Shown piece by piece: positions 1 through 64,000 of a stretch of 64,000 nucleotides of DNA. How positions within the stretch are numbered: position 1 is the stretch's first letter; each line of letters begins with the position of its first letter. The position numbers and the translations under genes are program-made. The stretch comes from Alphaproteobacteria bacterium. GTDB taxonomy: Bacteria > Pseudomonadota > Alphaproteobacteria > GCA-2731375. The stretch is from NCBI GenBank assembly GCA_965232515.1, contig CBDDPY010000002.1:1504001-1568000 (forward strand). The letters run 5' to 3'. The notes beneath the pieces were generated by a model, which did not search any database, was not told the DNA's origin, and saw only the letters and a program-made list of their open reading frames with translations.

Positions 1-1
1 C

Positions 2-676
2 ATCAACCTTGCCAATTTCCTGCTCGTCACCGGCCGCTCGGCCGCTGGCGATCCGGAGGGCGTCGCCCCCGACATGGCCCGCGAGATCGCCAAACGGCTC
101 GACGTCGAGGTCGCCTACGTGCCGTTCGCGACGCCGGGTGAACTCGCAGACGCCTGCGGCGATGACGCCTGGGACATCGGCCTGATCGCCGACGAGCCGG
201 CCCGGGCCGAGACCATCGCCTTCACCGCCGCCTACGTGGAGATCGAGGCCACCTATCTGGTGCCCGCCGGCTCGCCGCTGACGCGCGTCGAGGACGTCGA
301 CCGGGCCGGTGTCCGCATCGCCGTGTCGGGCCGCAGCGCCTACGATCTCTATCTCACCCGGCATCTCAAACAGGCCGAACTCGTCCGCGCCGACGGCATC
401 GACGCCTCCTACGACCTGTTCGTCAACGACGGCCTCGACGCCCTGGCCGGCCTCCGCCCCCGCCTGATCGAAGACGTCGAAAAGCTGCCCGGCGCCCGCA
501 TCCTCGACGGCCGCTTCACCGCCGTGCAGCAGGCCATCGGCACCAAGCGCGGCAGCGACGCCGGCCTCGCGTTCCTCCGCGACTTCGTCGAGGAAGCGAA
601 GGCCGGCGGTCTCGTCGCCCGCCTCATCGACCACCACGGCGTCACCGGCCGCCTGACGGTCGCCCCGCCCGCCTGA
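2..676 (+). CDS. ABC transporter amino-acid substrate-binding protein (family 3), 5'-truncated by window edge
   Basis: Frame is open from base 2 (INLANFLLVTGRSAAGDPEGVAPDMAREIA...). SBP_bac_3-like motifs AFTAAYVEIEATYLVP and DRAGVRIAV. Confidence 0.8.
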   Translation: MNLANFLLVTGRSAAGDPEGVAPDMAREIAKRLDVEVAYVPFATPGELADACGDDAWDIGLIADEPARAETIAFTAAYVEIEATYLVPAGSPLTRVEDVDRAGVRIAVSGRSAYDLYLTRHLKQAELVRADGIDASYDLFVNDGLDALAGLRPRLIEDVEKLPGARILDGRFTAVQQAIGTKRGSDAGLAFLRDFVEEAKAGGLVARLIDHHGVTGRLTVAPPA

Positions 677-690
677 TCCGGAGCCCCAAC

Positions 691-1857
691 ATGCAACTCG
701 CCGACAGAATGAGCCATCTCGGGACCGAGACCGCGTTCGAGGTCCTGGCCCGGGCCAACAAGCTGGCCGCCGAAGGCCGCGACATCATCAATCTCGGCAT
801 CGGTCAGCCGGATTTCAAAACGCCCGACCATATCGTCGAAGCCGGCCGTCAGGCGCTCGCCGACGGGCATCACGGCTATACGCCGGCGAACGGCATTCCA
901 GCCATCCGCGAGGCCGTGGCGGCGGACATTCAGACGTACCGCGGCATCGCCGTCGATCCCGACCATGTCGTCGTCGTGCCGGGCGGCAAGCCGACCATGT
1001 TCTTCGCCTGCCTGATGTTCGGCGAGGCCGGGGCCGAGATCATGTATCCGAACCCCGGCTTTCCGATCTACGAGTCGGCGATCCGGTTCTCCGGCGCGAC
1101 GCCCGTGCCGATCGAGCTGCACGAGGACACCGGCTTTTCCTTCAATGCCGAAGAGGTGCTGGCCAAGATCACGCCTGCGACCCGCCTTATCATCGTCAAC
1201 AGCCCGGCCAACCCGACCGGCGGCGTCGTGCAGAAATCGGATCTCGACACGCTGGTCGAAGGGCTCGCCGCGCACCCGCATGTCGCGGTGATGTCGGACG
1301 AGATCTACAGCCGCATGGTCTACGACAACCAGCCGCATGTCAGCATGCTCGGCTACGAGAGCATCCGCGATCGGCTCATCCTGCTCGACGGCTGGTCCAA
1401 GACCTATGCCATGACCGGCTGGCGGCTGGGCTACGCGGTCTGGCCGGCTAACCTGGTCGAGCAGGCGACGCGGCTCTGCGTCAACGACCACTCCTGCGTC
1501 AACGCCGCCACGCAATTCGCCGGCATCGCCGCGCTGCAGGGACCGCAGGATTCAGTCGACGTCATGACGTCGGCCTTCGACGAGCGCCGACGGGTCATCG
1601 TCGACGAGCTGAACGACATGCCGGGCGTGACCTGCGTGCGGCCGGGCGGCGCCTTCTACGCCTTTCCCAACATCACCGGTACTGGCATGCGCTCCCAGGA
1701 ACTGCAGGAACGGCTGTTGAACGAGGCCGGCGTGGCGGCGATTTCCGGCACCAGCTTCGGGGCGCTGGGCGAAGGCTACCTGCGCTTCTCCTACGCCAAC
1801 TCGACGGAAAACATCCGCGAGGCCATGCGGCGGATGCGGGAACTGCTGAGCGCTTAG
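691..1857 (+). CDS. PLP-dependent class I/II aminotransferase (aspartate aminotransferase-like)
   Basis: INLGIGQPDF, NSPANPTG, SDEIY and DGWSKTYAMTGWRLGY (PLP lysine) motifs. Confidence 0.93.
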   Translation: MQLADRMSHLGTETAFEVLARANKLAAEGRDIINLGIGQPDFKTPDHIVEAGRQALADGHHGYTPANGIPAIREAVAADIQTYRGIAVDPDHVVVVPGGKPTMFFACLMFGEAGAEIMYPNPGFPIYESAIRFSGATPVPIELHEDTGFSFNAEEVLAKITPATRLIIVNSPANPTGGVVQKSDLDTLVEGLAAHPHVAVMSDEIYSRMVYDNQPHVSMLGYESIRDRLILLDGWSKTYAMTGWRLGYAVWPANLVEQATRLCVNDHSCVNAATQFAGIAALQGPQDSVDVMTSAFDERRRVIVDELNDMPGVTCVRPGGAFYAFPNITGTGMRSQELQERLLNEAGVAAISGTSFGALGEGYLRFSYANSTENIREAMRRMRELLSA

Positions 1858-1872
1858 CCCGGGCCGACGGCG

Positions 1873-3162
1873 CTACGCCGCCTTCTTCGCGCGGCGGATG
1901 ATCCTGGCCGGCTTCTGGGCCGTGCGGCGCTTGAACTCGGTGGCGCGGATCATCTCGCGGATGCGCGGCTGGATCTCGGTCCGCCAGCGCGTGCCGTTGA
2001 ATACGCCGTAATGGCCGACGCCCGGCTGTACGTAGTGATAATGATCGTCGATCGGTACGTTGACGCAAAGGTCGTGCGCCGCCTCGGTCTGGCCCAGGCC
2101 GCAGATATCGTCTTTCTCGCCCTCGACCGTCATCAGCGCCGTCTTGCGGATCGCGGAGCAATCGACGCGTTCGCCGCGATGCATCATCTTGCCTTCCGGC
2201 AGGGCGTGGTCCTGGAACACCGTCTTCACGGTCTGCAGATAGAACTCCGCCGGCAGGTCCATGACCGCCAGGTATTCTTCATAGAACTTGCGGTGCTGCA
2301 GCACCGAGTCGCCGTCACCCTCGACGAGGTGGTTGTAGAGGTCCCAGTGGGCGTTCACGTGCCGGTCGAGGTTCATGGTCATGAAGCCGCTGAGCTGCAG
2401 GAAGCCCGGATAGACCTTGCGCATGAAGCCGGGATGCGGCCAGGGCACGGTGGAGATTACCGATTTCTCGAACCAGGAGATGTCCCGGGTCATGGCCAGG
2501 CGGTTGACTTCGGTCGGATTGCGGCGGGTATCGATCGGGCCGCCCATCAGCGTCAGTGACGCCGGCTGGAACGGGTCCTTGCGGGCCGCCATCAGGGCCG
2601 TCGCCATCAGCGCCGGCACCGCCGGCTGGCAGACCGCGATGACGTGCGTGTTCGGGCCGAGCCAGCGCACGAAGTCGATGATGTAGTCGATATAGGTATC
2701 GAGATCGAACCGGCCGTCGCTGTACGGCACCATGCGGGCATCGCGCCAGTCGGTGATGTAGAGGTTGTGCTCGGGGATCATCGCCTTCACGGTGCCGCGC
2801 AGCAGCGTCGCGAAGTGACCTGACAATGGCGCGACCAGCAGCACCTTCGGATCGTAGCGCTTGCCGCAAACCCGCTCGTCGCGATCGAAATGCAAAAGAT
2901 CGCAGAATGGCTTCGACAGCACGATCTGCTCTTCCACCGGCACCGGCAGGCCGTGGATCTTGGTCTCTGTGATCCCGAATTCGGGCTTGCCGTAGCGGCG
3001 GGTGACGCTCTCGAACACCTCGCAGGCCGCTGCCATGGGTTTGGCCATCGGCGTATAGAACCAGGGGCTGAAGGGACTGGTGCCGAGATGCTGCATCACT
3101 TGCGAGGCGAGCCGCGCCGGCTTGACCATGGTGTGCATCATTTCGAACGCGTGATACAGCAT
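1873..3162 (-). CDS. phaZ: Intracellular polyhydroxyalkanoate (PHB) depolymerase
   Basis: VAPLSGHFATLLRGTV, AVCQP catalytic Cys, TVEGEKDDICG and VGHYGVFNG. Start set at MLYHAFEM (ATG 3162). Confidence 0.92.
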   Translation of the reverse strand: MLYHAFEMMHTMVKPARLASQVMQHLGTSPFSPWFYTPMAKPMAAACEVFESVTRRYGKPEFGITETKIHGLPVPVEEQIVLSKPFCDLLHFDRDERVCGKRYDPKVLLVAPLSGHFATLLRGTVKAMIPEHNLYITDWRDARMVPYSDGRFDLDTYIDYIIDFVRWLGPNTHVIAVCQPAVPALMATALMAARKDPFQPASLTLMGGPIDTRRNPTEVNRLAMTRDISWFEKSVISTVPWPHPGFMRKVYPGFLQLSGFMTMNLDRHVNAHWDLYNHLVEGDGDSVLQHRKFYEEYLAVMDLPAEFYLQTVKTVFQDHALPEGKMMHRGERVDCSAIRKTALMTVEGEKDDICGLGQTEAAHDLCVNVPIDDHYHYVQPGVGHYGVFNGTRWRTEIQPRIREMIRATEFKRRTAQKPARIIRRAKKAA

Positions 3163-3403
3163 ATGTCGGTGGTCCTGTGAACGATGGAGGGCCGCCCGAC
3201 AGCGTTCCGACCCAAACACATCCGGCACTTACCCGCGGAGGCTGGATGTTAGCGCATTCCATGTTGCAGCGCAAAATCGCGCCCCGCGCCGTGACCGTCT
3301 CGACGGCCAACAGAAGCGGTCATTGCGACGATCGACAATCCTGGTCGGCTGGACCGGCGGCATCACATGGTCATAGACTGAATTGTTTATTTTTTTGGCA
3401 ATC

Positions 3404-3442
3404 TGCACAAATCGACAGCATAATTCGCACCCAACATGGCGC
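3404..3442 (+). promoter_or_regulatory. Possible NtrC-type enhancer sites upstream of glnB
   Basis: TGCACAAATCGACAGCA (3404-3420) and CGCACCCAACATGGCGC (3426-3442) loosely match TGCAC-N7-GTGCA, 50-90 bp upstream of the sigma54 site. Confidence 0.45.
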
Positions 3443-3493
3443 CGGCGAGAGATCCGCGTTGGAAAACACCCACATTTCTGCGATTTCTCGGCT

Positions 3494-3509
3494 TGGCACG
3501 CCATATGCT
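3494..3509 (+). promoter_or_regulatory. sigma54 (-24/-12) promoter of glnB-glnA
   Basis: TGGCACG-CCAT-ATGCT with GG-N10-GC spacing, in the expected position upstream of glnB. Confidence 0.85.
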
Positions 3510-3559
3510 TCTAATGGACGCGTCGCGTCTCGGCGCCGCGACCGGTCGTCACCATCTGA

Positions 3560-3913
<354 letters not shown>

Positions 3914-3974
3914 GGGCTGGCGCTTGCGCATTACTGAATAACCGAACTCTGTCGACAGGAAAGGTTCAACAAGA

Positions 3975-5399
<1,425 letters not shown>

Positions 5400-5436
5400 C
5401 CGGACTTTCACCGATCGGGGCTGGCCCCGTTTAAGC

Positions 5437-5475
5437 GACGGCCGCTTCGAGGGATCGAAGCGGCCGTTGTCTTTT
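5437..5475 (+). terminator. Rho-independent terminator after glnA, probably bidirectional
   Basis: Stem GACGGCCGCTTCGA / TCGAAGCGGCCGTT with GGGA loop, followed by GTCTTTT. Confidence 0.8.
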
Positions 5476-5489
5476 CCGGCAAATCGCGG

Positions 5490-6041
5490 TTAGCGCAAGC
5501 CCAGACGTGCTTCCTTCGCCTTCACCAGCGCCGTGACGACGTCGTTGTACGGCGTGTCGATACCAACGGCGCGCGCGGCAACCGGGATCGCACCGTTGAT
5601 GACGTCGATCTCGGACCGACGGCCATCCAGCAGGTCGAGCAGCATGGACGGCCGGGCGTTGGGGATCTTCTCGCCGAACGCCCGCACGTAGGCGACCGGC
5701 TCGCTGAAATCGAGCGCGATGTTCTTGGCCCGCGCCACCTTATAGGCCTCCGCTGCGCAGCCCGACGCGACCCGCCAGGCGTCGTCGTTGGCCATGACCT
5801 TGCCAACGGTCAGCTCGGTAATGGCGCAGGTGCCGCTAAAGCAGACGTTGCAGATCAGCTTCTCCCAGATCATCCGGTGGATGTCGTCGAAGGTCCGGAC
5901 GTTGAAGCCGGCATCGCGCCAGACCTGCGCCACTTTTTCTAGGCGCGGCGTCACCGGCCCTTCCCGCTCGCCGAGGCGCACCAGCTCCATGCCGTTGTGG
6001 TGCGCATGGCCCGCCCCCTTCATCGACGTGCCGAAACCGCC
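5490..6041 (-). pseudogene. Duplicated 3' ~60% of ketopantoate reductase gene, with no 5' end
   Basis: Direct repeat of 10305-10856 (offset 4815 bp), about 20 mismatches in ~552 bp by eye. Encodes GGFG...KAKEARLGLR. Confidence 0.9.
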
Positions 6042-6115
6042 CCGGCTGCTCGACGGCCTCATCAACGGCCAGAAGTTCCGGACCTTTGTAGTGAACCTGC
6101 TATTCCCAACACTTA

Positions 6116-7032
6116 GAGGCTGTCTTGAAACAGGGAGTTGGGGGTGGATGGCCGGTTTCAGATGTGATTCCAAACGGTTGTCTAAGCCTGTTTGGAGAAT
6201 CTCATGTGGACGCCGACCACCCGACGCCAGCATGGCCGCGATCATTTGCGTTATGGAAGCGACCTGAGCGATGCGGAGTGGGAGATTGTCGCCCCGTTCA
6301 TGCCGCCGCCGGCGAGCACAGGCCGGCCCCGGGAATGGCCGATGCGCGAGATCATGAACGCTATCTTCTACGTGCTGCGGGCTGGCTGCGCCTGGCGCAT
6401 GCTGCCGAAGGACTTTCCGCCGATGACGACGGTCTACGGTTGGTTCCTGCGCTTCCGCCGCGAGGGGCTGTTTGAGACCATCAACCACCATCTCGTCATG
6501 CTCGAGCGCGAGCGGGTCGGCAGAGAGGCCAGCCCGTCGGCAGCGGTTATCGACAGCTAGAGCGTCAAGACGGTCGAGGCCGGTGGTCCCAGGGGCTACG
6601 ACGGGGCCAAGAAGATAAAGGGCCGCAAGCGCCATGCCATGGTCGATACCGACGCGCGCGCCCTGGTGATCCAGGCTCACCCGGCCGATGTCCAAGATCG
6701 CGACGGCGCGATCCCCCTGCTTCAGGCATCGCGAAGTTCCTTCCCTTTCCTCGAGCTCGCCTTCGCCGACAGCGCCTACAACGCAGACCGAGTCAGAGAC
6801 GCCACCTCGATCGCCATCAGGGTCGTCAAGAAGATGGCCGATCAGGTTGGTTTCCAGGTCTTGCCAAGACGATGGGTGGTCGAGCGCTTCTTCGCCTGGA
6901 TCAACCGCAATCGACGGCTGGCCAAGGACTTCGAAGCGACAATCGCCTCCGCCGAGGCCTTCCTCTACGCCGCCTCGGTCATGCTCCTAACCCGACGATT
7001 GGCCCGACATGCATGAGTTTCGAGTCGGACTC
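6116..7032 (+). mobile_element. IS5-family (IS1031-like) insertion sequence, 917 bp
   Basis: Imperfect TIRs GAGGCTGTCTTGAAAC / GTTTCGAGTCGGACTC (12/16 match). TTA target duplication at 6113-6115 and 7033-7035. Confidence 0.88.
6204..7016 (+). pseudogene. IS5 transposase with one in-frame nonsense codon
   Basis: MWTPTTRRQH...YGSDLSDAEW...IDS*SVKT (TAG at 6558-6560 where Gln is usual). The same frame continues to RRWVVERFFAWINRNRRLAKDFE. Confidence 0.88.
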
Positions 7033-7337
7033 TTAAGCGTATCGACATCGTCGTCATGGATAATCTGAGCAGCCACAGGGTACTGCAGTATCTCAAGTAA
7101 CCCGAACGGCCAGCACCAAGCTGTTCTCCCCGCCGAAAAACTCGCCTGACCTGAAACGCATCGGGCAGTATTTCGCAAAGCTCAAGCTCCTGCAAAGCAA
7201 GGCCGCCGCCCCTAGCCCAGACACTATCGGCGCAGCTCGCTGTGTACTGCTCGTGATCTTCACGCCGCAGATGAGATCAAAGTCACCATTGAGAATGATG
7301 AGCCGTTCGAAGTCCCACTTTCGGGCTTGGGTCTGCC

Positions 7338-7620
7338 ATGGCCGGCATCGACTACCACCTAATCAACCAAACGATCTCTGGACCAATTGACAGGACGAAC
7401 GCTGAACCGAAAAATCACGGAGGCCATCGTCCACCGCTACTATTGCAACAGCCTCGACCAGCGTCGGGGCTAGCTTGCCGGCTTCATCAATGCATACAAC
7501 TTCGCAGAGCAAATCAACATCCTCAAAGATCTTGCGTCCGACGAATACATCTGCAACTCTGAGCTGAAAAATTAAAGTGGTTCGGGCTCGATGAGTTTAA
7601 CGCATGACCAACCCAAATAT
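7338..7620 (+). mobile_element. Heavily decayed IS481-family transposase C-terminal remnant
   Basis: Frameshifted pieces GIDYHL, ITEAIVHRYYCNSLDQ, LAGFINAYNFA and DEYICN resemble the IS481 C-terminus (GIEHRL..TIKEATVKRYHY..FIAAYNFA..YEYIC). Confidence 0.6.
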
Positions 7621-8015
7621 CAAATCGATCAATCGTGCATCTGCCAATCGCCGACCCTGTCACATTAAATTTTGCACTTGTCTTTGTTCAAGCTAGGATT
7701 ATTGGCAGTAGGAGAGATAAAATGCCCATCTTGTCCAGAATAAGTTCAAATGACAACATCTTTCGAAAAAGAATGATTGGCGCTTCTTAATTTATTTGTA
7801 CTCTAATTCAATGAAAGGTCCACCTTTTTATTTAATGGATTATTGAAAAATCAGACTCCACTGTCGACGGCAAGACGAAAGAGTCAACGGACACATTTTC
7901 ATGAATTGCATGCATGAATGATCAATGCTCCAAAGACGAATTAAGCTCGAGCGAAAACGTGTCTCGAATAACTTCTTAGCAGCCTGCTGGAGCGTTTTCG
8001 ATTGGGGAGGAAACC

Positions 8016-9614
8016 ATGCCCGCAAACATCGAATATGTATCGGCTGGTACAGGCGAGTTTGATAATTTATTTGGTGGCAAAGGCATCATTGTGGACCCTG
8101 CAACGGGTACGTCCATGTTGATCGAAGGAGACGCTGGAATTGGCAAAACCACATTGGCGCTTCAACTAGCAACAACAGCAGTCAGAGAAAACAATACTTC
8201 ATGCCTGTATTATAGCTTTGAGCAGTCGGCTCACGAAATAAAGACGCTTGTCGATATTCACAATTGGGAGGTTCCGACCTCGATAATAAGTTGGCCAGAC
8301 TACCACCTTCCAGACATCAAAAGTCGTTTCACAATAGTTGATGCGCATTCTGTTATTGGTGTTGAATTTGGAGATTCTCTAGACAAAATTGAATCTCACA
8401 CAAAAGCAATTGAAGACAAAGGATTTCCGTCCCCCATTGTGGTGCTCGACAGTATTGGAGCTGTCGAAAACCTCAGAAAAATGGAACGACCTCTCATCAG
8501 CAGACTAATCAGTAAAATGAGACAGTTAGATGCGGTGCTGATCTTAGTTCGTGAACACCATGGCGAACCCGCTGTGTCAGAATATCTTACAAATGTGGTT
8601 ATAGATTTGCAGAAAGAATACACATTACTCGTTAGGCACTCCCTAAATGACACTGGTCAGTTTAGCTTGCCAAGCACGACAATGATGGAAATTAAGAAGG
8701 CGCGAAACCAGAATGCGGATCGAGGACCGCACCGCTATGAGATACGAGGGTCGAAAGATGGAGCCGTTGGTGGAATTTACGTATATCCATCTCTACAGGC
8801 TGTTGCGAAGGCCACCGAGATTAGTGGCCTATCAAGCGATCTAATCGATCGGCATGATCGCGCGCCGTTCGGTGTCCCGGCGCTAGACATGGCGTTAGAT
8901 GATGATGTTAGTGGAGCAGCAAGTCATCCAAGGCACTACAGCACAGCGGATGATCGAAGTAGGGGAATGCTGCGCGGGCAGAGTTTACTTGTTAAAGGAC
9001 CGCCCGGAAGCTTGAAGACCGAGCTGGGCATTCGATTTTTGCTCGAAGGCCTCAGAAATTCCCAGGTGGAGCGGGCTTTGTTTGTTAGCTGCAGGCTGGA
9101 TCGGATAGCGCTGCAAGATCTGCAGCTATATCGCGATGACGACGAGAAAGCAGAGTTCATGGAACGCCTGCAATTTGTCGATGCTCGTCACCCATACATG
9201 GCGCCAGAACAAACGATGTCGAAGATAAAGGAGGCAGTTGAAGGGAATTTCGGAGCGAACTGCCAACAACAACCAATCGAGCGCGCGGTGATATTTGGTA
9301 TAGGAATGCTAGATACGCTGCCTGCTTTTCAGCGCGACTCATTACCATTTCTACAAGTGCTGATTGCATATTTTCGAAGCCGGCGGATTAGTGGCGTTTT
9401 CATTGATTGGCCACGACCGGACGTCGATCGAAGTACTCAGCTACTTCGACCCACGGAGCTAGCCGGCGAGTTTGTAGCCGGTGCCATAGATATACGCGAA
9501 GCTGATAAGAAGTTGATACTAACTAGGAAGAATCATCGCTTTATTGACAGAGAATTAGGTTACCTTCGACTCGAAGATGGTGAGCTAATAATGGACGATG
9601 AAGTCTCAAAATGA
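8016..9614 (+). CDS. Two-domain RecA-superfamily (KaiC/RAD55-like) ATPase
   Basis: Walker A EGDAGIGKT, YYSFEQS, Walker B VVLDSIG, EIKKARN; second Walker A KGPPGSLKT. Low GC; RBS GGAGG. Confidence 0.75.
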   Translation: MPANIEYVSAGTGEFDNLFGGKGIIVDPATGTSMLIEGDAGIGKTTLALQLATTAVRENNTSCLYYSFEQSAHEIKTLVDIHNWEVPTSIISWPDYHLPDIKSRFTIVDAHSVIGVEFGDSLDKIESHTKAIEDKGFPSPIVVLDSIGAVENLRKMERPLISRLISKMRQLDAVLILVREHHGEPAVSEYLTNVVIDLQKEYTLLVRHSLNDTGQFSLPSTTMMEIKKARNQNADRGPHRYEIRGSKDGAVGGIYVYPSLQAVAKATEISGLSSDLIDRHDRAPFGVPALDMALDDDVSGAASHPRHYSTADDRSRGMLRGQSLLVKGPPGSLKTELGIRFLLEGLRNSQVERALFVSCRLDRIALQDLQLYRDDDEKAEFMERLQFVDARHPYMAPEQTMSKIKEAVEGNFGANCQQQPIERAVIFGIGMLDTLPAFQRDSLPFLQVLIAYFRSRRISGVFIDWPRPDVDRSTQLLRPTELAGEFVAGAIDIREADKKLILTRKNHRFIDRELGYLRLEDGELIMDDEVSK

Positions 9615-10084
9615 ATGACTATATTTCATTTAAAGACGTTTTGCCGCTACTCACATTCATCGCGGGTTATGTACTTAGCACCACGCATCGATGGTATGAC
9701 AAGACGGTTGAAAGAAAAAGCATAAGAATCCTTCTTAAAATGGAATTATCACAAAATATTCAAATAATAAAAGAAGGAATTAGCGCAAAAAATATTAAAT
9801 TTTTACCAATAATTAACTCTCTTTCGTCTACAATTTACGAAAATTCATTAAACCGCCTATCATTATTGAATCGTGATGAAATAGTCATTGTTTTTAAAGC
9901 ATATGAAAATATACACAAATGCACACAGCATTATGATCTAATAGCGGAGTTCTTAGGAAAAGAAGCAGCGACAGAGACCGAAAAAAAGAATAGGGATCGC
10001 TTAATTGAGATGCTAATGAGTAATCTTGAGGCTGCTTTGTCCTCGAATCAACAAGCTCATAATGCAATGCAGATGAGACATTAA
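9611..10084 (+). CDS. Hypothetical protein with N-terminal membrane helix
   Basis: ATGA overlap with the ATPase stop; hydrophobic VLPLLTFIAGYVLS; very AT-rich. Confidence 0.7.
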   Translation: MNDYISFKDVLPLLTFIAGYVLSTTHRWYDKTVERKSIRILLKMELSQNIQIIKEGISAKNIKFLPIINSLSSTIYENSLNRLSLLNRDEIVIVFKAYENIHKCTQHYDLIAEFLGKEAATETEKKNRDRLIEMLMSNLEAALSSNQQAHNAMQMRH

Positions 10085-10304
10085 GCCGTTAATACAATAT
10101 AGCATGTCTAAAAATCAACACTTTGTCCGATTGGAAAAAACCCATTCAGTACGGTCAAAAAAACATAGACCGGATATCACAACGAAACAATGATCATCAC
10201 TCTAATCTCATTAGAATTCGGCTAAGTTCGCTTGCCAAGCCATACAAATTGGGATTCATTTCTGAGCTCGTGAAAGACGCCCTATAGTCGTCGAAAAATG
10301 AGCG

Positions 10305-11231
10305 CTAACGCAAGCCCAGACGCACTTCCTTCGCCTTCACCAGCGCCGTGACGACGTCGTTGTACGGCGTGTCGATACCAACGGCGCGCGCGGCAACCGG
10401 GATCGCACCGTTGATGACGTCGATCTCGGACCGACGGCCATCCAGCAGGTCGAGCAGCATGGACGGCCGGGCGTTGGGGATCTTCTCGCCGAACGCCCGC
10501 ACGTAGGCGACCGGCTCGCTGAAATCGAGCGCGATGTTCTTGGCCCGCGCTACCTTATAGGCCTCCGCTGCGCAGCCCGACGCGACCCGCCAGGCGTCGT
10601 CGTTGGCCATGATCTCGCCAACGGTCAGTTCGGTAATGGCGCAGGTGCCGCTGAAGCAGACGTTGCAGATCAGCTTCTCCCAGATCATCCGGTGGATGTC
10701 GTCGAAGGTCCGGACGTTGAAGCCGGCATCGCGCCAGACCTGCGCCGCATTTTCGAGGCGCGGCGTCACCGGCCCTTCCCGCTCGCCGAGGCGGACCAGC
10801 TCCATGCCGTTGTGATGCGCATGCCCCGGACCTTTCATCGACGCGCCGAAGCCGCCGACGACGCCGATCGTGACGCGCTCCGGGCCCAACGCGTCAGCCA
10901 CCTTGTCGGCGCTGCCGAGACCGTTCTGGATGGTCAGCACGGTCGTATCGGCGCCGATCAGGTCGCGGACGTCGGCCGCCGCCTTTTCCACATGCATGGC
11001 CTTGGTGGCGATGATCACCATGTCGCACGGTCCCGCGTCGGCCGCCGACGTCGTGGCCTTGAGGCGCACCGTGCGGTCGCCGCTCGCCCCCTCCACACGC
11101 AAGCCGCGCTCGTTCATGGCCGCCACGTGTTCGGGCCAGGCGTCGATGGCCCAGACCTCGTTGCCGGCGTCGGCCAGCAACGCGGCATAGACCGAACCCA
11201 TCGCCCCGGTGCCGACGACGGCGATTTTCAT
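10305..11231 (-). CDS. panE: Ketopantoate reductase (2-dehydropantoate 2-reductase) family
   Basis: MKIAVVGTGAMG, IIATKA, TIQNGLG, IWEKLICN, SMLLD, RSEIDVINGAI. Confidence 0.88.
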   Translation of the reverse strand: MKIAVVGTGAMGSVYAALLADAGNEVWAIDAWPEHVAAMNERGLRVEGASGDRTVRLKATTSAADAGPCDMVIIATKAMHVEKAAADVRDLIGADTTVLTIQNGLGSADKVADALGPERVTIGVVGGFGASMKGPGHAHHNGMELVRLGEREGPVTPRLENAAQVWRDAGFNVRTFDDIHRMIWEKLICNVCFSGTCAITELTVGEIMANDDAWRVASGCAAEAYKVARAKNIALDFSEPVAYVRAFGEKIPNARPSMLLDLLDGRRSEIDVINGAIPVAARAVGIDTPYNDVVTALVKAKEVRLGLR

Positions 11232-12100
11232 GCCGGTCGGTCGCCAGCGAGTGTGATCCGGTGCAGGACGCGGCGATAGCCGTGATAGTCGTTCACCGGA
11301 TTGTGCTGAGCGCAGCGGTTATCCCAGAACGCGAACGAGCCCGGCTGCCAGCGGAAGCGGCAGCAGAACTCGGGCTTGATCTGATGCTGGAACAGATAGT
11401 CCAGGATCGGCGCGCTCTCGGCCGGCGTCATGCCCTTGAAGGCGACGGTATGGGCGGTATTGACGAACAACGCCTTGCGGCCGGTCTCGGGATGGGTGCG
11501 AACGGCCGGATGTTCGCCGGCGAGCGCCTGACCGACGCTCTCGGTGCCGCGCGCCTTGATCGCGTCGGCGCGCGTCCGGGCGACATCGGCCTTGTCGGAC
11601 GTGTTCACGGCGATCAGGCCATCGAGCAGCGCCTTCATGCCGTCGGACAGCGTCTCGTAGGCGAGATACTGGTTGGCGAACAGCGTGTCGCCGCCGACCG
11701 GCGGCAGTTCCAGCGCATAAAGCATGGTCCCCATGGGCGGTTCGGCCTGGTAGACGGTGTCCGAGTGCCAGATGCCGCCGAAATTGTCCCGCTCGTGTTC
11801 GAGCTTGACCACCGGGATGATGAACGGATAGCCGTCGAGGCCCTTGACGAACGGATATTCGGCCGGCTCGCCGAACCGTGACGCCAGGTCCATGAACTGC
11901 GCCGAGGTCAGGTCCTGATCGCGAAAGAACACCACCAGGTGCTCGAGCAGGGCCGCGCGGATCTCCGCCGTGACATCAGCCGATAGCGGCTGCGAGAGAT
12001 CGACATCGCCGATCTCGGCGCCGATCGCCGTGGTCAGCGGCCGGACGTCGATATGGCGATAGTCGGCGCGGGGTTCGGCCAGGGTTTGTTGCTCGGACAT
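11228..12100 (-). CDS. TauD/TfdA Fe(II)/2-oxoglutarate dioxygenase
   Basis: WHSD, GGDTLFAN, HPAVRTHPETGRK, WDNRCAQH. Start set at MSEQQ; stop overlaps panE start. Confidence 0.92.
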   Translation of the reverse strand: MSEQQTLAEPRADYRHIDVRPLTTAIGAEIGDVDLSQPLSADVTAEIRAALLEHLVVFFRDQDLTSAQFMDLASRFGEPAEYPFVKGLDGYPFIIPVVKLEHERDNFGGIWHSDTVYQAEPPMGTMLYALELPPVGGDTLFANQYLAYETLSDGMKALLDGLIAVNTSDKADVARTRADAIKARGTESVGQALAGEHPAVRTHPETGRKALFVNTAHTVAFKGMTPAESAPILDYLFQHQIKPEFCCRFRWQPGSFAFWDNRCAQHNPVNDYHGYRRVLHRITLAGDRPA

Positions 12101-12176
12101 TGGCTTGCCGATCCGTTGATTGATTGTCTTTCGCGCATGATCGCGCCAATCAACCCGGTTCGGCAATCCCCCGCCA

Positions 12177-13136
12177 TCAGAGGCGGCGTCGGAAGCTCCG
12201 CACCAGCGCCCGAAATTCGACGAGCAGCTCGTCGCGCCTGATGTCCGGGCCGATGCCGACCATCTGGTAGAGCTGGCAGTCGTCGAACAGCGTGACCTGG
12301 TAGACCAGCGTCGACGCACCGTTGCCGGCGCTGGCCGCCGATGCGACCAGTTCGTCGCCGCTCAGGCTGTCGACGCTGGCGGCGGCCCGCGACGTCACCT
12401 CGACATCCCGCACGGCCCTGATCCGCCCCAGCAACGCTTCGGCGAAGGCCAGGCGGTCGTCGCCGGCTTGCGCGCAGGCGTCCGCCGGCGGCGCGGTGAT
12501 AATGAAGACCGGCGCATTGCCGCGCTGCGTCGGGCTCAGCGACGGATCGCTCAGCGCCACGCCATAGCCGCCGATCACCTTCGGGTCGCCGAAGCCGGGG
12601 CGCTGCTCGAACACGAACGGCAGGCCGGCCAGCTGGTCGATCTCGCCGGTGTTGAGGTTGAGCCCCAGCAGCGCCGTGCGAATGGCTTTGAGGCCAGCGC
12701 TGCTCGCGCCGTCCTGCGGCGCCGTGAACACCACCATGACGGTGGCCCGCGGACTGCCGAGAACAAGGAACTGCTTGGCGTAGCGCGTGCCGCCCGCCGT
12801 CTGTACCGCGTCCACGTAGATGCCGGGATGGCCGTCGACGCGCACCTGCTCGCTCTGCACATTCGAGATCGCGCGGGTCGCGAGGTTCTCCGGCGTCATC
12901 GCCGTGCTCAGCTGACCATAGGCCTCGGGCGGAAACTCGGTGACGACGATCGAGGCGCCGGTGCGCCGGTCCTCGAAACCGGCGAAGCTGCGGCTCGGCG
13001 TCATGCCGCTGGGCGGCTCCAGGCTGACGCGGGTGCCGGGCACCGCCTGCCGCTCGGCCGCGACCGCCGCGAATCCGGCAACGAAGATAACGGCGAACAT
13101 CGCCATCGCGGCGAGGCCGTGGCGCGTCAGCGGCAT
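12177..13136 (-). CDS. Secreted hypothetical protein
   Basis: Signal peptide (AMFAVIFVAGFAAVA-A) and two repeated PsbP-like halves (VRVDGHPG / ASVDSLSG). Confidence 0.65.
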   Translation of the reverse strand: MPLTRHGLAAMAMFAVIFVAGFAAVAAERQAVPGTRVSLEPPSGMTPSRSFAGFEDRRTGASIVVTEFPPEAYGQLSTAMTPENLATRAISNVQSEQVRVDGHPGIYVDAVQTAGGTRYAKQFLVLGSPRATVMVVFTAPQDGASSAGLKAIRTALLGLNLNTGEIDQLAGLPFVFEQRPGFGDPKVIGGYGVALSDPSLSPTQRGNAPVFIITAPPADACAQAGDDRLAFAEALLGRIRAVRDVEVTSRAAASVDSLSGDELVASAASAGNGASTLVYQVTLFDDCQLYQMVGIGPDIRRDELLVEFRALVRSFRRRL

Positions 13137-13217
13137 GGGGTCTCCAATTCGAGATGTCGTATGGCGGGCGGAATGGCTAGCAGCACTTCATGTCAGATGT
13201 ATTGCATTTTACGCACG

Positions 13218-14027
13218 TCAACCCGCCCAGGGCGGGCGACGCTTGGCCATAAAGGCGTCGATACCGGCCTGCGCCGCCGGTTGGCGCAACAGCGCGGCGA
13301 GGCTATCGGCGGCATCGTCCATGACCGCGACGTCGGGCTGGTCGTTCACACTCAGCACCAGCCGCTTCACGGTCGCCAGCGCCGCCGGCTCGCAGGCGAG
13401 GATGTCCGCCAGCACCTGCGCCAGTGCGGCCTCGACCGCGGCCGCGTCGTCGCAGCAGTGATGCACGAGGCCGATGTCGACGCCGGCCCGGCCGTCGATG
13501 ACCCGGGCCGTGACGGCGAGCCGGCGCGCATGGCCCTCGCCGATGCGGCGGACCACGAACGGAATGATCTGCGAGGGGATGAAGCCGACGCGCGGCTCCG
13601 GCATGCCGAACTTGGCGTCGGCCCGCGCGATCACCACGTCCGAGCAGCAGGCCATGCCCAGGCCGCCCCCGACGGCCGCGCCCTCGACCACGGCGACCAC
13701 GGCCTGCGGCAAGTGGTTGAGCGCGGCCAGCACATCGCCATAGGCCCGGTAGGGCGCGACCAGCGGGTCCGGCTCACCCGGCGGCGGCGCGGGCGGCATG
13801 TTGGCCATGGCGTCGAGATCGCCGCCGGCGCAGAAGTTGCCGCCGGCGCCGCGCAGCACGACGACGCGCAATTCCGGATCGTCGCGGGCGACGGCCAGCA
13901 CGGCGCCGATCTCGTCCATCATCTGGTGCGTCAGCGCGTTGCGCCGGTCCGGCCGGTTGAAGGTCAGGTCCAGCCGGCCGTCGGTGCGGGTGAGCGAGAG
14001 GTTTTCAGTCACAGGATAGTCACGCAT
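13218..14027 (-). CDS. Enoyl-CoA hydratase/isomerase family
   Basis: NRPDRRNAL, FCAGGDL, AVGGGLG, FGMPEPRVG. Confidence 0.9.
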   Translation of the reverse strand: MRDYPVTENLSLTRTDGRLDLTFNRPDRRNALTHQMMDEIGAVLAVARDDPELRVVVLRGAGGNFCAGGDLDAMANMPPAPPPGEPDPLVAPYRAYGDVLAALNHLPQAVVAVVEGAAVGGGLGMACCSDVVIARADAKFGMPEPRVGFIPSQIIPFVVRRIGEGHARRLAVTARVIDGRAGVDIGLVHHCCDDAAAVEAALAQVLADILACEPAALATVKRLVLSVNDQPDVAVMDDAADSLAALLRQPAAQAGIDAFMAKRRPPWAG

Positions 14028-14112
14028 GGCCGGAAACTTACGGCATGTGGCGGGGGCGCGGAAGCCGGGCTAAGCTTTGCCTAATGGACAAGGGCGCGAA
14101 CGGGAGGCCGGC

Positions 14113-14871
14113 ATGGACGTCAAGGACAAGGTGGTAATCATCACGGGCGGCGGGCGCGGCCTGGGCCGGGCCTATGCCGAGAGCCTGGCAGCGGCCGGCG
14201 CCGCCGTTGCCGTGGGCGACGTGCTGGACTGCGGCGACACGGTCGCCGCGGTCGAGCAGGCCGGCGGCCGCGCCATCGGTCAGCACCTGGACGTCACCGA
14301 CATGGGCAGTTGCCAAGCCCTCGCGGATGCCACCGTCGAAGCCTTCGGCCGCATCGATGGCCTTGTCAACAACGCCGCGCTCTACGGCAGCATCAAGGGT
14401 GGTCGCTTCGACCAGCTCGACGAGGCGCAGTGGGACGCCGTGATGAACGTCAACATCAAGGGCATCTGGCAGTGCTGCAAGGCCGGGATCGGCCCGATGC
14501 GCGATGCCGGCGGCGGCTCCATCGTCAACATCGCCTCGCTCGCCGCCGTCTACGGCCTGCCGTTCGGGCTGGACTACGCCATGTCGAAAGCGGCCGTCAT
14601 CGGCATGACGCGAAGCTTGGCGCGCGAGCTTGGGCGCGACTGGGTCCGCGTCAACGCCGTCGCGCCATCCGCCGTGATGACCGAAGGCACGGAGGAGTAT
14701 TTCGGCGACAAGTTGGAGCGCGCGGCCCAGGTGATCGCCTCGGGCCAGAGCCTGCAGCGCAACCTGCAGACCGAAGACCTGACCGGCACCATCCACTATC
14801 TCGTCAGCGACGCCAGCCGCTTCGTCACCGGCCAGACACTCATGGTCGACGGCGGCACGGTGTTTCTCTGA
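14113..14871 (+). CDS. SDR family oxidoreductase
   Basis: TGGGRGLG, NNAA, YAMSK, TGQTLMVDGG; RBS GGAGG. Confidence 0.92.
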   Translation: MDVKDKVVIITGGGRGLGRAYAESLAAAGAAVAVGDVLDCGDTVAAVEQAGGRAIGQHLDVTDMGSCQALADATVEAFGRIDGLVNNAALYGSIKGGRFDQLDEAQWDAVMNVNIKGIWQCCKAGIGPMRDAGGGSIVNIASLAAVYGLPFGLDYAMSKAAVIGMTRSLARELGRDWVRVNAVAPSAVMTEGTEEYFGDKLERAAQVIASGQSLQRNLQTEDLTGTIHYLVSDASRFVTGQTLMVDGGTVFL

Positions 14872-14895
14872 CCCCGCCAACCGGAGGACAGCACC

Positions 14896-15759
14896 ATGAT
14901 GTCCGTCACGCGTTTGGATGCCCCGTTCGGCGTCGAGGTCACCGGCCTCGACATCGCTGCCGGCCTCGAGGATGCCGAGATGCGCGAACTCGCCGGCCTC
15001 CTGCACGACAACCGGCTCGTGGTGATCCGCGACCAGGAGCTCAGCAAGGAACAGTATCTCGCCTTCGGCCGGCGCTGGGGCGCACCGATCCCGCACGCGC
15101 TCGACCATCTGCGCATGCCCGGCTATCCCGAGCTGATGGAGGTCGGCAACACGACCGAGAAGGACCGCAAGGACGAGATCCGCAACGGCGCCGCCTTCTG
15201 GCACACCGACCAGTCGTACGAGGCCGAGCCGTCGACCGCGACCATGCTCTATTGCCGCATGGCGCCCGAGACCGGCGGCGAGACCCAGGTCGCCGACCTC
15301 GCCGCCGCCTATGACGCGCTGGACGACGCGATGAAAGCCCGGCTCGACGGCCTGGTGGCGACGCATCTCTACGGCGCCGCCAGCGGCCGGGGCGACGAGA
15401 ACATCGCCGCGCCGATCGTCAACAAGGATCAGGCGGACAAGCTGCCGCCGGTGCGCCACCGCATCGCCCGCCCGCATCCCGTGACCGGCCGCGTCACGCT
15501 CTACGCCGTCGCCGGCACGCCCTACGGCATCGAGGGCCTGGCTGACGAGGCGGCGCAGGACCTGCTGGACGACCTGAAGGCCCACGCCCTGCAGGAACGA
15601 TTCATCTATCGCCACAAGTACCGGATCGGCGACATCGCCATCTGGGACACCGGCCAAACGCTGCATTCGGGCGTGCCCATCGAGGTCGCGACCGGCCGGC
15701 AGGACAGCCGCCTGCTCTGGCGTATCAGTGTCAGGGGCGTACCGGAGGTCTGCGTCTAG
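14896..15759 (+). CDS. TauD/TfdA dioxygenase
   Basis: WHTD, GGETQVAD, HPVTGR, IWDTGQTLH. Confidence 0.9.
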   Translation: MMSVTRLDAPFGVEVTGLDIAAGLEDAEMRELAGLLHDNRLVVIRDQELSKEQYLAFGRRWGAPIPHALDHLRMPGYPELMEVGNTTEKDRKDEIRNGAAFWHTDQSYEAEPSTATMLYCRMAPETGGETQVADLAAAYDALDDAMKARLDGLVATHLYGAASGRGDENIAAPIVNKDQADKLPPVRHRIARPHPVTGRVTLYAVAGTPYGIEGLADEAAQDLLDDLKAHALQERFIYRHKYRIGDIAIWDTGQTLHSGVPIEVATGRQDSRLLWRISVRGVPEVCV

Positions 15760-15887
15760 TCGGCTGGAGGGGGGGTGTCGCGTAGCGGAGATCGCGGAAC
15801 AACCCCATGCACAGGAACGGTCAAGCAGAAAGATCGGCGGAATCCCTGGCCAGTTCGATGCTTCCGAAAATGTCGAAATGAGGTCTC

Positions 15888-16757
15888 ATGTTTGACGTTC
15901 TTCCGATGACCGGCACGGTCGGCGCGGAGATCGCCGGTATCGATCTCTCGGCGCCGGTTGGCACGGCCGAGGCGGAGGCGCTTCGCGCGGCGCTGTGGTC
16001 GCATCAGGTTATTGTGTGCCGCGACCAGCATCTCGACATCGCGGCGCAGAAGCGGCTGACCGAGGTGTTTGGGCCGATCACACGCCTGCCCTATGTCGAG
16101 CCGATGGCGGACGACGCGGATGTGATCGCCGTGCTGAAGGAGGCGGACGAGACCAACGTCGGCGTCTTTGGCGGCGACTGGCATTCGGACTTCAGTTTTC
16201 TGGAACGGCCGCCCGCTGGCTCGGTGCTGAACGCGGTCGAGGTGCCGACCTATGGCGGCGACACGGTCTGGGCCAACATGATCGCCGCCTACGCCGCCCT
16301 GCCCGCCGACCTGCGCGCCGCCGTCGACGGCCGCGACGCGATCCATGTCGGCGCGCCCTACGGCGCCAAATACGCGCCGCCCCAAGAGAGTCGCGCGGGC
16401 CGCTCGATCCGCATGACGCGGGGCGACCCCGCCGCCGACCGCGAGGTCCGGCACCCGGCCGTGCGCACGCACCCGGAGAGCGGCGGCCAGGCGCTGTTCG
16501 TCAACCCGATCTATACGACGCGCCTCGACGGCATGACCGAGGCCGAAAGCGCACCGATCCTGGCCGCGCTCTACAAGCACTGCGTCCGGCCCGAATTCTG
16601 CTGCCGCCTGCGCTGGACGCCGGGCACGGTCGCGGTCTGGGACAACCGCACCACCATGCATTACGCCGTCAACGACTACGACGGCGTCCGGCGGCTACTC
16701 TACCGCACGACGTTTGGCGAGGGCGGACGGTCGCCTTCCATGGCGGAATCCCAATAG
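15888..16757 (+). CDS. TauD/TfdA dioxygenase
   Basis: WHSDFSF, GGDTVWAN, HPAVRTHPESG, WDNRTTMH. Confidence 0.9.
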   Translation: MFDVLPMTGTVGAEIAGIDLSAPVGTAEAEALRAALWSHQVIVCRDQHLDIAAQKRLTEVFGPITRLPYVEPMADDADVIAVLKEADETNVGVFGGDWHSDFSFLERPPAGSVLNAVEVPTYGGDTVWANMIAAYAALPADLRAAVDGRDAIHVGAPYGAKYAPPQESRAGRSIRMTRGDPAADREVRHPAVRTHPESGGQALFVNPIYTTRLDGMTEAESAPILAALYKHCVRPEFCCRLRWTPGTVAVWDNRTTMHYAVNDYDGVRRLLYRTTFGEGGRSPSMAESQ

Positions 16758-17644
16758 GGCGGATCAGCGAAGACCGCGCGCAGGTGATCGACGAGGGCCC
16801 GCACCTTGGTGGAGAGGTGCAGGTTCCGCGGATAGACCGCGTAGACCGTATCTTCGATGAGCTCGTCTTCGAGCGGCGCCACGACCAGACGGCCCTCTTT
16901 GATCGCCTGGCTGGCGATGAATGTCGGCAGCATCGCAATCCCCAGCCCGGCCGCAACGGCCTCGCGCTGGACGACGCCGTTGTTCACCTGAAGGGCGTTC
17001 CTGACCCGGACCCCGGTCGTGCGCCCGTCACGCACAAACACCCACTCGTCGTAGACCCGCAGGTTCGTATAGGTGATCGCCTTATGACCTTCGAGATCGG
17101 TCAGGGTTCGCGGCATGCCGTGTTCCGCCGCATAGGCGGGGCTCATCACCACGCAACGCCGGCTGCGGCACAGCTTGCGCGCGATCAGGCTTGAGTCCGC
17201 CAGCCGCCCGATGCGGACGGCCATGTCGAAACCTCCGCCGACGATATCGGTCGTTCGATCATTCAGATCGAGCAAAAGGTCGATGCGCGGATGGCGCTTG
17301 AGAAAGGGATAAAGCGCAGGCCCGATATGCATCGTCCCGAAGGTCATCGGCGCGGCGACCCGAAGAGGGCCGACCAGATCGCCCATGCGTTCGGCGATGG
17401 CGGCCGCCGCCTCGGTAAGTTCGTGCGAGATCCGAGCGGCCGTTTCATAGAAAGCCGCGCCTTCGTCGGTGAGTGTGAGCTTGCGGGTCGAGCGGTGCAG
17501 CAGGCGGGCGCCGAGCCGTGACTCGAGTTCCGCCAGCCGGCCACTGACCACCGACTTCGACAGCGACATGCGGCGCGCCGCTTCGCTGATCGAGCCCGCC
17601 TGAACGATCGCGACAAAGGTTTCCATGCCGTCCAGCTTCAACAT
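16700..17644 (-). CDS. LysR-family transcriptional regulator (CrgA/DmlR-like)
   Basis: HTH GSISEAARRMSLSKSVVS, LLHRSTRKLTLTDEG, FDMAVRIG. Start set at MLKLDG. Confidence 0.92.
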   Translation of the reverse strand: MLKLDGMETFVAIVQAGSISEAARRMSLSKSVVSGRLAELESRLGARLLHRSTRKLTLTDEGAAFYETAARISHELTEAAAAIAERMGDLVGPLRVAAPMTFGTMHIGPALYPFLKRHPRIDLLLDLNDRTTDIVGGGFDMAVRIGRLADSSLIARKLCRSRRCVVMSPAYAAEHGMPRTLTDLEGHKAITYTNLRVYDEWVFVRDGRTTGVRVRNALQVNNGVVQREAVAAGLGIAMLPTFIASQAIKEGRLVVAPLEDELIEDTVYAVYPRNLHLSTKVRALVDHLRAVFADPPYWDSAMEGDRPPSPNVVR

Positions 17645-17645
17645 C

Positions 17646-17662
17646 GTTCGATATTCCCGAAC
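17646..17662. promoter_or_regulatory. LysR recognition site (T-N11-A palindrome)
   Basis: GTTCG-ATATTCC-CGAAC abuts the LysR start in the divergent intergenic region. Confidence 0.6.
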
Positions 17663-17827
17663 AATACTTTCGAGTTTTGCCATCTTCTTTCGGAAAAGAA
17701 GAACGCATATCTCTGCCATCGTCAAACCCATAAGGACCGAAGCAGTCCGCTCTCCCGACGGCAACGGGAGACACGAACACGGCGGGGCGTCCAGATCGTC
17801 ACCCCGTCAAGCAAGGAGACAGATGAA

Positions 17828-18583
17828 ATGTCGTCCAAGACCCTTCCTTATCTTGCCGTCATGTCCGTGGCGGCATGGTTGACGGCGTCGGCCGTGGTCG
17901 CACACGGGCCACGGGCCGGCGGCATCGTCGCACCTGAGTCCGAGCGCACAACGGCGTCCTTCGACATCATCCACGCGAAGATCACGACCAAAGGCAGAGT
18001 CGCCCTCTTCCACATGGGCGTGTCGGATGCGGCGGGAAAGCTGCTGCCGACACCCTCCGGCAAGGTCGCCGGTAGCGAAGGCTTTGCCTATGTCTGGCCG
18101 ACGACGATCGATCCTTACGAAGTCGGCTTCGAAGGCGGCGCCGGCATTCTCGCCCTCGCCGTCGCGTCGCATCCCGATTTCGACGACACGCCGCTGTTCG
18201 ACGAGAGCGGCGACGGCGACTTCGACAACGACGGCGCCGTCTGGCACAGCCATTGGGTCGTGCTCGGCCCCGACGAGGCCTGCGGCCCCGGCGCGCTGAA
18301 GGTGATCGACATCCCGGAGGGAGCCAAGCCCCGTCTGCCGAAAACATGGCCGGGCCTGCCCATCCTCTTGGACAGCCCGGGCTGGGAGCCCGCGATCAGC
18401 GGCGACACAGTCGAAATTGCGGTGCCCTTTGACGATATCGCGGTTGTCGAGGACGCGGCGTTCGACGGCGTGACCGTCGGCTTGCGGGTGAACAAGAACC
18501 TGCACGCGCCCTTCTTCTGCGTCGCCGATGTCTTCGACGTCGCCTCGGGCGACCTGACCTTGCCCGGCAAGGTCAACAAATGA
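17828..18583 (+). CDS. Secreted hypothetical protein (HPDFDDTP / WHSHWVVL motifs)
   Basis: Signal peptide, RBS AAGGAG, divergent from LysR. Confidence 0.75.
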   Translation: MSSKTLPYLAVMSVAAWLTASAVVAHGPRAGGIVAPESERTTASFDIIHAKITTKGRVALFHMGVSDAAGKLLPTPSGKVAGSEGFAYVWPTTIDPYEVGFEGGAGILALAVASHPDFDDTPLFDESGDGDFDNDGAVWHSHWVVLGPDEACGPGALKVIDIPEGAKPRLPKTWPGLPILLDSPGWEPAISGDTVEIAVPFDDIAVVEDAAFDGVTVGLRVNKNLHAPFFCVADVFDVASGDLTLPGKVNK

Positions 18584-18698
18584 CCGTACCCGGCGGCGAC
18601 GCATGCCGCCGCCGGGCTTGCCCCCAACTCGTGTCAGGCGAATTCGAGATGGCAAAACCTTGGCTGCCACACCTGACCACTGCAGCGGAGAAAATCTG

Positions 18699-18989
18699 AT
18701 GAGCGCATATTTCTTGTTCGACAACCTCGACGTCACCGATCCCGCGAAACTTGAGGAATACAGCCGGAACGTCGGGCCGGTGGTGGAGAGCTTTGGCGGC
18801 CGCTACCGGGTTCTGGGCGGTCCGACGACGATTTTCGAAGGCGACTGGCAGCCGCGCTATCCCGTCATCATCGAGTTCGACAGCGCCGAAAGGGCGCGCG
18901 CCTGGTACGAGTCCGATCAATACCGCGACCTGAAAGCCCTGCGCCAGTCAGCCGTCAAATGCAACGGCGTGCTGATCGAGGGGCTTTAG
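18699..18989 (+). CDS. DUF1330 family protein
   Basis: FGGRYRVLGG, FEGDW, VIIEFDS, AWYESDQY. Confidence 0.85.
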   Translation: MSAYFLFDNLDVTDPAKLEEYSRNVGPVVESFGGRYRVLGGPTTIFEGDWQPRYPVIIEFDSAERARAWYESDQYRDLKALRQSAVKCNGVLIEGL

Positions 18990-19150
18990 GGCGCGAGGCG
19001 CTTGTAGGTGAAGGAGATGCTTTTCAGACCCGCGCCGAGCGGGCCCCTCGGCAGTCTACCGATTTGGGCGGCTCGTGACGCCGTGCGGTCATTGAGTTTT
19101 TCTCGGATGCCCCTTGCCAACGACAAGAGTAGCCGGAAAGCGAAAGAGCG

Positions 19151-19648
19151 ATGAACCCGGGTCTGGAATTGAAAGAGCTGGCGCAGTTAGGCAGTCGGCA
19201 AATTCGTGCGCTCAAGCGGCTCGAGATTTCCGATCAGCAGGTGGAGTTTGGCGGATCGTTCAAGAAATCCATCGATGAGTGCTTGTCCGGCCCACCGGAT
19301 GCAATTCGCGGCTTGGCCGTATTGTTCGACAGTTCGCCCGTGGGGTTGGTCGTTCTAAAGCGTCCGCCGCTCTCGCCTGCCTGGGCTTCCGAAGACATGG
19401 TAACGCTCCACGGTCTGAAGATAGACATCCGTTGGCAGGGCAAAGGCTACGGCAGAGCTGCATTTTCCGGCGCAATGGCTTTGTGTAGGTCGATTTGGCC
19501 CGACGCGAAGCAATTGGCGCTTTCCGTCGATGCGGGGAATGAAGTGGCTTTGTCTCTCTACAAGAGCTTTGGAATGACGGACAGCGGTCCGATTTACCAA
19601 GGTCGGATCGGTCGCGAACACCGGCTTCAGATTGCGCTTTCGTTGTAA
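19151..19648 (+). CDS. GNAT family acetyltransferase
   Basis: IDIRWQGKGYG acetyl-CoA motif; NEVALSLYKSFG. Confidence 0.85.
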   Translation: MNPGLELKELAQLGSRQIRALKRLEISDQQVEFGGSFKKSIDECLSGPPDAIRGLAVLFDSSPVGLVVLKRPPLSPAWASEDMVTLHGLKIDIRWQGKGYGRAAFSGAMALCRSIWPDAKQLALSVDAGNEVALSLYKSFGMTDSGPIYQGRIGREHRLQIALSL

Positions 19649-19711
19649 ATGCTCGCCAACTCATGTAGCTTACGCTTATTAATATCGTACTAGTATGCGG
19701 GGGGTTTTCTG

Positions 19712-20356
19712 ATGATATTCAAAAGCTTAGCGGCATCGCTCGTCCTTCTGGCGGCGATGACAACCACCGCTGCGGCGACGCCGGTGTTGTGGACGCTCGA
19801 CTATGCCATCGAGTTTCAGAACGATCCTTTCATTCAGCCTGATATCACGTTCGCCGGCACATTTGTCTATGACGCCGACACCGGCGTAGCATCCGACATC
19901 TTGATCAACAATAGCTTGGGCGAAACTTTCGACACCGACATCACCGGAATTCCGACTTTTGGTGTGGACCCCTCGGCTCTCCTTTTCGCGACAGACACGC
20001 CGCAGGTGGGCGGCGGCAGCGTCATTTTTATTCAACTCGGTTTAACGGGCGGCGCGCCGTTGCCCAATGCGGGCGGAAGCTTTGCGGTTGATGGTCTAGC
20101 GGCGGTCGATGACTTTTTCCTCACTCATATGATTTGCGGCTCGGTCAACGCCCTCTGTGACGGGATCGGATTTACCGACATCGACCTTGCGGCCTCGAAC
20201 ATTGTTGGAACGTTGACCGGCCGCCCGATTGCCGTCCCGGCGCCGGGCGCCGCCTTGCTGTTCGTGACCGGACTGTTGGGCCTCGGCGCGGTCGCTCGCC
20301 GGCGACGCAAATCTGGCGACGAAAAATCCGGACAACCCGCATCTGCTCACCGATAA
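19712..20356 (+). CDS. PEP-CTERM-type (VPAP) sorting-domain surface protein
   Basis: Signal peptide; C-terminal VPAPGAALLFVTGLLGLGAVARRRRK (motif, TM helix, basic tail). Confidence 0.85.
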   Translation: MIFKSLAASLVLLAAMTTTAAATPVLWTLDYAIEFQNDPFIQPDITFAGTFVYDADTGVASDILINNSLGETFDTDITGIPTFGVDPSALLFATDTPQVGGGSVIFIQLGLTGGAPLPNAGGSFAVDGLAAVDDFFLTHMICGSVNALCDGIGFTDIDLAASNIVGTLTGRPIAVPAPGAALLFVTGLLGLGAVARRRRKSGDEKSGQPASAHR

Positions 20357-20488
20357 TTCTTAGGCGACGAACTCGTCGTCTCGCATGTAAAGAACGCCAT
20401 GACCTTGTCCAGACCGGCGGATTGAGGTCGACGCCGTCGTTGTGTGGCGAATTCTTTACGGTTGTCTTGTTGAAGCGTCGGACATTCC

Positions 20489-20785
20489 GTGAGCGTCCTG
20501 TAAACCAGCCCTGCCGCTGATGACGTCAGGCTGTTACGCTCAGGTCTGAGCGTAAAGCCAGGGCAGCAGCTCGTCGATACGGGTGATCTTGTGATCAGCG
20601 ATGCGGGCGAGTGTATCGGTGAGCCATGCCAGCGGATCGACGCCATTCAGTTTGGCAGTCTCGATTAGTGTATAGGCGATGGCGGCCGATTTGCCGCCGC
20701 CTTCGGAGCCGGCGAAGAGCCGATTTTTACGCCCTACGGCAATTCTACGCATGGCGCGCTCGGCGGCATTAGTGTCGAGCTCCCT
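20489..20785 (-). mobile_element. IS66 right-end remnant (TnpC C-terminus and terminal repeat)
   Basis: [26 protein letters not shown]...[17 protein letters not shown]...IDELLPW. End sequence GTGAGCGTCC resembles the IS66 GTAAGCG terminus. Confidence 0.85.
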
Positions 20786-20820
20786 GCTGGTCGAACGCCG
20801 CGCCGCGGGACAAGCGCTGT

Positions 20821-20850
20821 CTGGATTGCCGGATCAAGTCCGGCAATGAC
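20821..20850. repeat. Alphaproteobacterial REP-like palindrome
   Basis: ATTGCCGGA-TCAAG-TCCGGCAAT followed by GAC. Confidence 0.65.
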
Positions 20851-20986
20851 GCTATGACCGTGGTTCGTTACCGGTGAACGGAAATTTGTAGTGCGCGCTC
20901 GGCCGGAAACGTGTCCCATTGCATCGGGCAGGAACAAGCCTTGGCGGGGGCCGGGACGCACCACTGTTGGCGGAGGGACCAGGACG

Positions 20987-21868
20987 ATGACGGACAGCAA
21001 GATCGACGATCGCGTATTCAAGCTTTACGACGACTACTGCCACGGCCGGCTCGACCGGCGGGGCTTTCTCGGCCGGGCCGCGGCCCTGACGGTCGCCGGC
21101 GGCTCGGCACTGGCCATGGCGCAGAGCCTGCTGCCGAACTATGCCAAGGCGCAGACGATCTCGTTCACCGACAAGCGCATCAAGGCGCGCTACGTGACCT
21201 ATCCCTCGCCCGGCGGCACTTCCGGCGAGATGCGCGGCTATCTGGTGCAGCCGGCGGGCGACGGCCCCTTCCCGTCCGTGCTGGTGATCCACGAGAACCG
21301 CGGCCTGAACCCCTATATCGAGGACGTCGCCCGGCGCGCGGCGGTCGCCGGCTTCCTGGCCCTGGCGCCGGACGGGCTGTCGCCGATCGGCGGCTATCCC
21401 GGCAACGACGACGACGGCCGGGCGATGCAGAAGACGCTGGACCAGGCCAAGCTGCGCCAGGACATGGTGAACGGCGCGCGTTATGTGAAGGCGCACACGC
21501 TGTCGACGGGCAGGCTCGGCACGACCGGCTTCTGCTGGGGCGGCGCCGCGACCAACCACGTGGCGGTGACGCTGGGCGGGGATTTGCAGGCGGGCGTGCC
21601 GTTCTACGGCACGGCGCCGGCGACGGCCGACGTGCCGAAGATCCGCGCCGCCATGCTGGTCCACTATGCCGAGGACGACGCGCGGGTGAACGCCACCCGG
21701 GCCGACTACGAGGCGGCGCTGGTCGCCAGCAAGATCACGCACGAGATGCACAGCTATCCCGGCACCCGGCACGGCTTCCACAACAACTCGACGCCCCGCT
21801 ACGACGAAGCGGCGGCGAAGCTCGCCTGGGACCGCACCGTGGCGTTCTTCCAGACCCATTTGGCGTAG
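20987..21868 (+). CDS. Dienelactone hydrolase family protein (YghX-like), Tat signal
   Basis: YDDYCHGRLDRRGFL, HENRGLNP, GFCWGG, HGFHNNSTPRY. Confidence 0.9.
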   Translation: MTDSKIDDRVFKLYDDYCHGRLDRRGFLGRAAALTVAGGSALAMAQSLLPNYAKAQTISFTDKRIKARYVTYPSPGGTSGEMRGYLVQPAGDGPFPSVLVIHENRGLNPYIEDVARRAAVAGFLALAPDGLSPIGGYPGNDDDGRAMQKTLDQAKLRQDMVNGARYVKAHTLSTGRLGTTGFCWGGAATNHVAVTLGGDLQAGVPFYGTAPATADVPKIRAAMLVHYAEDDARVNATRADYEAALVASKITHEMHSYPGTRHGFHNNSTPRYDEAAAKLAWDRTVAFFQTHLA

Positions 21869-21913
21869 AGAGCGGCGGGCCGCGGTTGCGTGGTGATTCA
21901 CTGCGTCACGCAG

Positions 21914-22054
21914 CCCTCACCCTCCCACGCGACTGCCGTCGCGCGGGTCCCTCCGTTGGACGTATACGTCCAACCCCGCAAGCGGGAGAGGGGACAACAA
22001 GCCGCAGTGGTAACGGCCCCCTCTCCCGCGTGCGGGAGAGGGTTGGGGTGAGGG
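21914..22054. repeat. Paired REP-like palindromic element
   Basis: CCCTCACCC...CCCGCAAGCGGGAGAGGG and CCCCTCTCCCGCGTGCGGGAGAGGGTTGGGGTGAGGG in inverted arrangement. Confidence 0.7.
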
Positions 22055-22165
22055 CCGACAGTGCAGCCGTGAAAACTGTTAGCAGCCAATGACACTGTGG
22101 CGGTGGATTGTTCTGGGCTATCTTGCGCGCGGGCGTGCGGGACAAGGGACACGAGGGCTGAAACG

Positions 22166-23281
22166 ATGGCACAGGCTTGGCGCATTCTGATCGACAAGGA
22201 TCACATCGAGCAAGCGGAGCTGGACGAGAGCCAGGCCGGGCCGGCGGCGCTGGCGGGCGGCGGGATTTCGGTGGCGCTGACGCGCTGCGGACTGACCGCG
22301 AACAACGTGACCTACGCGGCGCTGGGCAAATCGTTCAAGGCGGTGAGCGAAGACATTGGCTATTGGGGCTTCTTCCCCTCGGGCCAGGAAGGCCACGGCC
22401 TGCTGCCGGTCTGGGGTTTCGCCACCGTCGAGGAGTCGCGCTCGCCGGAGATCGCCATCGGGGAAGAACTCTATGGCTTCTTTCCGCTCGCCGCCCGCAC
22501 CACGATGACGCCGGCCGGCGTCAGCGCCACCGGCCTGGTCGACGCCAGCACGCACCGCCAGCCGCTCGCCGCCGTTTACAACGGCTATGTGCGGCTCGCC
22601 GGCCTGCCGCCGATCCCGGACGACGAGAAGAACCTGTGGGCCGTCTTTCGGCCGCTGCTGATGACCGGCTACTTCATCGCCGACCAGTTCGAGGACGAGA
22701 GCTTCTACGGCGCCGAACGCATCATCGTCGCCAGCGCGTCCAGCAAGACGGCGCTGATGACCGCTTATTGCTTCCGCCGGCTCGCGAACTGCCCACCGCT
22801 GATCGGTCTCACCTCGAAGGCCAATGTCGGTTACGTGCGCGGCTCGGCGCTCTACGACGACGTCATGACCTATGACGACATCGACGCGGCCGAGAACTCG
22901 ACCCCGGCGGCCTTCATCGACATCGCCGGCAACAGCGACGTCACACGCCGCCTGCACGACCGCCTGAATGACCGGCTGACCTTCAGCCTGCGTGTCGGCA
23001 TGTCGCACTGGCAGGCGACCGGCGGCGAGCCGCCGCGCGCCGGCCCCCGCGTCGCGGGCTTTTTCGCGCCCGAACGCATCAAAAAGCGCAGCGCCGAATG
23101 GGGCGGCGACGGCTTCCGCGAACGGACCACGGCCGCCTGGACCGGCTTCCTGAAGATCGCTCCCAACCTCGCCAGGATCACCACCCTCACCGGCCCCGAC
23201 GCCGCCCGCCACGCCTACCGCACGCTGGTCGCCGGCGATGTCGACCCGAACGAGGCGCTGGTGCTTACGTTTCAATCCTGA
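22166..23281 (+). CDS. DUF2855 family protein
   Basis: GLTANNVTYA, YWGFFP, PVWGFATV, SASSKTA, IGLTS, VGMSHW, FFAP. Confidence 0.8.
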   Translation: MAQAWRILIDKDHIEQAELDESQAGPAALAGGGISVALTRCGLTANNVTYAALGKSFKAVSEDIGYWGFFPSGQEGHGLLPVWGFATVEESRSPEIAIGEELYGFFPLAARTTMTPAGVSATGLVDASTHRQPLAAVYNGYVRLAGLPPIPDDEKNLWAVFRPLLMTGYFIADQFEDESFYGAERIIVASASSKTALMTAYCFRRLANCPPLIGLTSKANVGYVRGSALYDDVMTYDDIDAAENSTPAAFIDIAGNSDVTRRLHDRLNDRLTFSLRVGMSHWQATGGEPPRAGPRVAGFFAPERIKKRSAEWGGDGFRERTTAAWTGFLKIAPNLARITTLTGPDAARHAYRTLVAGDVDPNEALVLTFQS

Positions 23282-23376
23282 TGGTCCGAAATAGTTGAGC
23301 ACACTGTCACCGGAATCCTGTCCGTTCGAACGTGAGCCGTTCTTCGAGATACGGGATTAAGATGGATTGCGGTGGG

Positions 23377-23468
23377 TTATAGTGACAGTTTACGGCGCCC
23401 CCAATAGCAATGGTGGCGCAGGCCGAGTTGGATACTTAAAAAAGGGTTTCAGTAAACTGTCACCGTAA
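23377..23468. repeat. ~92-bp terminal-inverted-repeat element, full copy 1
   Basis: TTATAGTGACAGTTTAC...GTAAACTGTCACCGTAA with internal CCCCAAT..GGCGC..GAGTTGG. A lone end lies at 23301-23316. Confidence 0.8.
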
Positions 23469-23508
23469 TGGATAAAGCAGTGATGCAGAACGCGCTGGAG
23501 GACAAGCG

Positions 23509-23928
23509 ATGAGAGTGGACGGGAACTGCCATTGCGGGAATATCGTTTTCGAAGCGGAAGTCGACCCAAAGAAGGTACAGATTTGCCATTGTCTGGACTG
23601 TCAAACGCTAACCGGATCGGCATTTCGAATCACGGTTCAGGCAAAGCCCGATAGTTTCCGCCTTTTGCAGGGCGATCCGAAAGTCTATTTCAAAACCGCC
23701 GACAGTGGCTCGCGACGGGGACACGCGTTCTGTGGCGACTGTGGTTCTCCAGTGTATCGCCTGCCGACGGACAATAGCCCCAACTACTCCCTCCGGGTCG
23801 GTGGTCTTCATCAAAGGGCGGAGTTTGATCCCCCAGCAAGGCAAATCTGGACCAGCCGCCGGCTCCCGTGGGTTACCGAAATCAATGCAATACGAGAGAT
23901 TAATCCGCCAGTCCAAAGACAAAGCTAA
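23509..23928 (+). CDS. GFA (glutathione-dependent formaldehyde-activating) family protein
   Basis: GNCHCG, CHCLDCQ and FCGDCGSP zinc motifs. Confidence 0.9.
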   Translation: MRVDGNCHCGNIVFEAEVDPKKVQICHCLDCQTLTGSAFRITVQAKPDSFRLLQGDPKVYFKTADSGSRRGHAFCGDCGSPVYRLPTDNSPNYSLRVGGLHQRAEFDPPARQIWTSRRLPWVTEINAIREINPPVQRQS

Positions 23929-24033
23929 TCACGCTCCGTGGATTCGAGCGAGGCGCGGTGCTGACGTTTTAGCTCCGGCCGGTGCGAAACGGCCAAGTCC
24001 CGATGCGCCCGAACCGAAGCGTGATCGTATCGA

Positions 24034-24290
24034 CAGGTTCAGATCATGCCCCCGTAACCAACTTGCACCGAGATAATCCAATTAAAGCAATGACTAACCA
24101 AGGCGGGCCAGGAGCCCGTCTTTTTCGTTCGATCAAGAATCAATGACTTAGCCCGCAAGTTCAAACCACCCCGCAACCAACTCGCTGCCAAGTCTGCCGA
24201 TGAAGCAGAACAGCGAAGCGGTTGGGTTCGACCCACGGCGGTCGTTGAGACTAGGTGACATGAACGGCTGAAGAGCGGACAAAGCAGACA
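24034..24290 (+). repeat. Composite repeat: degenerate tRNA-fMet 3' end, hairpin, second tRNA-like 3' end
   Basis: Colinear and similar to 36320-36590. The segment from 24172 also matches 26915-27000. Confidence 0.75.
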
Positions 24291-24340
24291 ATCTCAAAGT
24301 AGGGCATCTTGCTGATATTCGCCCAAAACGGCCATTCCCC

Positions 24341-24392
24341 TAAAGCCATCCACAATACGCAACGATGTTGTTGCGTATTGTGGATGGCTTTA
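24341..24392. repeat. Perfect 23-bp inverted repeat around a GCAAC-N6-GTTGC core
   Basis: TAAAGCCATCCACAATACGCAAC-gatgtt-GTTGCGTATTGTGGATGGCTTTA. A second GCAAC-N6-GTTGC lies at 24404-24419. Confidence 0.85.
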
Positions 24393-24422
24393 GCTTATGA
24401 AGGGCAACAAAGGAGTTGCACT

Positions 24423-24878
24423 ATGGCTAATTCAGACGACGACAGGATTGTGAAAGTCGTCGAGCTGCGGGCGCCGCTCGCTCGGGTTTGGAAAGCCCTT
24501 ACAGATCATAAGGAGTTCGGGCATTGGTTTCGCGTCGATCTCGATCAGAAGTTTCAGGTTGGCAGGAAGTCAACGGGCCAAATGACTTATCCAGGCCACG
24601 AAGGCGCCCCCTGGGTCGTTTATATCGAACGCATGGAGCCGGAGCGCCTGTTCACCTTTCACTGGTACGATTCCGATGACGGTTCGAAGCAAAATGACGA
24701 TCAGCCGGCCCTGCTGGTCGAGTTTCAGCTGGAAGAAATCCCGAACGGAACGCGCCTGACCATCACTGAGTCGGGGTTCTCCGCACTGCTCCATCCCCGC
24801 AGGATCGAGGTGATGCGAGGCAACCAAGAGGGCTGGAATATTCAGGCGGACAACCTTGCCCGATATTTATCAGCATAA
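24423..24878 (+). CDS. SRPBCC/AHSA1-like protein
   Basis: APLARVWKALTD, PERLFTFHW, GTRLTITESGF, GW. Confidence 0.88.
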   Translation: MANSDDDRIVKVVELRAPLARVWKALTDHKEFGHWFRVDLDQKFQVGRKSTGQMTYPGHEGAPWVVYIERMEPERLFTFHWYDSDDGSKQNDDQPALLVEFQLEEIPNGTRLTITESGFSALLHPRRIEVMRGNQEGWNIQADNLARYLSA

Positions 24879-24900
24879 GGATCAAGAACCGGCTTCAGGC

Positions 24901-25167
24901 ATGGCCGCGGTCTTTGCCGCCCTTGGTGACGACACGCGGCTCGTGATCGTCTCCAAGCTCCAAGACGGGTCCGACCGCTCTATATCCAAACTTACCGAAG
25001 GCCTTTCGCTTACCCGTCAAGGCGTGAGCCGGCATTTGCGTGTTCTCGAAAAAGCCAGGCTTGTTCGCCGCCGTCGCGTTGGACGCGAAACGAGATATCA
25101 GCTTGAAGTCGAGGCGTTGAGCCGAGCAAGAGACTACCTTGCGCGCGCATCCTCGCAATGGTCCTGA
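24901..25167 (+). CDS. ArsR-family regulator, probably C-terminally truncated
   Basis: VFAALGDDTRL, TRQGVSRHLRVLE, GRETRY. Ends abruptly at SSQWS, without the final helix. Confidence 0.75.
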   Translation: MAAVFAALGDDTRLVIVSKLQDGSDRSISKLTEGLSLTRQGVSRHLRVLEKARLVRRRRVGRETRYQLEVEALSRARDYLARASSQWS

Positions 25168-25214
25168 CGTGCCCCCCAGAACTGGTCATTCAGCCTGAGT
25201 GTTCGACTGTTTGA

Positions 25215-25525
25215 GTTTGCCCTTTGCGGGCGCGTTTCCGGTTGAAGTCGTGGAGGTGGAGAAGAACCGCCGCATCATCCTGCAGTGGGCGGCCGACGAC
25301 GGCGCCGATGATCCGGCCGGCGCTTATAGCACGACCGTCACGATGCGGTTCGAGTCGCTGGACGATGGGTGAACGCTCGTCTCCATCGCTGAGGAGGGAT
25401 GGCGCAAGACGGACGTCGGCCTTGAATCTTCCTATGGCAATTGCGGCGGCTGGATGCAGATGCTCTGCGCCATGAAGGCCTGGCTGGAGCATGGGGTGAA
25501 CCTGCGCGAGGGCATGTCCAAGTAA
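25215..25525 (+). pseudogene. SRPBCC-domain gene fragment (5'-truncated, internal stop)
   Basis: AGAFPVEVVEVEKNRRIILQW...TTVTMRFESLDDG*TLVSIAEEGW...GNCGGWMQMLCAMKAWLEHGVNLR. Confidence 0.7.
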
Positions 25526-25562
25526 AGCAGCGCTCGTGGCGAGGCGCTCTTCAATCCCTTTG

Positions 25563-25889
25563 TCAGCGTTTCCGCTTCCCCCTTGCGATCTCTGTGGCGA
25601 GTGCTTCGAACCTCGGTTCCCAGAACCGCCGGAATGGGGCGAGCCAGTGGTCGACTTCTTCAAGGCCTGAGGCGTTGAGGGCGTAGATGCGGCGAGTGCC
25701 CTCCTCGGTCACCGTCGCGAACCCGTTCTCTCGCAACGTCCTGAGATGCTGCGAAACGGCCGGCTGGGTGATCCCGAATTCCCCACCCACGATCTCAACA
25801 ATCGCACCGGAGGAAAGTTCGTGATCGGACAGTAGTTCGAGGATACGCCTGCGCACCGGATCGCCAAGTATATCAAAAGCGTGCATCAC
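25563..25889 (-). CDS. ArsR-family regulator
   Basis: FDILGDPVRRRILELL, ITQPAVSQHLRTLR. Confidence 0.9.
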   Translation of the reverse strand: MMHAFDILGDPVRRRILELLSDHELSSGAIVEIVGGEFGITQPAVSQHLRTLRENGFATVTEEGTRRIYALNASGLEEVDHWLAPFRRFWEPRFEALATEIARGKRKR

Positions 25890-26527
25890 TCGCCCACATA
25901 AGCCGCACCCGTGCGCGCCGCCATGGCGCGCGCGACGTCGGGTGCTTCACCCGCCGCGATGTGCGCTGCCCCCCAAGCGTCAGCGCAGGCGTGCATGAAC
26001 GCCTTGCCCGCATCCGAAGCCATCCAGGCATCGTTGGCTTCGCGGTCGATCGGCGCGCCGCCGCTGTCCAGGTGAAGGGCCAGGCCGAGGAACGACAGGT
26101 CCCAGCCGACGCCGGTCGCGCCGGGGCCGAATTGCGTCCAGTGCTCTTCGCCGACTTCGTCCTTCAACATTGTATGTTCAAGCGTCAGGCGCGTGCCGTC
26201 CCCGTCAGACGCGAGCCGGATGGTCACCCAGCTCACATGCCCGCCGAATTCCCAGGTCGCGTCCAGCGCCTCGGGTGGGTCGCATCGGGTAATCTCACCT
26301 GCGGCATTGCCCTCCAACTGATATCGGCCGCCGAGCCGGAGATCCCCTGTGATCGGCAGGAACCAGCGAGGAAGGCGTTCGATATTGGTCAGCGCGTCCC
26401 AAAGGTCGTCCGGATCGGTGGCGTAGGTGCGCGCGCCCCTCACGACACGAACTGGTTTGCCGTCATGTGTGGCACCCCTAACCTCACGAAACTCGATGCC
26501 GAGCGCGTCGCTGTAGTCCATTGCCAT
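25886..26527 (-). CDS. SRPBCC/AHSA1-like protein
   Basis: DLWDALT, RWFLPITGDLRLGGRYQLEGNA, GPGATGVGWD; overlaps the ArsR start. Confidence 0.88.
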   Translation of the reverse strand: MAMDYSDALGIEFREVRGATHDGKPVRVVRGARTYATDPDDLWDALTNIERLPRWFLPITGDLRLGGRYQLEGNAAGEITRCDPPEALDATWEFGGHVSWVTIRLASDGDGTRLTLEHTMLKDEVGEEHWTQFGPGATGVGWDLSFLGLALHLDSGGAPIDREANDAWMASDAGKAFMHACADAWGAAHIAAGEAPDVARAMAARTGAAYVGE

Positions 26528-26655
26528 GTTTCGACTCCTAGCATAAGGCTGGACTAATATAAATTATCACTTATATCAAGTTGATCGACGACAGCCCTGT
26601 TGGGATTGCGGCTAGACATTACCGATCGCTAGCGGACGCGCCACCGACCGATATG

Positions 26656-26705
26656 GGCCAGAGAACGAACCGCTCTCTCCCGCGAGAGCGGTTCGTTCTC
26701 TGGCC
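26656..26705. repeat. Perfect 22-bp hairpin
   Basis: GGCCAGAGAACGAACCGCTCTC-tcccgc-GAGAGCGGTTCGTTCTCTGGCC. Confidence 0.85.
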
Positions 26706-26902
26706 GATTGCAGCCGTTGCAATACTGACATTGTGATTGTGGGCCAGTCTACTCGTCCGAAGGCGTCCTATGGACGATCTTGGACCACTATGCCGCAGCT
26801 TGGAAAAGACCCTGCTGATTTCGGTGGTTGCGTGCCCTTGCAACCATTCCTCAATCACCTTTTTTACTTGGAGCCCTTCCACCCGAGTGAGTCTATGAAA
26901 TA

Positions 26903-26923
26903 CAAATCCTGCCCCCGCAACCA
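26903..26923 (+). repeat. tRNA-fMet 3'-end fragment (att-like)
   Basis: CAAATCCTGCCCCCGCAACCA; no tRNA 5' half upstream. Confidence 0.75.
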
Positions 26924-27014
26924 GCATGCATCCAGATCGGCCGATGAAGCAGAACAAACAAGCAGCCGGGTTCGGGCGGAAGCGGCCGGTAGGCGGACCA
27001 GGCGGGCTTTCGGC

Positions 27015-27554
27015 CTAGGAGACAATCGCCGAAACGGCTCGATTGATTTGCGCGCCCAATTCGACGGCTTGATAGGTTGGCCGCAGCGGTCGCAGCGAGA
27101 CATCGACGTGGCGTCGAACGCACGCGTGGTCTTCGAGCTGTTGAAGCGACGTCGACAATGCGCGATCCGTGATTGGCACAAGATCGGCTTTGATCTCCCT
27201 GAACCGTCGGGGCGCCCCGGTAACGGCGAGTATGGGTAGGGTCCAGGCGCGGCGGAGCAAGGCGGCCTCAGGCTTTTCCTTCACGGTATCAATGAGCTGA
27301 CCGGCGACGAGCGCGATATCGCGCCCCTTGGCGGTCAGCCGGTACTCCGGGCGAAGCGGGTGACCGTGCCCGGGATTTCTTTCCAGCAGGCCCAGCCGGA
27401 TCAGATGCTCCAGGCTCGCTTTGAAGGCCGTCCGGGTGGCGCCGGTCGCAGCCAACAACGGCGCCTGCCGGCCCGGCATCCCGGCGCCGAGAAGCGCCAG
27501 AATGTCCAGCGACCAGGCCCTAGACGCGAGCTTGACAAGCATCTCTATGTCCAT
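27015..27554 (-). CDS. HxlR-type winged-helix regulator (tandem wHTH)
   Basis: Two WSL/WTL-wHTH halves; RNPGHGHPLRPEYRLT, ITDRALSTSL. Confidence 0.8.
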   Translation of the reverse strand: MDIEMLVKLASRAWSLDILALLGAGMPGRQAPLLAATGATRTAFKASLEHLIRLGLLERNPGHGHPLRPEYRLTAKGRDIALVAGQLIDTVKEKPEAALLRRAWTLPILAVTGAPRRFREIKADLVPITDRALSTSLQQLEDHACVRRHVDVSLRPLRPTYQAVELGAQINRAVSAIVS

Positions 27555-27593
27555 AAAGTATAGTAACTAAAATTTTGATCGAGGGGAAGCGCG

Positions 27594-27971
27594 ATGCCTG
27601 TCGCCACGCTGGATAACACCATAACGCTTGCACTGTCGGTCCGCGATCGTCGCCTGAGCGCGCAGTGGTACAGCGATAATCTGGGCTTTGCGCTGGTGCA
27701 TCACATCGACGATGCGGGGTGGACCGAGCTGCAGACCAAGACGGAAGGCGTCACCCTGGGTTTGGGCGAGCAGACCGAACCGACACCGGGCAACACCGTG
27801 CCTGTGTTCGGCGTCGCGGACATTGCAACCGCGCGCGCGAATCTCGAGGCGGCCGGCGTGAGGTTCGATGGCGAAACCGAAACCATTGAAGGCATGGTCA
27901 GCACCGCCACGTTTTATGATCCCGACGGAAATGCGCTGATGCTGGCGCAGGATCTTTCCGGTGGCGGATAG
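27594..27971 (+). CDS. VOC/glyoxalase family protein
   Basis: WYSDNLGF, PVFGVADI, TFYDPDGNALML. Confidence 0.88.
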   Translation: MPVATLDNTITLALSVRDRRLSAQWYSDNLGFALVHHIDDAGWTELQTKTEGVTLGLGEQTEPTPGNTVPVFGVADIATARANLEAAGVRFDGETETIEGMVSTATFYDPDGNALMLAQDLSGGG

Positions 27972-28065
27972 CGCTTGGGATCGAGAGACCGCTCCCCTGC
28001 CCGGCTGAGATAAATTGGACTCCGCCAAGCTAGCCGCCGTGCCCTGCCGAACGTCGATGATTAAT

Positions 28066-28111
28066 CGGAATTGGGTTTGGAAGTGAGGATTTCGTAAACT
28101 GTCACCGTAAT
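28066..28111. repeat. Half copy of the TIR element
   Basis: GATTTCGTAAACTGTCACCGTAAT. Confidence 0.75.
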
Positions 28112-28133
28112 CCCAGGTCGGCAATCCGGGCGT

Positions 28134-28784
28134 TCAAGCCGCGCGGCGCGCTCGCATCGCGGCGAGCGCGCCAAGCCCGGAGATCAGCAACCACACGCCT
28201 GCCGGCAGCGGGATCGGCGTGACGCCGAGCGTCAGCGTGTAGTCGTAACCGTAATCCCGCACGCCGGGACCGATCGAGCCTGCACCGAGCCCGACTTGTG
28301 CGCGATAGAGACCAGCGCCGAGGCCGAGTTCCGCCTCGGGTATCGCGAGCGACAGCGGCAAACTCACAGGAGGGTCGTTGGTGCTGAAAACCAGGGTGGA
28401 CGGCGTTCCCGCGATCCCATCGTCGGTTACGCCCGTTCTGACCTCCGTACTCGCATCGAAGGCCAAGCTGACCGTGCTGTCGGAGTTGTTGAAGAAAGAG
28501 GTCACGGTCAGCATCACGCTGCTAAGTTGAAGATTGGGCTGGATAGTGAACAGAAACCGGTCATCGTCGACGACAAGTGCGAATGACGAAAAACTGAGAA
28601 AGAACGATGTCGTTCCCGTGAAAACATTGTCGCCCAAGCCAAGCACGAATGGCGGCAGGCTGAGATCGAGATCGCCGTCGATGGCCTCGTCGTAGGTGAT
28701 CGGCGCCGCCTTCGCGGGCGCGGCGTGGCCGGCCATGGCCAGCAGAGCCAGGCCAGGCATGCCCTTGGTCAGTCGTCGAAACAT
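28134..28784 (-). CDS. VPLPA/PEP-CTERM surface protein, family C copy 1
   Basis: Leader MFRRLTKGMPGLALLA...AKAAPIT; C-terminus IPLPAGVWLLISGLGALAAMRARRAA. Confidence 0.85.
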   Translation of the reverse strand: MFRRLTKGMPGLALLAMAGHAAPAKAAPITYDEAIDGDLDLSLPPFVLGLGDNVFTGTTSFFLSFSSFALVVDDDRFLFTIQPNLQLSSVMLTVTSFFNNSDSTVSLAFDASTEVRTGVTDDGIAGTPSTLVFSTNDPPVSLPLSLAIPEAELGLGAGLYRAQVGLGAGSIGPGVRDYGYDYTLTLGVTPIPLPAGVWLLISGLGALAAMRARRAA

Positions 28785-28796
28785 GCCGCTCTAGCC

Positions 28797-28827
28797 ATTT
28801 GGGGATTAAGTAAACTGTCACCGTAAT
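28797..28827 (-). repeat. Left half of the TIR element, directly upstream of the family C gene
   Basis: Minus strand reads ATTACGGTGACAGTTTACTTAATCCCCAAAT. Confidence 0.8.
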
Positions 28828-28841
28828 TCCGGCGCGGCGCG

Positions 28842-29444
28842 TCACGCGGTCACGCGCACGCGCTTTGCCAAGGCAGAAGCGCCCAGTGCGCCGAGACCGG
28901 TAAGGAAGAGCGAGATAGAGGCGGGCAGCGGAATGGATGTTGGCGGCGATGCGATCCCGACCAGCACATTTGAGCCCGGCGCATAGTTAAACCTAGCGAA
29001 GTCACCGATCCTGTGGATTGGCGAGCCTCCGGAAATGCTACGAAATTCCCACCGAAAGGAGCTGTCGTTGTCGTCGATAATGGTAAAGCGCCCGCCACTG
29101 CCGAAGCTCATGAAAAGCGCCGTACCGGTTGCCGTCAATGCGTAGTCGCCGCGAATATCGATCGTCGAGTTTGCCGGGGTTAGCGTTGTGACAAAATTGA
29201 AGGGTGCGCCGTTGACCGCGCCGACAGCGTCGAGTGTCAGACTGTAATCGAGGATCTGCGCGGCAGAAGAAATGGTTCCGATGTCCTCAATCTCAAAAAG
29301 CCCCTCCATCGATGCACGCGGGCAACCCGTCTGGCAGGCGATGCCGCTTGTGTTGGAAAAGGCGGCATAGGTAATCGCTTTGGCCGCAACCGGGTGTAAG
29401 AGGCCAAGCGTGAGCGCAAGGACGGCAAGAATTCGAGGTTCCAT
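28842..29444 (-). CDS. VPLPA-CTERM surface protein, family B copy 1
   Basis: Leader MEPRILAVLALTLGLLHPVAAKA; C-terminus IPLPASISLFLTGLGALG. Alternative start at 29501. Confidence 0.85.
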   Translation of the reverse strand: MEPRILAVLALTLGLLHPVAAKAITYAAFSNTSGIACQTGCPRASMEGLFEIEDIGTISSAAQILDYSLTLDAVGAVNGAPFNFVTTLTPANSTIDIRGDYALTATGTALFMSFGSGGRFTIIDDNDSSFRWEFRSISGGSPIHRIGDFARFNYAPGSNVLVGIASPPTSIPLPASISLFLTGLGALGASALAKRVRVTA

Positions 29445-29497
29445 GGGTGGTTTCTTTCTCAAGTTGTGCGACGCAAGCCGCGGTACAAACAACTTGC

Positions 29498-30154
29498 TCA
29501 TGACATCTTCCAGGGGCCGATGCGGCGGCGCCGGGCGAGAGCAAGTCCGGCAAGGCCGCTGAGAACGAGGGCGAGACTGCCCGGACCGGTCACTTCCTGC
29601 GTTTCGGCCGTGATCGTGATGGGGCCCAGCGCCTCTTCGATGGCCAGCACGCCCACGAAACTTCCACGAGGAAACGACACCGGCCCGAACCGCGGGCTGA
29701 GGATTACCGTGAACGGGTCGGGGCCGCTTAGAGACAACAAGCCGTCCGTGGGCTGTCCGGTACCCAACACCGCATCCGTGATGGCAACGGCTGGATCGAT
29801 GAAGCTGAACTCGAGGTTAATGCTGATGGGGAGAGGGAGACCACTCGTTCCAATTCGCAGGTCGAACGGGTTTACGGGCCGCAGGGCGACGACGCCGGAC
29901 GGGTCAAAATCGATGTTCAAAAGGCCTGTTGCGCTGCCCAGCGTCACCTCGACCTGAAACTCGTCGCCCGCGCCAATCGTCGCGGTATCCGAGACCGGCG
30001 CAACGGATGCAAGGGTCGTCGGGCTTCCAAAAACGGATGTCGCGCTTGCCGACAGCGAGACCTCAAATCCGGTGAAATCCAGGATTGGCGCGGACTGGGC
30101 CGCCGTCGGAAGGCTCATTGCAAGTGCCAACGCCGCAATGGCTCTGATGAACAT
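29498..30154 (-). CDS. PEP-CTERM-like surface protein, family A (only intact copy)
   Basis: Signal peptide MFIRAIAALALAMSLPTAAQSA; C-terminus VTGPGSLALVLSGLAGLALARRRR. Confidence 0.82.
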   Translation of the reverse strand: MFIRAIAALALAMSLPTAAQSAPILDFTGFEVSLSASATSVFGSPTTLASVAPVSDTATIGAGDEFQVEVTLGSATGLLNIDFDPSGVVALRPVNPFDLRIGTSGLPLPISINLEFSFIDPAVAITDAVLGTGQPTDGLLSLSGPDPFTVILSPRFGPVSFPRGSFVGVLAIEEALGPITITAETQEVTGPGSLALVLSGLAGLALARRRRIGPWKMS

Positions 30155-30467
30155 GGTTTACTCCCTTACCGACTCGTCCGCACGGCCAAGCGTGTTCGGC
30201 GCTCTCGCGTTCGTAGCAGCTTTCAAAAAGGAGTTCATTGCACCAGCGTCCCAATCTGCATGGCGCCGATTGACCCGTGCCCCTTCGCTGGCCGGCGCGA
30301 GGCCGTGGATCGCAGACAGGGATGTCGTTCGCCGTCCAGCGAGGGGCCCGCGACATCGGTCGTTCGTGTCAAAAAGTGGGAAACGCCACGCATTTTGAGA
30401 CGCTGGTGCAACGAACTCTGTCGCGCGATGGGCTAATATTGGCCGCTTAGTTTGCGCGTGGGGAACA

Positions 30468-31481
30468 TTGACGGTGTCATCGGCCGACCCTATCCCATCG
30501 TCTCATTTCGATGCTTTGACCCTGGAGCCGCGGGTCCGGGCGGAAGCCTGGCGCGAGTTTTCGAAGGAGCTCGTCGATATCTCGCCGTTGCGTCAGCCCA
30601 AGCGCGACATCCGGTTCTCCTGGGATGCGTGGCACATCGAGGACGTTTTCGCTTACGGGTTTGTCGACGATTGTCTGATCGGCAAGCGGACAAAGAAACA
30701 TACCAGCCGGTCGCAGGGCTATCTCAGCATCAGGGTCTATAAGAACGGGCGCTCGCGCGGCCTGCTGGGCGATCAGATCTGCCACACGAGCGCCGGCAAC
30801 ATTCATGTGATGGACTTCTCGCTGGAACGTTACGGCGTCGACATCGACAACGTGGTCGACGGCGTTTACGTGCCTCAGGAAGCCGTCGGCTACGATCCGC
30901 GCCGCCACCCCGCTAGCTTCAATATCCCGGTGGACACGCCGCTCGGGCGGACGTTGAGCTTCGCCATCCAATCGCTGTTGCAGGATCTGCCGGACCTGCG
31001 CTGGCGCCATGCACACGATGTCAAGGCGCGTGTTCTTGCCCTTCTGCGGGCCGTCTTTGCGAATACCAGCGTGGATGACGAAGCGCGCGCCGCCTTTGCG
31101 GACGCCAGGCTTGGCGCCATGCGCCAGTTTGTCGACGGGCACCTGTCGGACGCGGACCTGGGCGTCGACCGCCTGTGCCGGGCCTTCAACGTCTCTCGGT
31201 CGACTCTGTTCCGGATCTTCGCCGACCTGGGGGGCGTGGAAGCCTATATCCGCGAACGTCGTACGGACTATGCCTTCCGGGATCTTCTGTATACAGAACC
31301 CGCGCGCGGCGCGGTCGGCAAGATCGCCGAGGCCTGGTGTTTCCACAGCGCAAGCCATTTTCACCGCCAGTTCCGCGCGCAATACGGCGCGCAGCCGAGC
31401 GAACTCCTGGGCGGTGCGGCGGCCGGCGCGGAACTTACGAGAGGCGATCAGGCCGGCCCGTCGTGGTATCTGGCCGAATAA
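30468..31481 (+). CDS. AraC-family regulator 1
   Basis: GYDPRRHP; LCRAFNVSRSTLFRIF; IAEAWCFHSASHFHRQFR. Confidence 0.85.
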   Translation: MTVSSADPIPSSHFDALTLEPRVRAEAWREFSKELVDISPLRQPKRDIRFSWDAWHIEDVFAYGFVDDCLIGKRTKKHTSRSQGYLSIRVYKNGRSRGLLGDQICHTSAGNIHVMDFSLERYGVDIDNVVDGVYVPQEAVGYDPRRHPASFNIPVDTPLGRTLSFAIQSLLQDLPDLRWRHAHDVKARVLALLRAVFANTSVDDEARAAFADARLGAMRQFVDGHLSDADLGVDRLCRAFNVSRSTLFRIFADLGGVEAYIRERRTDYAFRDLLYTEPARGAVGKIAEAWCFHSASHFHRQFRAQYGAQPSELLGGAAAGAELTRGDQAGPSWYLAE

Positions 31482-31549
31482 ACGCGATTGCGAGATCCGC
31501 GCCCGCTATGCGCCATCGGGATTCAGGATTCGATTGAGGCGTGAGGACG

Positions 31550-32584
31550 ATGGACGACCCGACGCTGATCGACAAGTTGAGCATCAATCTCGCCGGCGCC
31601 GAGCCGGCGCAGCGTGCCGACCTGTGGGCGGACGCGGTGCGCCCCCTTTACGATGTTTCGCCACTCGGCGGCACGGCGGAGAACCATTTGACCCGGGCGA
31701 CGGCTTGGCTCCTGGACTCGCTCGTCCTGATCAATGCGGCATTCGGCGGTCAGCTGGTCCATCGGCGTCAGCGGCATTTGAAGGCCGACGTCGCGGATTC
31801 CGTGGTGCTGGAAATCTATCTGTCCGGCGCCGTGCAGCGCGATCTGGCCGGCGAGCCGGTCTCCATCCGGCCGGGCGATATCAACGTCATGGACTACAGC
31901 CGTGAATACCAGGGCCGCTCGACGCCGGCGGAACTGGTCAATCTCCTGGTCTCTCACGACCTCATCGGCTACGACCCCAGCCGTCATCCGGGCTCGATGC
32001 GGATCCCCGGGGACAGCGCTGTCGGACAGGTTCTCGGCAACACGCTGCAAAATACCTTCCGGCAGCTCGACCGCGTCACCAAGGCCGAGGCGCCTTGCAT
32101 CGCCCGGGGGCTGACCGCGCTTCTGCGCAGCGTGTTGATCGAGGATGCCGCCAAGGCCCAGTCGTCTCCGGCCTTCGCCAGCGCCCGCAGCCAGGCCATT
32201 CGCGCTTACATCGAACGGCATCTGCGCGACGAAACGCTCGGCGCCGACACGATCTGCGCGCAGTTCAACATCTCCCGCGCGACCCTCTACCGCAACCTGA
32301 AGGCGGAGGGCGGGCTTGAGCGCTATGTCGTCGCCCGACGACTCGAAGCGGCCCTCATGTCTCTCGCCTTCGGGCCGGCGGAGCGTGGTGCGGTCGTCCG
32401 TGCGGCGGAGCATTGGCGTTTCGCCTCCACCACCCATTTCAGCCGGGAATTCCGCCGCCGGTTCGGCTTCGCGCCGAGCGATGTCGTCCACCAGGGACAG
32501 CGCGCGAACGTCGACGAACCGGGCGGCACGCACCAGCAACGCGAACGGCACATCAACATCCTGCCCTTCCTACGGCGTCTTTGA
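31550..32584 (+). CDS. AraC-family regulator 2
   Basis: GYDPSRHP; ICAQFNISRATLYR; HFSREFRRRFGFAPS. Confidence 0.87.
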   Translation: MDDPTLIDKLSINLAGAEPAQRADLWADAVRPLYDVSPLGGTAENHLTRATAWLLDSLVLINAAFGGQLVHRRQRHLKADVADSVVLEIYLSGAVQRDLAGEPVSIRPGDINVMDYSREYQGRSTPAELVNLLVSHDLIGYDPSRHPGSMRIPGDSAVGQVLGNTLQNTFRQLDRVTKAEAPCIARGLTALLRSVLIEDAAKAQSSPAFASARSQAIRAYIERHLRDETLGADTICAQFNISRATLYRNLKAEGGLERYVVARRLEAALMSLAFGPAERGAVVRAAEHWRFASTTHFSREFRRRFGFAPSDVVHQGQRANVDEPGGTHQQRERHINILPFLRRL

Positions 32585-32610
32585 GACGGTCAGACCACAA
32601 AGTCGCGACG
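32582..32610 (+). promoter_or_regulatory. Candidate AraC tandem operator
   Basis: TGAGACG-N15-CGCGACG (22-bp period), the same architecture as 38675-38703, upstream of a PEP-CTERM gene. Confidence 0.5.
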
Positions 32611-32713
32611 CCTGGATCACGACATCACGGGGCCGTTTCGCCAGGATAGCCTGACGTTCCGACCGCTTTGGCGCCCGCCTGCCAGCGGCTCGTTTTGTTT
32701 GAAGGATCCAGGC

Positions 32714-33262
32714 ATGATCAAAACGATACTCGCCTCCTGCGCCGCCGCCGCCATCGCATTTGGCGCCACCGCCGCCGCCGCGATGCCCCTGGCGTTCGAT
32801 TTCACCATCGACCTGACGGCAGGGCCCGACGGCACGGGGAGCTTCACGATCGACGGCGCGGAGCTGACGGGCAGCGGTCTTGAGATATTCGCGCCGAATA
32901 GCGGCAGCAACACCCTTTTTTCGTTCACCGCAATGGTCGGCGGCCTGACATACACGGCAGCCGACGATCCGAGCTTCGACGAGTTTCCGCAAGTCAGCTT
33001 CCAGGATGGCGTCGTCACCAGCATCAGCTACGCCGGTGAAATCGGCAATCAGTGCCTGAGCATCGGCGCGGGCGCTGGCCTCGGCGTTTTCTTCGGCGAC
33101 CTCTCCGGTTCACCTCTGGAATGCGCCGAACCTGGGTTCTCGTCCGGCGAGATCACCAACATCACCACGGACACGGCCAGTCCGGTTCCAGCGCCCGCGA
33201 CGGCACTGTTGTTCGCGACCGGGATCGGTGTTCTGGGGCTTTGGCGCCGTCGCCGCGCATGA
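32714..33262 (+). CDS. PEP-CTERM-type (VPAP) surface protein
   Basis: Signal peptide; C-terminus VPAPATALLFATGIGVLGLWRRRRA. Confidence 0.85.
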   Translation: MIKTILASCAAAAIAFGATAAAAMPLAFDFTIDLTAGPDGTGSFTIDGAELTGSGLEIFAPNSGSNTLFSFTAMVGGLTYTAADDPSFDEFPQVSFQDGVVTSISYAGEIGNQCLSIGAGAGLGVFFGDLSGSPLECAEPGFSSGEITNITTDTASPVPAPATALLFATGIGVLGLWRRRRA

Positions 33263-33546
33263 CGCTCGTGCGCGGGCTTCCTGTTTGCAACACCGTTTCA
33301 ACGCGTCGGCGAAGCGCAAGATCAACGGTTGACGTGCCTTTGTATCGCCGATGACGACCTGAAACTTGATTTTGCAGATGGTCCCACTCGCGCTGCCGGT
33401 CTTCCACGGCACGGATCCGACCGCGGCGCTGTTTGCCTTGAAGGGAAAGGCGCCGGACGGCTCGGTCTTTGGAGTTGGTTCGATCACCGACCGACTTGAT
33501 CGGAAACCGAGATCATCCGGGGATGTCAGTTCTGGGAGATGTAACG

Positions 33547-34167
33547 ATGAGGTTGATGAGCTTAGGTGCAGCCGTGGTCGCGGCTGGAATTGCAACCTTC
33601 GGTCCGCCGATCATAACCGCCAATGCCGCCGTTATCGTCACGGTGCAGGAAGTCGGTCAAAACGTGGTTTTCGAATCCACCGGCTCACTGGACATAGCCG
33701 GCCTCACGCCGATTGAACAGCAAAACACCTTCGGCTTGGTACGGGGCACGGAATTGTTTGTCTTTGGGACGCCCGGCGTTGACACTACAGTAGATGCTTA
33801 CTTAGCAACGTCCGTTCCGACAAATTTTGGCGGATCCGAGATATCCGCCCCGGACTCGTTCGTCGCGACCAGTCCTCCCGACAGCGCCTTCGGCGCCCTG
33901 ATCGGCCCTCCAGTCATTCGCCTGCCCTTGGGTTACACGTCGGGAACGCCGTTGATCTTCGAAATGGCGTTCATTGACGAGAGCTTCATGAGTATGGAGC
34001 TTACCCCAGGCACGTATGTCTGGACGTTGGAGAATGACGATACCGTCACCCTGCAAATCGGCGGCCCGGCCGAGGTGACGGCGCCGCCGACGTTGTCGAT
34101 GCTTGGGGCGGCCGTTGTCGGCCTGGGGCTGGTTGCCAGGCGCCGGCGCAAGGCCCGATCCCGCTAG
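33547..34167 (+). CDS. PEP-CTERM-like surface protein
   Basis: Signal peptide; VTVQEVGQNVVF..GSLD; TPGTYVW; C-terminus VTAPPTLSMLGAAVVGLGLVARRRRK. Confidence 0.82.
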   Translation: MRLMSLGAAVVAAGIATFGPPIITANAAVIVTVQEVGQNVVFESTGSLDIAGLTPIEQQNTFGLVRGTELFVFGTPGVDTTVDAYLATSVPTNFGGSEISAPDSFVATSPPDSAFGALIGPPVIRLPLGYTSGTPLIFEMAFIDESFMSMELTPGTYVWTLENDDTVTLQIGGPAEVTAPPTLSMLGAAVVGLGLVARRRRKARSR

Positions 34168-34171
34168 GACG

Positions 34172-34276
34172 ACGGCGACAGTTTACGAAATCGCTTTTTC
34201 GACACGCGTTCTGGCCGCGCTCCCCGCGCCATTTTGGAGAATTTGCAAACCATCACCGGTACTAAACTGTCACCGT
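34172..34276. repeat. TIR element, full copy (105 bp, reversed interior)
   Basis: ACGGCGACAGTTTAC...CTAAACTGTCACCGT. Confidence 0.75.
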
Positions 34277-34328
34277 TATTGGGTCGAACGCGCCTGCCCG
34301 TGCGGATGAGTTACTAATGGAGTAAACG

Positions 34329-34616
34329 ATGTTCATCAGAGCCATTGCGGCATTGGCACTGGCGATTGGCTTGCCGGCAGCGGCGCAATCCGCGCCAATC
34401 CTGGATTTCTCCGGATTTGAGGTCTCGCTTTCGACAAGCGCGACAAGCGTTTTTGGTAGCCCGACGACCCTTGCGTCCGTTGCGCCGGCCTCGGATACGG
34501 CAACGATTGGCGCCGGCGACGAATTCCAGGTCGAGGTGACGCTGGGCAGCGGAACAGGCCTCTTAAGCATCGACTTTGGTCCGTCCGACGCCGCCGTGTC
34601 GGCCCCTAAAACATGA
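34329..34616 (+). pseudogene. Family A copy 2 with large internal deletion (sorting signal lost)
   Basis: First ~86 codons are near-identical to the 30154 gene, then the sequence jumps to that gene's last ~25 nt (cgccgccg..tcggcccct). Confidence 0.8.
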
Positions 34617-34674
34617 CATGGGCAGGACGTTTGTACCGCTGCCTGCGTCGCACAAATTGAGAAAGAAACCACCC

Positions 34675-35271
34675 ATGGCATCCAGAATTCTTGCCGTCCT
34701 TGCGCTCACTCTTGGCCTCTTACACCCGGTGACGGCCAAAGCGATTACCTATACCGCCTTTTCCAACACAAGCGGCATCGCCTGCCAGACCGGATGCGTT
34801 GCAAGTGCAACGATGGAGGGCTTTTTTACGATTGCGGACATTGGAACCATTTCTTCTCCCGCGCAGATCCTCGATTACAGCCTGACACTCGACAACCGAA
34901 ATGTACCCCCTCCCTTCAGTTTCTTGACAACGCTAACCCCGGCAAACTCGACGATCGATATTCGCGGCGACTACGCATTGACCGCCACCGGTACGGAGCT
35001 TTTCATGAGCTTCGGCAATAGCGGGCGCTTTGTCATTGTCGCCAGCAACCTCTCCTTTCGATGGGAATTTCGCAGCATTGCCGGTGGCTCACCAATCCAC
35101 AGGATCGGTGACATCCATTCGTTTAACTATGCGCCGGGCACAAATGTGCTGGCCGGGATCGCATCACCGCCAACGTCCATTCCTCTGCCCGCCTCTATCT
35201 CGTTCTTCGCCACCGGTCTCGGCGCACTGGGCGCTTTCGCCTTCGCGAAGCGCGGGCGCAGGACCACGTGA
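34675..35271 (+). CDS. VPLPA-CTERM surface protein, family B copy 2
   Basis: Same framework as B1 with different loops; IPLPASISFFATGLG. Confidence 0.85.
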   Translation: MASRILAVLALTLGLLHPVTAKAITYTAFSNTSGIACQTGCVASATMEGFFTIADIGTISSPAQILDYSLTLDNRNVPPPFSFLTTLTPANSTIDIRGDYALTATGTELFMSFGNSGRFVIVASNLSFRWEFRSIAGGSPIHRIGDIHSFNYAPGTNVLAGIASPPTSIPLPASISFFATGLGALGAFAFAKRGRRTT

Positions 35272-35308
35272 CGCGCCGCGCCGCCCGGATACCGAAAGGC
35301 CCAATGGA

Positions 35309-35339
35309 ATTATGGTGACAGTTTGTTGAACTCCTAAAC
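35309..35339 (+). repeat. Degenerate left half of the TIR element before a family C gene
   Basis: ATTATGGTGACAGTTTGTTGAACTCCTAAAC. Confidence 0.7.
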
Positions 35340-35351
35340 AGTGAGAGCAAT

Positions 35352-35942
35352 ATGTTTCGACGACTGACGAAGGCGATGCTCGGCCTGGCCCTGCTGGCCA
35401 CGGCCAGCTACGCCGCGCCCGCAAAGGCGGCGCCGATCACCTTGCTGCTGACCTATGCCGAGTCCGGGGGCGGCACCATGACCGGAAGCGGCAGCGTCAC
35501 CTTCGACGACAGCCTGCTGGCGCCCGGCCTGATCACCATCGAAGCACCGCCCACGAGCCTCGACGCATTTTCGCTCATCCTGTTCGATCCCGTATTCCCG
35601 GGCGGATCGACGTCATTTGCGCTCGCCGATCTGTCGGAATGGCTTCTTTTGCCCGGCCCAACCGGCCGCGCCGAAGACATCTTCGACATTAACTTCTTCA
35701 TGAATACGGCCAATAGCGACGGATTCAGTTTCTCCGGCCTGGACCCAAACCTTATTGAGGTCTGTGACGGCTCGGCGGCTGGCAACCCCGATCCCGGGTG
35801 TAGCAGCCTCGGTTCAACGCCTCTGGCCGCACTCGAATTGCGCGACATCGCGGTCGCCGTGCCCCAGCCCGCCACCATCACCCTCCTCGGCGCTGGCCTC
35901 CTCGCCCTCGGCTGGGCCCGCCGCCGCGCCGCGTTGCGGTGA
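35352..35942 (+). CDS. PEP-CTERM-type (VPQP) surface protein, family C copy 2
   Basis: Leader nearly identical to C1 up to AKAAPIT, unrelated passenger domain, C-terminus VPQPATITLLGAGLLALGWARRR. Stop codon lies inside the following TIR. Confidence 0.85.
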   Translation: MFRRLTKAMLGLALLATASYAAPAKAAPITLLLTYAESGGGTMTGSGSVTFDDSLLAPGLITIEAPPTSLDAFSLILFDPVFPGGSTSFALADLSEWLLLPGPTGRAEDIFDINFFMNTANSDGFSFSGLDPNLIEVCDGSAAGNPDPGCSSLGSTPLAALELRDIAVAVPQPATITLLGAGLLALGWARRRAALR

Positions 35943-36025
35943 CAGTTTACTCGATCCCCAAATGATAATGGAGGCGCAACCGAAGTCGGTTTTTGAGAAA
36001 GGAATTCAGTAAACCGTCACTGTAA
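35934..36025. repeat. TIR element, full copy (92 bp)
   Basis: TTGCGGTGACAGTTTAC...GTAAACCGTCACTGTAA; internal CCCCAAAT..GGCGCAACCGAAGTCGG. Confidence 0.85.
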
Positions 36026-36115
36026 CTCCCGAGACCGGAAGGCTAAGACACCGCCGGCCTTGCCGACCTTCAGATCGGCCAAGCGTCCGGGTTCGACGCA
36101 TCTGGATCATGCCTT

Positions 36116-36258
36116 GCAGCCGGGACAGCTTTCCTGAAGGTCGGCCCCAACCTCGCAATGCGCACCGTCCTCACCGGCCCCGAGGCCGCCCGGCACGCCT
36201 ACCGTACGCTGGTCGACGGCGACGTCGACCAGAACGAGGCGCTGGTGCTGACGTCTTA
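36116..36258 (+). pseudogene. Decayed copy of the DUF2855 gene 3' end
   Basis: Aligns to 23131-23275 (ttcctgaag..cccaacctcgc..ctcaccggccccga..gcctaccg..gaacgaggcgctggtgct). Confidence 0.8.
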
Positions 36259-36319
36259 GGGATAGTCAGGCCGCGGTCGGCAACTGCCGAAGCATTGGCC
36301 CTATCGAAAATCCGCATCA

Positions 36320-36590
<271 letters not shown>

Positions 36591-36651
36591 AAGAACGACT
36601 TAGGCGCCGCGTCTCCGGGTATTTTCAGGCGAGAGTTTCCGATGTATTCCC

Positions 36652-37140
36652 GTGAAGGAAACGAAGGCAAGGCTCAATTGTGGCGAAGCACTCGGCTTGG
36701 GAGACGAAACTTTGAACGCACTTGATAGGGTCCTCCCCAAGGGACTTCTGGTCGTGTCCGCGGGCCTGCTGTGCTGGGGGCTGCTGGGATTGTTGGAATA
36801 CGCGTTCCCAGAGTTGGATCTGGGTCTTCAAAACGGTGATTTTCCGCCCGGCCTTCAGTTTTTGCACTTCTTTGCACTTGTACTGACGGGATCGATCTTC
36901 TTTTTCGGCTACCTTTGGCGGTGGCCCCATACGCCTTACGCGACAATCACGATGTACGCCGTGCTGGCCGCCATCTGCTTTATCGAGACCATAGATTTCG
37001 GTGCATTCGGAGGCGGAACGACCGGCGTCATGATCATGCTTTGCGAGTTCGCCCTTTATGTCGGACTATCGACTTATCTGCTTCGATCAAACGGCGTCCA
37101 TAGTCATTTCAGCCGGGCCGGGCAAAAGCATGCCGTCTAG
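36652..37140 (+). CDS. Hypothetical four-helix membrane protein
   Basis: Four hydrophobic segments; start uncertain. Confidence 0.7.
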   Translation: MKETKARLNCGEALGLGDETLNALDRVLPKGLLVVSAGLLCWGLLGLLEYAFPELDLGLQNGDFPPGLQFLHFFALVLTGSIFFFGYLWRWPHTPYATITMYAVLAAICFIETIDFGAFGGGTTGVMIMLCEFALYVGLSTYLLRSNGVHSHFSRAGQKHAV

Positions 37141-37254
37141 ACGGTTGGGAATGCCCGAAAGGGGCTCTTTCCGGTCATTGCGGGTTCCGCTACCAACGGC
37201 CGCTTTTTGACCGAACCGTCACATTCAGGCGCTGTCATATATTGGATTGGCGCT

Positions 37255-37410
37255 TTATGAAGCTGCTTGGAAAAGGCCATGCTGCTGTCGACGGTTGCGC
37301 TCCCCCGCAACCAATTTTATAGATTCTTCAGTGAAGCCCTCCCGATCGGAGGGCTTCGCCTTTTGCGCCGCCGGCGAAAGAATGCCCGCCAGCTTGCCTT
37401 CCCGTACGTC
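37255..37410 (-). pseudogene. C-terminal remnant of a large serine recombinase, with att-like palindrome
   Basis: EGKLAGILS..AQKAKPSDREGFTEESIKLVAGERNRR resembles the G(D/E)LAGIL...KLVAG(A)RN tail of alphaproteobacterial recombinase-family proteins. Palindrome GGTTGCG-CTCCCC-CGCAACC at 37293-37312. Confidence 0.6.
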
Positions 37411-37528
37411 GCGGCGCCTTCCCAACGGCCCCGACCGGGCATCACGCGCTTGCGGAGCTAACCAGCCGCAGACGGTGCTCAAGCTTGTCAGGCCACCGGC
37501 TCGGATACAGTATGGTACCCGTCTGACC

Positions 37529-38575
37529 ATGCGCTACGACATCGACACATATCACGACCATGCCCGCGCGTTCTTTGGGGTCAAGCTACTCACGCCCAGA
37601 GAGGAGTTCCAGGCAGACGTTACATTTCTGCTGCACGACAATCTGATCGCGACGGACGTCAAGTTCTCCAACCAAATAATGGATCGGAATCCACAGCGGA
37701 TCACCGAATTCGACACAGAGTATGTCCTGCTCGAGACGTATTCGCGCGGGCACACGCGCGGTCTCTCGGACGGGCAACACACGACACTCGTCAACCCCGG
37801 CATCGTCCACCTGATAGACTGGTCGCGGAGCTATGTCGGTATGACCAATAGCGTCGAGGGCATTGGCGCTCAAATTCCCCATTCGGTACTTGGCTACGAC
37901 CCCTCAAAACATCCCGCTTATCTAGCGCTCCCGATAGAAGCAAGCCGCGGTCGGCTACTGTCCCTCAGCCTGCAGCTATTTGTCGAGGCGTTGCGCCACG
38001 GTCCATCGCGGGACGCGGAGGTGCTCGGAGCGACCCTCGTCGGGCTGGTTCGCACTTGCTTTTTGGGAGAGCGCGACTGGGATCGTGACCCAGCGCAGGA
38101 CAGGTCACGACGCGCCCTGATCGAAGAGCATATCCGGCGCAATCTCGGTCCCGAGGCCCTCGATATCGACCGGGTTTGCCGTGATCTCGGCATGTCGCGG
38201 GCCACCCTCTACCGCACCTTTGGCGGCGGCATCGAACAGTTCGTCAAAAGCGAGCGGCTGAACAAATGTTTCGCTGAACTTGCAAAGGGCAAGAGGGAGG
38301 CCGGCACCGTGCGCCGGGTGGCGGAGCGCTGGGGGTTCTACGATCCAGGCAATTTCCGCCGCAGTTTTCGGGCGTCGTTCGGCATTTCGCCGTCCGATTG
38401 CCTGGACGGCCCGCCGGCGCAGGACGGCCGCGATGTTTCATACGTCGACCACCCGGTCATGCGGATTCTCCGCGATCGCCGGGCAGCGGCCGGAACGCTT
38501 GGTAGCGATGGTCCGTTTCCGACGCCCCCGCCAGACCCGACGCGCCTGAGGCAGGGCGACGCTTCGCCTACCTGA
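37529..38575 (+). CDS. AraC-family regulator 3
   Basis: GYDPSKHP; VCRDLGMSRATLYRTF; VAERWGFYDPGNFRRSFR. Confidence 0.85.
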   Translation: MRYDIDTYHDHARAFFGVKLLTPREEFQADVTFLLHDNLIATDVKFSNQIMDRNPQRITEFDTEYVLLETYSRGHTRGLSDGQHTTLVNPGIVHLIDWSRSYVGMTNSVEGIGAQIPHSVLGYDPSKHPAYLALPIEASRGRLLSLSLQLFVEALRHGPSRDAEVLGATLVGLVRTCFLGERDWDRDPAQDRSRRALIEEHIRRNLGPEALDIDRVCRDLGMSRATLYRTFGGGIEQFVKSERLNKCFAELAKGKREAGTVRRVAERWGFYDPGNFRRSFRASFGISPSDCLDGPPAQDGRDVSYVDHPVMRILRDRRAAAGTLGSDGPFPTPPPDPTRLRQGDASPT

Positions 38576-38674
38576 CCATCCCGCCGGCAAGCGGTGGGAT
38601 TCAGGCCGCGCCTAGCCCGCATTTCTCACCACCACCACGGTCACGCCGACTGACCCCCCTGGGCAGTGTCGGCG

Positions 38675-38703
38675 TGAGACGCAGCGACTACAAACTTGAG
38701 ACG
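38675..38703 (+). promoter_or_regulatory. Candidate AraC tandem operator
   Basis: TGAGACG-N15-TGAGACG, about 90 bp upstream of the RBS/ATG at 38794. Confidence 0.55.
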
Positions 38704-38793
38704 CTCAGCCCTTGGCGAAGGGGTCGCTCTCTCTAGAGTAGACACTGTGCAAAACGCGCGAACGAAGTAGCGAGCCAGCAAGGAGCTACAGAA

Positions 38794-39013
38794 ATGAAAT
38801 CTCTCTTATCTGCGGTAACCGTTGGGTGCAGCCTCGCAACTACATCCTGGAAGTTTCGTGGGCGTGCTGGCCATTGAAGAGGCGCTGGGCCCCATCACGA
38901 TCGCGGCCGACATACGGGAAGTTACCGCTCCGAGCAGCCTCGCGCTGGTTCTTAGCGGCCTTGCCGGACTTGCTCTCGCCCGCCGCCGCATCGGCCCCTG
39001 GAACATGACATGA
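38794..39013 (+). pseudogene. Chimeric remnant: foreign signal-peptide start fused out of frame to family A C-terminus
   Basis: AGGAG + MKSLLSAVTVGCSLATT, then in another frame GSFVGVLAIEEALGPITI..SLALVLSGLAGLALARRRIGPW. Confidence 0.7.
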
Positions 39014-39066
39014 GCAGGTTGTTTGTACCGCGGCTTGCGTCGCACAACTTGAGAAAGAAGCCACCC

Positions 39067-39669
39067 ATGAAATCTAGAACTCTTGCCGTCCTTGCGCTCA
39101 CGCTTGGCCTCTTACACCCGGTTGCGGCCAAAGCGATTATCTATACCGCCTTTTCCAACACAAGCGGCATCGCCTGCCAGACGGGTTGCCCGCGTGCATC
39201 GATGGAGGGGCTTTTTGAAATTGAGGACATAGGGACCATTTCTTCCCCCGCGCAGATCCTCGATTACAGCCTGACACTCGACGCTATCGGCGCGCTCAAC
39301 GGCGTCCCCTTCAATTTCGTCACAACGCTAACCCCGGCAAACTCGACGATCGATATTCGCGGCGACTACGCATTGACCGCCACCGGTACGGAGCTTTTCA
39401 TGAGCTTCGGCAGTGCCGGGCGCTTTACGATTATCGACGACAACAACAGCTCCTTTCGATGGGAATTTCGCAGCATTGCCGGAGAGTCGCCAATCCACAG
39501 GATCGGTGACCTCTCTTCGATCGAATATGCGCCGGGCACAAATGTGCTGGCCGGGGTCGCTTCACCGCCAACATCCATTCCGCTGCCCGCCTCCATCTCG
39601 CTCTTCCTTACCGGTCTCGGCGCACTGGGCGCTTCAGCCTTGGCAAAACGCGTGCGCGGGGCCGCGTGA
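39067..39669 (+). CDS. VPLPA-CTERM surface protein, family B copy 3
   Basis: Framework shared with B1/B2/B4; loops closest to B1. Confidence 0.85.
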   Translation: MKSRTLAVLALTLGLLHPVAAKAIIYTAFSNTSGIACQTGCPRASMEGLFEIEDIGTISSPAQILDYSLTLDAIGALNGVPFNFVTTLTPANSTIDIRGDYALTATGTELFMSFGSAGRFTIIDDNNSSFRWEFRSIAGESPIHRIGDLSSIEYAPGTNVLAGVASPPTSIPLPASISLFLTGLGALGASALAKRVRGAA

Positions 39670-39683
39670 CGCGCCGCGCCGGA

Positions 39684-39790
39684 ATTGCGGTGACAGTTTA
39701 TTCAGTCCCCAAATAGTGAAGGAAGCATGTTTCGACGACTGACGAAGACCATGCTCGGCTGAGCCCGCCGCCGCCGCGTGCGCTGGCGGC
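39684..39790 (+). pseudogene. TIR left half plus collapsed family C gene (leader joined to tail)
   Basis: ATTGCGGTGACAGTTTATTCAGTCCCCAAAT, then MFRRLTKTMLG* with ctcggc joined to tgagcccgccgccgc, as in the C2 3' end. Confidence 0.75.
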
Positions 39791-39900
39791 ACGGCGCAAC
39801 GGAAGACACGCAGTGCCTGCCTGACGGGCGCAGCGAGCTCACACCATAGTCCGCCGTGGGGACGTTTGCGGCTTCACTGAGATCTGTACGAGGAAGAACA

Positions 39901-40025
39901 ATGATCATCCCGTCGAGAGTTGTCACAACGGCTGCCACATTGGCGGCCTCGCGCTGGTTCTTAGCGGCCTTGCCGGACTTGCTCTCGCCCGCCGCTGCCG
40001 CATCGGCCCCTGGAACATGACATGA
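39901..40025 (+). pseudogene. Chimeric remnant: another leader fused to the family A tail
   Basis: GAGGAAG + MIIPSRVVTTAATLA, then out of frame LALVLSGLAGLALARR.RIGPWNMT. Confidence 0.65.
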
Positions 40026-40078
40026 GAACGTTGTTTGTACCGCTGCTTCCGTCCCACAGTTTGAGAAAGAAACCACCC

Positions 40079-40675
40079 ATGGAATCTCGGATTCTTGCCG
40101 TCCTTGCCCTCACGCTTGGCCTCTTACACCCGGTTGCGGCCAAAGCGATTACCTATACCGCCTTTTCCAGCACAAGCGGCGCCGCCTGCCAGATAGGATG
40201 CTTTCCAGACGCAAAGATGGAGGGGTTTTTTACGATTGAGGACATTGGAACCATTTCTTCTGCCGCGCAGATCCTCGATTATGGCCTGACAGTCGACAGC
40301 GGAAGTGCACCGCACCCCTTTCGGTTCTTCACAACGCTAACCCCGGCAAACTCGACGATCAGAATTGCCGGCGACTACGCATTGACCGCCACCGGTACGG
40401 AGCTTTTCATGAGCTTCGGCAGTGGTGGGCGCTTTACCATTACCTCGGACGGCGGCAGTGCCGCTGATTGGGTATTTCGCGCCATTACCGGAGGCCCACC
40501 AGTCCACAGGATCGGTATCTCTGAGGCTAGGTATGCGCCGGGTGCAAATGTGCTAATCGGGATCGCATCACCGCCAACGTCGATTCCGCTGCCCGCCTCC
40601 ATCTCGCTCTTCCTTACCGGTCTCGGCGCACTGGGCGCTTCAGCCTTGGCAAAGCGCGTGCGCGGGACCGCGTGA
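40079..40675 (+). CDS. VPLPA-CTERM surface protein, family B copy 4
   Basis: Most divergent loops of the four; IPLPASISLFLTGLG. Confidence 0.85.
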   Translation: MESRILAVLALTLGLLHPVAAKAITYTAFSSTSGAACQIGCFPDAKMEGFFTIEDIGTISSAAQILDYGLTVDSGSAPHPFRFFTTLTPANSTIRIAGDYALTATGTELFMSFGSGGRFTITSDGGSAADWVFRAITGGPPVHRIGISEARYAPGANVLIGIASPPTSIPLPASISLFLTGLGALGASALAKRVRGTA

Positions 40676-40696
40676 CGCGCCGCGCCGGAGTTACGA

Positions 40697-40786
40697 TTAC
40701 GGTGACAGTTTACTAGATCCCCAAATGTAATAGCGGCGCCACCGAAGTCGGCTTCGGAGGAAGAAACTCGTAAACCGTCAACATAA
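40697..40786. repeat. TIR element, full copy (90 bp)
   Basis: TTACGGTGACAGTTTAC..CCCCAAAT..GGCGCCACCGAAGTCGG..GTAAACCGTCAACATAA. Confidence 0.82.
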
Positions 40787-40827
40787 CGCACCGTAACGCC
40801 AGTGTTTCGAACCCGCCCGGGCCGAAA

Positions 40828-41550
40828 TCAGGCGCAGCGAACCGGATAGGTCAGGCCGGAGAACAGGCCGGGCCTGTCGCCGTAGCTTCTCGACGGATCG
40901 TAGCGTTGGGCCAGGCCGGCCGACGGCGGCGTGTTTCCGGAGGCGTACGGATACCAGAGGAACCGGGGATTGACGATGAGGTCGCTGTAGGCCGCGAACT
41001 GAAGCAGGGACAACGTCCCGCCCTCGAATTCCGGCGGCGCTGGTCCGACGAGGGGGACCATGTGCAGGTGGTAGTTGTCCCAACCGCCGGAATCCGTGCC
41101 CGTGGCGCCCATCGTGCCGATCTGCTGGCCCCGCCCGACGTCCTCGCCGGCGCGCACGTCAAAGGTGTCGAGGTGCCAGTAGGTCGTGTAGATGTGGTTG
41201 CCGGACTCATCGGCCCCATGATGGATGGCGACAAACCGACCGCCATCGGACGTCGCGTCCACCAACAGCACCCGGCCCGGCGCCGACGCCAGGATCGGCG
41301 TTCCGCGCGGCAGGTGGATATCGATCCCCGGGTGGGGCCTACTGCGCAGCTTGCCGTGGGCGTTCGTCGCGGCCCACCACTCGGACTCGATGGGCGGGCA
41401 GCCTTGCGCCACGTCGCTCGGCGCGACCTGTTTCAGGGACACGGCATAGGGCGACGGCTTGATGTATTCCGCGCATCCGCCGATCGCGAGCAGGATCGAA
41501 ACGCCGACGCCGGACGCCAAGGCGGCTTTTCGGATCGGACGAGCTTGCAT
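40828..41550 (-). CDS. M23 family metallopeptidase, lipoprotein
   Basis: Lipobox-like LAIGGC; HPGID, TTYWHL, GTMGATG, YHLH. Confidence 0.85.
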   Translation of the reverse strand: MQARPIRKAALASGVGVSILLAIGGCAEYIKPSPYAVSLKQVAPSDVAQGCPPIESEWWAATNAHGKLRSRPHPGIDIHLPRGTPILASAPGRVLLVDATSDGGRFVAIHHGADESGNHIYTTYWHLDTFDVRAGEDVGRGQQIGTMGATGTDSGGWDNYHLHMVPLVGPAPPEFEGGTLSLLQFAAYSDLIVNPRFLWYPYASGNTPPSAGLAQRYDPSRSYGDRPGLFSGLTYPVRCA

Positions 41551-41632
41551 GCGAGGGACCTTTCGAGAAAGACGGCGCCGAGAATTTCCGGATAACGGGT
41601 AACCAATCCGGATGTTTCCAGGTTCGGGTAAA

Positions 41633-41819
41633 CGGAAAGCTAAGACGCCGCGGGACTTGCCGACGGGTCAGGTCGGCCAGGCGCTCGGGTTCCCCCTTTT
41701 CCGTCACACCTTGCGGCCTGGACCGGCTTCCCGAAGATCGCCCCCAACCACGCAAAGCGCACCGCCCTCTCCGGCCCCCCGATCCCAACGAGGCGCCGGT
41801 GCTGACGTTTGAACCGTGA
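41633..41819 (+). repeat. Decayed DUF2855 3' end preceded by a ~70-bp segment shared with 36036-36095
   Basis: gcggcctggaccggcttcc.gaagatcgc.cccaacc...aacgaggcgc.ggtgctgacgtttgaaccgtga. Upstream cggaaagctaagacgccg..cttgccgac..caggtcggccaggcg. Confidence 0.75.
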
Positions 41820-41874
41820 CCGTGCGCAATTTCCGCCGCTGTTTCATGTGGTGTCACCGCAATCCAAGAAGGTC

Positions 41875-41892
41875 TTGAACGACCGGTATAGA
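41875..41892. promoter_or_regulatory. NemR-like TetR operator (autoregulatory)
   Basis: TTGAACGACCGGTATAGA, similar to boxes at 42576, 42608, 46911 and 46942 and to the TAGACC-N4-GGTCTA type consensus. Confidence 0.55.
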
Positions 41893-41937
41893 CCAACTAC
41901 GTTCCGAAGGAACTAGCAGTCGTGTCAGGACAAACCG

Positions 41938-42522
41938 ATGCCGTGGGTAAAAGACTTCGACGTCGATGCAGCGGTCGATCGCGCCATGAACGTCTTCTGG
42001 GCGAAAGGCTACGACTCCACCTCGATCTCCGATCTGACGGAGGCCATGCAGATCAACAAAGGCAGCCTCTACAACGCCTTTGGGAGCAAGAAGGCGTTGT
42101 TCACGCAGGCGCTGCTGAAATATGACCGCGAAAACCGGCAGGCGTCGATCAAGCAGCTCGAGGCCATGGACGACCCGGTTGCCGCGATCCGAGCCTTGTT
42201 CGACTCGCTGATTGCCCAGAGCCGGGCCGACACCGAGCGCAAGGGTTGCCTCCTGGTCAATACCGCCCTCGATCTGCCGAACCATACGGAAGAGGTTCAG
42301 CGCATGGTCACGGCGGCGCTGAAGGATTTCGAACAGTTTTTTCTCCGCACGATCAAGCGTGCGCAAGCGCGGGGCCAAGTGCCCGCAGGGCTGGATGCGC
42401 GCGAGGCGGCGAAGTCGCTTCTGACCCAGGTTGTCGGCCTTCGGGTTCTGGCGCGCGGCGCCTTCGACGCCAAGAGCCTGAAGGCGATCGGGACCCAGGC
42501 GCTCGCACACCTATCCGCCTAG
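41938..42522 (+). CDS. TetR/AcrR regulator (NemR/ComR-like)
   Basis: FWAKGYDSTSISDL, KGSLYNAFGSKKALF, KGCLLVN. Confidence 0.9.
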   Translation: MPWVKDFDVDAAVDRAMNVFWAKGYDSTSISDLTEAMQINKGSLYNAFGSKKALFTQALLKYDRENRQASIKQLEAMDDPVAAIRALFDSLIAQSRADTERKGCLLVNTALDLPNHTEEVQRMVTAALKDFEQFFLRTIKRAQARGQVPAGLDAREAAKSLLTQVVGLRVLARGAFDAKSLKAIGTQALAHLSA

Positions 42523-42549
42523 TTATCTGCCGTTAAAGAGAAAATGCGG

Positions 42550-42630
42550 TCGGGACATTTTTTCTCGGCTTAATCTTGACCGACCGGTATAAACAAGCCA
42601 TGTAGGTTTATACCAACTGGTTAAAACAAC
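42550..42630 (+). promoter_or_regulatory. Promoter/operator with two TetR boxes, copy 1
   Basis: TTGACCGACCGGTATAAA..TTATACCAACTGGTTAAAACAAC; direct repeat of 46884-46964. Confidence 0.75.
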
Positions 42631-42671
42631 CACTTCTGACCTGTGAGCCGAAACCCGCATGGTCCAAAGAC

Positions 42672-44606
42672 ATGGGCCAAGACTGTTCGGAAATGACAGG
42701 CACAGTTCCTCGGGGGGTGACGGCCATGTCCGCAATGGCGCATATCAACGAGATCGACCGCGCCCTGGGCGGCGCACCGACCGGACGGGATGCCGCCGTC
42801 GTGGCCTCCTGGAAACGTTGTGTCGAGGTACACGGGCTCGATCCGGCGCGCCCGAGCCCCGCACATATCGTCACGGCGACGAAACTCAAAGAGCATCGGG
42901 AACAGTCCGAACGGTTGATCGCAATGGCCCGAAGCGGTCTCGAGGCCTTGTTTCGCCAGGTGGTGGGACAGAAGTATGTCCTTCTCCTCGCTGACCAAGA
43001 AGGGGTGACGGTCGACTACTTCGGCGATCCTTCCTGTGAGACTGAGCTGCGCGATGCGGGGCTCCATCTCGGATCGAACTGGTCGGAGAACCTCGCCGGA
43101 ACCTGTGGCGTCGGATCCTGCATCGTGACCGGTGAAGCAATGACGATTCACCAGAGCGATCACTTCGATGTCACCCATACCCCGCTCAGCTGCTCGGCCG
43201 CGCCGATTTTTGACACCAACGGCGCCTTGTCCGCTGTGCTCGACATATCGCTTCTGAGGCCGCCTCAGCCGAAAGTGAGTCAGAACCTGGCATTGGCGCT
43301 CGTAAAGGCTTCGGCCCGCCGCATCGAACTTGCCAACGTAATGGCGATGATGGGTTCCGAATGGGTGTTGCGTTTCTCCCATCTGCCGGAACTCCTGGAC
43401 GTCGACCCTGATGCGGCAGTCGCGCTTGACGGCTCGGGCCGTATCATTGGCATGACGAACGGCGCCGCGCGTATCCTGGGGCGGACGAGCGGGATCGATT
43501 GGCGCCACGGCGAGATGATCGTCGGCCAGCCCCTCTCGTCGTTTTTCGAAATGACCATTGACGATCTGCCGAACGTAACCAGTGCGCGGCCGACCGAGGA
43601 ACGGGTGATTTACCTGCGCGACGGTTCTGCGATGTTCGGGCAGGCGATTTCCCCACAGCACAGCACCAACGCAATAATCTCGGCCCGCAGCGGATTGCCG
43701 GCGCCGCTGCAAGCGCTCAGTGGAGACGATCCGGAAATGCGGTCGCTGGAACGCAAGGCCGCCAAACTGGCCGCTGGCGCCATGCCGATCCTGATCCGTG
43801 GCGAAACCGGCGTCGGAAAGGAGCGCCTCGCGCGGGCGATCCACGCGGGCCGGGGCAAAGACAAACCGTTTGTCGCGGTAAACTGCGCTGCAATACCCGA
43901 ACCACTGTTGGAAGCCGAGTTGTTCGGAAGCACCGGCGTTCACGGGCCTACCCGGCACGGGCTTATCGAAACAGCCAATGGCGGAACGCTCTTCCTCGAT
44001 GAAATCGGCGACATGCCGGTGAGCGTCCAGGCGCGACTGCTTCGCTTTCTGTCCGAAGGCGAAGTCCAGCCGCTTGGTTCGCATATGCCGCTGAAGCTCA
44101 AGATCAAGGTTATCTCCGCGTCGCATCGCGATATCGAGCAGATGGTGAGCGAGGGCCAGTTCCGGCAGGATCTATTCTTCAGGCTCGCGGCGGCGACACT
44201 TACGATCCCGCCGCTGCGCGAGCGGCGGGATTTCGATTGGCTGCTGGATCAGCTCCTGCGTCAGCGCACGATCACGCTGCCTGATACCTATCGCCTGACG
44301 ATGGCCGCCCGTATCGAGCTCAAGCATCGCATTTGGCCGGGCAACATTCGCGAGCTGATCAACACGCTCGATGTGGCGGTTGCCATGTCGGCAACTGACG
44401 TGATTGAACTTGAAGACCTGCCGCGGCCGGTACTGCCGGTCGTGCCCGTCGGTGTGCCGACCGGGGACGACGGCGCTCTCGGCGAGCTCGAAACGGTTCT
44501 GAAGGCCTGCGATTGGAACATCTCCCGCGCGGCGCGGCGTCTTGGCGTCGACCGCAGCACGGTGCATCGCCGAATGCGGCGGCTCGGAATCCGGCGGCCC
44601 AACTGA
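42672..44606 (+). CDS. GAF-PAS-AAA+-Fis regulator (AcoR-like) lacking GAFTGA
   Basis: WSENLAGTCGVG GAF motif; GETGVGKE, LFLDEIGDM, FRQDLFFRL, WPGNIREL; Fis HTH. Start may be 42727. Confidence 0.88.
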   Translation: MGQDCSEMTGTVPRGVTAMSAMAHINEIDRALGGAPTGRDAAVVASWKRCVEVHGLDPARPSPAHIVTATKLKEHREQSERLIAMARSGLEALFRQVVGQKYVLLLADQEGVTVDYFGDPSCETELRDAGLHLGSNWSENLAGTCGVGSCIVTGEAMTIHQSDHFDVTHTPLSCSAAPIFDTNGALSAVLDISLLRPPQPKVSQNLALALVKASARRIELANVMAMMGSEWVLRFSHLPELLDVDPDAAVALDGSGRIIGMTNGAARILGRTSGIDWRHGEMIVGQPLSSFFEMTIDDLPNVTSARPTEERVIYLRDGSAMFGQAISPQHSTNAIISARSGLPAPLQALSGDDPEMRSLERKAAKLAAGAMPILIRGETGVGKERLARAIHAGRGKDKPFVAVNCAAIPEPLLEAELFGSTGVHGPTRHGLIETANGGTLFLDEIGDMPVSVQARLLRFLSEGEVQPLGSHMPLKLKIKVISASHRDIEQMVSEGQFRQDLFFRLAAATLTIPPLRERRDFDWLLDQLLRQRTITLPDTYRLTMAARIELKHRIWPGNIRELINTLDVAVAMSATDVIELEDLPRPVLPVVPVGVPTGDDGALGELETVLKACDWNISRAARRLGVDRSTVHRRMRRLGIRRPN

Positions 44607-45120
44607 AGCGACCTGCTGCAAACTGTTGCACGGACTGTTGCATGCGATAGCAGCCGCAACACATTGCGCGACCTTTTTTGTTGTTGACGGTTTGGTCGAC
44701 CGAAAAACGCTTCACCGCAAAGCCGTTCATCGAGAAAATTTCTCCAAAGCAAAAGCAAAAAAGTGCCATGGGAGAAAGCTCGATGTCCGACTTGGTTGAG
44801 CTCATCCAAACTGTCCGACGTCTGAATACGCCTGGCTGCGCCGGCCGTATCGCGCCGTTGACCGGATAGCTTTGCACTTCCATTAGCACCACGGCCGGGC
44901 TCGCCCGAGGCGCGCCACGACGCCCGGATACCGGGCCGGACCGGACGGGTACCTGGACATCCGAAAGCCTTGGCTTTTGGCGCGTCTCCACACGTCCGGG
45001 GACCTGAGCAGTGGAGGACGGATGTCATGCAATTCAGCAGAGATGAACCGATCGCCGCCTGGCGTGCCGATTGAGAAAGCGATCTGCAACTTCCGCACCA
45101 ACAACTTCGAGGACATCATC

Positions 45121-46662
45121 GTGAAAGAGAACAGGACACGACCACCTCACGGCGTACACATGAGCGAAGCAGAAATGGTACAGCTCGCGGGCGCGGAGAC
45201 CGCCGCTTTCTCATCGCCGGTGCCGACTCAGATCATCTCCAACGGCGAGTACAATCCGCTTCCGCAAACGCCCAAGCAAAAGCAGGTCGAGGCGCTCATC
45301 AAGGAGTACGGCGACACCTACGGCGAGAAGCAGGGTCTCGACCGCCGCAGCTTTCTCCGCTCCGCTTCGGGTATGGCTGCCGCGTTCCTTGCCATGAACG
45401 AGGTGTTCGGGCCGATCTGGTCGGTCTCCGCCGCCGAAGCGCAAGACCGCGATGCCGCCGACGAGCGCGCCGAGAGGTACCGCAATCAGTTCATATTCGA
45501 CGACCAAACCCACTTCGTCCGCGACGACTTCGACAAAGAAGGTCTGCTCGATCTCGGTCACTACGCCGCCAAGCACTGGAACCCAAGAATTCTCGATGAC
45601 ATGCCGATGGAGCTTGGGCGGTTCAAGTTCCAGAACTATCTGAAAGAAATCTTCCTCGACAGCGACACCAAAGTCGCGCTGGTGACGAGCGCGCCGTTCG
45701 ACGAACCCGACTGGTGGCTGTTGTTCAACGACCAGATTGCCGCCGCCCGGGACACGATGAATGAGGTCGTGGGCTCACGGAGATTGCTGGCGCATTCCGT
45801 GTTCACGCCTGGCCAGGATGGGTGGCTTGAGGAAGTGGACCGCTGCATCGAACACTGCAAGCCGGAATCGTGGAAAGGCTACACCGTCGGCAATCCCCTG
45901 GCCGCGACCGCCAAAGGCACGTCCTGGCGTCTTGACGATGAAGAGACGGTCTATCCGTTCTACGAAAAGATCGTCAAAGCGGGCGGCGGGCGAGCGACCG
46001 TCTGCATACACAAGGGATTGCTGCCGGCCGACTACGAAAAGACATGGCCGGAGGTCTGGAAGACCGCAACCGTGTGGGATCTGCCCAAGGCCGCCAAGGA
46101 TTGGCCGCAGATCAACTTCGTCATCTATCACAGTGCATTGCGCGCGTGGCTGGAAGACCCGGCCCCGCTGATGGCGGAGTTCGAAAGGACTGGCTATGTC
46201 CCCTGGTCTACCGACCTAGCTCGGATCCCCAAGGAGCACGGCCTGTCGAACGTTTATGCCGACCTCGGAACGGTGTTCGCCAACGCGGCCGTGACAAACC
46301 CAAGGTTCGCCGCCGCTTTCATCGGTCAGCTGGTCAACGAGATGGGGGCCGACCGTGTCGCCTGGGGCACGGACTGTGTCTGGTACGGGTCACCGCAATG
46401 GCAGATCGAGGCCATGCGCCGCCTCGAGATCCCAGACGACTTGATGGACAAGATGGGCTGGGAGACCCGACTTGGGGCCCCGGACGGCGAGGTTAAAAGC
46501 AAGATCTTCGGCCTCAACTCGGCAAAGCTCTACAACTACGACATGCTCGCGGAATACCCCCAGCTCTCGGGCGACCAACTGGTCAAGATCAAGAGCGAGT
46601 ACGACCGTGAGGCAGTGAAGCGCAACAATGCGTTCTACGGTTATGTGCCGAAGACCAAGTAG
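45121..46662 (+). CDS. Amidohydrolase-family protein with internal twin-arginine-like segment
   Basis: SPVPTQIISNGEY, DRRSFLR, DDQTH, WKGYT, CIHKG, IYHSA, WGTD. Start uncertain (GTG 45121 or ATG 45160). Confidence 0.82.
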   Translation: MKENRTRPPHGVHMSEAEMVQLAGAETAAFSSPVPTQIISNGEYNPLPQTPKQKQVEALIKEYGDTYGEKQGLDRRSFLRSASGMAAAFLAMNEVFGPIWSVSAAEAQDRDAADERAERYRNQFIFDDQTHFVRDDFDKEGLLDLGHYAAKHWNPRILDDMPMELGRFKFQNYLKEIFLDSDTKVALVTSAPFDEPDWWLLFNDQIAAARDTMNEVVGSRRLLAHSVFTPGQDGWLEEVDRCIEHCKPESWKGYTVGNPLAATAKGTSWRLDDEETVYPFYEKIVKAGGGRATVCIHKGLLPADYEKTWPEVWKTATVWDLPKAAKDWPQINFVIYHSALRAWLEDPAPLMAEFERTGYVPWSTDLARIPKEHGLSNVYADLGTVFANAAVTNPRFAAAFIGQLVNEMGADRVAWGTDCVWYGSPQWQIEAMRRLEIPDDLMDKMGWETRLGAPDGEVKSKIFGLNSAKLYNYDMLAEYPQLSGDQLVKIKSEYDREAVKRNNAFYGYVPKTK

Positions 46663-46883
46663 CTGAACGCACGCGTTTCGTTTCGAAGCAATGCAAACCG
46701 GTGAATGACGCCTCCTCCGCCGTCGCGCCCGCGCGCCACGGCGGAGCGGCTGTCCATCTCAGCATGTCCGGTGGAACGTTTGCCGAGCGGTTCTGGCAGG
46801 CGGGTACCCAACCACGCGCATGGCCTTTGGCAACTCCAAGTCCAACGTGCCCGCCTAATTGCCTGTATTCAAAGGGAAAACTT

Positions 46884-46964
46884 GGTCGAGATATTTTTCG
46901 AAATCTAGTCTTGACCGATCGGTTTAAACCCACATATAGGTTTATACCGACTGGTTAAAACAAC
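46884..46964 (+). promoter_or_regulatory. Promoter/operator with two TetR boxes, copy 2
   Basis: TTGACCGATCGGTTTAAA..TTATACCGACTGGTTAAAACAAC upstream of the AhpD-like gene. Confidence 0.78.
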
Positions 46965-47001
46965 ATCGGCCGCAGATCCCGAAACCCGAAAGGAAGCCCC
47001 T

Positions 47002-47568
47002 ATGTCCGAGTTCGTCACCCACACAATTGAATCCGCGCCCGAAGGCGCCAAGCCGTTCCTGCAGGGCGCGAAGGACGCCTATGCCTTCGTGCCGAACCTG
47101 CTTGGCACCATGGCGACCGCGCCGGCGCTGCTCGAGGGTTACATGACCCTGGCGGGCATCTTCGACAAAACCGATCTGACCGAGACCGAGCGCCAGATCA
47201 TCCTGATGACCAACAACCGCCTGAACGGCTGCACCTACTGCATGGCCGCGCACACGACGATCTCGCAGATGGCCAAGGTGCCGTCCGATGTTATCGACGC
47301 GCTGCGCGACAACACGCCGATCGCCGATCCCAAGCTCGAGGCGCTACGCACGTTCACGGAGATCGTGAACGAGAAGCGCGGCTGGCCGGAAGAGAGCGAG
47401 ATCGCGGCCTTCCTCGCCGCCGGCTACAGCCATCAGACCGTCCTGGAGGTCATCCTCGGCACCAGCCTGAAGGTCTTGTCGAACTACACGAACCACATCG
47501 CTCACACCAAGCTCGACGATGCCTTCGTCCCGAACACCTGGACCGATCCGGTGAAGCGCGCCGCGTAA
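47002..47568 (+). CDS. Carboxymuconolactone decarboxylase/AhpD family protein
   Basis: FVPNL, NGCTYCMAAH, KVLSNYTNH. Confidence 0.9.
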   Translation: MSEFVTHTIESAPEGAKPFLQGAKDAYAFVPNLLGTMATAPALLEGYMTLAGIFDKTDLTETERQIILMTNNRLNGCTYCMAAHTTISQMAKVPSDVIDALRDNTPIADPKLEALRTFTEIVNEKRGWPEESEIAAFLAAGYSHQTVLEVILGTSLKVLSNYTNHIAHTKLDDAFVPNTWTDPVKRAA

Positions 47569-47677
47569 AGGGCTGCCAGGGGCCCGCGCCTTGGTGCGGG
47601 CCCTGCCCGGCCGGAGACGCAATCCGGCTCAACCGCCCGTCCCCATCACCTTCACCCCAAGCACGCTGGAGATATCC

Positions 47678-48682
47678 ATGCCGCCGTCCCGCATTCCTTC
47701 CCTGTTCGCCGCTCTGGCCATGGCCGCTTTGGCCGCGCCGGCCCTGGCCCAGGACGCCAACCCTTACGAGGGGTTCAAGGTCCCGCCGCTCGAGGTGTCG
47801 TCGGAGATGCCCTACGCGCACAAATTCATCGAGATCCTCGGCTCGCAGATGGCCTATGTCGATGCCGGTGAAGGCGATCCGATCCTCTTCCTGCACGGCC
47901 AACCGACCTCGTCCTATCTCTGGCGCAACATCATGCCCCACCTCGAGGACCAGGGACGGGTGATCGCGCCGGACAATATCGGCTTCGGCAAGTCCGATCA
48001 GCCGGCCCTCGCCTACACCTTCGGCGATCACTACCGGTACATCGAGGCCTTCATCGAAAAGCTGGCGCTGACCGACATCACGCTGGTGGTCCACGACTGG
48101 GGCTCGGGCCTGGGCCTGCACTATGCGGCGCAGCACCCCGACAGGATCAAAGGCATCGTGACGATGGAAGCGATCATCGCGCCGCTGATCCCGGCGAAAA
48201 GCTACGACGCCATGCCCAAGGAACTGGGCGATTTCTTCCGGACGGTGCGCGATCCGGCGACGGGCCGAAAACTGCTGATCGAGGAGAATTTCTTCGTCGA
48301 AGGCGCGTTGCCGGGCTTCATCGTCCGGCCGCTGGCGAACGACGCGCACGATGTCTACCGCCAGCCGTTCCAGACCGAGACGTCCCGCATTCAGGTCAAT
48401 CAATGGCCGAACGAGATGCCGATCGGTCAGGTGCCGCGGGAGACGCATGACGTCGTCACGGCCTACAACGCCTGGCTGGCGCAAACCGAGATTCCCTGGC
48501 TCTTCCTCTATGCCACGCCGGGCGCGCTGAACCCGCCGGCGGCGGCGGACTATTGGGCCGCGCGGGCCAAGAACATCGAGACCGTCTATATCGGCGCCGG
48601 TCTGCACTACGTGCAGGAAGACCAGCCCTATGCAATCGGCCGTGCGATCGCCGACTGGTACCGCCGGATCCAGGCGCGCTGA
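47678..48682 (+). CDS. Haloalkane dehalogenase (HLD-II-like) with signal peptide
   Basis: FLHGQPTSSYLWRNI, GFGKSD, VHDWG nucleophile, TME, GLHYVQED; leader AALAMAALAAPALA-Q. Confidence 0.88.
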   Translation: MPPSRIPSLFAALAMAALAAPALAQDANPYEGFKVPPLEVSSEMPYAHKFIEILGSQMAYVDAGEGDPILFLHGQPTSSYLWRNIMPHLEDQGRVIAPDNIGFGKSDQPALAYTFGDHYRYIEAFIEKLALTDITLVVHDWGSGLGLHYAAQHPDRIKGIVTMEAIIAPLIPAKSYDAMPKELGDFFRTVRDPATGRKLLIEENFFVEGALPGFIVRPLANDAHDVYRQPFQTETSRIQVNQWPNEMPIGQVPRETHDVVTAYNAWLAQTEIPWLFLYATPGALNPPAAADYWAARAKNIETVYIGAGLHYVQEDQPYAIGRAIADWYRRIQAR

Positions 48683-48763
48683 ACGCGTTCTTATCAAGGC
48701 GGGCCGCGGCCTTCCCCCGGCGTCGCGGCCTACCCCTCATTCCACGCACGAGAAGGGTTCGTC

Positions 48764-49309
48764 ATGTTGCTCGACACACCGATCTGCGATTTCGGCTGGA
48801 AAGCCCCCGACTTCACCCTCCAAGACCCGGACGGCGCCAGCTTCACGATGTCCGATCACCTGGGCGACAAAGGCCTCCTGATCGCCTTCATCTGCAACCA
48901 CTGCCCCTACGTTCAGGCGGTTGCCGAGCGGCTCGCCGCCGATACCCGCACGCTGCTGGACGAAGGCATCAACGTGCTCGCCGTGATGTCGAACGACTAC
49001 CGCCACGTCCCGACGGATTCGCCGGCGAACATGAAGCTCTTTGCCCAGCACTTCGGCTTCGCCTTCCCCTACCTGGTCGATGAAGGACAATCGGTCGGCA
49101 AGGCCTACGGCGCCGTGTGCACACCCGACTTCTTTGGCTTCAACAAAGACGGCGAGCTGCAGTATCGCGGGCGGCTCGACAGCGCCGGCATGGGCGACGC
49201 GCAAAACCGACATCCCGAACTTCTGAACGCCATGCGCCAAATCGCGGCAACGGGCCAGGGCCCGCGCGAACAGGTTCCGAGCATGGGCTGTTCGATCAAG
49301 TGGAGCTGA
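48764..49309 (+). CDS. Thioredoxin-fold (AhpC/TSA-like) protein
   Basis: [32 protein letters not shown]. Confidence 0.9.
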
Positions 49310-49314
49310 CGATC

Positions 49315-49959
49315 ATGGCCGATATCGATCTCTACACCTGGGCAACGCCCAACGGCTGGAAAGCCTCGGCGACGCTCGAGGAACTGGAGCTGCCCTATAA
49401 CCTGAAGCCGATCGACATCACGACGGGCGACCAGAAGGCACCGGCGTATGTCGCGATCAATCCCAACGGCCGGATCCCGGCGATCGTGGATCACGCGGCC
49501 GACGGTTTCGCCGTCTTCGAATCCGGCGCGATCATGTTGTATCTCGCCGAGAAGACCGGCCGGCTGCTGCCGACGGACGCGAAAGGACGCTCGCAAGTCA
49601 TTCAGTGGCTGATGTTCCAGATGGGCGGTCTCGGCCCGATGCAAGGCCAGGCCAACGTCTTCTATCGTTACTTCCCGGAAACGATTCCGCCCGCGATCGA
49701 GCGCTATCAGAACGAAACCCGGCGACTCTACGGCGTCCTGGATGCGCACCTGGCCGACCATGCGTTTCTGGCCGGCGACTACTCCATCGCCGACATCGCC
49801 AATTGGAGCTGGGCGCGGATCCATAACTGGGCCGGCGTCGGCATTGACGAATTCCCGAACCTGAAACGCTGGCTCGATACGCTCGAGGCCCGCCCCGCGC
49901 TCATCCGCGGCGCCGCGGTTCCGCGCGAGACCAACTACAACGCGCCGGACGATACGTAA
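49315..49959 (+). CDS. Glutathione S-transferase (YfcG-like, TPNG)
   Basis: [33 protein letters not shown]. Confidence 0.92.
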
Positions 49960-49965
49960 TCGGCA

Positions 49966-50019
49966 GGCGCCTTCGGAGTCGGTTCTGGAAATTGGAATCG
50001 AGTAAACTGTCACCGTAAT
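49966..50019. repeat. Right half of the TIR element
   Basis: GGCGCCTTCGGAGTCGG...GAGTAAACTGTCACCGTAAT, just after the GST stop. Confidence 0.78.
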
Positions 50020-50249
50020 CACACTGTCGCCTTAATCAGCCAGGCAAACGACGACAGTCCGCCCACAAGTTTGTCGAAGCGGAGGCCGCGCGTCTCCGGT
50101 TCCTGACTGGAGGTCTGCGACGTCGGCGCACGCTTCGATGACGGGGCGTTCGGCCGACGACGTGCCGTTGAACGAGACGCCCTAAGCCGCCTGACGCCCC
50201 TCTCCCACCGCGCCGCCACGAAACGGGGTTGACGTCGTCGGATATTTAT

Positions 50250-50265
50250 ATAACTTATCAGTTAT
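50250..50265. promoter_or_regulatory. ArsR-type operator overlapping the start codon
   Basis: ATAAC-TTATCA-GTTAT palindrome; TTGACG at 50229. Confidence 0.55.
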
Positions 50266-50635
50266 GGAACTCACTAGTTATGAAACGGGGCCACAGGACC
50301 TCGACGCGGTATTCGCGGCGCTGGCCGATCCGACGCGCCGCGCGATCCTGTCGCGGCTCGCGGCGGGCGACGCCGCGGTGAACGAGCTGGCCGCCCCTTT
50401 CGAGATGAGCCAGCCAGCGGTGTCGAAGCATCTGAAGGTGCTGGAACGGGCCGGGCTGGTCGAGCGCGATGTCGACCGGCAGCGCCGGCCGGCGCGGCTC
50501 AGGGCCGAGCCGATGGCGGCCGCCGTGAAATGGCTGGAAGAATTCAAGCGGTTCTGGTCGTCGAGCTTCGATCAGCTCGACAGCCTGCTGGACGAACTGA
50601 AACAGGCGGAGAGAAAGGGCAGAAATAATGAGTGA
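50264..50635 (+). CDS. ArsR-family regulator
   Basis: VFAALADPTRRAIL, MSQPAVSKHLKVLERAGL. Confidence 0.92.
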   Translation: MELTSYETGPQDLDAVFAALADPTRRAILSRLAAGDAAVNELAAPFEMSQPAVSKHLKVLERAGLVERDVDRQRRPARLRAEPMAAAVKWLEEFKRFWSSSFDQLDSLLDELKQAERKGRNNE

Positions 50636-51122
50636 CTTGCCGACCTATGTGCTGGAGCGGGTGTTCGACGCGCCGCGCGAATTGGTGTGGCGGACCTGGA
50701 CGGAGCCCGACCTGCTGGCGCGCTGGTACGGGCCAAACGTGGAGACCATCGTCCACCGCCTGGAGGTCAAGCCGGGCGGGCTCTGGCTCAACGAAATGAA
50801 ATGGGACGGCAAGTCGAGCTATCAACGCGTCGAATACACCGAGGTCAGCCCGCCCGAGCGCCTGGTCTGGCTGCACGCCACGGCCGACGCCGACTGGACC
50901 ATCGCCGCCAACCCCATGATGCCCGACTGGCCGCGTGTCCTGCTGACCACGGTGACGTTCGAGGCCGACGGCGACCGCACCAAGCTCCGCCTCACCTGGG
51001 TCCCCCACGAAGCCACCGACGCCGAAATCGCCTGCTTCACCACCGCCCTCGCCAACCTCGACAAGGGCTGGGCCGCCGGGATGAACCTGCTCGAAGAATT
51101 GATAGCCGAATTGCAGGGGTGA
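50628..51122 (+). CDS. SRPBCC/AHSA1-like protein
   Basis: ERVFDAPRELVWRTWT, PPERLVW, GW. Confidence 0.9.
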   Translation: MSDLPTYVLERVFDAPRELVWRTWTEPDLLARWYGPNVETIVHRLEVKPGGLWLNEMKWDGKSSYQRVEYTEVSPPERLVWLHATADADWTIAANPMMPDWPRVLLTTVTFEADGDRTKLRLTWVPHEATDAEIACFTTALANLDKGWAAGMNLLEELIAELQG

Positions 51123-51311
51123 ACTGAATGTCGGACACGGCATCGCATGCAGAACACTTAACCCCTGCGAGGTCGATCCGAATAACGATCTGTACAGACC
51201 TTTGGAAATGATGGGCAGCAGCACCGGCCGTCATAAAACGCTGCCCCACGACAATCAATAAAAGTAAATCTGCTTCGCCAACGGGGTAGAATCTTTCGCA
51301 AGGAGGATGAT

Positions 51312-51728
51312 ATGAGAAATTACACTATCAAAAGTAGTTCTTGGTTGCCGAATGGCTTTATTTCGTGTATAAATACCATATATAGCGATCAAAAGATGTA
51401 CCTATGGCTCATGCATCAAGAATTTTGTTGCCAGTGTCGGAAAAGAGCATTCGCAGTCTTCCTCTTGATCCTGTGCATTGGCGCAGTTGGCTCCACCATT
51501 GGTCAAGTGGGTAATGCGATGGCTCAATCGGGCCGTGATCCTCAAATTGAATCCCTGCCTGAAAGAGCTGAGCCCTTTGTTCCACTAAAAAATCCATTCC
51601 TCAAGAAAGACGGCACCGATTGGCAAGACAAGGATAGAAAGAATAGCCGTTTTTCTGACGATTCTCTTTGTGAAAATTCAACTTCTCAAAAGGAAAGGTT
51701 GAAAAAATGCGGAAAATCGGAAAAATAG
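51312..51728 (+). CDS. Hypothetical low-GC protein, start uncertain
   Basis: Hydrophobic segment AFAVFLLILCIGAVG; overlaps the next gene. Confidence 0.45.
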   Translation: MRNYTIKSSSWLPNGFISCINTIYSDQKMYLWLMHQEFCCQCRKRAFAVFLLILCIGAVGSTIGQVGNAMAQSGRDPQIESLPERAEPFVPLKNPFLKKDGTDWQDKDRKNSRFSDDSLCENSTSQKERLKKCGKSEK

Positions 51729-52642
51729 CATTATCAATACTCCTATTTGCAGTCCAAATAACAATTTTATATTCGCTGAATCATAATGTTTTTGCGCAGG
51801 ATATCACTGATTTAAACGAGATATCCGAACCGTTTTCTCCAGTTCTTGTGCCCCCCACATTGGTTGATAGAGAAGAGGTGAAGGAATTAGCTCTATTCGA
51901 CATTCAACCAGAAAAAAAACTTGCGATCAACCTAACATCAGGTTTATCGACTGAATATACATCTAATGCTCAATCACGAAGTGATGGAGATTCAGACGCG
52001 ATCATAAGCCCTAATATAGGACTGAGGGGTATATATAATCTCGACACAGGAAAACTAGTTGCTGGCATTGGAGCCTCTACTGCAGATTATTTGGATGAAT
52101 CTGATTTAGATCTGGGGATTCTCCAAGCAATTTTTGGCTATTCAACAACGACTAACCAGTTCGAAATTGGTAGCCTCGTAGAAGTTAGAATTCTTTACTC
52201 TGGAACATTTGATGATCGTGCAATCACGTTTTACAGTATCAGCGGAAGCGCGACACGCGGTTTATACAGCAAGGAAAACGACGAAGATGGCTTTCAAAGC
52301 TTGTCTTTTTCCGGAAAATTAGATGTAAAATATTCCTTTTCAGATCCAGATGATTTCGAAAATATAAATATAAAACTGAGCACACCGCTTAAGGTTCAAT
52401 ATAGAAATGGGTTGGTATTTAAATTATCTCCATCAATCTATTACATAAATTACGATGATTTTTTCGATCAATCTCGAAATGATTATGGGCTTACGGCGAA
52501 TGCGAGCGCCGAGTGGTCGATAGCGGACAATGCAACACTTGCACTTGGCTTGGGCGCGAAGCTGCAAAGCTCCGATGACGATGACAGAGACTACGTAGCC
52601 GCAACAGTGCCAGCATCTCTAAAGTTTAGTTTGATTTGGTGA
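51707..52642 (+). CDS. Putative outer-membrane beta-barrel protein
   Basis: Signal peptide (VFA-Q), alternating amphipathic strands, C-terminal aromatic LKFSLIW; low GC. Confidence 0.7.
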   Translation: MRKIGKIALSILLFAVQITILYSLNHNVFAQDITDLNEISEPFSPVLVPPTLVDREEVKELALFDIQPEKKLAINLTSGLSTEYTSNAQSRSDGDSDAIISPNIGLRGIYNLDTGKLVAGIGASTADYLDESDLDLGILQAIFGYSTTTNQFEIGSLVEVRILYSGTFDDRAITFYSISGSATRGLYSKENDEDGFQSLSFSGKLDVKYSFSDPDDFENINIKLSTPLKVQYRNGLVFKLSPSIYYINYDDFFDQSRNDYGLTANASAEWSIADNATLALGLGAKLQSSDDDDRDYVAATVPASLKFSLIW

Positions 52643-52768
52643 TCCAAGGTTGAGGCGTTGCAGCAATCTCAATAATTCTGGAGAGTCAGCTGCGGGTTGA
52701 GGTGTTTCGAAGCCCACTTGGTTGCGGTGACAGTCCACCGTTTAGCTAGGGATGTTGAACGCCGCCCC

Positions 52769-53605
52769 TCAATCCAAATCGCTGGCGGCATGGCGTTCGG
52801 GGATGCCGTCTTCGGGGTTGGATTTGTTGACGCGGCGGCCGCGTTTCACGGCGGGGCGGGCCTCGATTTCCTTGGCCCAGCGGGTGACGTGTTTGTAGGT
52901 GGTGACGTCGAGGAATTCGGCGGCCTGATAGGAGTTGTTGAGCACCAGATTTCCGTACCAGGGATAGGTGGCGATGTCGGCGATGTTGTAGTCGTCGCCG
53001 CTGAGGTAGGGGCGCTCGGCGAGGTTCTTGTCCAGGACGTCGAGCTGGCGTTTGACTTCCATTGCGTAGCGGTCGATGGGGTATTCGAACTTCTCGGGCG
53101 CGTAGGCGTAGAAGTGGCCGAAGCCGCCGCCGAGATAGGGCGCGCTGCCCATCTGCCAGAACAGCCAGGACAGGCACTCGGCCCGGGCCGACGGCTCGGT
53201 GGGCACGAAGGCGCCGAACTTCTCGGCGAGATACATCAGGATCGCGCCCGACTCGAACACGCGGGTCGGGGGCGAGGTGCTGACGTCGAGCAGCGCCGGG
53301 ATCTTCGAGTTCGGGTTGATCTCGACGAAGCCGCTGCCGAACTGGTCGCCGTCACCGATCTTGATGATGAAGGCGTCGTATTCGGCGCCTGAATGGCCGA
53401 GCGCCAGCAGCTCCTCCAGCATGATGGTGACCTTGACGCCATTGGGCGTGCCCAGCGAATAGAGCTGCAGCGGATGCTCGCCGCGCGGCAGCTCTTTGTC
53501 GTGCGTGGCGCCGGCGATCGGCCGGTTGATGCTGTTCCAGGTGCCGCCGCTTTCCATTTCCCATTTCCAGACTTTCGGCGGCGTGTAGGTGGTCGTGTCG
53601 GCCAT
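52769..53605 (-). CDS. yghU: Glutathione-dependent disulfide-bond oxidoreductase (GST, YghU)
   Basis: YTPPKVWKW, INRPIAGATH, QLYSLGTPNG, WQMGSAPYLGGGFGHFYAYAP. Confidence 0.9.
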   Translation of the reverse strand: MADTTTYTPPKVWKWEMESGGTWNSINRPIAGATHDKELPRGEHPLQLYSLGTPNGVKVTIMLEELLALGHSGAEYDAFIIKIGDGDQFGSGFVEINPNSKIPALLDVSTSPPTRVFESGAILMYLAEKFGAFVPTEPSARAECLSWLFWQMGSAPYLGGGFGHFYAYAPEKFEYPIDRYAMEVKRQLDVLDKNLAERPYLSGDDYNIADIATYPWYGNLVLNNSYQAAEFLDVTTYKHVTRWAKEIEARPAVKRGRRVNKSNPEDGIPERHAASDLD

Positions 53606-53774
53606 GCCTGTTGCTTCCCCACATTGAATCGATGACGGTGACGGATAGGCGCGCCCGGACGACCGGGCCGGTCGGGCGGTCCCCAAGCCAACAACGGCTG
53701 GCGCCAGGCGCGCGGCCAGCTTACCCTGCTCCCGGGATGGCGTCATTCACGTTCGAGCGATTGCAAGCGCATCG

Positions 53775-53981
53775 ATGACCGCACGACTTATGATCCTCAT
53801 GGCGCTGACCGCCGCGCTGCTGCTGACCGGCTGCCTCGGCAATCCGGAGAAGGTGGCGCGCTGGAAGAAGATCTGCACCGACCAGGGCTTCGTGGAAGGC
53901 ACGCCAGAATTCGACAAATGCTGGGAGGCGAACCGGCCGCGGCAGATCGGCGGCGCCGTCGACCGCGGCGGCGGGCCGTAG
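53775..53981 (+). CDS. Small lipoprotein
   Basis: Lipobox LLTGC; C..QGFVEGTPEFDKC motif. Confidence 0.75.
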   Translation: MTARLMILMALTAALLLTGCLGNPEKVARWKKICTDQGFVEGTPEFDKCWEANRPRQIGGAVDRGGGP

Positions 53982-54002
53982 TCATGCGTCAGGGGGAGGC
54001 CG

Positions 54003-54908
54003 GTGGGGCGTGATCCGCGGCCGTTGCCGCCGCTGAACGCCGTGCGCGCGTTCGAGGCGGCGGCGCGGCATTTGAGCTTTTCGCGCGCGGCGGACGAGCT
54101 CGGCGTGACGCCGGGCGCGGTCAGCAAGCAGGTGCTGGCGCTGGAGGACTTCATCGGCGCGCGGCTGTTCGAACGGCTGCCCGACGGGCTGGCGCCGACG
54201 CTGGAGGGGCGCGAGCTGGCGGAGTCGCTGACGCCGGCCTTCGAGCTGATGGCCGGCGCCTTCCAGCGCTTTTCCCGGCGGCCGCCGCGGTCGAACGTGT
54301 TCCGGCTGTCGACCGTGGCGTCGCTCGCCTCGCAGTTCGTCGTGCCGCGGCTCGACGCGTTCGAGGCCGAGCTGCCCGAGATCGAGTTGGAGATCCTGAC
54401 CTCGGACCGGCTGGCCGACCTCGCCCGCGAGGAGATCGATCTCAGCATCCGGTTCGGCGGCGGCGCATGGGACGGTCTGGTGTCGCGCGAACTGGTTCCG
54501 GGACGACTGGCGCCGGTCTGCGCGCCGGACCTGATCGCCCGCCATAAGGATGCGGATGTGGCATCGGTTCTGGCGGCGACGCGGCTGATCCAGGTGTTTC
54601 CCAAGAACGAATGGCTGGCCTGGGCTGACGCCACCGGCGAGGCGTTGCCGGACGCGGCGTCGCCGTTCATGGTGATGGAGCATTTTCTCGTCGCCCTGCA
54701 GGCGGTGATGGCCGGACAGGGCGTCGCACTGCTGCCGGAGATCATCGTGCGCGACCAGGTCGCCAAGGGCGGGCTGGCGCGGTTCGCCGCGCCGATCGAC
54801 TGGGCCCAGACGTTCTATCTGACGCACCTTCCCAACGCCGATCGCCGGCCCATACTGCGGGAGGTGATGGACTGGCTGACAGCCGAGGCGCAGGCCGATG
54901 GCGATTGA
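54003..54908 (+). CDS. LysR regulator (GcvA-like)
   Basis: LPPLNAVRAFEAAARHLSFSRAADELGVT. Confidence 0.9.
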   Translation: MGRDPRPLPPLNAVRAFEAAARHLSFSRAADELGVTPGAVSKQVLALEDFIGARLFERLPDGLAPTLEGRELAESLTPAFELMAGAFQRFSRRPPRSNVFRLSTVASLASQFVVPRLDAFEAELPEIELEILTSDRLADLAREEIDLSIRFGGGAWDGLVSRELVPGRLAPVCAPDLIARHKDADVASVLAATRLIQVFPKNEWLAWADATGEALPDAASPFMVMEHFLVALQAVMAGQGVALLPEIIVRDQVAKGGLARFAAPIDWAQTFYLTHLPNADRRPILREVMDWLTAEAQADGD

Positions 54909-55025
54909 GCCTATTGCAGCCGCGCAATGGCGGTTTTCTCAACGGGCCTTCGCGGAATCCTCGCTGCCATCGGCATGGCCGGCGTGCCACGTTCCAGGCA
55001 ACGCAAACGAGCCCAAGAGTCCATC

Positions 55026-55421
55026 ATGCCAGTCTCAATCCGACACGATCCCTTCCCCGTCAATACGCCCTTTCACGGCATCTATGCGCATGGCGTCGAG
55101 ACGCCGGCCGGCGCCCGCGTGCTGCATGTCTCGGGCCAAGTCGGCCGGTCGCCCGGGGGCGAGCTTGCCGCCGACTTCCACGGTCAGTGCCGGCAGGCAC
55201 TGCTGAACCTCGAGAGCGTCTTGCGCGAAGCCGACATGACCTTCGCCGACATCGTCAAGATGTCGTTCTTCCTGACACGACGCGAGGACATGGACGCGCT
55301 GGTCGAGGTGCGCAAGGCGATGCTGGACGGCGTCCGGCCGGCCATCACCACGGTGTTCGTCGCAGGCCTGGTATCGCCCGACTGGCTGGTCGAGGTCGAG
55401 GCGGTGGCCTGCGCGGCCTGA
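55026..55421 (+). CDS. RidA/YjgF family protein
   Basis: YAHGV, VSGQVG, RPAITTVFVAGL, LVEVEAVA. Confidence 0.88.
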   Translation: MPVSIRHDPFPVNTPFHGIYAHGVETPAGARVLHVSGQVGRSPGGELAADFHGQCRQALLNLESVLREADMTFADIVKMSFFLTRREDMDALVEVRKAMLDGVRPAITTVFVAGLVSPDWLVEVEAVACAA

Positions 55422-55458
55422 CGGCCGGGCGCGATACACATCACGAATTGGCGCCGGA

Positions 55459-56958
55459 TCAGACCAGTCCGGCGCAGGCGCGCGCCAAGGCTCTCGTCGC
55501 GCGGCGGATCTCGCGGGGGCTGAACGGCGCGTAGCCCAGGATGACGCTCGGGCGGTCGGCCGCGCGACGGCCGAACGACGAGATTGGCGTCAGCTCGATG
55601 CCGGCAGACGCGGCGACGCGCAGGAGCGCGGCTTCGGACACACCCTCCTCCAGCCGACCGATCAGATGCAGGCCGGCGTCGGCGGGCGGGACTTCGAGGA
55701 TGCCGGCGAGGTCCTGCATGGCCGCGTCGACCAGGGTGGCCTGACGCTCGGCGTAGAGCGTGCGCATGCGGCGGACGTGACGGACGAAATGGCCCTCGTC
55801 GATGAAGTCGGCGAGCACCGCCTGCTCCAACGGCGGCGAATGGCGGTCGACGAGCCAGCGCGCGGCGGCGAAGTGATCGACCGCGTCCGGCGGGACGACG
55901 ACATAGCCGAGCCGGAGCGAAGGAAACAGCAGCTTGCTGAAGCTGCCGGCGTAGAGCACCCGGCCCGGCGGCGCGAGGCCGTGCAGCGCCGGCAACGGCC
56001 GGCCGGCATAGCGGTATTCGCCGTTGTAATCGTCTTCCAGGATCACGGCGCCAGTGCGCCCGGCCCAGTCGATCAGCGCCAGCCGGCGGCGCAGCGACAT
56101 GGTCATGCCGAGCGGAAAGTGGCTGCTGGGCGTGACGTAGACCAGCTTGGCGGTCGGCACCGTCTTTTCCATCGCGCCGACGTCGAGCCCCTCGCCGTCG
56201 ACCGGGATGGGAACGACGTTGGCGCCGGCGAGCTCGAACAGCAGACCGGCGGGCGTGTAGCCGGGATCTTCCAGGCACACGGTGTCGCCCGGCTCGATCA
56301 GCAGCTTGGCAACGAGCTCGATGCCCTGCTGCGCGCCCGCGGTGACGATGACCTGGTCGGCCTCGCAGGCGACGCCGCGGGCGCTGCCGAGATAGCCGGC
56401 GATGGCCTCGCGCAGGGGCCGGTAGCCGCGCGGATCGCCCCGTTCCAGAAGGCCGCGCGACATGGACCGCAGCCGGCGCGCCGTGAGCTGCGTCCACAGC
56501 GCCCGTGGGAAGGCATCGCTCGACGGCGTATGCGGGCGAAACGGCCGCGCCGGCCGTTCGACCTCGGTCGCGATCCAGGGCTTGAAGGACTGAATTCTTC
56601 GGGCCGCGTCGGTCAGCGGCAGGGTCGCCGGCTTCGGCCGCCGTTGCGCGCCACCGCGCGGCACCTGCAGCAGATCCTCGGGCAGGTCGCGCGCGACACG
56701 CGTGCCCGAACCGACGGCTGTGACGAGATAGCCTTCCAAAATCAGTTGTTTATAGGCGTTGATCGCCGTGTTTCGCGCAACGCCCAGATCGGCCGCCAGA
56801 CGCCGGGTCGACGGAAGCCGTTCGCCCGGCCGCAGGCGGGCCTCCAGGATCGCGGTGCGGATCTGGTCTTCGAGCCGGCGATAGAGCGGATCGACGGCGG
56901 CGCCGTCGAGCAGCAGCGCCTCCAGCGGAAAGCGCTGGCGTGGCAACGGACGCGGCAT
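55459..56958 (-). CDS. MocR/GabR-family GntR regulator with PLP domain
   Basis: LPSTRRLAADLGVARNT, GAQQG, EDDY, GSFSKLLFPSLRLGY. Confidence 0.92.
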   Translation of the reverse strand: MPRPLPRQRFPLEALLLDGAAVDPLYRRLEDQIRTAILEARLRPGERLPSTRRLAADLGVARNTAINAYKQLILEGYLVTAVGSGTRVARDLPEDLLQVPRGGAQRRPKPATLPLTDAARRIQSFKPWIATEVERPARPFRPHTPSSDAFPRALWTQLTARRLRSMSRGLLERGDPRGYRPLREAIAGYLGSARGVACEADQVIVTAGAQQGIELVAKLLIEPGDTVCLEDPGYTPAGLLFELAGANVVPIPVDGEGLDVGAMEKTVPTAKLVYVTPSSHFPLGMTMSLRRRLALIDWAGRTGAVILEDDYNGEYRYAGRPLPALHGLAPPGRVLYAGSFSKLLFPSLRLGYVVVPPDAVDHFAAARWLVDRHSPPLEQAVLADFIDEGHFVRHVRRMRTLYAERQATLVDAAMQDLAGILEVPPADAGLHLIGRLEEGVSEAALLRVAASAGIELTPISSFGRRAADRPSVILGYAPFSPREIRRATRALARACAGLV

Positions 56959-57094
56959 CAAGTGGATCCACTAGTTTGGCGAAAAGTGGGCCTTTCGATA
57001 GACCCATAATATCCAATCTCCGCGTTGTCGCAAGGACCCGCAGTCGACGCCACCGGTCGAGCGGGGCCGCCCTACCACAAGGAAGGAGCAAGGA

Positions 57095-57604
57095 ATGAGC
57101 ATCGATGTCTTGCCGACGGCGAAGCCCGCGCCGGCCCGGCTGAGCTATCACACGCTGGCGCCCACGCCGATGGAACTGATGCTGGGTCTGGAGGCCTATT
57201 TCGAGACCTGCGGCCTGGAGACGACGCTCGTCGAGCTGGTCAAGATGCGGGCCTCGCAGATCAACGGCTGCGCCTATTGCATCGACATGCACAGCAAGGA
57301 CGCCCGCGCGCTGGGCGAGCGCGAGCAGCGGCTCTATGCGCTGAACGCCTGGCGCGAGACGCCGTTCTTCACGCCCCGCGAACGCGCCGCGCTCGCCTGG
57401 ACCGAGGCGGTCACGCAGATCGCCGTCGATCACGCGCCCGACGCGGTCTACGCGGAAGCGCGCCGGTACTTCGACGAGAAAGAACTCGTCGATCTGACCT
57501 GGGTCATCACCACGATCAACGCCTGGAACCGCATGGCCGTCGCCACCCGCGCGCCGGTCGGCGGCTACCGGTCGGCGAAGCGGCAACCGGCCGCCACGGC
57601 ATGA
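57095..57604 (+). CDS. CMD/AhpD family protein
   Basis: RASQINGCAYCIDMH, INAWNR. Confidence 0.92.
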   Translation: MSIDVLPTAKPAPARLSYHTLAPTPMELMLGLEAYFETCGLETTLVELVKMRASQINGCAYCIDMHSKDARALGEREQRLYALNAWRETPFFTPRERAALAWTEAVTQIAVDHAPDAVYAEARRYFDEKELVDLTWVITTINAWNRMAVATRAPVGGYRSAKRQPAATA

Positions 57605-57613
57605 GGCAGCGGC

Positions 57614-58687
57614 ATGTCGCACACGTTTATCGCATCTCGCCGCGTACCGGTCGTGGCCGCCCTTGGCGACGAACGGCCGCTGGTCGCGCTGCTCGTCGCC
57701 GCCAACGTCGCCTATCCGTTCGCGCTGGCCGCGTTCTTCAAGGCGCTGGCGCCCGCGGCCGACGGTTCCATCGTCGGATGGGCCGGCGCCGCGCTGGCGC
57801 TCGCCTTGGCGTTCGCAACGCCCGCGATCGGCTTCGCCGCGATCCTGCGCCTCGGACAGTCCGCCGCCATCAGCGCCGGCGCGCTCCGGGCCAGACGGCT
57901 GGCGCATGTGAGCGTCGCCGTCCCACCGCTCTTCACCGCCACGGGCGTCCTGCTGATCACGTTTGATGTAACCGACTGGGACGTTTTCGTCTGGTGCGGG
58001 TTCTGGCTGGTCGCGTTCATGGCCCTCCTGGTATTGCCGGCATCGGCGGCATCGGCGGCACCGCCTCGACGCGCCGTCGTCGGCACGCCGCCGGCGTGGC
58101 TCAGATGGAGCCACGGGCTCGCCGCCGCGGTCGTGCTGTTCGGATTCGTCGGATTGCACCTCGGTAACCACCTCGTCGCCCTCGCCGGGGCGGACGCCCA
58201 TTCAAACGTCCAGGATGTCCTGCGCCTGTGGTATCGCGCGGCGGTCGTCGAGCCGGCGCTGATCGTCCTGGTGATCTGGCTGCTTGGCACGGGCATCGCG
58301 CTGGCGCGCCACCGCACCGTCACGTTCGCCGATGCCTGGGGGTCGCTGCAGACGGCGAGCGGCGCCTATGTCGGAGCGTTTCTATTCAGCCACGTGATCG
58401 CGGCGCTGGTGATGGCGCGCGCCAAGTTCGGCATCGACACCACGTGGGACTGGGCCGCGGGCGCGCCCGCGGGCCTGCTCGGCGACGCCTGGAGCGTCCG
58501 GCTGATCCCCCACTATCTGCTGGCTGTGGCCGCCGTCGCGGCACACGCCGCCTGCGGGCTGCGCGTGGTGCTGCTGGCCCACGGCGTTCGCCGCGCCGCC
58601 GTCGATGCGCTTGCCCGCGCGGTGGTCGGCGGCGGGGCGCTGCTGGCGCTCGTGCTCGTCGCGGCTCTGCTCGGGCTTCGGGTGTAG
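57614..58687 (+). CDS. Multi-pass membrane protein with intramembrane His residues
   Basis: About 9 TM helices; HGL, HLGNH, SHV and PHY suggest possible heme binding. Confidence 0.7.
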   Translation: MSHTFIASRRVPVVAALGDERPLVALLVAANVAYPFALAAFFKALAPAADGSIVGWAGAALALALAFATPAIGFAAILRLGQSAAISAGALRARRLAHVSVAVPPLFTATGVLLITFDVTDWDVFVWCGFWLVAFMALLVLPASAASAAPPRRAVVGTPPAWLRWSHGLAAAVVLFGFVGLHLGNHLVALAGADAHSNVQDVLRLWYRAAVVEPALIVLVIWLLGTGIALARHRTVTFADAWGSLQTASGAYVGAFLFSHVIAALVMARAKFGIDTTWDWAAGAPAGLLGDAWSVRLIPHYLLAVAAVAAHAACGLRVVLLAHGVRRAAVDALARAVVGGGALLALVLVAALLGLRV

Positions 58688-58744
58688 CGGCGGCAAACCT
58701 CCACACCGTCGATGAAATATTCAATGCCAATAAGGAACGACACC

Positions 58745-59725
58745 ATGAACCGGAAACTTGCTTCACTTCTCGCCGCCGCGGTGATCGCCGCGGTTTGGGC
58801 CGTCGCCGGCACGGCGCGCGCCGATCTCGCCTTTATCGACCTCACCCACCCGATCCCCACGTTCGCGCCGTCGGCCGACGATCCGACCAAGCCCGATCTC
58901 TCGAAGCCGATTGGGAACAGCCGGCCGGTCGCGGGGTTCTACCATCAGGCCATTCTCTATCCGCCAGACCTGTGGCCGACCAGCGACGGGCACTTCCGCT
59001 CGGCGGCGCTGCTGATCCAGGAGCACAACGGCACCAGCTTCAACGCACCGAACCACTATGTGAACAACGCGCGCAGCCTGGAGCCGGGCGCGGTGCCGGA
59101 AGACCGGCGCAAAGCGAGCGAGGCGCTGACGGTCGCACAGCTGACCGGCCGGATCGTGCTGATCGATATCGCCGACCGCGTGCGGCGCGAGCTCGCCAGG
59201 AACGGCGGCGTGCCGAGCCCCGACATCGCGGTCACCGATTTCTCGGACACCTCGCAGGCGACGGTCCGCGCCGCCGATATCGACGCGGTCGCCGACCAGA
59301 TCGAGGACGGCGTCTGGCTGGTGGCGCGCCTGGGCTGGTCGCAGTTCTATGCAGCGGGCGGCGCGGACTGGGATACCTCGACCTATGTCAACGCGCTAAA
59401 CCATCCGGGCTTCACGCGCGAGGCCATCGACCGGCTGATCGAGGTGATGGACCGGAAGGGCGTGCGGATCTCCGGCATCGCGGCCGACAGCCTGAGCACG
59501 GACTCGGGCCAGGGCGCGAAGGGCACCGACGACAACTGGCGCGATGCCTGGCCGGCGCATGTGCGGCTCTATCAGCGCGATGTTCTGATCGTCGAAAACC
59601 TGGCCAACCTGGACGCGCTGGCGGCAGCGCATCGCGGCGGCAAATGCGCGCTCATCGTCGGCGCCGTCAAGCATGTCGGCGGCACCGGCGGTCCCGCCCG
59701 TGTTCTCGCCGCCTGCAACGGCTGA
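58745..59725 (+). CDS. Secreted cyclase (kynurenine formamidase-like) family protein with altered metal motif
   Basis: Signal peptide; FIDLTHPI, EHNGTSFNAPNH, HPGF, PAH..IVENLANL, GGTGGPARVLA. Confidence 0.8.
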   Translation: MNRKLASLLAAAVIAAVWAVAGTARADLAFIDLTHPIPTFAPSADDPTKPDLSKPIGNSRPVAGFYHQAILYPPDLWPTSDGHFRSAALLIQEHNGTSFNAPNHYVNNARSLEPGAVPEDRRKASEALTVAQLTGRIVLIDIADRVRRELARNGGVPSPDIAVTDFSDTSQATVRAADIDAVADQIEDGVWLVARLGWSQFYAAGGADWDTSTYVNALNHPGFTREAIDRLIEVMDRKGVRISGIAADSLSTDSGQGAKGTDDNWRDAWPAHVRLYQRDVLIVENLANLDALAAAHRGGKCALIVGAVKHVGGTGGPARVLAACNG

Positions 59726-59748
59726 CACTGACGGTGACCTGGGCGCCG

Positions 59749-61122
59749 CTATGCCGTCCAGACATCGATGCCCTGCTCCCGTCCGCGCAGCGTGACCGGA
59801 CCGTGTTCGGTGAGGCCGGCGGCCAGCGCCGCCCCCTCGTCGACCGGTTGCGTCGTGCGGATGGCATCGATGGTGTCGGCCGATACGGCAAGGCGGCAGT
59901 CGAGCTGGCGGGTGACGCCTTCGAGGCGGCTTGCCAGGTTGACCGTGTCGCCGAGGACGGCGAGTTCCAGACGGCGGGCCGAGCCGATGTCGCCCATCAC
60001 CGTCGGGCCGGTATGGATGCCGAGCGAGACGCGGATCGCATCGAGACCGGCATTGCGCCGTTCGGCGTTCCAGGCGTCGAAGTCGTCAAGGATGTGCCGG
60101 GCGCAGCGGAGCGCGTTGGCGGCGTCGCCGGGGCACGGCTCGGGCGTGCCGAAGGTCGCCATGACACCGTCGCCCATGAACTTGTCGAGCGTGCCGTGGT
60201 GGACGAAGACGGCATCCTCAATCCGGGCATGCACCTGGCGCAGGAAATCGATCACGTCGGACGGCCGTTGGGTCTCGGCCCATTTGGTGAAGCCGACGAC
60301 GTCGGCGAACAGCACGGTGACGGTCAGCTCGCGCGCGTCGCCGAGCGGCGTGTCGCGATGCGATAGCGCATCGATCATGGACGGCGGAAAGTAGCGGGCG
60401 AGATTGTTGCGCTCCCGCGCGAGATGCACCTGGCGCATCACCAGCCGGCGCGAACGCTGCACCACGATTGCCAGCAGCGCGGCCGTCAGCAGGAAGATCA
60501 CGGCCTCCTCGACCCTGCCTTCCAGCCATTCGCCGGGGTCGAGGCCGTCTGGCGCCGGACCGACCGCGATGTCCGCGACCGCCGCACGCAAGGTTGGAAA
60601 GTAGGCCGCATTCGCGAACTGCGCGTTCAGCCAGGCGGCGCCGATCGACCAGCTCACGGCGCCGGCGATGCCGCCCCACAGCACCAGCCGGGGCTGGTAG
60701 TTCAGCGCCAGGACGATCAGCAGCACATAGAAGAAGGCGAAGTTGCGGCTCTGGAAATATTGTTCCGGCAGGCTGGCCACGTCGCCGATCGGGTTCGGAT
60801 AGACCAGGAAGAACGTCAGCATGACGAAATCGCAGGCCGTCAGAACATAGGGGATGGACGACCCCAGCATCCGGTTGGCGTGCAGATAGACGAGCCCGAA
60901 CGTCGCCAAGGCGAACATCGCCAGCAGCAGGTAATAGAACAGGAAATCCGGATACGGCGCGAAGACCGGCATCAGGACGGCAAGAGCCGCCAGCGCGAGC
61001 AGCCGCCCGCGCACGGTCAGCCGCAGGCCTTCCAGGCTTTCATCGGCGAAGGCGCGCATAACGCCCGCCGGATCCTCGGCCGCCGCCCCCTGCCCCGCGT
61101 GCCGGTCTGTCCAGAACTTCAC
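59749..61122 (-). CDS. Membrane-bound class III adenylate/guanylate cyclase
   Basis: LFADVVGFT, DKFMGDGVMA, GIHTG, LGDTVNLASRLE; N-terminal TM helices. Confidence 0.92.
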   Translation of the reverse strand: MKFWTDRHAGQGAAAEDPAGVMRAFADESLEGLRLTVRGRLLALAALAVLMPVFAPYPDFLFYYLLLAMFALATFGLVYLHANRMLGSSIPYVLTACDFVMLTFFLVYPNPIGDVASLPEQYFQSRNFAFFYVLLIVLALNYQPRLVLWGGIAGAVSWSIGAAWLNAQFANAAYFPTLRAAVADIAVGPAPDGLDPGEWLEGRVEEAVIFLLTAALLAIVVQRSRRLVMRQVHLARERNNLARYFPPSMIDALSHRDTPLGDARELTVTVLFADVVGFTKWAETQRPSDVIDFLRQVHARIEDAVFVHHGTLDKFMGDGVMATFGTPEPCPGDAANALRCARHILDDFDAWNAERRNAGLDAIRVSLGIHTGPTVMGDIGSARRLELAVLGDTVNLASRLEGVTRQLDCRLAVSADTIDAIRTTQPVDEGAALAAGLTEHGPVTLRGREQGIDVWTA

Positions 61123-61258
61123 ATTGCCGCCCGTTCGCCGCCCCGCCGTCGCGTGTCCACAGATGCTTACGTAGGCGTCGCGCCGTCAGATCAAAGAGAC
61201 CCGGCGGGAAACGTCGAAGGCTGACCCGATGCGGGCTGGTCCGGGCGGCGCTTGCCGG

Positions 61259-63010
61259 CTATTCCGCCGATTTCAGCGATTTGAACGCCTCGCTGGGCGT
61301 TTCGCCGAATTCCTGACGGTAGAGCCTGGCGAAATAGCTGGCGCTGGAGAAGCCGGCGGCGTAGGCGATCTCGGCCACCGTCTGGTGCTGGCGCAGCCGG
61401 ATCAGGTCGCGGGCGAAGCCCAGGCGAATGGCGCGGATAAAGGCCGCCGGCGCGAGGCCGCGCGCGTCCTTCAGCCGACGGTTCAGGGTCTTCTCGCTCA
61501 GCCCCAGCGCCGCTGCCAATTCGCGAACGCCGAAGCCATCCTGGTCCACCTGGTCGAGAACGCAGTCCGTCGCCCGCGCCACGAACGCCTGCTCGGCGGG
61601 CGCCGACCCATCGGTGTCGGCGGTTTCCGCCAGGCGGGACTCGAGCGCCACGATCCGTGCGTCCGTGGCTTTCAAGGCCGCGGCATGCCGGCTTTCGGCG
61701 GCGATGACGTCGCGCCGCAGCGCCTTTGCCGCGGCGACCGCGGACCGTCGCTGCGCCTGCATCGCCTTCACCATGATCGAGATGGCGACCATCATGAAAA
61801 TCGCCTCGCCGAATACGGCGAAGTAGTAGCCGTAAGCCAGCGGACGCATGAGGATGAGCTGAAAGGCGCTGCTGGCCGCACCGATATGGATCGGGAACAG
61901 GAAGAAATAGTTGGCGACCGCCAGACCGGCGAGGAAACAGAACAGGGCCGCAGCGATCGCTTTCGCCTGCGGCAGACCGTCGCGTACCTTCTTGAGGCAA
62001 ACGACGACCAACACCAGCGAGCTGCCGAGATAGGTCAGGCGCAGCCAGACGGCGAGATCCCAGGGATCGAGCACGGCGAGGCCGGTCGTGACCAGGGTCA
62101 GACCCGAGAGCGCGACAAACAGGCCACGCCATACCGGCGGGTCGGCATGGATCCGCAATAGAACGCGGCAATATTGAATAAGCGCCAACACGCCAGCGCC
62201 GATAAAGAACAAGGCGATCCGCCCCGCCAGCGTGACCGGCAGCGTCGCGCCGCCGAAATGATGCAGCCAGCCGTCCCAAAAGAACGAGAAGGTGAACAGG
62301 CAGCCGAGATAGAGCGGGTAATAGAAATAAAGGCTGATATCGACGTGCCGGAACAGGATCAGGCTGAACAGGATGAGGGCCAGCAGGAAGCCCATATAGA
62401 CGGCCATCATGGTCAGGACCGCGGTCGACCAGGACTGGAACAGCTTTGACGTCACGATGACCGGTGTCAGGTTGGGCGAGTAGGTCCCCATGACGCGCAG
62501 GTAGAAGGTCGTTTCCTGCCCCGCCGCCACGCGCAGCGGCACGCCGGTTTTCATGGTGCCGCTCGCCCGCGCCACGACCGGCACCGTGCGGCCGTCGCGC
62601 GGCCCGGCAACGAGGCGGTCGCCGCGCTGCTCGAAGACGGCGACCTCGTCCAGGACGATTTCCTGAAAACCGACGAACCAGGTCCTGTCATCGGCGTGGC
62701 GGTTGACGACCGTGAAGCGGAACCACTGCGCCTGGCCCGGACGTGGGGCCCGGAAGATGCCGCTGCACGGTCCCGGCGCGAAATGCTGCCTCGCGATCTC
62801 GGCCGCGCCCACCGTTCCTGTCAGGTCGAGAAAATGGTCCGCCGACAACGGCCGCAACTGGTCGGCCGGGCTTTCCCCGAGCGTGTTGACCGTCGTCACC
62901 ACCACACAGCCATCCGGCACGGTGTGGGCCCGGGCGTCAGGCGACGGCACGCCCAGCGACAACAAAACCGCCAGAAGAAGCACGATCCAGGCCGTGCGCG
63001 CCTTCCCCAT
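61259..63010 (-). CDS. 7TMR-DISM sensor fused to an AraC HTH domain
   Basis: Signal peptide, extracellular WFRFTV..FYLRV domain, 7 TM helices, coiled coil, LGLSEKTLNRRLK..VAEIAYAAGFSSASYF. Confidence 0.82.
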   Translation of the reverse strand: MGKARTAWIVLLLAVLLSLGVPSPDARAHTVPDGCVVVTTVNTLGESPADQLRPLSADHFLDLTGTVGAAEIARQHFAPGPCSGIFRAPRPGQAQWFRFTVVNRHADDRTWFVGFQEIVLDEVAVFEQRGDRLVAGPRDGRTVPVVARASGTMKTGVPLRVAAGQETTFYLRVMGTYSPNLTPVIVTSKLFQSWSTAVLTMMAVYMGFLLALILFSLILFRHVDISLYFYYPLYLGCLFTFSFFWDGWLHHFGGATLPVTLAGRIALFFIGAGVLALIQYCRVLLRIHADPPVWRGLFVALSGLTLVTTGLAVLDPWDLAVWLRLTYLGSSLVLVVVCLKKVRDGLPQAKAIAAALFCFLAGLAVANYFFLFPIHIGAASSAFQLILMRPLAYGYYFAVFGEAIFMMVAISIMVKAMQAQRRSAVAAAKALRRDVIAAESRHAAALKATDARIVALESRLAETADTDGSAPAEQAFVARATDCVLDQVDQDGFGVRELAAALGLSEKTLNRRLKDARGLAPAAFIRAIRLGFARDLIRLRQHQTVAEIAYAAGFSSASYFARLYRQEFGETPSEAFKSLKSAE

Positions 63011-63195
63011 CGGACCCCGTCCCCGTCTTAACCGGCCAGATCCGAAGACCGCCACGCCGGCCGGCACGCAACAGAACATCCCCAGCGCATCCGCCTGTCA
63101 CGCGGATGCCCCCTTGCGATCTATTGAATGGCATTCTCTAGGCCATTTCCACCGACATCGGCGTGATCGGAATCACAACCGCGGTGGGCCGCCAT

Positions 63196-63237
63196 GAGCA
63201 CATATCGGACAAAATCGAGCACATAACGGACAAAATC
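63196..63237. repeat. 21-bp tandem direct repeat, candidate AraC operator
   Basis: GAGCACATATCGGACAAAATC GAGCACATAACGGACAAAATC (1 mismatch). Confidence 0.75.
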
Positions 63238-63359
63238 GCCGTCGCGCGTTTAAGTCCGCCGATCAAGCTGTTTCTACTCTCCACGCCAAACGCGCGGTGC
63301 ACCGCGCGGGGGTCGGTTGGCGCCCGACCGGATCGCGTGGACGACATCCACGCCGATCC

Positions 63360-63596
63360 GGGACGGTGCCCGCAGTCATTAACGTCGGCACCATCACCCT
63401 GGACCTCAGTGTCATCCACCTCAATACGGCGCACGCATTTGACAGCAACTCGTATGTTGTGCTCACGCCGACGGCCGTCATCACGTCGCAAGCCTTGCGG
63501 CAAGACCCGACGAACATTCCCGAGCCGGCAACCCTGCCGCTGTTCGCCGCAGGTCTGGCGGGGCTGATCCTGTACCGGCGGCGCCGAACGGTTTGA
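63360..63596 (+). pseudogene. 5'-truncated PEP-CTERM gene
   Basis: Canonical IPEPATLPLFAAGLAGLILYRRRR tail, with no signal peptide or good start in frame. Confidence 0.7.
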
Positions 63597-63605
63597 GCAC
63601 TGTTT

Positions 63606-63998
63606 CTACGGCACGACCGGCTCGCCGCGGGCCTGGCGGCGTTTGCACTGGCGAAGGTAGAAGTGGAGCTGCTCGGCGGCGAGGCCGTGCAGCATCAGGC
63701 GGAAGCCGGCCCGTAGCGTCGACAGCGGCAGAATCGGATGCTTGTTGTTTGCGAAGAACAGGTGGTAGGGGCTGCCGAGCAGGTGGCCGACATAGACGCC
63801 GATGGTCTCGTCGAGCTGCAGCGAGTTGCTGGCGCGCCAGAAATCGTTGTTGCGCAGGAAAAGCTGATAAAGCGGCGTGTAGCTCTCGACCGCCGTCTCC
63901 AGGTCGATGACGTTCAGGCGGCCGTCGGGCATGGGCTCGATCGGGAACTCAGCATCGGTGATGGCCGAGAAGTCGAGGCGCTCGGGCGGGGACAGCTC
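63606..63998 (-). CDS. Hypothetical protein, 3' part (start beyond window)
   Basis: Frame is open to the window edge (ELSPPERLDFSAITDAEFPIEPMPDG...) with strong host-like codon usage. Confidence 0.6.
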   Translation of the reverse strand, partial: ELSPPERLDFSAITDAEFPIEPMPDGRLNVIDLETAVESYTPLYQLFLRNNDFWRASNSLQLDETIGVYVGHLLGSPYHLFFANNKHPILPLSTLRAGFRLMLHGLAAEQLHFYLRQCKRRQARGEPVVP

Positions 63999-64000
63999 AC

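Follow-up and report, generated by a model that had tools for sequence, protein, structure and literature searches.

The locus at positions 28066..40786 is probably a lineage-specific, fast-evolving cluster of PEP-CTERM genes that has grown by duplication, insertion, and deletion beside REP elements. It lies in a 64,000-nucleotide stretch of DNA, referred to here as the window, from an Alphaproteobacteria bacterium of marine type (GCA-2731375; assembly GCA_965232515.1, contig CBDDPY010000002.1, positions 1,504,001-1,568,000). All positions below are window coordinates, and the features are listed in Table 1.

Gene content and module layout

The ORF list, a DNA alignment of the four modules, and translations of the remnants give nine intact and four collapsed signal-peptide genes with PEP-CTERM/VPLPA-like tails, the number claimed in the sequence-only reading of this DNA. 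The intact set is C1, B1, and A1 on the minus strand, and D, E, B2, C2, B3, and B4 on the plus strand. The collapsed set is A2, A3, C3, and A4, which leaves A intact in one of its four copies and C in two of its three. The minus strand carries one copy of the module A-B-[repeat]-C-[repeat], and the plus strand carries three copies with deletions. This iterated layout, with the first repeat described as a half TIR, had also been recognized correctly. One inverted repeat is 779 nucleotides with 92% identity (28752-29530 versus 38981-39759), and 16 further repeat pairs were found. Repeats in the locus are far above chance.

Table 1. Features of the locus and related features elsewhere in the window.
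Feature	Position	Strand	Description
REPIN	23377..23468	.	beyond the locus; fold -36.4 kcal/mol, z -3.4
REP singlet, 3' of C1	28084..28122 (core 28094-28106)	-	exact 13-mer GGTGACAGTTTAC; repeat pairs
C1	28134-28784	-	216 aa; signal peptide, passenger, VPLPA-CTERM tail; TIGR03370 37.8 bits
REP singlet, B1/C1 gap	28796..28830	-	~30 nt ahead of C1 start
B1	28842-29501	-	219-aa ORF; probable start an internal Met (28842-29444, 200 aa)
A1	29498-30154	-	218 aa; sole intact A copy
Candidate operator	30238..30411	.	exact 13-bp inverted repeat TTGCACCAGCGTC; arms 30238-30250(+), 30399-30411(-); AraC1/A1 divergent intergenic region
AraC1	30468-31481	+	337 aa; divergent from A1-B1-C1; HTH_18 50.8 bits
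AraC2	31541-32584	+	347 aa; AraC_binding_2 and HTH_18
D	32699-33262	+	187 aa; PEP-CTERM; TIGR02595 19.2 bits
E	33469-34167	+	232 aa; PEP-CTERM-like tail; ends ...APPTLSMLGAAVVGLGLVARRRRK
REPIN, E/A2 gap	34174..34274	.	101-nt inverted REP doublet; fold -33.5 kcal/mol, z -1.67
A2	34329-34616	+	internal deletion, stops after 95 aa; 84% to A1 over residues 20-93
B2	34576-35271	+	probable start 34675; 79% aa identity to B1
REP singlet, degenerate, B2/C2 gap	35306..35345	+	repeat pairs
C2	35352-35942	+	196 aa; PEP-CTERM; PF07589 24.6 bits
REPIN after C2	35934..36025	.	fold -33 kcal/mol, z -2.9
Segment paralogous to 23132-23270 and 24026-24181	36116..36468	+	blastn 85% and 80%; two tRNA-Met 3'-end fragments (ending 36349, 36468)
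Hydrophobic 162-aa ORF	36652-37140	+	no Pfam or NCBIfam match
AraC3	37529-38575	+	probable start 37529, ORF opens 37247; HTH_18, HTH_AraC
A3 remnant	~38845-39013	+	C-terminal ~55 codons left
B3	39010-39669	+	probable start 39067; 89% aa identity to B1
REP singlet after B3	39685..39726	+	repeat pair
C3 remnant	39727-39762	+	11 codons of C signal peptide, then stop
A4 remnant	~39942-40021	+	last ~27 codons left
B4	40022-40675	+	probable start 40079; 79% aa identity to B1
REPIN directly after B4	40697..40786	.	chimera: B-tail flank, REP, interior of post-C2 REPIN
REP singlet	50002..50018	-	beyond the locus; motif search

The paralogs differ by 8-21% in DNA sequence, with dS values of 0.14-0.24, and the B paralogs share 79-89% protein identity. 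An assembly artefact is an extremely improbable origin for the repeated modules. Short-read contigs of the best-matching run do end inside B genes, but the copies differ by 8-21% and carry deletions unlike each other. In addition, contigs that match without any difference run from C1 into the tail of B1 (26500-28905), from A1 to the start of B2 (29464-34762), and from the end of B2 past the C2 REPIN (35055-36349), and one more covers 36333-38966. This run is possibly the source of the assembly, so the contigs count as read support and not as independent support.

Protein tails, exosortase, and AraC regulators

The tails of C1, C2, and D score above the cut-offs for VPLPA-CTERM (37.8 versus 25.35 bits, TIGR03370), Pfam PEP-CTERM (24.6 versus 20.7, PF07589), and TIGR02595 (19.2 versus 16), respectively. 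All four B tails are slightly below the VPLPA cut-off at 22.8-23.6 bits (B1, 23.3; TIGR03370). A1 and E have sub-cut-off matches only, to the tails of PEP-CTERM family models (NF041538 for E). The AF2 model of B1, with a pLDDT of 89, is composed of a signal helix, a beta passenger, and a C-terminal helix.

The genome contains at least 40 PEP-CTERM tail matches. A genome search for exosortases, as the sequence-only reading had proposed, identified exactly one, which scores 315 bits as XrtA against a cut-off of 208 and contains an EpsI domain. XrtA-EpsI adjoins the stp1 glycosyltransferase, with PrsR (684.9 bits) 8 kb away, in a canonical EPS locus 5 Mb from the PEP-CTERM cluster. An exosortase profile search found no XrtD in the genome, despite the VPLPA flavour of the tails. 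The suggestion that these proteins are exosortase targets is plausible given the tail matches and the single XrtA-EpsI, which would most likely cleave the tails and pass the proteins on.

The PEP-CTERM/exosortase A (XrtA, EpsH) system, as described by Haft et al. 2006 (PMC1569441), resembles the locus in its small signal-peptide proteins with a barely recognisable passenger and in the C-terminal motif, TM helix, and basic cluster. It also resembles this genome in its many members and in the separate EPS locus of XrtA, EpsI, stp1 glycosyltransferase, and PrsR. In that description, PEP-CTERM genes are mostly single-gene operons with large upstream intergenic regions carrying a sigma-54/PrsR site, whereas the locus has tight A-B-C operons beside AraC-type regulators. 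The VPLPA flavour of the tails in a genome lacking XrtD is a second difference from the system described there.

Translations of the three interleaved AraC paralogs contain the shared motif GYDPx(R/K)HP noticed earlier, in the forms GYDPRRHP, GYDPSRHP, and GYDPSKHP. The paralogs are old, with pairwise identities of 30-32%. The best NCBIfam match for all three is FeaR, at 60-84 bits and far under the cut-off of 199. They resemble FeaR-type AraC/XylS regulators in the C-terminal HTH_18 and, for AraC2, in the AraC_binding_2 N-domain. The regulators of the locus neighbour exported PEP-CTERM proteins and not catabolic genes.

Both arms of the inverted repeat TTGCACCAGCGTC are inside perfectly conserved blocks in the alignment of the source genome (G000) with the orthologous region of a related MAG (L033). 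These are the only two exact copies in the window, and the repeat is probably the AraC1 operator. An exact 13-mer search of the window found no such conserved AraC1-side operator in modules 2 to 4, and these modules may be silent. The AraC1 orthologue in L033 is 86% identical and has the same divergent arrangement. The AraC2 orthologue in G012 is 67% identical and is followed by a PEP-CTERM gene. The divergent layout of AraC and PEP-CTERM genes is also kept in a more distant MAG (L034), and with it the proposed link to AraC regulators extends across three genomes (L033, L034, and G012). The core conserved unit would be an AraC-family regulator divergent from a PEP-CTERM operon. A literature search found no published link of AraC regulators to PEP-CTERM genes; four papers mention both, but never in the title or abstract.

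REP and REPIN elements

The short inverted repeats named TIRs in the sequence-only reading do coincide with the cassette junctions, but their identity is REP/REPIN, and further copies lie outside the locus (23377-23468 and 50002). The TIR label was replaced on the basis of the doublets and singlets, the hairpins, the multiple copies in relatives, and the RAYT-like gene flanks. The window contains four inverted doublets of 82-101 nucleotides, and the other copies are singlets. Four elements were folded in five folds, with one element folded on both strands; the hairpin z-scores lie between -2.9 and -3.5 for two of them and are -0.15 and -1.67 for the other two.

The REP 17-mer, with up to 2 mismatches, has 17 copies in the genome, 10 of which are in the window and seven in the locus, versus one for the reversed control pattern. 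It is present in 24 of the 33 genomes of the bacterial family and is clearly over control in about 10 of these 33 (7-47 copies versus 0-2). Motif copies in G044 are mostly inverted pairs with a spacing of 35-85 nucleotides. When RAYT flanks and motif positions were compared (the G013 RAYT was left out), Y1_Tnp genes were located between or beside motif copies in three cases (G011:C26, G044:C48, and G011:C64) and had them on one side only in a fourth (G045:C80). No Y1_Tnp match was found in G024 (94% completeness), despite its 12 motif copies.

The source genome has an intact 238-amino-acid RAYT-like gene with degenerate motif copies on its flanks, 2.2 Mb from the locus. The earlier guess of a Y1/HUH transposase is thus supported by this gene and by the repeats flanking RAYT-like genes in relatives. 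At 69.5 and 74.1 bits, the RAYT-like proteins fall below the curated NCBIfam REP_Tyr_transpos value of 80 but exceed the Pfam Y1_Tnp cut-off. REP/REPIN copies would be non-autonomous partners of a RAYT-type Y1/HUH transposase. The genomic copy number of 17 is low and mostly explained by the duplicated modules, and REPIN activity here is putative.

Worth comparing are the REPINs and RAYTs described by Bertels and Rainey 2011 (PMC3116915). The elements here are alike in the inverted REP doublets with a spacer and predicted hairpins, the singlets as remnants, the extragenic location, and the RAYT-like gene with REP flanks, here in relatives (PMC3116915; PMC3337134). Unlike the elements in that description, there are only 17 copies, ten of them within one 64-kb window, the transposase is slightly below the NCBIfam RAYT cut-off, and the REP copies coincide with gene-cassette indels.

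The copies may instead be kept for a function in cis, which is unlikely. REPIN hairpins after the last gene would terminate transcription or stabilise the mRNA, with the singlet before C as an internal promoter or processing site, and the junction position would be a by-product. The elements do lie just 3' of stop codons or about 30 nucleotides ahead of the C start, their hairpin energies are -33 to -36 kcal/mol, a degenerate copy is retained before C in L033, and two of the three sigma-70-like matches of the locus are inside REP copies. Promoter-like matches are at chance, however (3 found versus 2.8 expected), a T run is absent after the hairpins inspected, and two of the four folded elements (z -0.15 and -1.67) are no better than shuffles. 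L034 lacks such an element, and no Rfam family is reported at the locus.

Cassette junctions and the origin of the cluster

The left flank of the module 4 REPIN aligns at 89-90% with the B1 and B3 tails, and its right part aligns at 78% with the C2 REPIN interior versus 54-61% for the C starts. Sequence comparison thus resolves module 4 into a B tail, a REP, and a REPIN interior, with C absent precisely where direct REP copies lie. C1 and C2 were rejected as copies of one gene, as the iterated module had implied, because BLASTP aligns them over residues 1-30 only (83%). A REP on either side and the signal peptide are all that they share, and their passengers are unrelated. C1 homologues are 55-80% identical in six database proteins, and C2 has its own homologues (40-73%).

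Content and copy number differ among relatives, as had been anticipated. L033 contains AraC1 (86%) divergent from A (89%), followed by a degenerate REP and C1 (79%), without B. This unit is single-copy within the 10 kb flanks, and its neighbours differ from those of the source genome. In L034, AraC is divergent from a C1 homologue (56%) alone. In these alignments, the presence or absence of B maps exactly to a REP. B was either gained in the source lineage or lost in L033. On the evidence of the module 4 C loss, the B difference, and the C1/C2 flanks, REP sites do mark cassette gain, loss, and replacement, and probably served as break or join points.

An ancestral AraC divergent from C may have become AraC divergent from A-REP-C and then from A-B-REP-C, an order resting on two outgroup loci. 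The unit would then have been copied without its operator, once inverted and twice in direct orientation, with the REP/REPIN copies after or between genes carried along, and the copies would later have lost A or C through deletion. F'128 arose by recombination between imperfect REP sequences (Kofoid et al. 2003, as discussed in PMC1428787), and the locus is alike in that its deletions and duplications are joined at short imperfect REPs. Unlike the F'128 case as discussed there, the junctions here are inside an operon, with single small genes added or removed. PMC1428787 itself reports no preference for REPs as junctions in stress-induced amplification.

The B passengers have dN/dS values of 0.42-1.4. 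For the signal peptides and tails of B1, B3, and B4, five of the six comparisons give 0.11-0.30, and the sixth, the signal peptide of B1 against B3, gives 1.19. Selection for diversity would also fit the four intact B genes and the high passenger dN/dS.

A recombination-driven repertoire, as first proposed, agrees with the locus in the junctions at REPs and the varying content in relatives, but not in the lack of a recombinase gene among the 63 window ORFs scanned by profile searches, nor in copies that are diverged, decayed, and operator-less. Active surface variation, in which RAYT or homologous recombination reshuffles cassettes at the repeats within populations for phage or grazer evasion or adhesion, is very unlikely. 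It would account for the REP copies at every cassette junction, with two indels mapping there, for the common flanks and differing passengers of C1 and C2, and for four intact B copies with their passenger dN/dS. Inversion is possible via the 779-nucleotide inverted repeat, and the genome has the intact RAYT-like gene. That gene is distant from the locus, however, the A and C copies have decayed to remnants, the operator is missing from modules 2 to 4, and a DNA difference of 8-21% makes the copies a poor substrate for frequent homologous exchange. No rearranged form was seen in the short-read contigs aligned to the locus, which is a weak test. With no recombinase in the ORFs scanned, the dS range given above, and the decayed A and C copies, a dedicated or ongoing shuffling system was not borne out. 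The statement that no described system has such an architecture was too strong, since all of its parts belong to known kinds. The REP-marked changes look like a patchwork on an evolutionary time scale, with no sign of a programmed switch. Ordinary recombination over that time would have produced a small repertoire of surface or matrix proteins that are diverging from one another.

It is rather unlikely that the stretch at 23-41 kb as a whole represents the remains of one or several integrative islands inserted at a tRNA-Met gene, with the cassettes and AraC genes as imported cargo and the repeats as debris. Five tRNA-Met 3'-end fragments in direct orientation (24171, 26915, 36339, 36458, and 37305), no intact tRNA in the window, an IS66 fragment (20540-20752), and a DDE fragment (6639-7016) would fit. 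So would the cassette GC3 of 0.67-0.80 versus 0.85-0.92 in housekeeping neighbours, and the other neighbourhood of the AraC1-A-C unit in L033. The tRNA-Met fragments are short (~12-30 nucleotides), however, no integrase was found among the window ORFs scanned, and the REP family has spread vertically through much of the bacterial family. Island entry is also compatible with growth of the cluster beside REPs.

Integron arrays consist of short ORFs, mostly without a promoter of their own, that lie behind a regulated promoter and are each followed by an inverted repeat with imperfect arms. The locus is like them in this layout and in cassette content that varies between relatives. It differs in that the scan of window ORFs gave no IntI integrase, attC core sites are absent from the locus repeat by inspection, and its units contain only two to three cassettes each.

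Gene modules, sorting signals, and passenger families

The locus lies in a 7.39 Mb genome with 65.5% G+C. It is built from small genes with putative signal peptides and PEP-CTERM/VPLPA-like tails, labeled A to E with numbered copies. Genes A, B, and C form four modules, which together with D and E amount to nine intact and four collapsed genes. The ORFs, repeats, and alignment reproduce almost to the base the layout proposed in the sequence-only reading, in which these genes form an iterated A-B-repeat-C unit. The longest inverted repeat in the locus is 779 nucleotides long with 92% identity.

Modules of the locus, with coordinates counted within the window
Module	Genes	Coordinates	Strand	Evidence
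1	A1-B1-C1	30154-28134	minus	ORF list, repeat search, four-way unit alignment
2	A2 (truncated)-B2-C2	34329-35942	plus	ORF list, repeat search, four-way unit alignment
3	A3 (remnant)-B3-C3 (remnant)	~38845-39762	plus	ORF list, repeat search, four-way unit alignment
4	A4 (remnant)-B4	~39942-40675	plus	ORF list, repeat search, four-way unit alignment

C1 and C2 occupy the same place in their modules. The BLASTP alignment between them is limited to residues 1-30 (83% identity), and their DNA likeness spans 137 nucleotides, composed of the repeat, the ribosome-binding region, and the signal peptide. C1 and C2 are therefore different genes and not copies of a single one.

The tails of three genes exceed a curated cut-off: C1 for TIGR03370 (VPLPA-CTERM; 37.8 versus 25.35 bits), C2 for PF07589 (24.6 versus 20.7 bits), and D for TIGR02595 (19.2 versus 16 bits). 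The tails of B1 to B4 score 22.8 to 23.6 bits, which is 2-3 bits below the TIGR03370 cut-off, and A1 and E have sub-threshold tail matches only. The sorting domain is thus assigned by curated cut-off in 3 of the 9 intact genes, with the other six near threshold or assigned by eye. The N-termini, read by eye from the ORF translations, are hydrophobic and end in A-x-A. An AF2 model of B1 has an N-terminal helix at residues 3-14.

The exosortase expected in the sequence-only reading was found as a single PF09721 match of 229 bits. This is XrtA with an EpsI domain fused to it (TIGR03109, 315.1 bits versus a cut-off of 208). The gene adjoins the XrtA-system glycosyltransferase stp1, and PrsR (684.9 bits) is 8 kb away. 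XrtD, the dedicated exosortase of the VPLPA-CTERM/XrtD system, is absent from the 96%-complete assembly, where TIGR04152 matches nothing but the XrtA gene (154.9-156.3 bits versus a cut-off of 400). The VPLPA-flavored tails would have to go through XrtA because there is no XrtD. At least 40 PEP-CTERM tails are present genome-wide.

At 6780869-6783448 of genome contig 2, three paralogs encoding small secreted proteins lie in tandem. Their ends, ...PVSLPGTLPLMLGALG(L/F)GWLCCR..., are another PEP-CTERM-like tail variant, and their N-terminal AAAITY...TGTIETDG region is similar to the B superfamily consensus.

The passengers, the regions between signal peptide and tail, are lineage-restricted in database searches. 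Among 5.8 billion clustered proteins, B matched five; among 1.84 billion representatives, it matched two closely and 49 weakly (E 3e-8 to 9e-4). VPLPA-CTERM tails are present in 15 of the 36 members of the B alignment. C1 and C2 have eight and six relatives, respectively. B was not found in the 40 relatives searched, with the exception of a weak match in G002; the lone same-genus genome is 81% complete. A metagenome scan with the B alignment returned only two relatives at 27-28%, each one gene on a low-GC contig.

The B fold predicted from 6 sequences has a pLDDT of 44, while the B1 model from the 36-sequence alignment has a pLDDT of 89. In the latter, an all-beta passenger sits between the signal helix and a helix at the C-terminus. 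No solved structure matched the B1 model above noise (Foldseek best E 0.047, VIA-align best Z 5.1). The VIA-align comparison contains small beta-barrel-like rows at Z 3-5. The lack of a clear match is no proof of a new fold.

Over the full length of the gene, DNA divergence among the B paralogs is 8-17%, and in the passenger it reaches 21%; dS is 0.14-0.24. The dN/dS of the passenger is 0.42-1.4. Six comparisons cover the signal peptides and tails of B1, B3, and B4; five give 0.11-0.30 and the sixth, the B1-B3 signal peptide, gives 1.19, on small samples of 23 and 34 codons for signal and tail. For the exposed part, these values are consistent with selection that is either relaxed or diversifying. 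That all four B genes have survived argues for selection on B. Three A copies and one C copy have decayed, which speaks against a maintained repertoire.

REP elements and Y1 transposases

A 13-mer of the repeat found between the genes, GGTGACAGTTTAC, has seven copies in the genome, six of these in the window. A 17-mer allowing up to 2 mismatches has 17 genome copies, and the reversed control pattern has 1. Ten copies are in the window, seven of them in the locus, and all ten are extragenic. Four inverted doublets of 82-101 nucleotides are located at 23381, 34174, 35938, and 40701, and the remaining copies are singlets. The core looks weakly self-complementary by eye. The doublets are predicted to form long hairpins. 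Five folds were computed for four elements, one of them on both strands; two of the elements gave z of -2.9 to -3.5 and two were weak. The inverted ends described in the sequence-only reading as a TIR are present, and the element itself is instead a REP (singlet) or REPIN (inverted doublet). On reading the REP copies by eye, no duplicated flank was seen of the kind that MITEs show as target-site duplications.

Of 33 genomes from the bacterial family, 24 contain the 17-mer. Only about ten of these (7-47 copies) are clearly above background because controls give 0-2. In one relative, G044, most copies form inverted pairs separated by 35-85 nucleotides. In another, G011, a 230-amino-acid ORF beginning MARLARIVIPGIPHHVTQRGN lies between two inverted REP copies. 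Motif copies flank or adjoin Pfam Y1_Tnp matches on G011:C26, G044:C48, and G011:C64, and on G045:C80 the motif is on one side only. No Y1_Tnp match was found in G024, which has 12 motif copies. The present genome has an intact 238-amino-acid Y1_Tnp homolog at about 3.708 Mb of genome contig 2, with REP variants (3 mismatches) on its flanks, and a second, truncated copy. The suspicion of a Y1/HUH transposase is borne out by this partner gene, which is REP-flanked in relatives. The RAYT-like proteins (RAYT, REP-associated transposase) score above the Pfam Y1_Tnp cut-off, yet reach only 69.5 and 74.1 bits versus 80 for the NCBIfam RAYT model NF047646. The repeat family and its flanked Y1_Tnp gene show the same pattern as the REPIN/RAYT systems defined in the available extract of Bertels and Rainey (PMC3116915).

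Two REP variants, GGTGACAGTGCAC and GGTGACAGTGGAC, are located at 1272992 and 1277373 of genome contig 2, a second REP/PEP-CTERM neighborhood approximately 250 kb from the locus. One is a short doublet next to a tRNA-like 3' fragment, and the second, a singlet, lies approximately 100 nucleotides upstream of a 274-amino-acid VPLPA-like gene and downstream of a 217-amino-acid PEP-CTERM gene.

AraC regulators and related loci

PEP-CTERM proteins are abundant in environmental bacteria, and their regulation is known chiefly for the sigma-54/PrsR type. To our knowledge, nearly no PEP-CTERM protein has a known role. Three AraC-type regulator genes, AraC1 to AraC3, are interleaved with the cassettes, AraC1 being divergent from A1-B1-C1. 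The predicted motif GYDPx(R/K)HP is present in all three as GYDPRRHP, GYDPSRHP, and GYDPSKHP. Each contains HTH_18, the AraC/XylS C-terminal double helix-turn-helix, at 50.8, 37.5, and 42.3 bits versus a cut-off of 33.6. The FeaR equivalog was rejected at 60.6, 84.2, and 74.1 bits versus a cut-off of 199. The three are old paralogs, since their mutual identity is only about 31-32%.

L033, a locus in a related MAG labeled Minwuiaceae, contains orthologs of AraC1 (86%), A (89%), and C1 (79%). They are ordered AraC1, divergent from A, then a degenerate REP, then C. B is absent, no second copy lies within 10 kb on each side, and the neighbors differ from those here. The AraC1/A intergenic region has a mean column identity of 88%, as given by the tool, with that of L033. 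This alignment has two invariant blocks, which hold a 13-bp sequence, TTGCACCAGCGTC, repeated exactly in inverted orientation approximately 150 bp apart. The window contains no further exact copy, and the count at up to 2 mismatches is that of chance. The inverted repeat is probably the AraC1 operator. Homology between modules 1 and 2 starts only ~55 nucleotides before the A start; modules 2 to 4 are therefore without the operator candidate. A promoter and terminator scan gave matches at chance level. AraC1, the operator candidate, and the A-(B)-C operon provide a conserved candidate regulator-target pair.

PEP-CTERM operons are described in the available extract of Haft et al. (PMC1569441) as mostly single-gene and under a sigma-54/PrsR site, with further regulators still to be found. 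The literature search found no paper tying AraC regulators to PEP-CTERM genes.

In G012, a PEP-CTERM gene comes after the AraC2 ortholog (67%), just as D comes after AraC2 here. A related-locus search with AraC2 as the sole query gave no match. The protein after this ortholog, at 2644-3567 of L022 (G012:C139), is 307 amino acids long, glycine-rich, and low-complexity, and is unlike D; the regulator is conserved and the adjoining cargo is different. A further AraC-type regulator lies beside exosortase cargo at 61259-63596 of the window, where a gene for a 606-amino-acid protein that combines a 7TMR-DISM sensor with an AraC HTH domain is divergent from a 99-amino-acid PEP-CTERM gene.

In L034, a locus in a MAG labeled Rhodovibrionaceae, the unit consists only of an AraC gene (31-36% to AraC1-3) divergent from a C1 homolog (56%), and REP is absent. 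Gene content and copy number thus vary among relatives, as had been anticipated. The simplest order of events, with its direction drawn from these two outgroup loci without a tree, would begin with a divergent AraC-C pair. A would be gained next, then B immediately 5' of REP, and the whole unit would then be duplicated in this lineage. Read in this way, the locus is a natural series of cargo-gene gain, loss, and replacement.

Gene turnover, rearrangement, and surroundings

Behind B4 lies a chimeric stretch, with the B tail as its left flank (89-90% identity to the B1 and B3 flanks) and then one REP. Its right part has 78% identity with the interior of the REPIN following C2, versus 54-61% with the C gene starts. 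The chimera would be the expected remainder of a C deletion between direct REP copies, or the pre-insertion state of C. The locus is a case of REP/REPIN elements at the break points of gene-sized indels. These REP-bounded indels and the AraC-operator-operon unit are the aspects that merit further attention.

One reading gives REP an active part. In an AraC-controlled operon, the 5' side of a REP singlet would be a cassette dock, at which PEP-CTERM genes would be inserted, swapped, or deleted via RAYT or REP-guided recombination. Four observations are compatible with it: B is directly 5' of REP and missing from the orthologous L033 operon; module 4 lacks C, and the gap falls precisely between direct REP copies; the C1 and C2 passengers are unrelated, with flanks and REP common to both; and a REP singlet lies ~100 nucleotides before a VPLPA-like gene 250 kb away. 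We nonetheless consider a dock of this kind very improbable. If true, it would be an integron-like platform for promoterless surface-protein genes, made of REP/RAYT parts. If REP copies or RAYT act beyond marking, domesticated REP/RAYT systems would be tied to gene-cassette turnover, a function not found in the available extracts of the REP/RAYT literature.

A recombinase-driven system was also considered. No Phage_integrase or IntI match was found among the 16 + 47 window ORFs passing the GC3 filter. An integron was rejected because no IntI lies beside the array among these ORFs. A shufflon or invertible segment was rejected because no recombinase family was found in the same set, and because the arms are paralogous genes 82-92% identical, not near-identical short crossover sites.

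Ongoing rearrangement was checked in assembled Logan contigs of public sequencing runs, in which rare variants are dropped. The assembly is sound, since contigs with zero differences cross most junctions. In the best-matching run, X6, contigs stop inside the repeated B genes, so inversion or cassette variants are neither shown nor excluded. One high-depth contig (~800) contains joints 26817->36335 and 36469->37262 with other letters between them. Depth at 36112-36645 and 37180-37713 is 867 and 258 versus a genome level of ~80. These short stretches are shared with unassembled multi-copy or foreign sequence, because no such copy in the assembly was found by blastn. A further joint, 28827->36360 (depth 63), has differences that match the paralogous copy near 23 kb. 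None of the X6 joints is counted as a rearrangement. Two other runs, X9 and X3, contain pieces that are 85-98% similar, among them stretches resembling B3, D, AraC2, and AraC3. Their joints, such as a B3-like end to a C2 start, have short sides and a depth of 4-27. These pieces hint at existing relatives.

The locus had been read as a recombination-driven repertoire of variable surface proteins, which is partly right. The REP elements, the Y1/HUH partner, the exosortase, and the variability between relatives stand, and a dedicated shuffling system is not supported. The comparisons point to a PEP-CTERM operon in a plastic region whose genes turn over in the ordinary course of evolution, with break points at REP copies.

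Five 3'-end fragments of tRNA-Met (CAT), identical or near-identical and in direct orientation, are located at 24171, 26915, 36339, 36458, and 37305. The window contains no intact tRNA gene, and no Rfam family reaches the gathering score in 22000-52000. The fragments may be att scars of integrative elements. The sequence at 36116-36468 is paralogous to 23132-24181, IS fragments lie at 6639-7016 and 20540-20752, and the GC3 of the cassette genes is below that of housekeeping neighbors. For these reasons, together with the tRNA-Met fragments, the stretch is regarded as a plastic, possibly island-derived zone.

The region 5490-11231 holds a low-GC insert (45% G+C at 8-10 kb) with a ketopantoate-reductase C-terminal copy on either side. 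The insert contains a DDE transposase fragment, a 532-amino-acid ORF, and a 157-amino-acid ORF, and the arrangement resembles an IS-mediated insertion with partial gene duplication. Recurrent pairs of an ArsR-family regulator and an AHSA1/SRPBCC-domain gene are located at 24309-26527 and 50264-51122, the latter just after a REP singlet at 50002.

Follow-up and report, generated by a model that had tools for sequence, protein, structure and literature searches.

Four paralogs of a putative exosortase-substrate family with patchwork ancestry and family-typical variable patches

Results

The four B genes (B1-B4) in the 64,000-nucleotide stretch of alphaproteobacterial DNA analysed here (the window) probably result from a lineage-restricted expansion within an uncharacterised family of exosortase substrates, with partial gene conversion among the copies. 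A tblastn search of the entire 7,386,992-base (7.39-Mb) genome with all four proteins showed B1-B4 to be its sole copies. Their open reading frames span 217-219 amino acids, and B1 is 79% identical to B2, 89% to B3, and 79% to B4. B1 is a 219-aa ORF on the minus strand (28842-29501). Its probable start is the second methionine, at 29444, and the resulting 200-aa precursor has a signal peptide (...VAAKA/ITY), a beta domain, and an IPLPAS...KRVR tail; gene calls of the relatives P0003, P0004, and P0005 begin at the equivalent methionine. The other three lie on the plus strand: B2 at 34618-35271, within a 231-aa ORF open from 34576 (34576-35271; probable start 34675), B3 at 39010-39669 (probable start 39067), and B4 at 40022-40675 (probable start 40079), which is arranged in tandem with B3 (period ~1010 nt). 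Over 779 nt, B1 and B3 constitute an inverted repeat with 92% identity.

Each B protein consists of a Sec signal peptide, an all-beta domain of ~145 residues, and the IPLPAS...KRVR tail. An AlphaFold2 model from an 81-sequence alignment (pLDDT 85.7, pTM 0.73) is all-beta with 13 strands, in agreement with the beta-rich scaffold proposed in the initial annotation. Foldseek returned no PDB match for this model at E <= 0.001, the best VIA Z was 5.9 across 56 residues, and the body matched no Pfam family. Against TIGR03370 (VPLPA-CTERM) the four tails score 22.8-23.6 bits, just below the cut-off of 25.35. The genome has one exosortase locus, an XrtA (315 bits; cut-off 208) with an EpsI domain, adjoining a TIGR03087 PEP-CTERM/XrtA-system glycosyltransferase. 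XrtD was not found in the genome (156 bits against a cut-off of 400). This single XrtA/EpsI exosortase most likely processes the B tail, so the B proteins would end up at the cell surface or within the exopolysaccharide matrix.

B lies between the other two genes of a duplicated A-B-C cassette, all three of which encode sorting tails. Homology to cassette 1 extends over 34285-34610 and 34582-35442 in copy 2, 38845-39754 in copy 3, and 39942-40727 in copy 4. Gene A is complete only next to B1, where the intact upstream A1 (29498-30154, minus strand) encodes 218 aa with a signal peptide and PEP-CTERM-like tail, and its stop codon shares bases with the upstream ATG in the B1 ORF (ATGA). The A2 remnant (34285-34616, plus) holds the upstream region and first ~88 codons, then a 333-nt internal deletion; its 95-aa ORF (34329-34616) has no sorting tail. 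Only the last ~55 codons of A are left in A3 (38845-39013, plus) and the last ~27 in A4 (39942-40025, plus). The intact downstream gene C1 (28134-28784, minus; 216 aa) has the tail that best matches VPLPA-CTERM in the genome (37.8 bits; cut-off 25.35). C2 (35352-35942, plus) is an intact 196-aa PEP-CTERM ORF and a chimera, having in common with C1 only the first 30 residues (signal peptide, 25/30 identical) and an unrelated body. C3 (39727-39762, plus) has a C-type start and stops after 11 codons, and no gene C lies next to B4. The earlier observation that the B copies are intact while their neighbours decay is thus confirmed, A and C being truncated, deleted, or chimeric beyond cassette 1. 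None of the four B copies contains a stop codon, despite a dS of 0.13-0.24 and 157 variable sites. All four indels among the coding sequences have lengths divisible by three, whereas indels of other lengths, such as 23 nt, occur in the flanks. Each B gene carries a start codon, signal peptide, and sorting tail of its own. GC3 of the B genes is low, 0.66-0.68 versus 0.85-0.92 in neighbouring core genes.

Three AraC/FeaR-like regulators with mutual identities of just 26-31% lie in the same island, all on the plus strand: one divergent from cassette 1 (30468-31481), one upstream of E, F, A2', B2, and C2 (31541-32584), and one upstream of A3'-B3-C3'-A4'-B4 (37247-38575). They may control the island genes. 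ORF E (32699-33262, plus) encodes 187 aa with a PEP-CTERM tail and ORF F (33469-34167, plus) 232 aa with a PEP-CTERM-like tail. A palindromic element of ~100 nt at 35936-36023, with arms ACGGTGACAGTTTAC and its reverse complement, has further full copies at 23379-23466, 34172-34276, and 40699-40780. Single arms are found after the B1, B2, B3, and C1 stop codons and at 50002. One RNA-library run contained related-strain contigs over parts of the island, which are no proof of transcription.

The framework blocks CQxGC, DIGTISS, QILDY, TTLTPANSTI, GDYALTATGT, HRIG, YAPG, and SPPTSIPLPAS are common to B1-B4, and these and the four variable strings quoted in the initial annotation are all found in the alignment. 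Each of the four variable patches (V1-V4) bears one in-frame indel, of 1, 2, 1, and 1 codons, respectively, as that annotation had described. V1 follows CQTGC in B1 (PRAS, 29310-29321, minus), with equivalents VASAT in B2 (34798-34812), PRAS in B3 (39190-39201), and FPDAK in B4 (40202-40216). In the model, it falls in the loop that joins strand 24-31 to strand 43-52, and residues 35-42 are a B-clade insertion with 72-99% gaps in the wider family. V2 reads AVGAVNGA in B1 (29205-29228, minus), NRNVPP in B2 (34894-34911), AIGALNGV in B3 (39283-39306), and SGSAPH in B4 (40298-40315), at the hairpin tip of model strands 64-77 and 80-88. V3 is TIIDDNDSSFR in B1 (29052-29084, minus), VIVASNLSFR in B2 (35032-35061), TIIDDNNSSFR in B3 (39427-39459), and TITSDGGSAAD in B4 (40436-40468). 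It occupies the end of model strand 118-124 and loop 125-130, where family entropy is 3.2-3.7 bits. V4 is DFARFN in B1 (28986-29003, minus), DIHSFN in B2 (35110-35127), DLSSIE in B3 (39508-39525), and ISEAR in B4 (40517-40531), in loop 147-149 and short strand 150-153 of the model (family entropy 3.4-3.9 bits). However, the picture of a conserved framework with four hypervariable spots is simplified. Among mature positions, 54 of 143 vary, and their clustering is weakly above chance (at most 9 per 10-residue window, permutation p = 0.048; runs test p = 0.20). Variable residues are equally common in predicted strands (33/88) and loops (22/56).

The wider family comprises 269 hits (~270) of ~190-210 aa, uncharacterised and named hypothetical or VPLPA-CTERM sorting domain-containing, to which the B clade is just 25-30% identical. 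The positions that vary among B1-B4 are those that vary or bear indels in 75 distant members, with an entropy there of 2.97 versus 2.01 bits (p = 3e-8). The largest family insertions lie at the patches (1.4 residues at V2, 2.8 at V3, and 4.1 at V4) or beside them (2.6 residues directly before V3; 5.7 following residue 139, between V3 and V4). Four distant family members elsewhere in the genome, arrayed in tandem at C2:6781028-6783448, have the same layout of conserved blocks and variable patches.

Patchwork ancestry of the four copies is supported. Of 25 informative coding sites, 21 group B1+B3|B2+B4, three B1+B4|B2+B3, and one B1+B2|B3+B4; 15 of the 21 lie within codons 59-105, spanning V1 and V2. 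The conflicting shared states first noted, SSAAQ (B1, B4) versus SSPAQ (B2, B3), and FGSGG (B1, B4), NVLAG (B2, B3), and FNY (B1, B2), are all present, but only part of them are parsimony-informative conflicts. The odd-one-out copy shifts along the gene, the mix of B2-only, B4-only, and B1B3|B2B4 sites differing over four segments (chi-square 45.5, df 6, p = 3.7e-8). Of 24 triplet permutation tests, three had 0/20000 permutations reaching the observed statistic, although the tests assume exchangeable sites, and some of the mosaic signal could instead reflect local shifts in rate specific to one copy. In these, B4 is B1-like at its ends and B2-like in alignment columns 597-847, and B1 and B3 have B4 and B2 as parents. 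Sawyer-type runs were found for B2-B3 (p = 0.0009) and B3-B4 (p = 0.0068). In 40-column windows, B3 and B4 are 95-100% identical in columns 1041-1160 versus 45-67% over V1-V4.

Rate shifts of this kind, able to mimic mosaicism, might be a burst of change midway along B4 or decay of the B2 flanks. The B2-B3 run falls in a stretch rich in B4-only sites.

Whole-gene dN/dS is 0.44-1.01 among B pairs, with most cross-clade pairs at 0.7-1.0. For the sorting tail, omega is 0.11-0.30 among B1, B3, and B4 (0.61-0.78 for pairs with B2), and for the signal peptide 0.11-0.27 in four of six pairs (B2-B3 0.50; B1-B3 1.19). Over strands and loops it is 0.35-1.47, over the C-terminal half near 1 (0.78-1.75), and at family-conserved positions 0.34-0.65. 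The C-terminal values and the low GC3 would also fit loss of function. The copies might then be redundant duplicates becoming pseudogenes, copied when repeats recombined by chance and still open only through youth, their variation being neutral decay. The cross-clade omega, the visible decay of A and C, and the lack of B-clade hits in all 40 relatives searched, including one same-genus genome at 81% completeness, point that way. However, the in-frame indels and lack of stops at this divergence, purifying selection on signal peptide and sorting tail in most pairs, constraint at family-conserved positions, and retention of the close relatives P0001, P0004, and P0005 in other sources make such a course improbable.

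It is somewhat less doubtful, yet still unlikely, that the patches are exposed ligand-, host-, or phage-facing hairpins under diversifying selection, the four paralogs together forming a small repertoire for recognition built on a fixed beta scaffold. V2, V3, and V4 are unbroken or nearly unbroken runs of variable residues (8, 9 of 10, and 6, respectively) that contain in-frame indels, and pN/pS in sliding windows reaches 1.0-2.2 over codons 126-185. Strand residues alternate, for example 43, 45, 49, and 51 variable and 46, 48, 50, and 52 conserved hydrophobic, which fits an exposed face, and four B frames stay open amid decaying neighbours. At the family-variable positions, defined independently from the wider family, omega is 0.52-0.92 in five pairs and 2.09 in B2-B4, but it does not significantly exceed 1 in any B-pair comparison (lowest p = 0.09), with n = 4 sequences giving little power. 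Silent divergence in cross-clade pairs is likewise raised in the patches (0.29-0.40 versus 0.11-0.15 elsewhere), which amino-acid selection does not explain; this weakens without codons within 3 of a gap (p = 0.03-0.25). Some positive selection among the B copies may nevertheless have acted. The variable positions are also the least constrained of the family. Strands vary as much as loops, and the loops of B3 are almost unchanged in P0001, a 219-aa near-orthologue from another public source that differs from B3 at 7/143 mature positions, three of them variable positions. The loops are stable, paralog-specific states, and the CDR-like diversification originally suggested for them is not supported.

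The B clade was found in only 5 sequence clusters among 5.77 billion. Mosaic ancestry, conserved ends around a variable middle, and the B1/B3 inverted repeat might also recall programmed variation, either cassette-type antigenic variation (pilE/pilS- or vlsE-like) or a diversity-generating retroelement. This is largely refuted and highly improbable. With its own start, signal peptide, and tail, no B copy looks like a silent cassette. The contigs of run X1, which cover the window almost fully, contain no variant letters or B-to-B joints, and the island ORFs scanned against Pfam showed neither a recombinase nor an invertase gene. The genome yielded no reverse transcriptase, so a diversity-generating retroelement is ruled out to the extent that the 96%-complete assembly can show; the stable loops of P0001 argue against either form.

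Discussion

We favour paralog expansion with partial gene conversion. B1-B4 would be four putatively expression-competent paralogs of a small exported protein with a PEP-CTERM-class tail (IPLPAS, hydrophobic helix, KRVR). They probably arose by segmental duplication of the A-B-C cassette within an island of lower third-position GC that also houses the three AraC/FeaR-type regulators and short palindromic repeats. Genes A and C of the younger copies would have been deleted or truncated while selection held every B frame open. Partial gene conversion may later have homogenised certain stretches between certain copies. Its clearest case would be B4, both ends of which (the spacer before the start codon; the sorting tail and 3' flank) match B1/B3, with the gene middle apparently retaining older copy-specific states. 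The patches would be structurally tolerant, exposed positions across the whole family, drifting near-neutrally (omega ~0.5-1, locally to ~2) and giving each paralog a different surface without active diversification. The paralogs may differ in function.

Surface families subject to gene conversion (pilE/pilS, vlsE, opa) also combine conserved ends, a variable middle, and mosaic paralog ancestry. In pilE/pilS and vlsE, one expressed locus is converted repeatedly from silent donors. In contrast, the B copies are all complete, with no silent cassettes, no dedicated recombination machinery seen, and loops stable between sources. Targets of diversity-generating retroelements and immunoglobulin CDRs likewise carry variable patches on a beta scaffold, but here no reverse transcriptase was found, and variation extends beyond loops and is not faster than silent change.

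ZepA of Anabaena is a 27-kDa, two-domain, zinc-handling PEP-CTERM exoprotein with an H-X(2-9)-H-F/Y-H zinc site and Zur control; it shows that small PEP-CTERM exoproteins are cleaved at both ends and released, and also that they can serve specific ligand-binding roles (PMC10957091). Compared with ZepA, B lacks the H-X(2-9)-H-F/Y-H motif, differs in size, and lies beside AraC-type regulators.

B resembles PEP-CTERM/VPLPA-CTERM substrates (PF07589, TIGR02595, TIGR03370) in its signal peptide and its C-terminal motif, hydrophobic helix, and basic cluster, in a genome with an XrtA/EpsI exosortase and XrtA-system glycosyltransferase, and in having many paralogs per genome with unrelated or variable bodies. 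In the ESM Atlas, the clusters nearest to it are hypothetical proteins of the PEP-CTERM type. It differs in that its tails read IPLPAS rather than VPLPA and stay under the TIGR03370 cut-off, the dedicated exosortase XrtD was not found, and its body belongs to no named family. B also resembles the unnamed ~190-210-aa family. The CQxGC-bearing, clade-specific insertion belongs to B, whereas length, block order (A-I/T-T-Y after the signal peptide, G-T-I-x-T-D-G, L-T-A-T...L-x-F-x-F, sorting tail), and the variable and indel positions coincide.

Four intact copies of B among decaying neighbours

The window, CBDDPY010000002.1:1504001-1568000 of the genome, holds four B paralogs. B1 lies at 28842-29501 on the minus strand, as established from the ORF listing and alignment, while B2 (34618-35271, its ORF open from 34576), B3 (39010-39669) and B4 (40022-40675) are on the plus strand and are 79 %, 89 % and 79 % identical to B1. 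A tblastn search of the whole genome (7,386,992 bases, 4 contigs) matched only these four. The framework blocks and variable strings quoted in the initial annotation are all present in the B1-B4 alignment. The four variable patches, V1 to V4, follow CQxGC, LTLD, GRF and HRIG, and each carries one in-frame indel, of 1, 2, 1 and 1 codons, respectively. The initial 19 codons of the long B ORFs are probably untranslated, because the gene calls of three relatives (P0003, P0004 and P0005) begin at the second Met and because purifying selection is not seen there in the B2 pairs. With the second-Met start, the precursor is ~200 aa: its signal peptide has VAAKA as the last residues, the mature domain begins with ITY, and in the tail IPLPAS is followed by a hydrophobic stretch and KRVR.

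The duplicated unit is a cassette of three genes, A-B-C, with A upstream and C downstream of B. Cassette 1 is whole on the minus strand (A1 29498-30154, B1, C1 28134-28784). Copy 2 has a 333-nt internal deletion in A. Of A, only the last ~55 codons survive in copy 3 and ~27 in copy 4; of C, copy 3 has 11 codons and copy 4 has none. The tandem pair B3 and B4 has a period of ~1010 nt. A and C are thus broken in copies 2-4 while no B contains a stop, as had been claimed from the sequence. C1 and C2 (35352-35942) have 25 of their 30 first residues, the signal peptide, and upstream DNA in common, but their mature domains are unrelated, placing a recombination or duplication boundary exactly at the junction of signal peptide and mature domain.

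Each of the three gene groups has an AraC/FeaR-like regulator beside it (30468-31481, 31541-32584 and 37247-38575). The regulators are mutually 26-31 % identical and therefore fall outside the recent duplication. Two further PEP-CTERM-tailed ORFs, E and F, lie among them (32699-33262 and 33469-34167). Island genes have a GC3 of 0.64-0.82 (B 0.66-0.68) versus 0.85-0.92 in most neighbouring genes. Directly downstream of B4, and convergent with it, is an M23 peptidase ORF with a lipoprotein-like N-terminus (40828-41550, minus strand). Three AHSA1/SRPBCC-type ORFs were also seen (24309-24878, 25886-26527, 50628-51122), two of them preceded by ArsR-family regulators (25563-25889, 50264-50635), so that this module occurs on both sides of the island. 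The stretch 6639-10084 is likely a separate insertion; it has low GC (0.45 at 8001-10000) and contains a KaiC/AAA-type ATPase ORF of 532 aa (8016-9614), a 157-aa ORF that has no family match, and a DDE transposase fragment (6639-7016). Promoter-like matches in the window (3 versus 2.8 expected) and terminator-like matches (16 versus 13.3 expected) were both uninformative.

B as a predicted exosortase substrate

The N-terminus of B reads ...LLHPVAAKA|ITY, the signal peptide being called by eye, and the C-terminus reads IPLPASISLFLTGLGALGASALAKRVR; the model places helices at 3-14 and 175-199. A signal peptide and a terminal motif followed by a hydrophobic helix and an Arg/Lys cluster give B the layout of the PEP-CTERM class in its broad sense. 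The tails of B1-B4 score 22.8-23.6 bits on TIGR03370 (VPLPA-CTERM), over profile positions 1-19/20 of 25, and so stay below its cut-off of 25.35; C1 is a TIGR03370 member at 37.8 bits. NCBIfam matches in B are confined to the tail, the body has no Pfam match, and none of the named NCBIfam PEP-CTERM body families (PepA NF033554, XDP1, EDSAP-1, THxN, FxDxF and others) matched B1-B4 at E <= 0.01.

The sole exosortase locus of the genome, at CBDDPY010000002.1:6573161-6573904 (PF09721, 229 bits), passes the XrtA cut-off of 208 with 315 bits, contains an EpsI domain, and is adjoined by a TIGR03087 PEP-CTERM/XrtA-system glycosyltransferase. On the VPLPA-specific XrtD (TIGR04152) it scores 156 bits against a cut-off of 400. 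Because the exosortase is of XrtA type and the tails are below cut-off, we file B as a broad-sense PEP-CTERM-class substrate and not as a TIGR03370/XrtD member. To judge from these motifs, B is a putative exosortase substrate, with putative cleavage and sorting.

A rare clade within a widespread family

The B clade is very rare: of 5.77 billion sequences, five clusters matched at E <= 0.001. B4 and B2 of the window account for two of them, and the relatives P0001 (90 % identical), P0004 (85 %, truncated) and P0005 (51 %) for the others. A narrow B profile matched 0 of 40 relatives, including one same-genus genome of 81 % completeness, and no B relative was found in the genome contig collection. 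Metagenome searching gave two loci at 27-28 % identity to B, one of which (L006) has only one copy and lies in cyanobacterium-like surroundings. An exhaustive phmmer search gave eight hits, four of them ~190-aa proteins of the same layout. Two longer proteins, P0006 (895 aa) and P0007 (1728 aa), matched through short repeated low-complexity segments, were judged spurious and were excluded from all alignments.

A profile built from the phmmer relatives collected 269 proteins at E <= 0.001 among 8000 candidates scored. They are ~175-280 aa, and all are annotated as hypothetical, PEP-CTERM or VPLPA-CTERM. Thus B forms a divergent, lineage-restricted clade within a widespread uncharacterised family. 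Across the 40 relatives, the wider-family profile had matches in 13 genomes besides the window's own; those listed mostly cover the C-terminal tail only and were for that reason not counted as B family.

The same genome has a second array of the family at CBDDPY010000002.1:6781028-6783448 (locus L014, 3026-5449), ~208 kb from the XrtA exosortase locus. Its four tandem members form two pairs, are ~30 % identical to B, have tails ending LGWLCCR, and show conserved blocks interspersed with variable patches just as B does. Immediately upstream, on the opposite strand, is a CadC-like winged-helix regulator (517 aa).

Variable patches on the predicted fold

AlphaFold2 reached a pLDDT of 43.3 from seven close sequences only and 85.7 (pTM 0.73) from 81 sequences. 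The latter model has 13 strands and two terminal helices, corresponding to the signal peptide and sorting tail. All elements of the domain are strands, which bears out the beta-rich scaffold proposed initially. Foldseek found 0 PDB matches at E <= 0.001, the highest Z from VIA-align against 48,161 chains was 5.9, over 56 residues, with none at Z >= 8, and the best PDB sequence profile hit had E = 0.23. The weak structural matches (Z <= 5.9) are small beta barrels and sandwiches, and the missing solved-fold match does not make the fold new.

In the model, V1 falls in the loop preceding strand 43-52 and V2 caps the long hairpin 64-77/80-88; V3 takes in the last part of strand 118-124 and the next loop, and V4 a loop with the short strand 150-153. 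Variable positions make up 54 of the 143 in the mature domain. Their clustering into patches is weak (at most 9 per 10-residue window, p = 0.048; runs test p = 0.20), and variable columns are equally frequent in strands (33/88) and loops (22/56). In the strands, conserved hydrophobic residues and variable ones tend to take turns along the chain, as is usual where one face is exposed. The positions variable in B are also the least constrained across 75 distant members (mean entropy 2.97 versus 2.01 bits, Mann-Whitney p = 3e-8). V2, V3 and V4 each carry one of the larger family insertion points (1.4, 2.8 and 4.1 residues); others include one of 2.6 directly ahead of V3 and the largest of all, 5.7, in the interval from V3 to V4. 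V1 falls within a B-clade-specific insertion bearing CQxGC. Variation in B falls on structurally tolerant, probably exposed, positions of the family.

Weak constraint more probable than diversifying selection

The patches had been likened to the CDR loops of a protein under diversifying selection. Omega and dS come from four sequences, which gives low power. For whole-gene B pairs the Nei-Gojobori values are 0.13-0.24 for dS and 0.44-1.01 for omega. The sorting tail has omega of 0.11-0.30 among B1, B3 and B4 and 0.61-0.78 in pairs with B2; the signal peptide has 0.11-0.27 in four of six pairs, 0.50 in B2-B3 and 1.19 in B1-B3. The mature domain, strands and loops together, spans 0.35-1.47. Its C-terminal half, with V3 and V4, spans 0.78-1.75, with no pair significant. 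Family-conserved positions have omega of 0.34-0.65 and family-variable positions 0.52-0.92 in five pairs. The highest value at variable positions, 2.09 for B2-B4, has a Fisher p of 0.09 at this low power, and dN/dS in the patches is never significantly above 1. The CDR-like proposal thus finds no backing; the B mature domain is under weak constraint.

Plain decay of the B copies would be another account of their divergence. However, each of the four CDS indels keeps the frame and no copy has a stop, whereas frame-breaking indels occur in the flanks and both A and C, unlike B, are visibly damaged. Nor do the data favour ongoing hypervariation of the loops. P0001, which comes from a separate public source, shows just 7 differences from B3 across the 143 mature positions, and 3 of these fall at variable positions. 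The genome also has no reverse transcriptase, as a diversity-generating retroelement would require: PF00078 had 0 matches in this 96 % complete assembly, while 3 of 14 reference genomes were positive as control.

Probable partial gene conversion among the copies

The initial annotation also proposed patchwork ancestry with homogenisation by gene conversion. At 21 of 25 informative CDS sites the split B1+B3 | B2+B4 is favoured; therefore the single examples of conflict cited for the proposal are weak, several being shared ancestral states. The broader claim fares better, as different segments support different relationships. Relative branch lengths shift sharply along the alignment: B2-only changes prevail at the two ends (16 of them 5', 17 of them 3'), sites for B1B3|B2B4 are concentrated from the signal peptide to V2 (17/21), and B4-only changes prevail in the V3-V4 stretch (24). 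This heterogeneity is significant (chi-square 45.5, df 6, p = 3.7e-8). Simple permutation versions of the recombination tests were written. In a 3SEQ-style maximum-descent test of 24 ordered triplets, 0 of 20000 permutations reached the observed value for three triplets, in one of which B4 is B1-like at both ends and B2-like in alignment columns 597-847. Sawyer-type runs gave p = 0.0009 for B2-B3 and p = 0.0068 for B3-B4.

In cross-clade pairs, silent divergence at family-variable positions is raised two- to threefold (0.29-0.40 versus 0.11-0.15), an excess that fades once gap-adjacent codons are dropped. We read these patterns as partial gene conversion among the B copies, clearest at the ends of B4, with either B1 or the adjacent tandem copy B3 as donor. 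Part of the mosaic signal could stem from local rate shifts specific to single copies.

Repeats, putative attachment-site scars and possible strain rearrangements

A palindromic element of ~100 nt with arms ACGGTGACAGTTTAC / GTAAACTGTCACCGT occurs at 23379-23466, 34172-34276, 35936-36023 and 40699-40780, and single arms lie near 28094, 28810, 35310, 39687 and 50002. There are six exact arm copies in the genome, five within the window. With up to 2 mismatches there are 24 genome hits, 11 of them between 23379 and 50002 of the window. One exact copy, at CBDDPY010000002.1:6774379, has ~6.6 kb between it and the second array of the family. An arm comes after the stop codon of B1, B2, B3, B4, C1, C2 and F. 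The palindrome forms a long hairpin on folding, with z = -2.3 to -3.7 in 3 of 4 copies, and the arm resembles a -35/-10 pair (GTGACA, 16 nt, AATGAT). Rfam at gathering thresholds gave nothing in the window, palindrome included. Candidate roles for the element are those of a mobile repeat, of a terminator or stabiliser, of a site for a regulator, or of the recombination substrate by which the cassette moved.

A segmental duplicate occupies 23132-24181 and 35939-36468, each copy with a palindromic element; 23132-23270 and 36116-36254 are 85 % identical, and 24026-24181 and 36313-36468 are 80 % identical. Each copy also has two fragments, separated by ~120 nt, with matches to the 3' end of tRNA-Met genes elsewhere in the genome (29-33 nt, 97-100 %); ARAGORN found no whole tRNA in the window. 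The fragments look like attachment-site scars flanking ~12 kb with cassettes 1 and 2.

Four sequencing runs (X1, X3, X4 and X5, the last from an RNA library) were used as Logan contigs only, so rare variants, starts and expression are unreadable in them, and contig gaps at the B repeats are assembly breaks. X1 contains 97 % of sampled words with no differences from the window and is probably the source or something very close to the source; X3 likewise differs hardly at all. The X1 contig depth in bin 36203-36639 is ~ten times that of its neighbours. X4 and X5 represent a relative (identity ~90-97 %) whose contigs span some of the island, B3 among it; the differences in B3 cluster at 39295-39318, in V2. 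Contigs of both leave out 119-120 nt between the tRNA-Met fragments at 36335/36456. X5 contigs also join 28711 to 34644 (opposite strands), 28786 to 28123 (a 664-nt step back with 38 other letters) and 35549 to 36131 (a 581-nt skip). Cassette genes of the X5 strain thus seem to differ in order or content, an uncertain reading because every joint is a single contig with short sides. A small share of window words was found in marine, coral and sediment metagenome runs, which has no bearing on habitat.

Implications

Taken together, the locus is a lineage-restricted expansion of paralogs of an uncharacterised exosortase-substrate family, through segmental duplication, neighbour decay and partial gene conversion. 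It does not reveal a new diversification mechanism. We consider it improbable that the coding ends for signal peptide and tail, with the trailing palindrome, act as portable homology arms by which mature domains are copied, swapped or converted, making a modular repertoire with each array under its own AraC-type regulator. That idea arises because C1 and C2 have only the signal peptide in common, because the B4 core is divergent between B3-like ends, and because the A tail travels with each B copy.

Full-text literature searches for VPLPA-CTERM and for PEP-CTERM/exosortase paralogs found nothing in print on the B clade; the paralog search returned no paper with 'gene conversion', and the only VPLPA-CTERM match was unrelated. 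ZepA was weighed as a functional analogue of B and rejected as a relative (PMC10957091). Exosortase substrates are many and nearly all uncharacterised. Among them, the locus yields a confident model (pLDDT 85.7) for an unnamed family of ~270 or more proteins that lacks a solved fold match, and it is a clean case of exosortase-substrate genes multiplying and exchanging segments. Its four natural surface variants and three nearby AraC-type regulators can be used to ask what these proteins bind.
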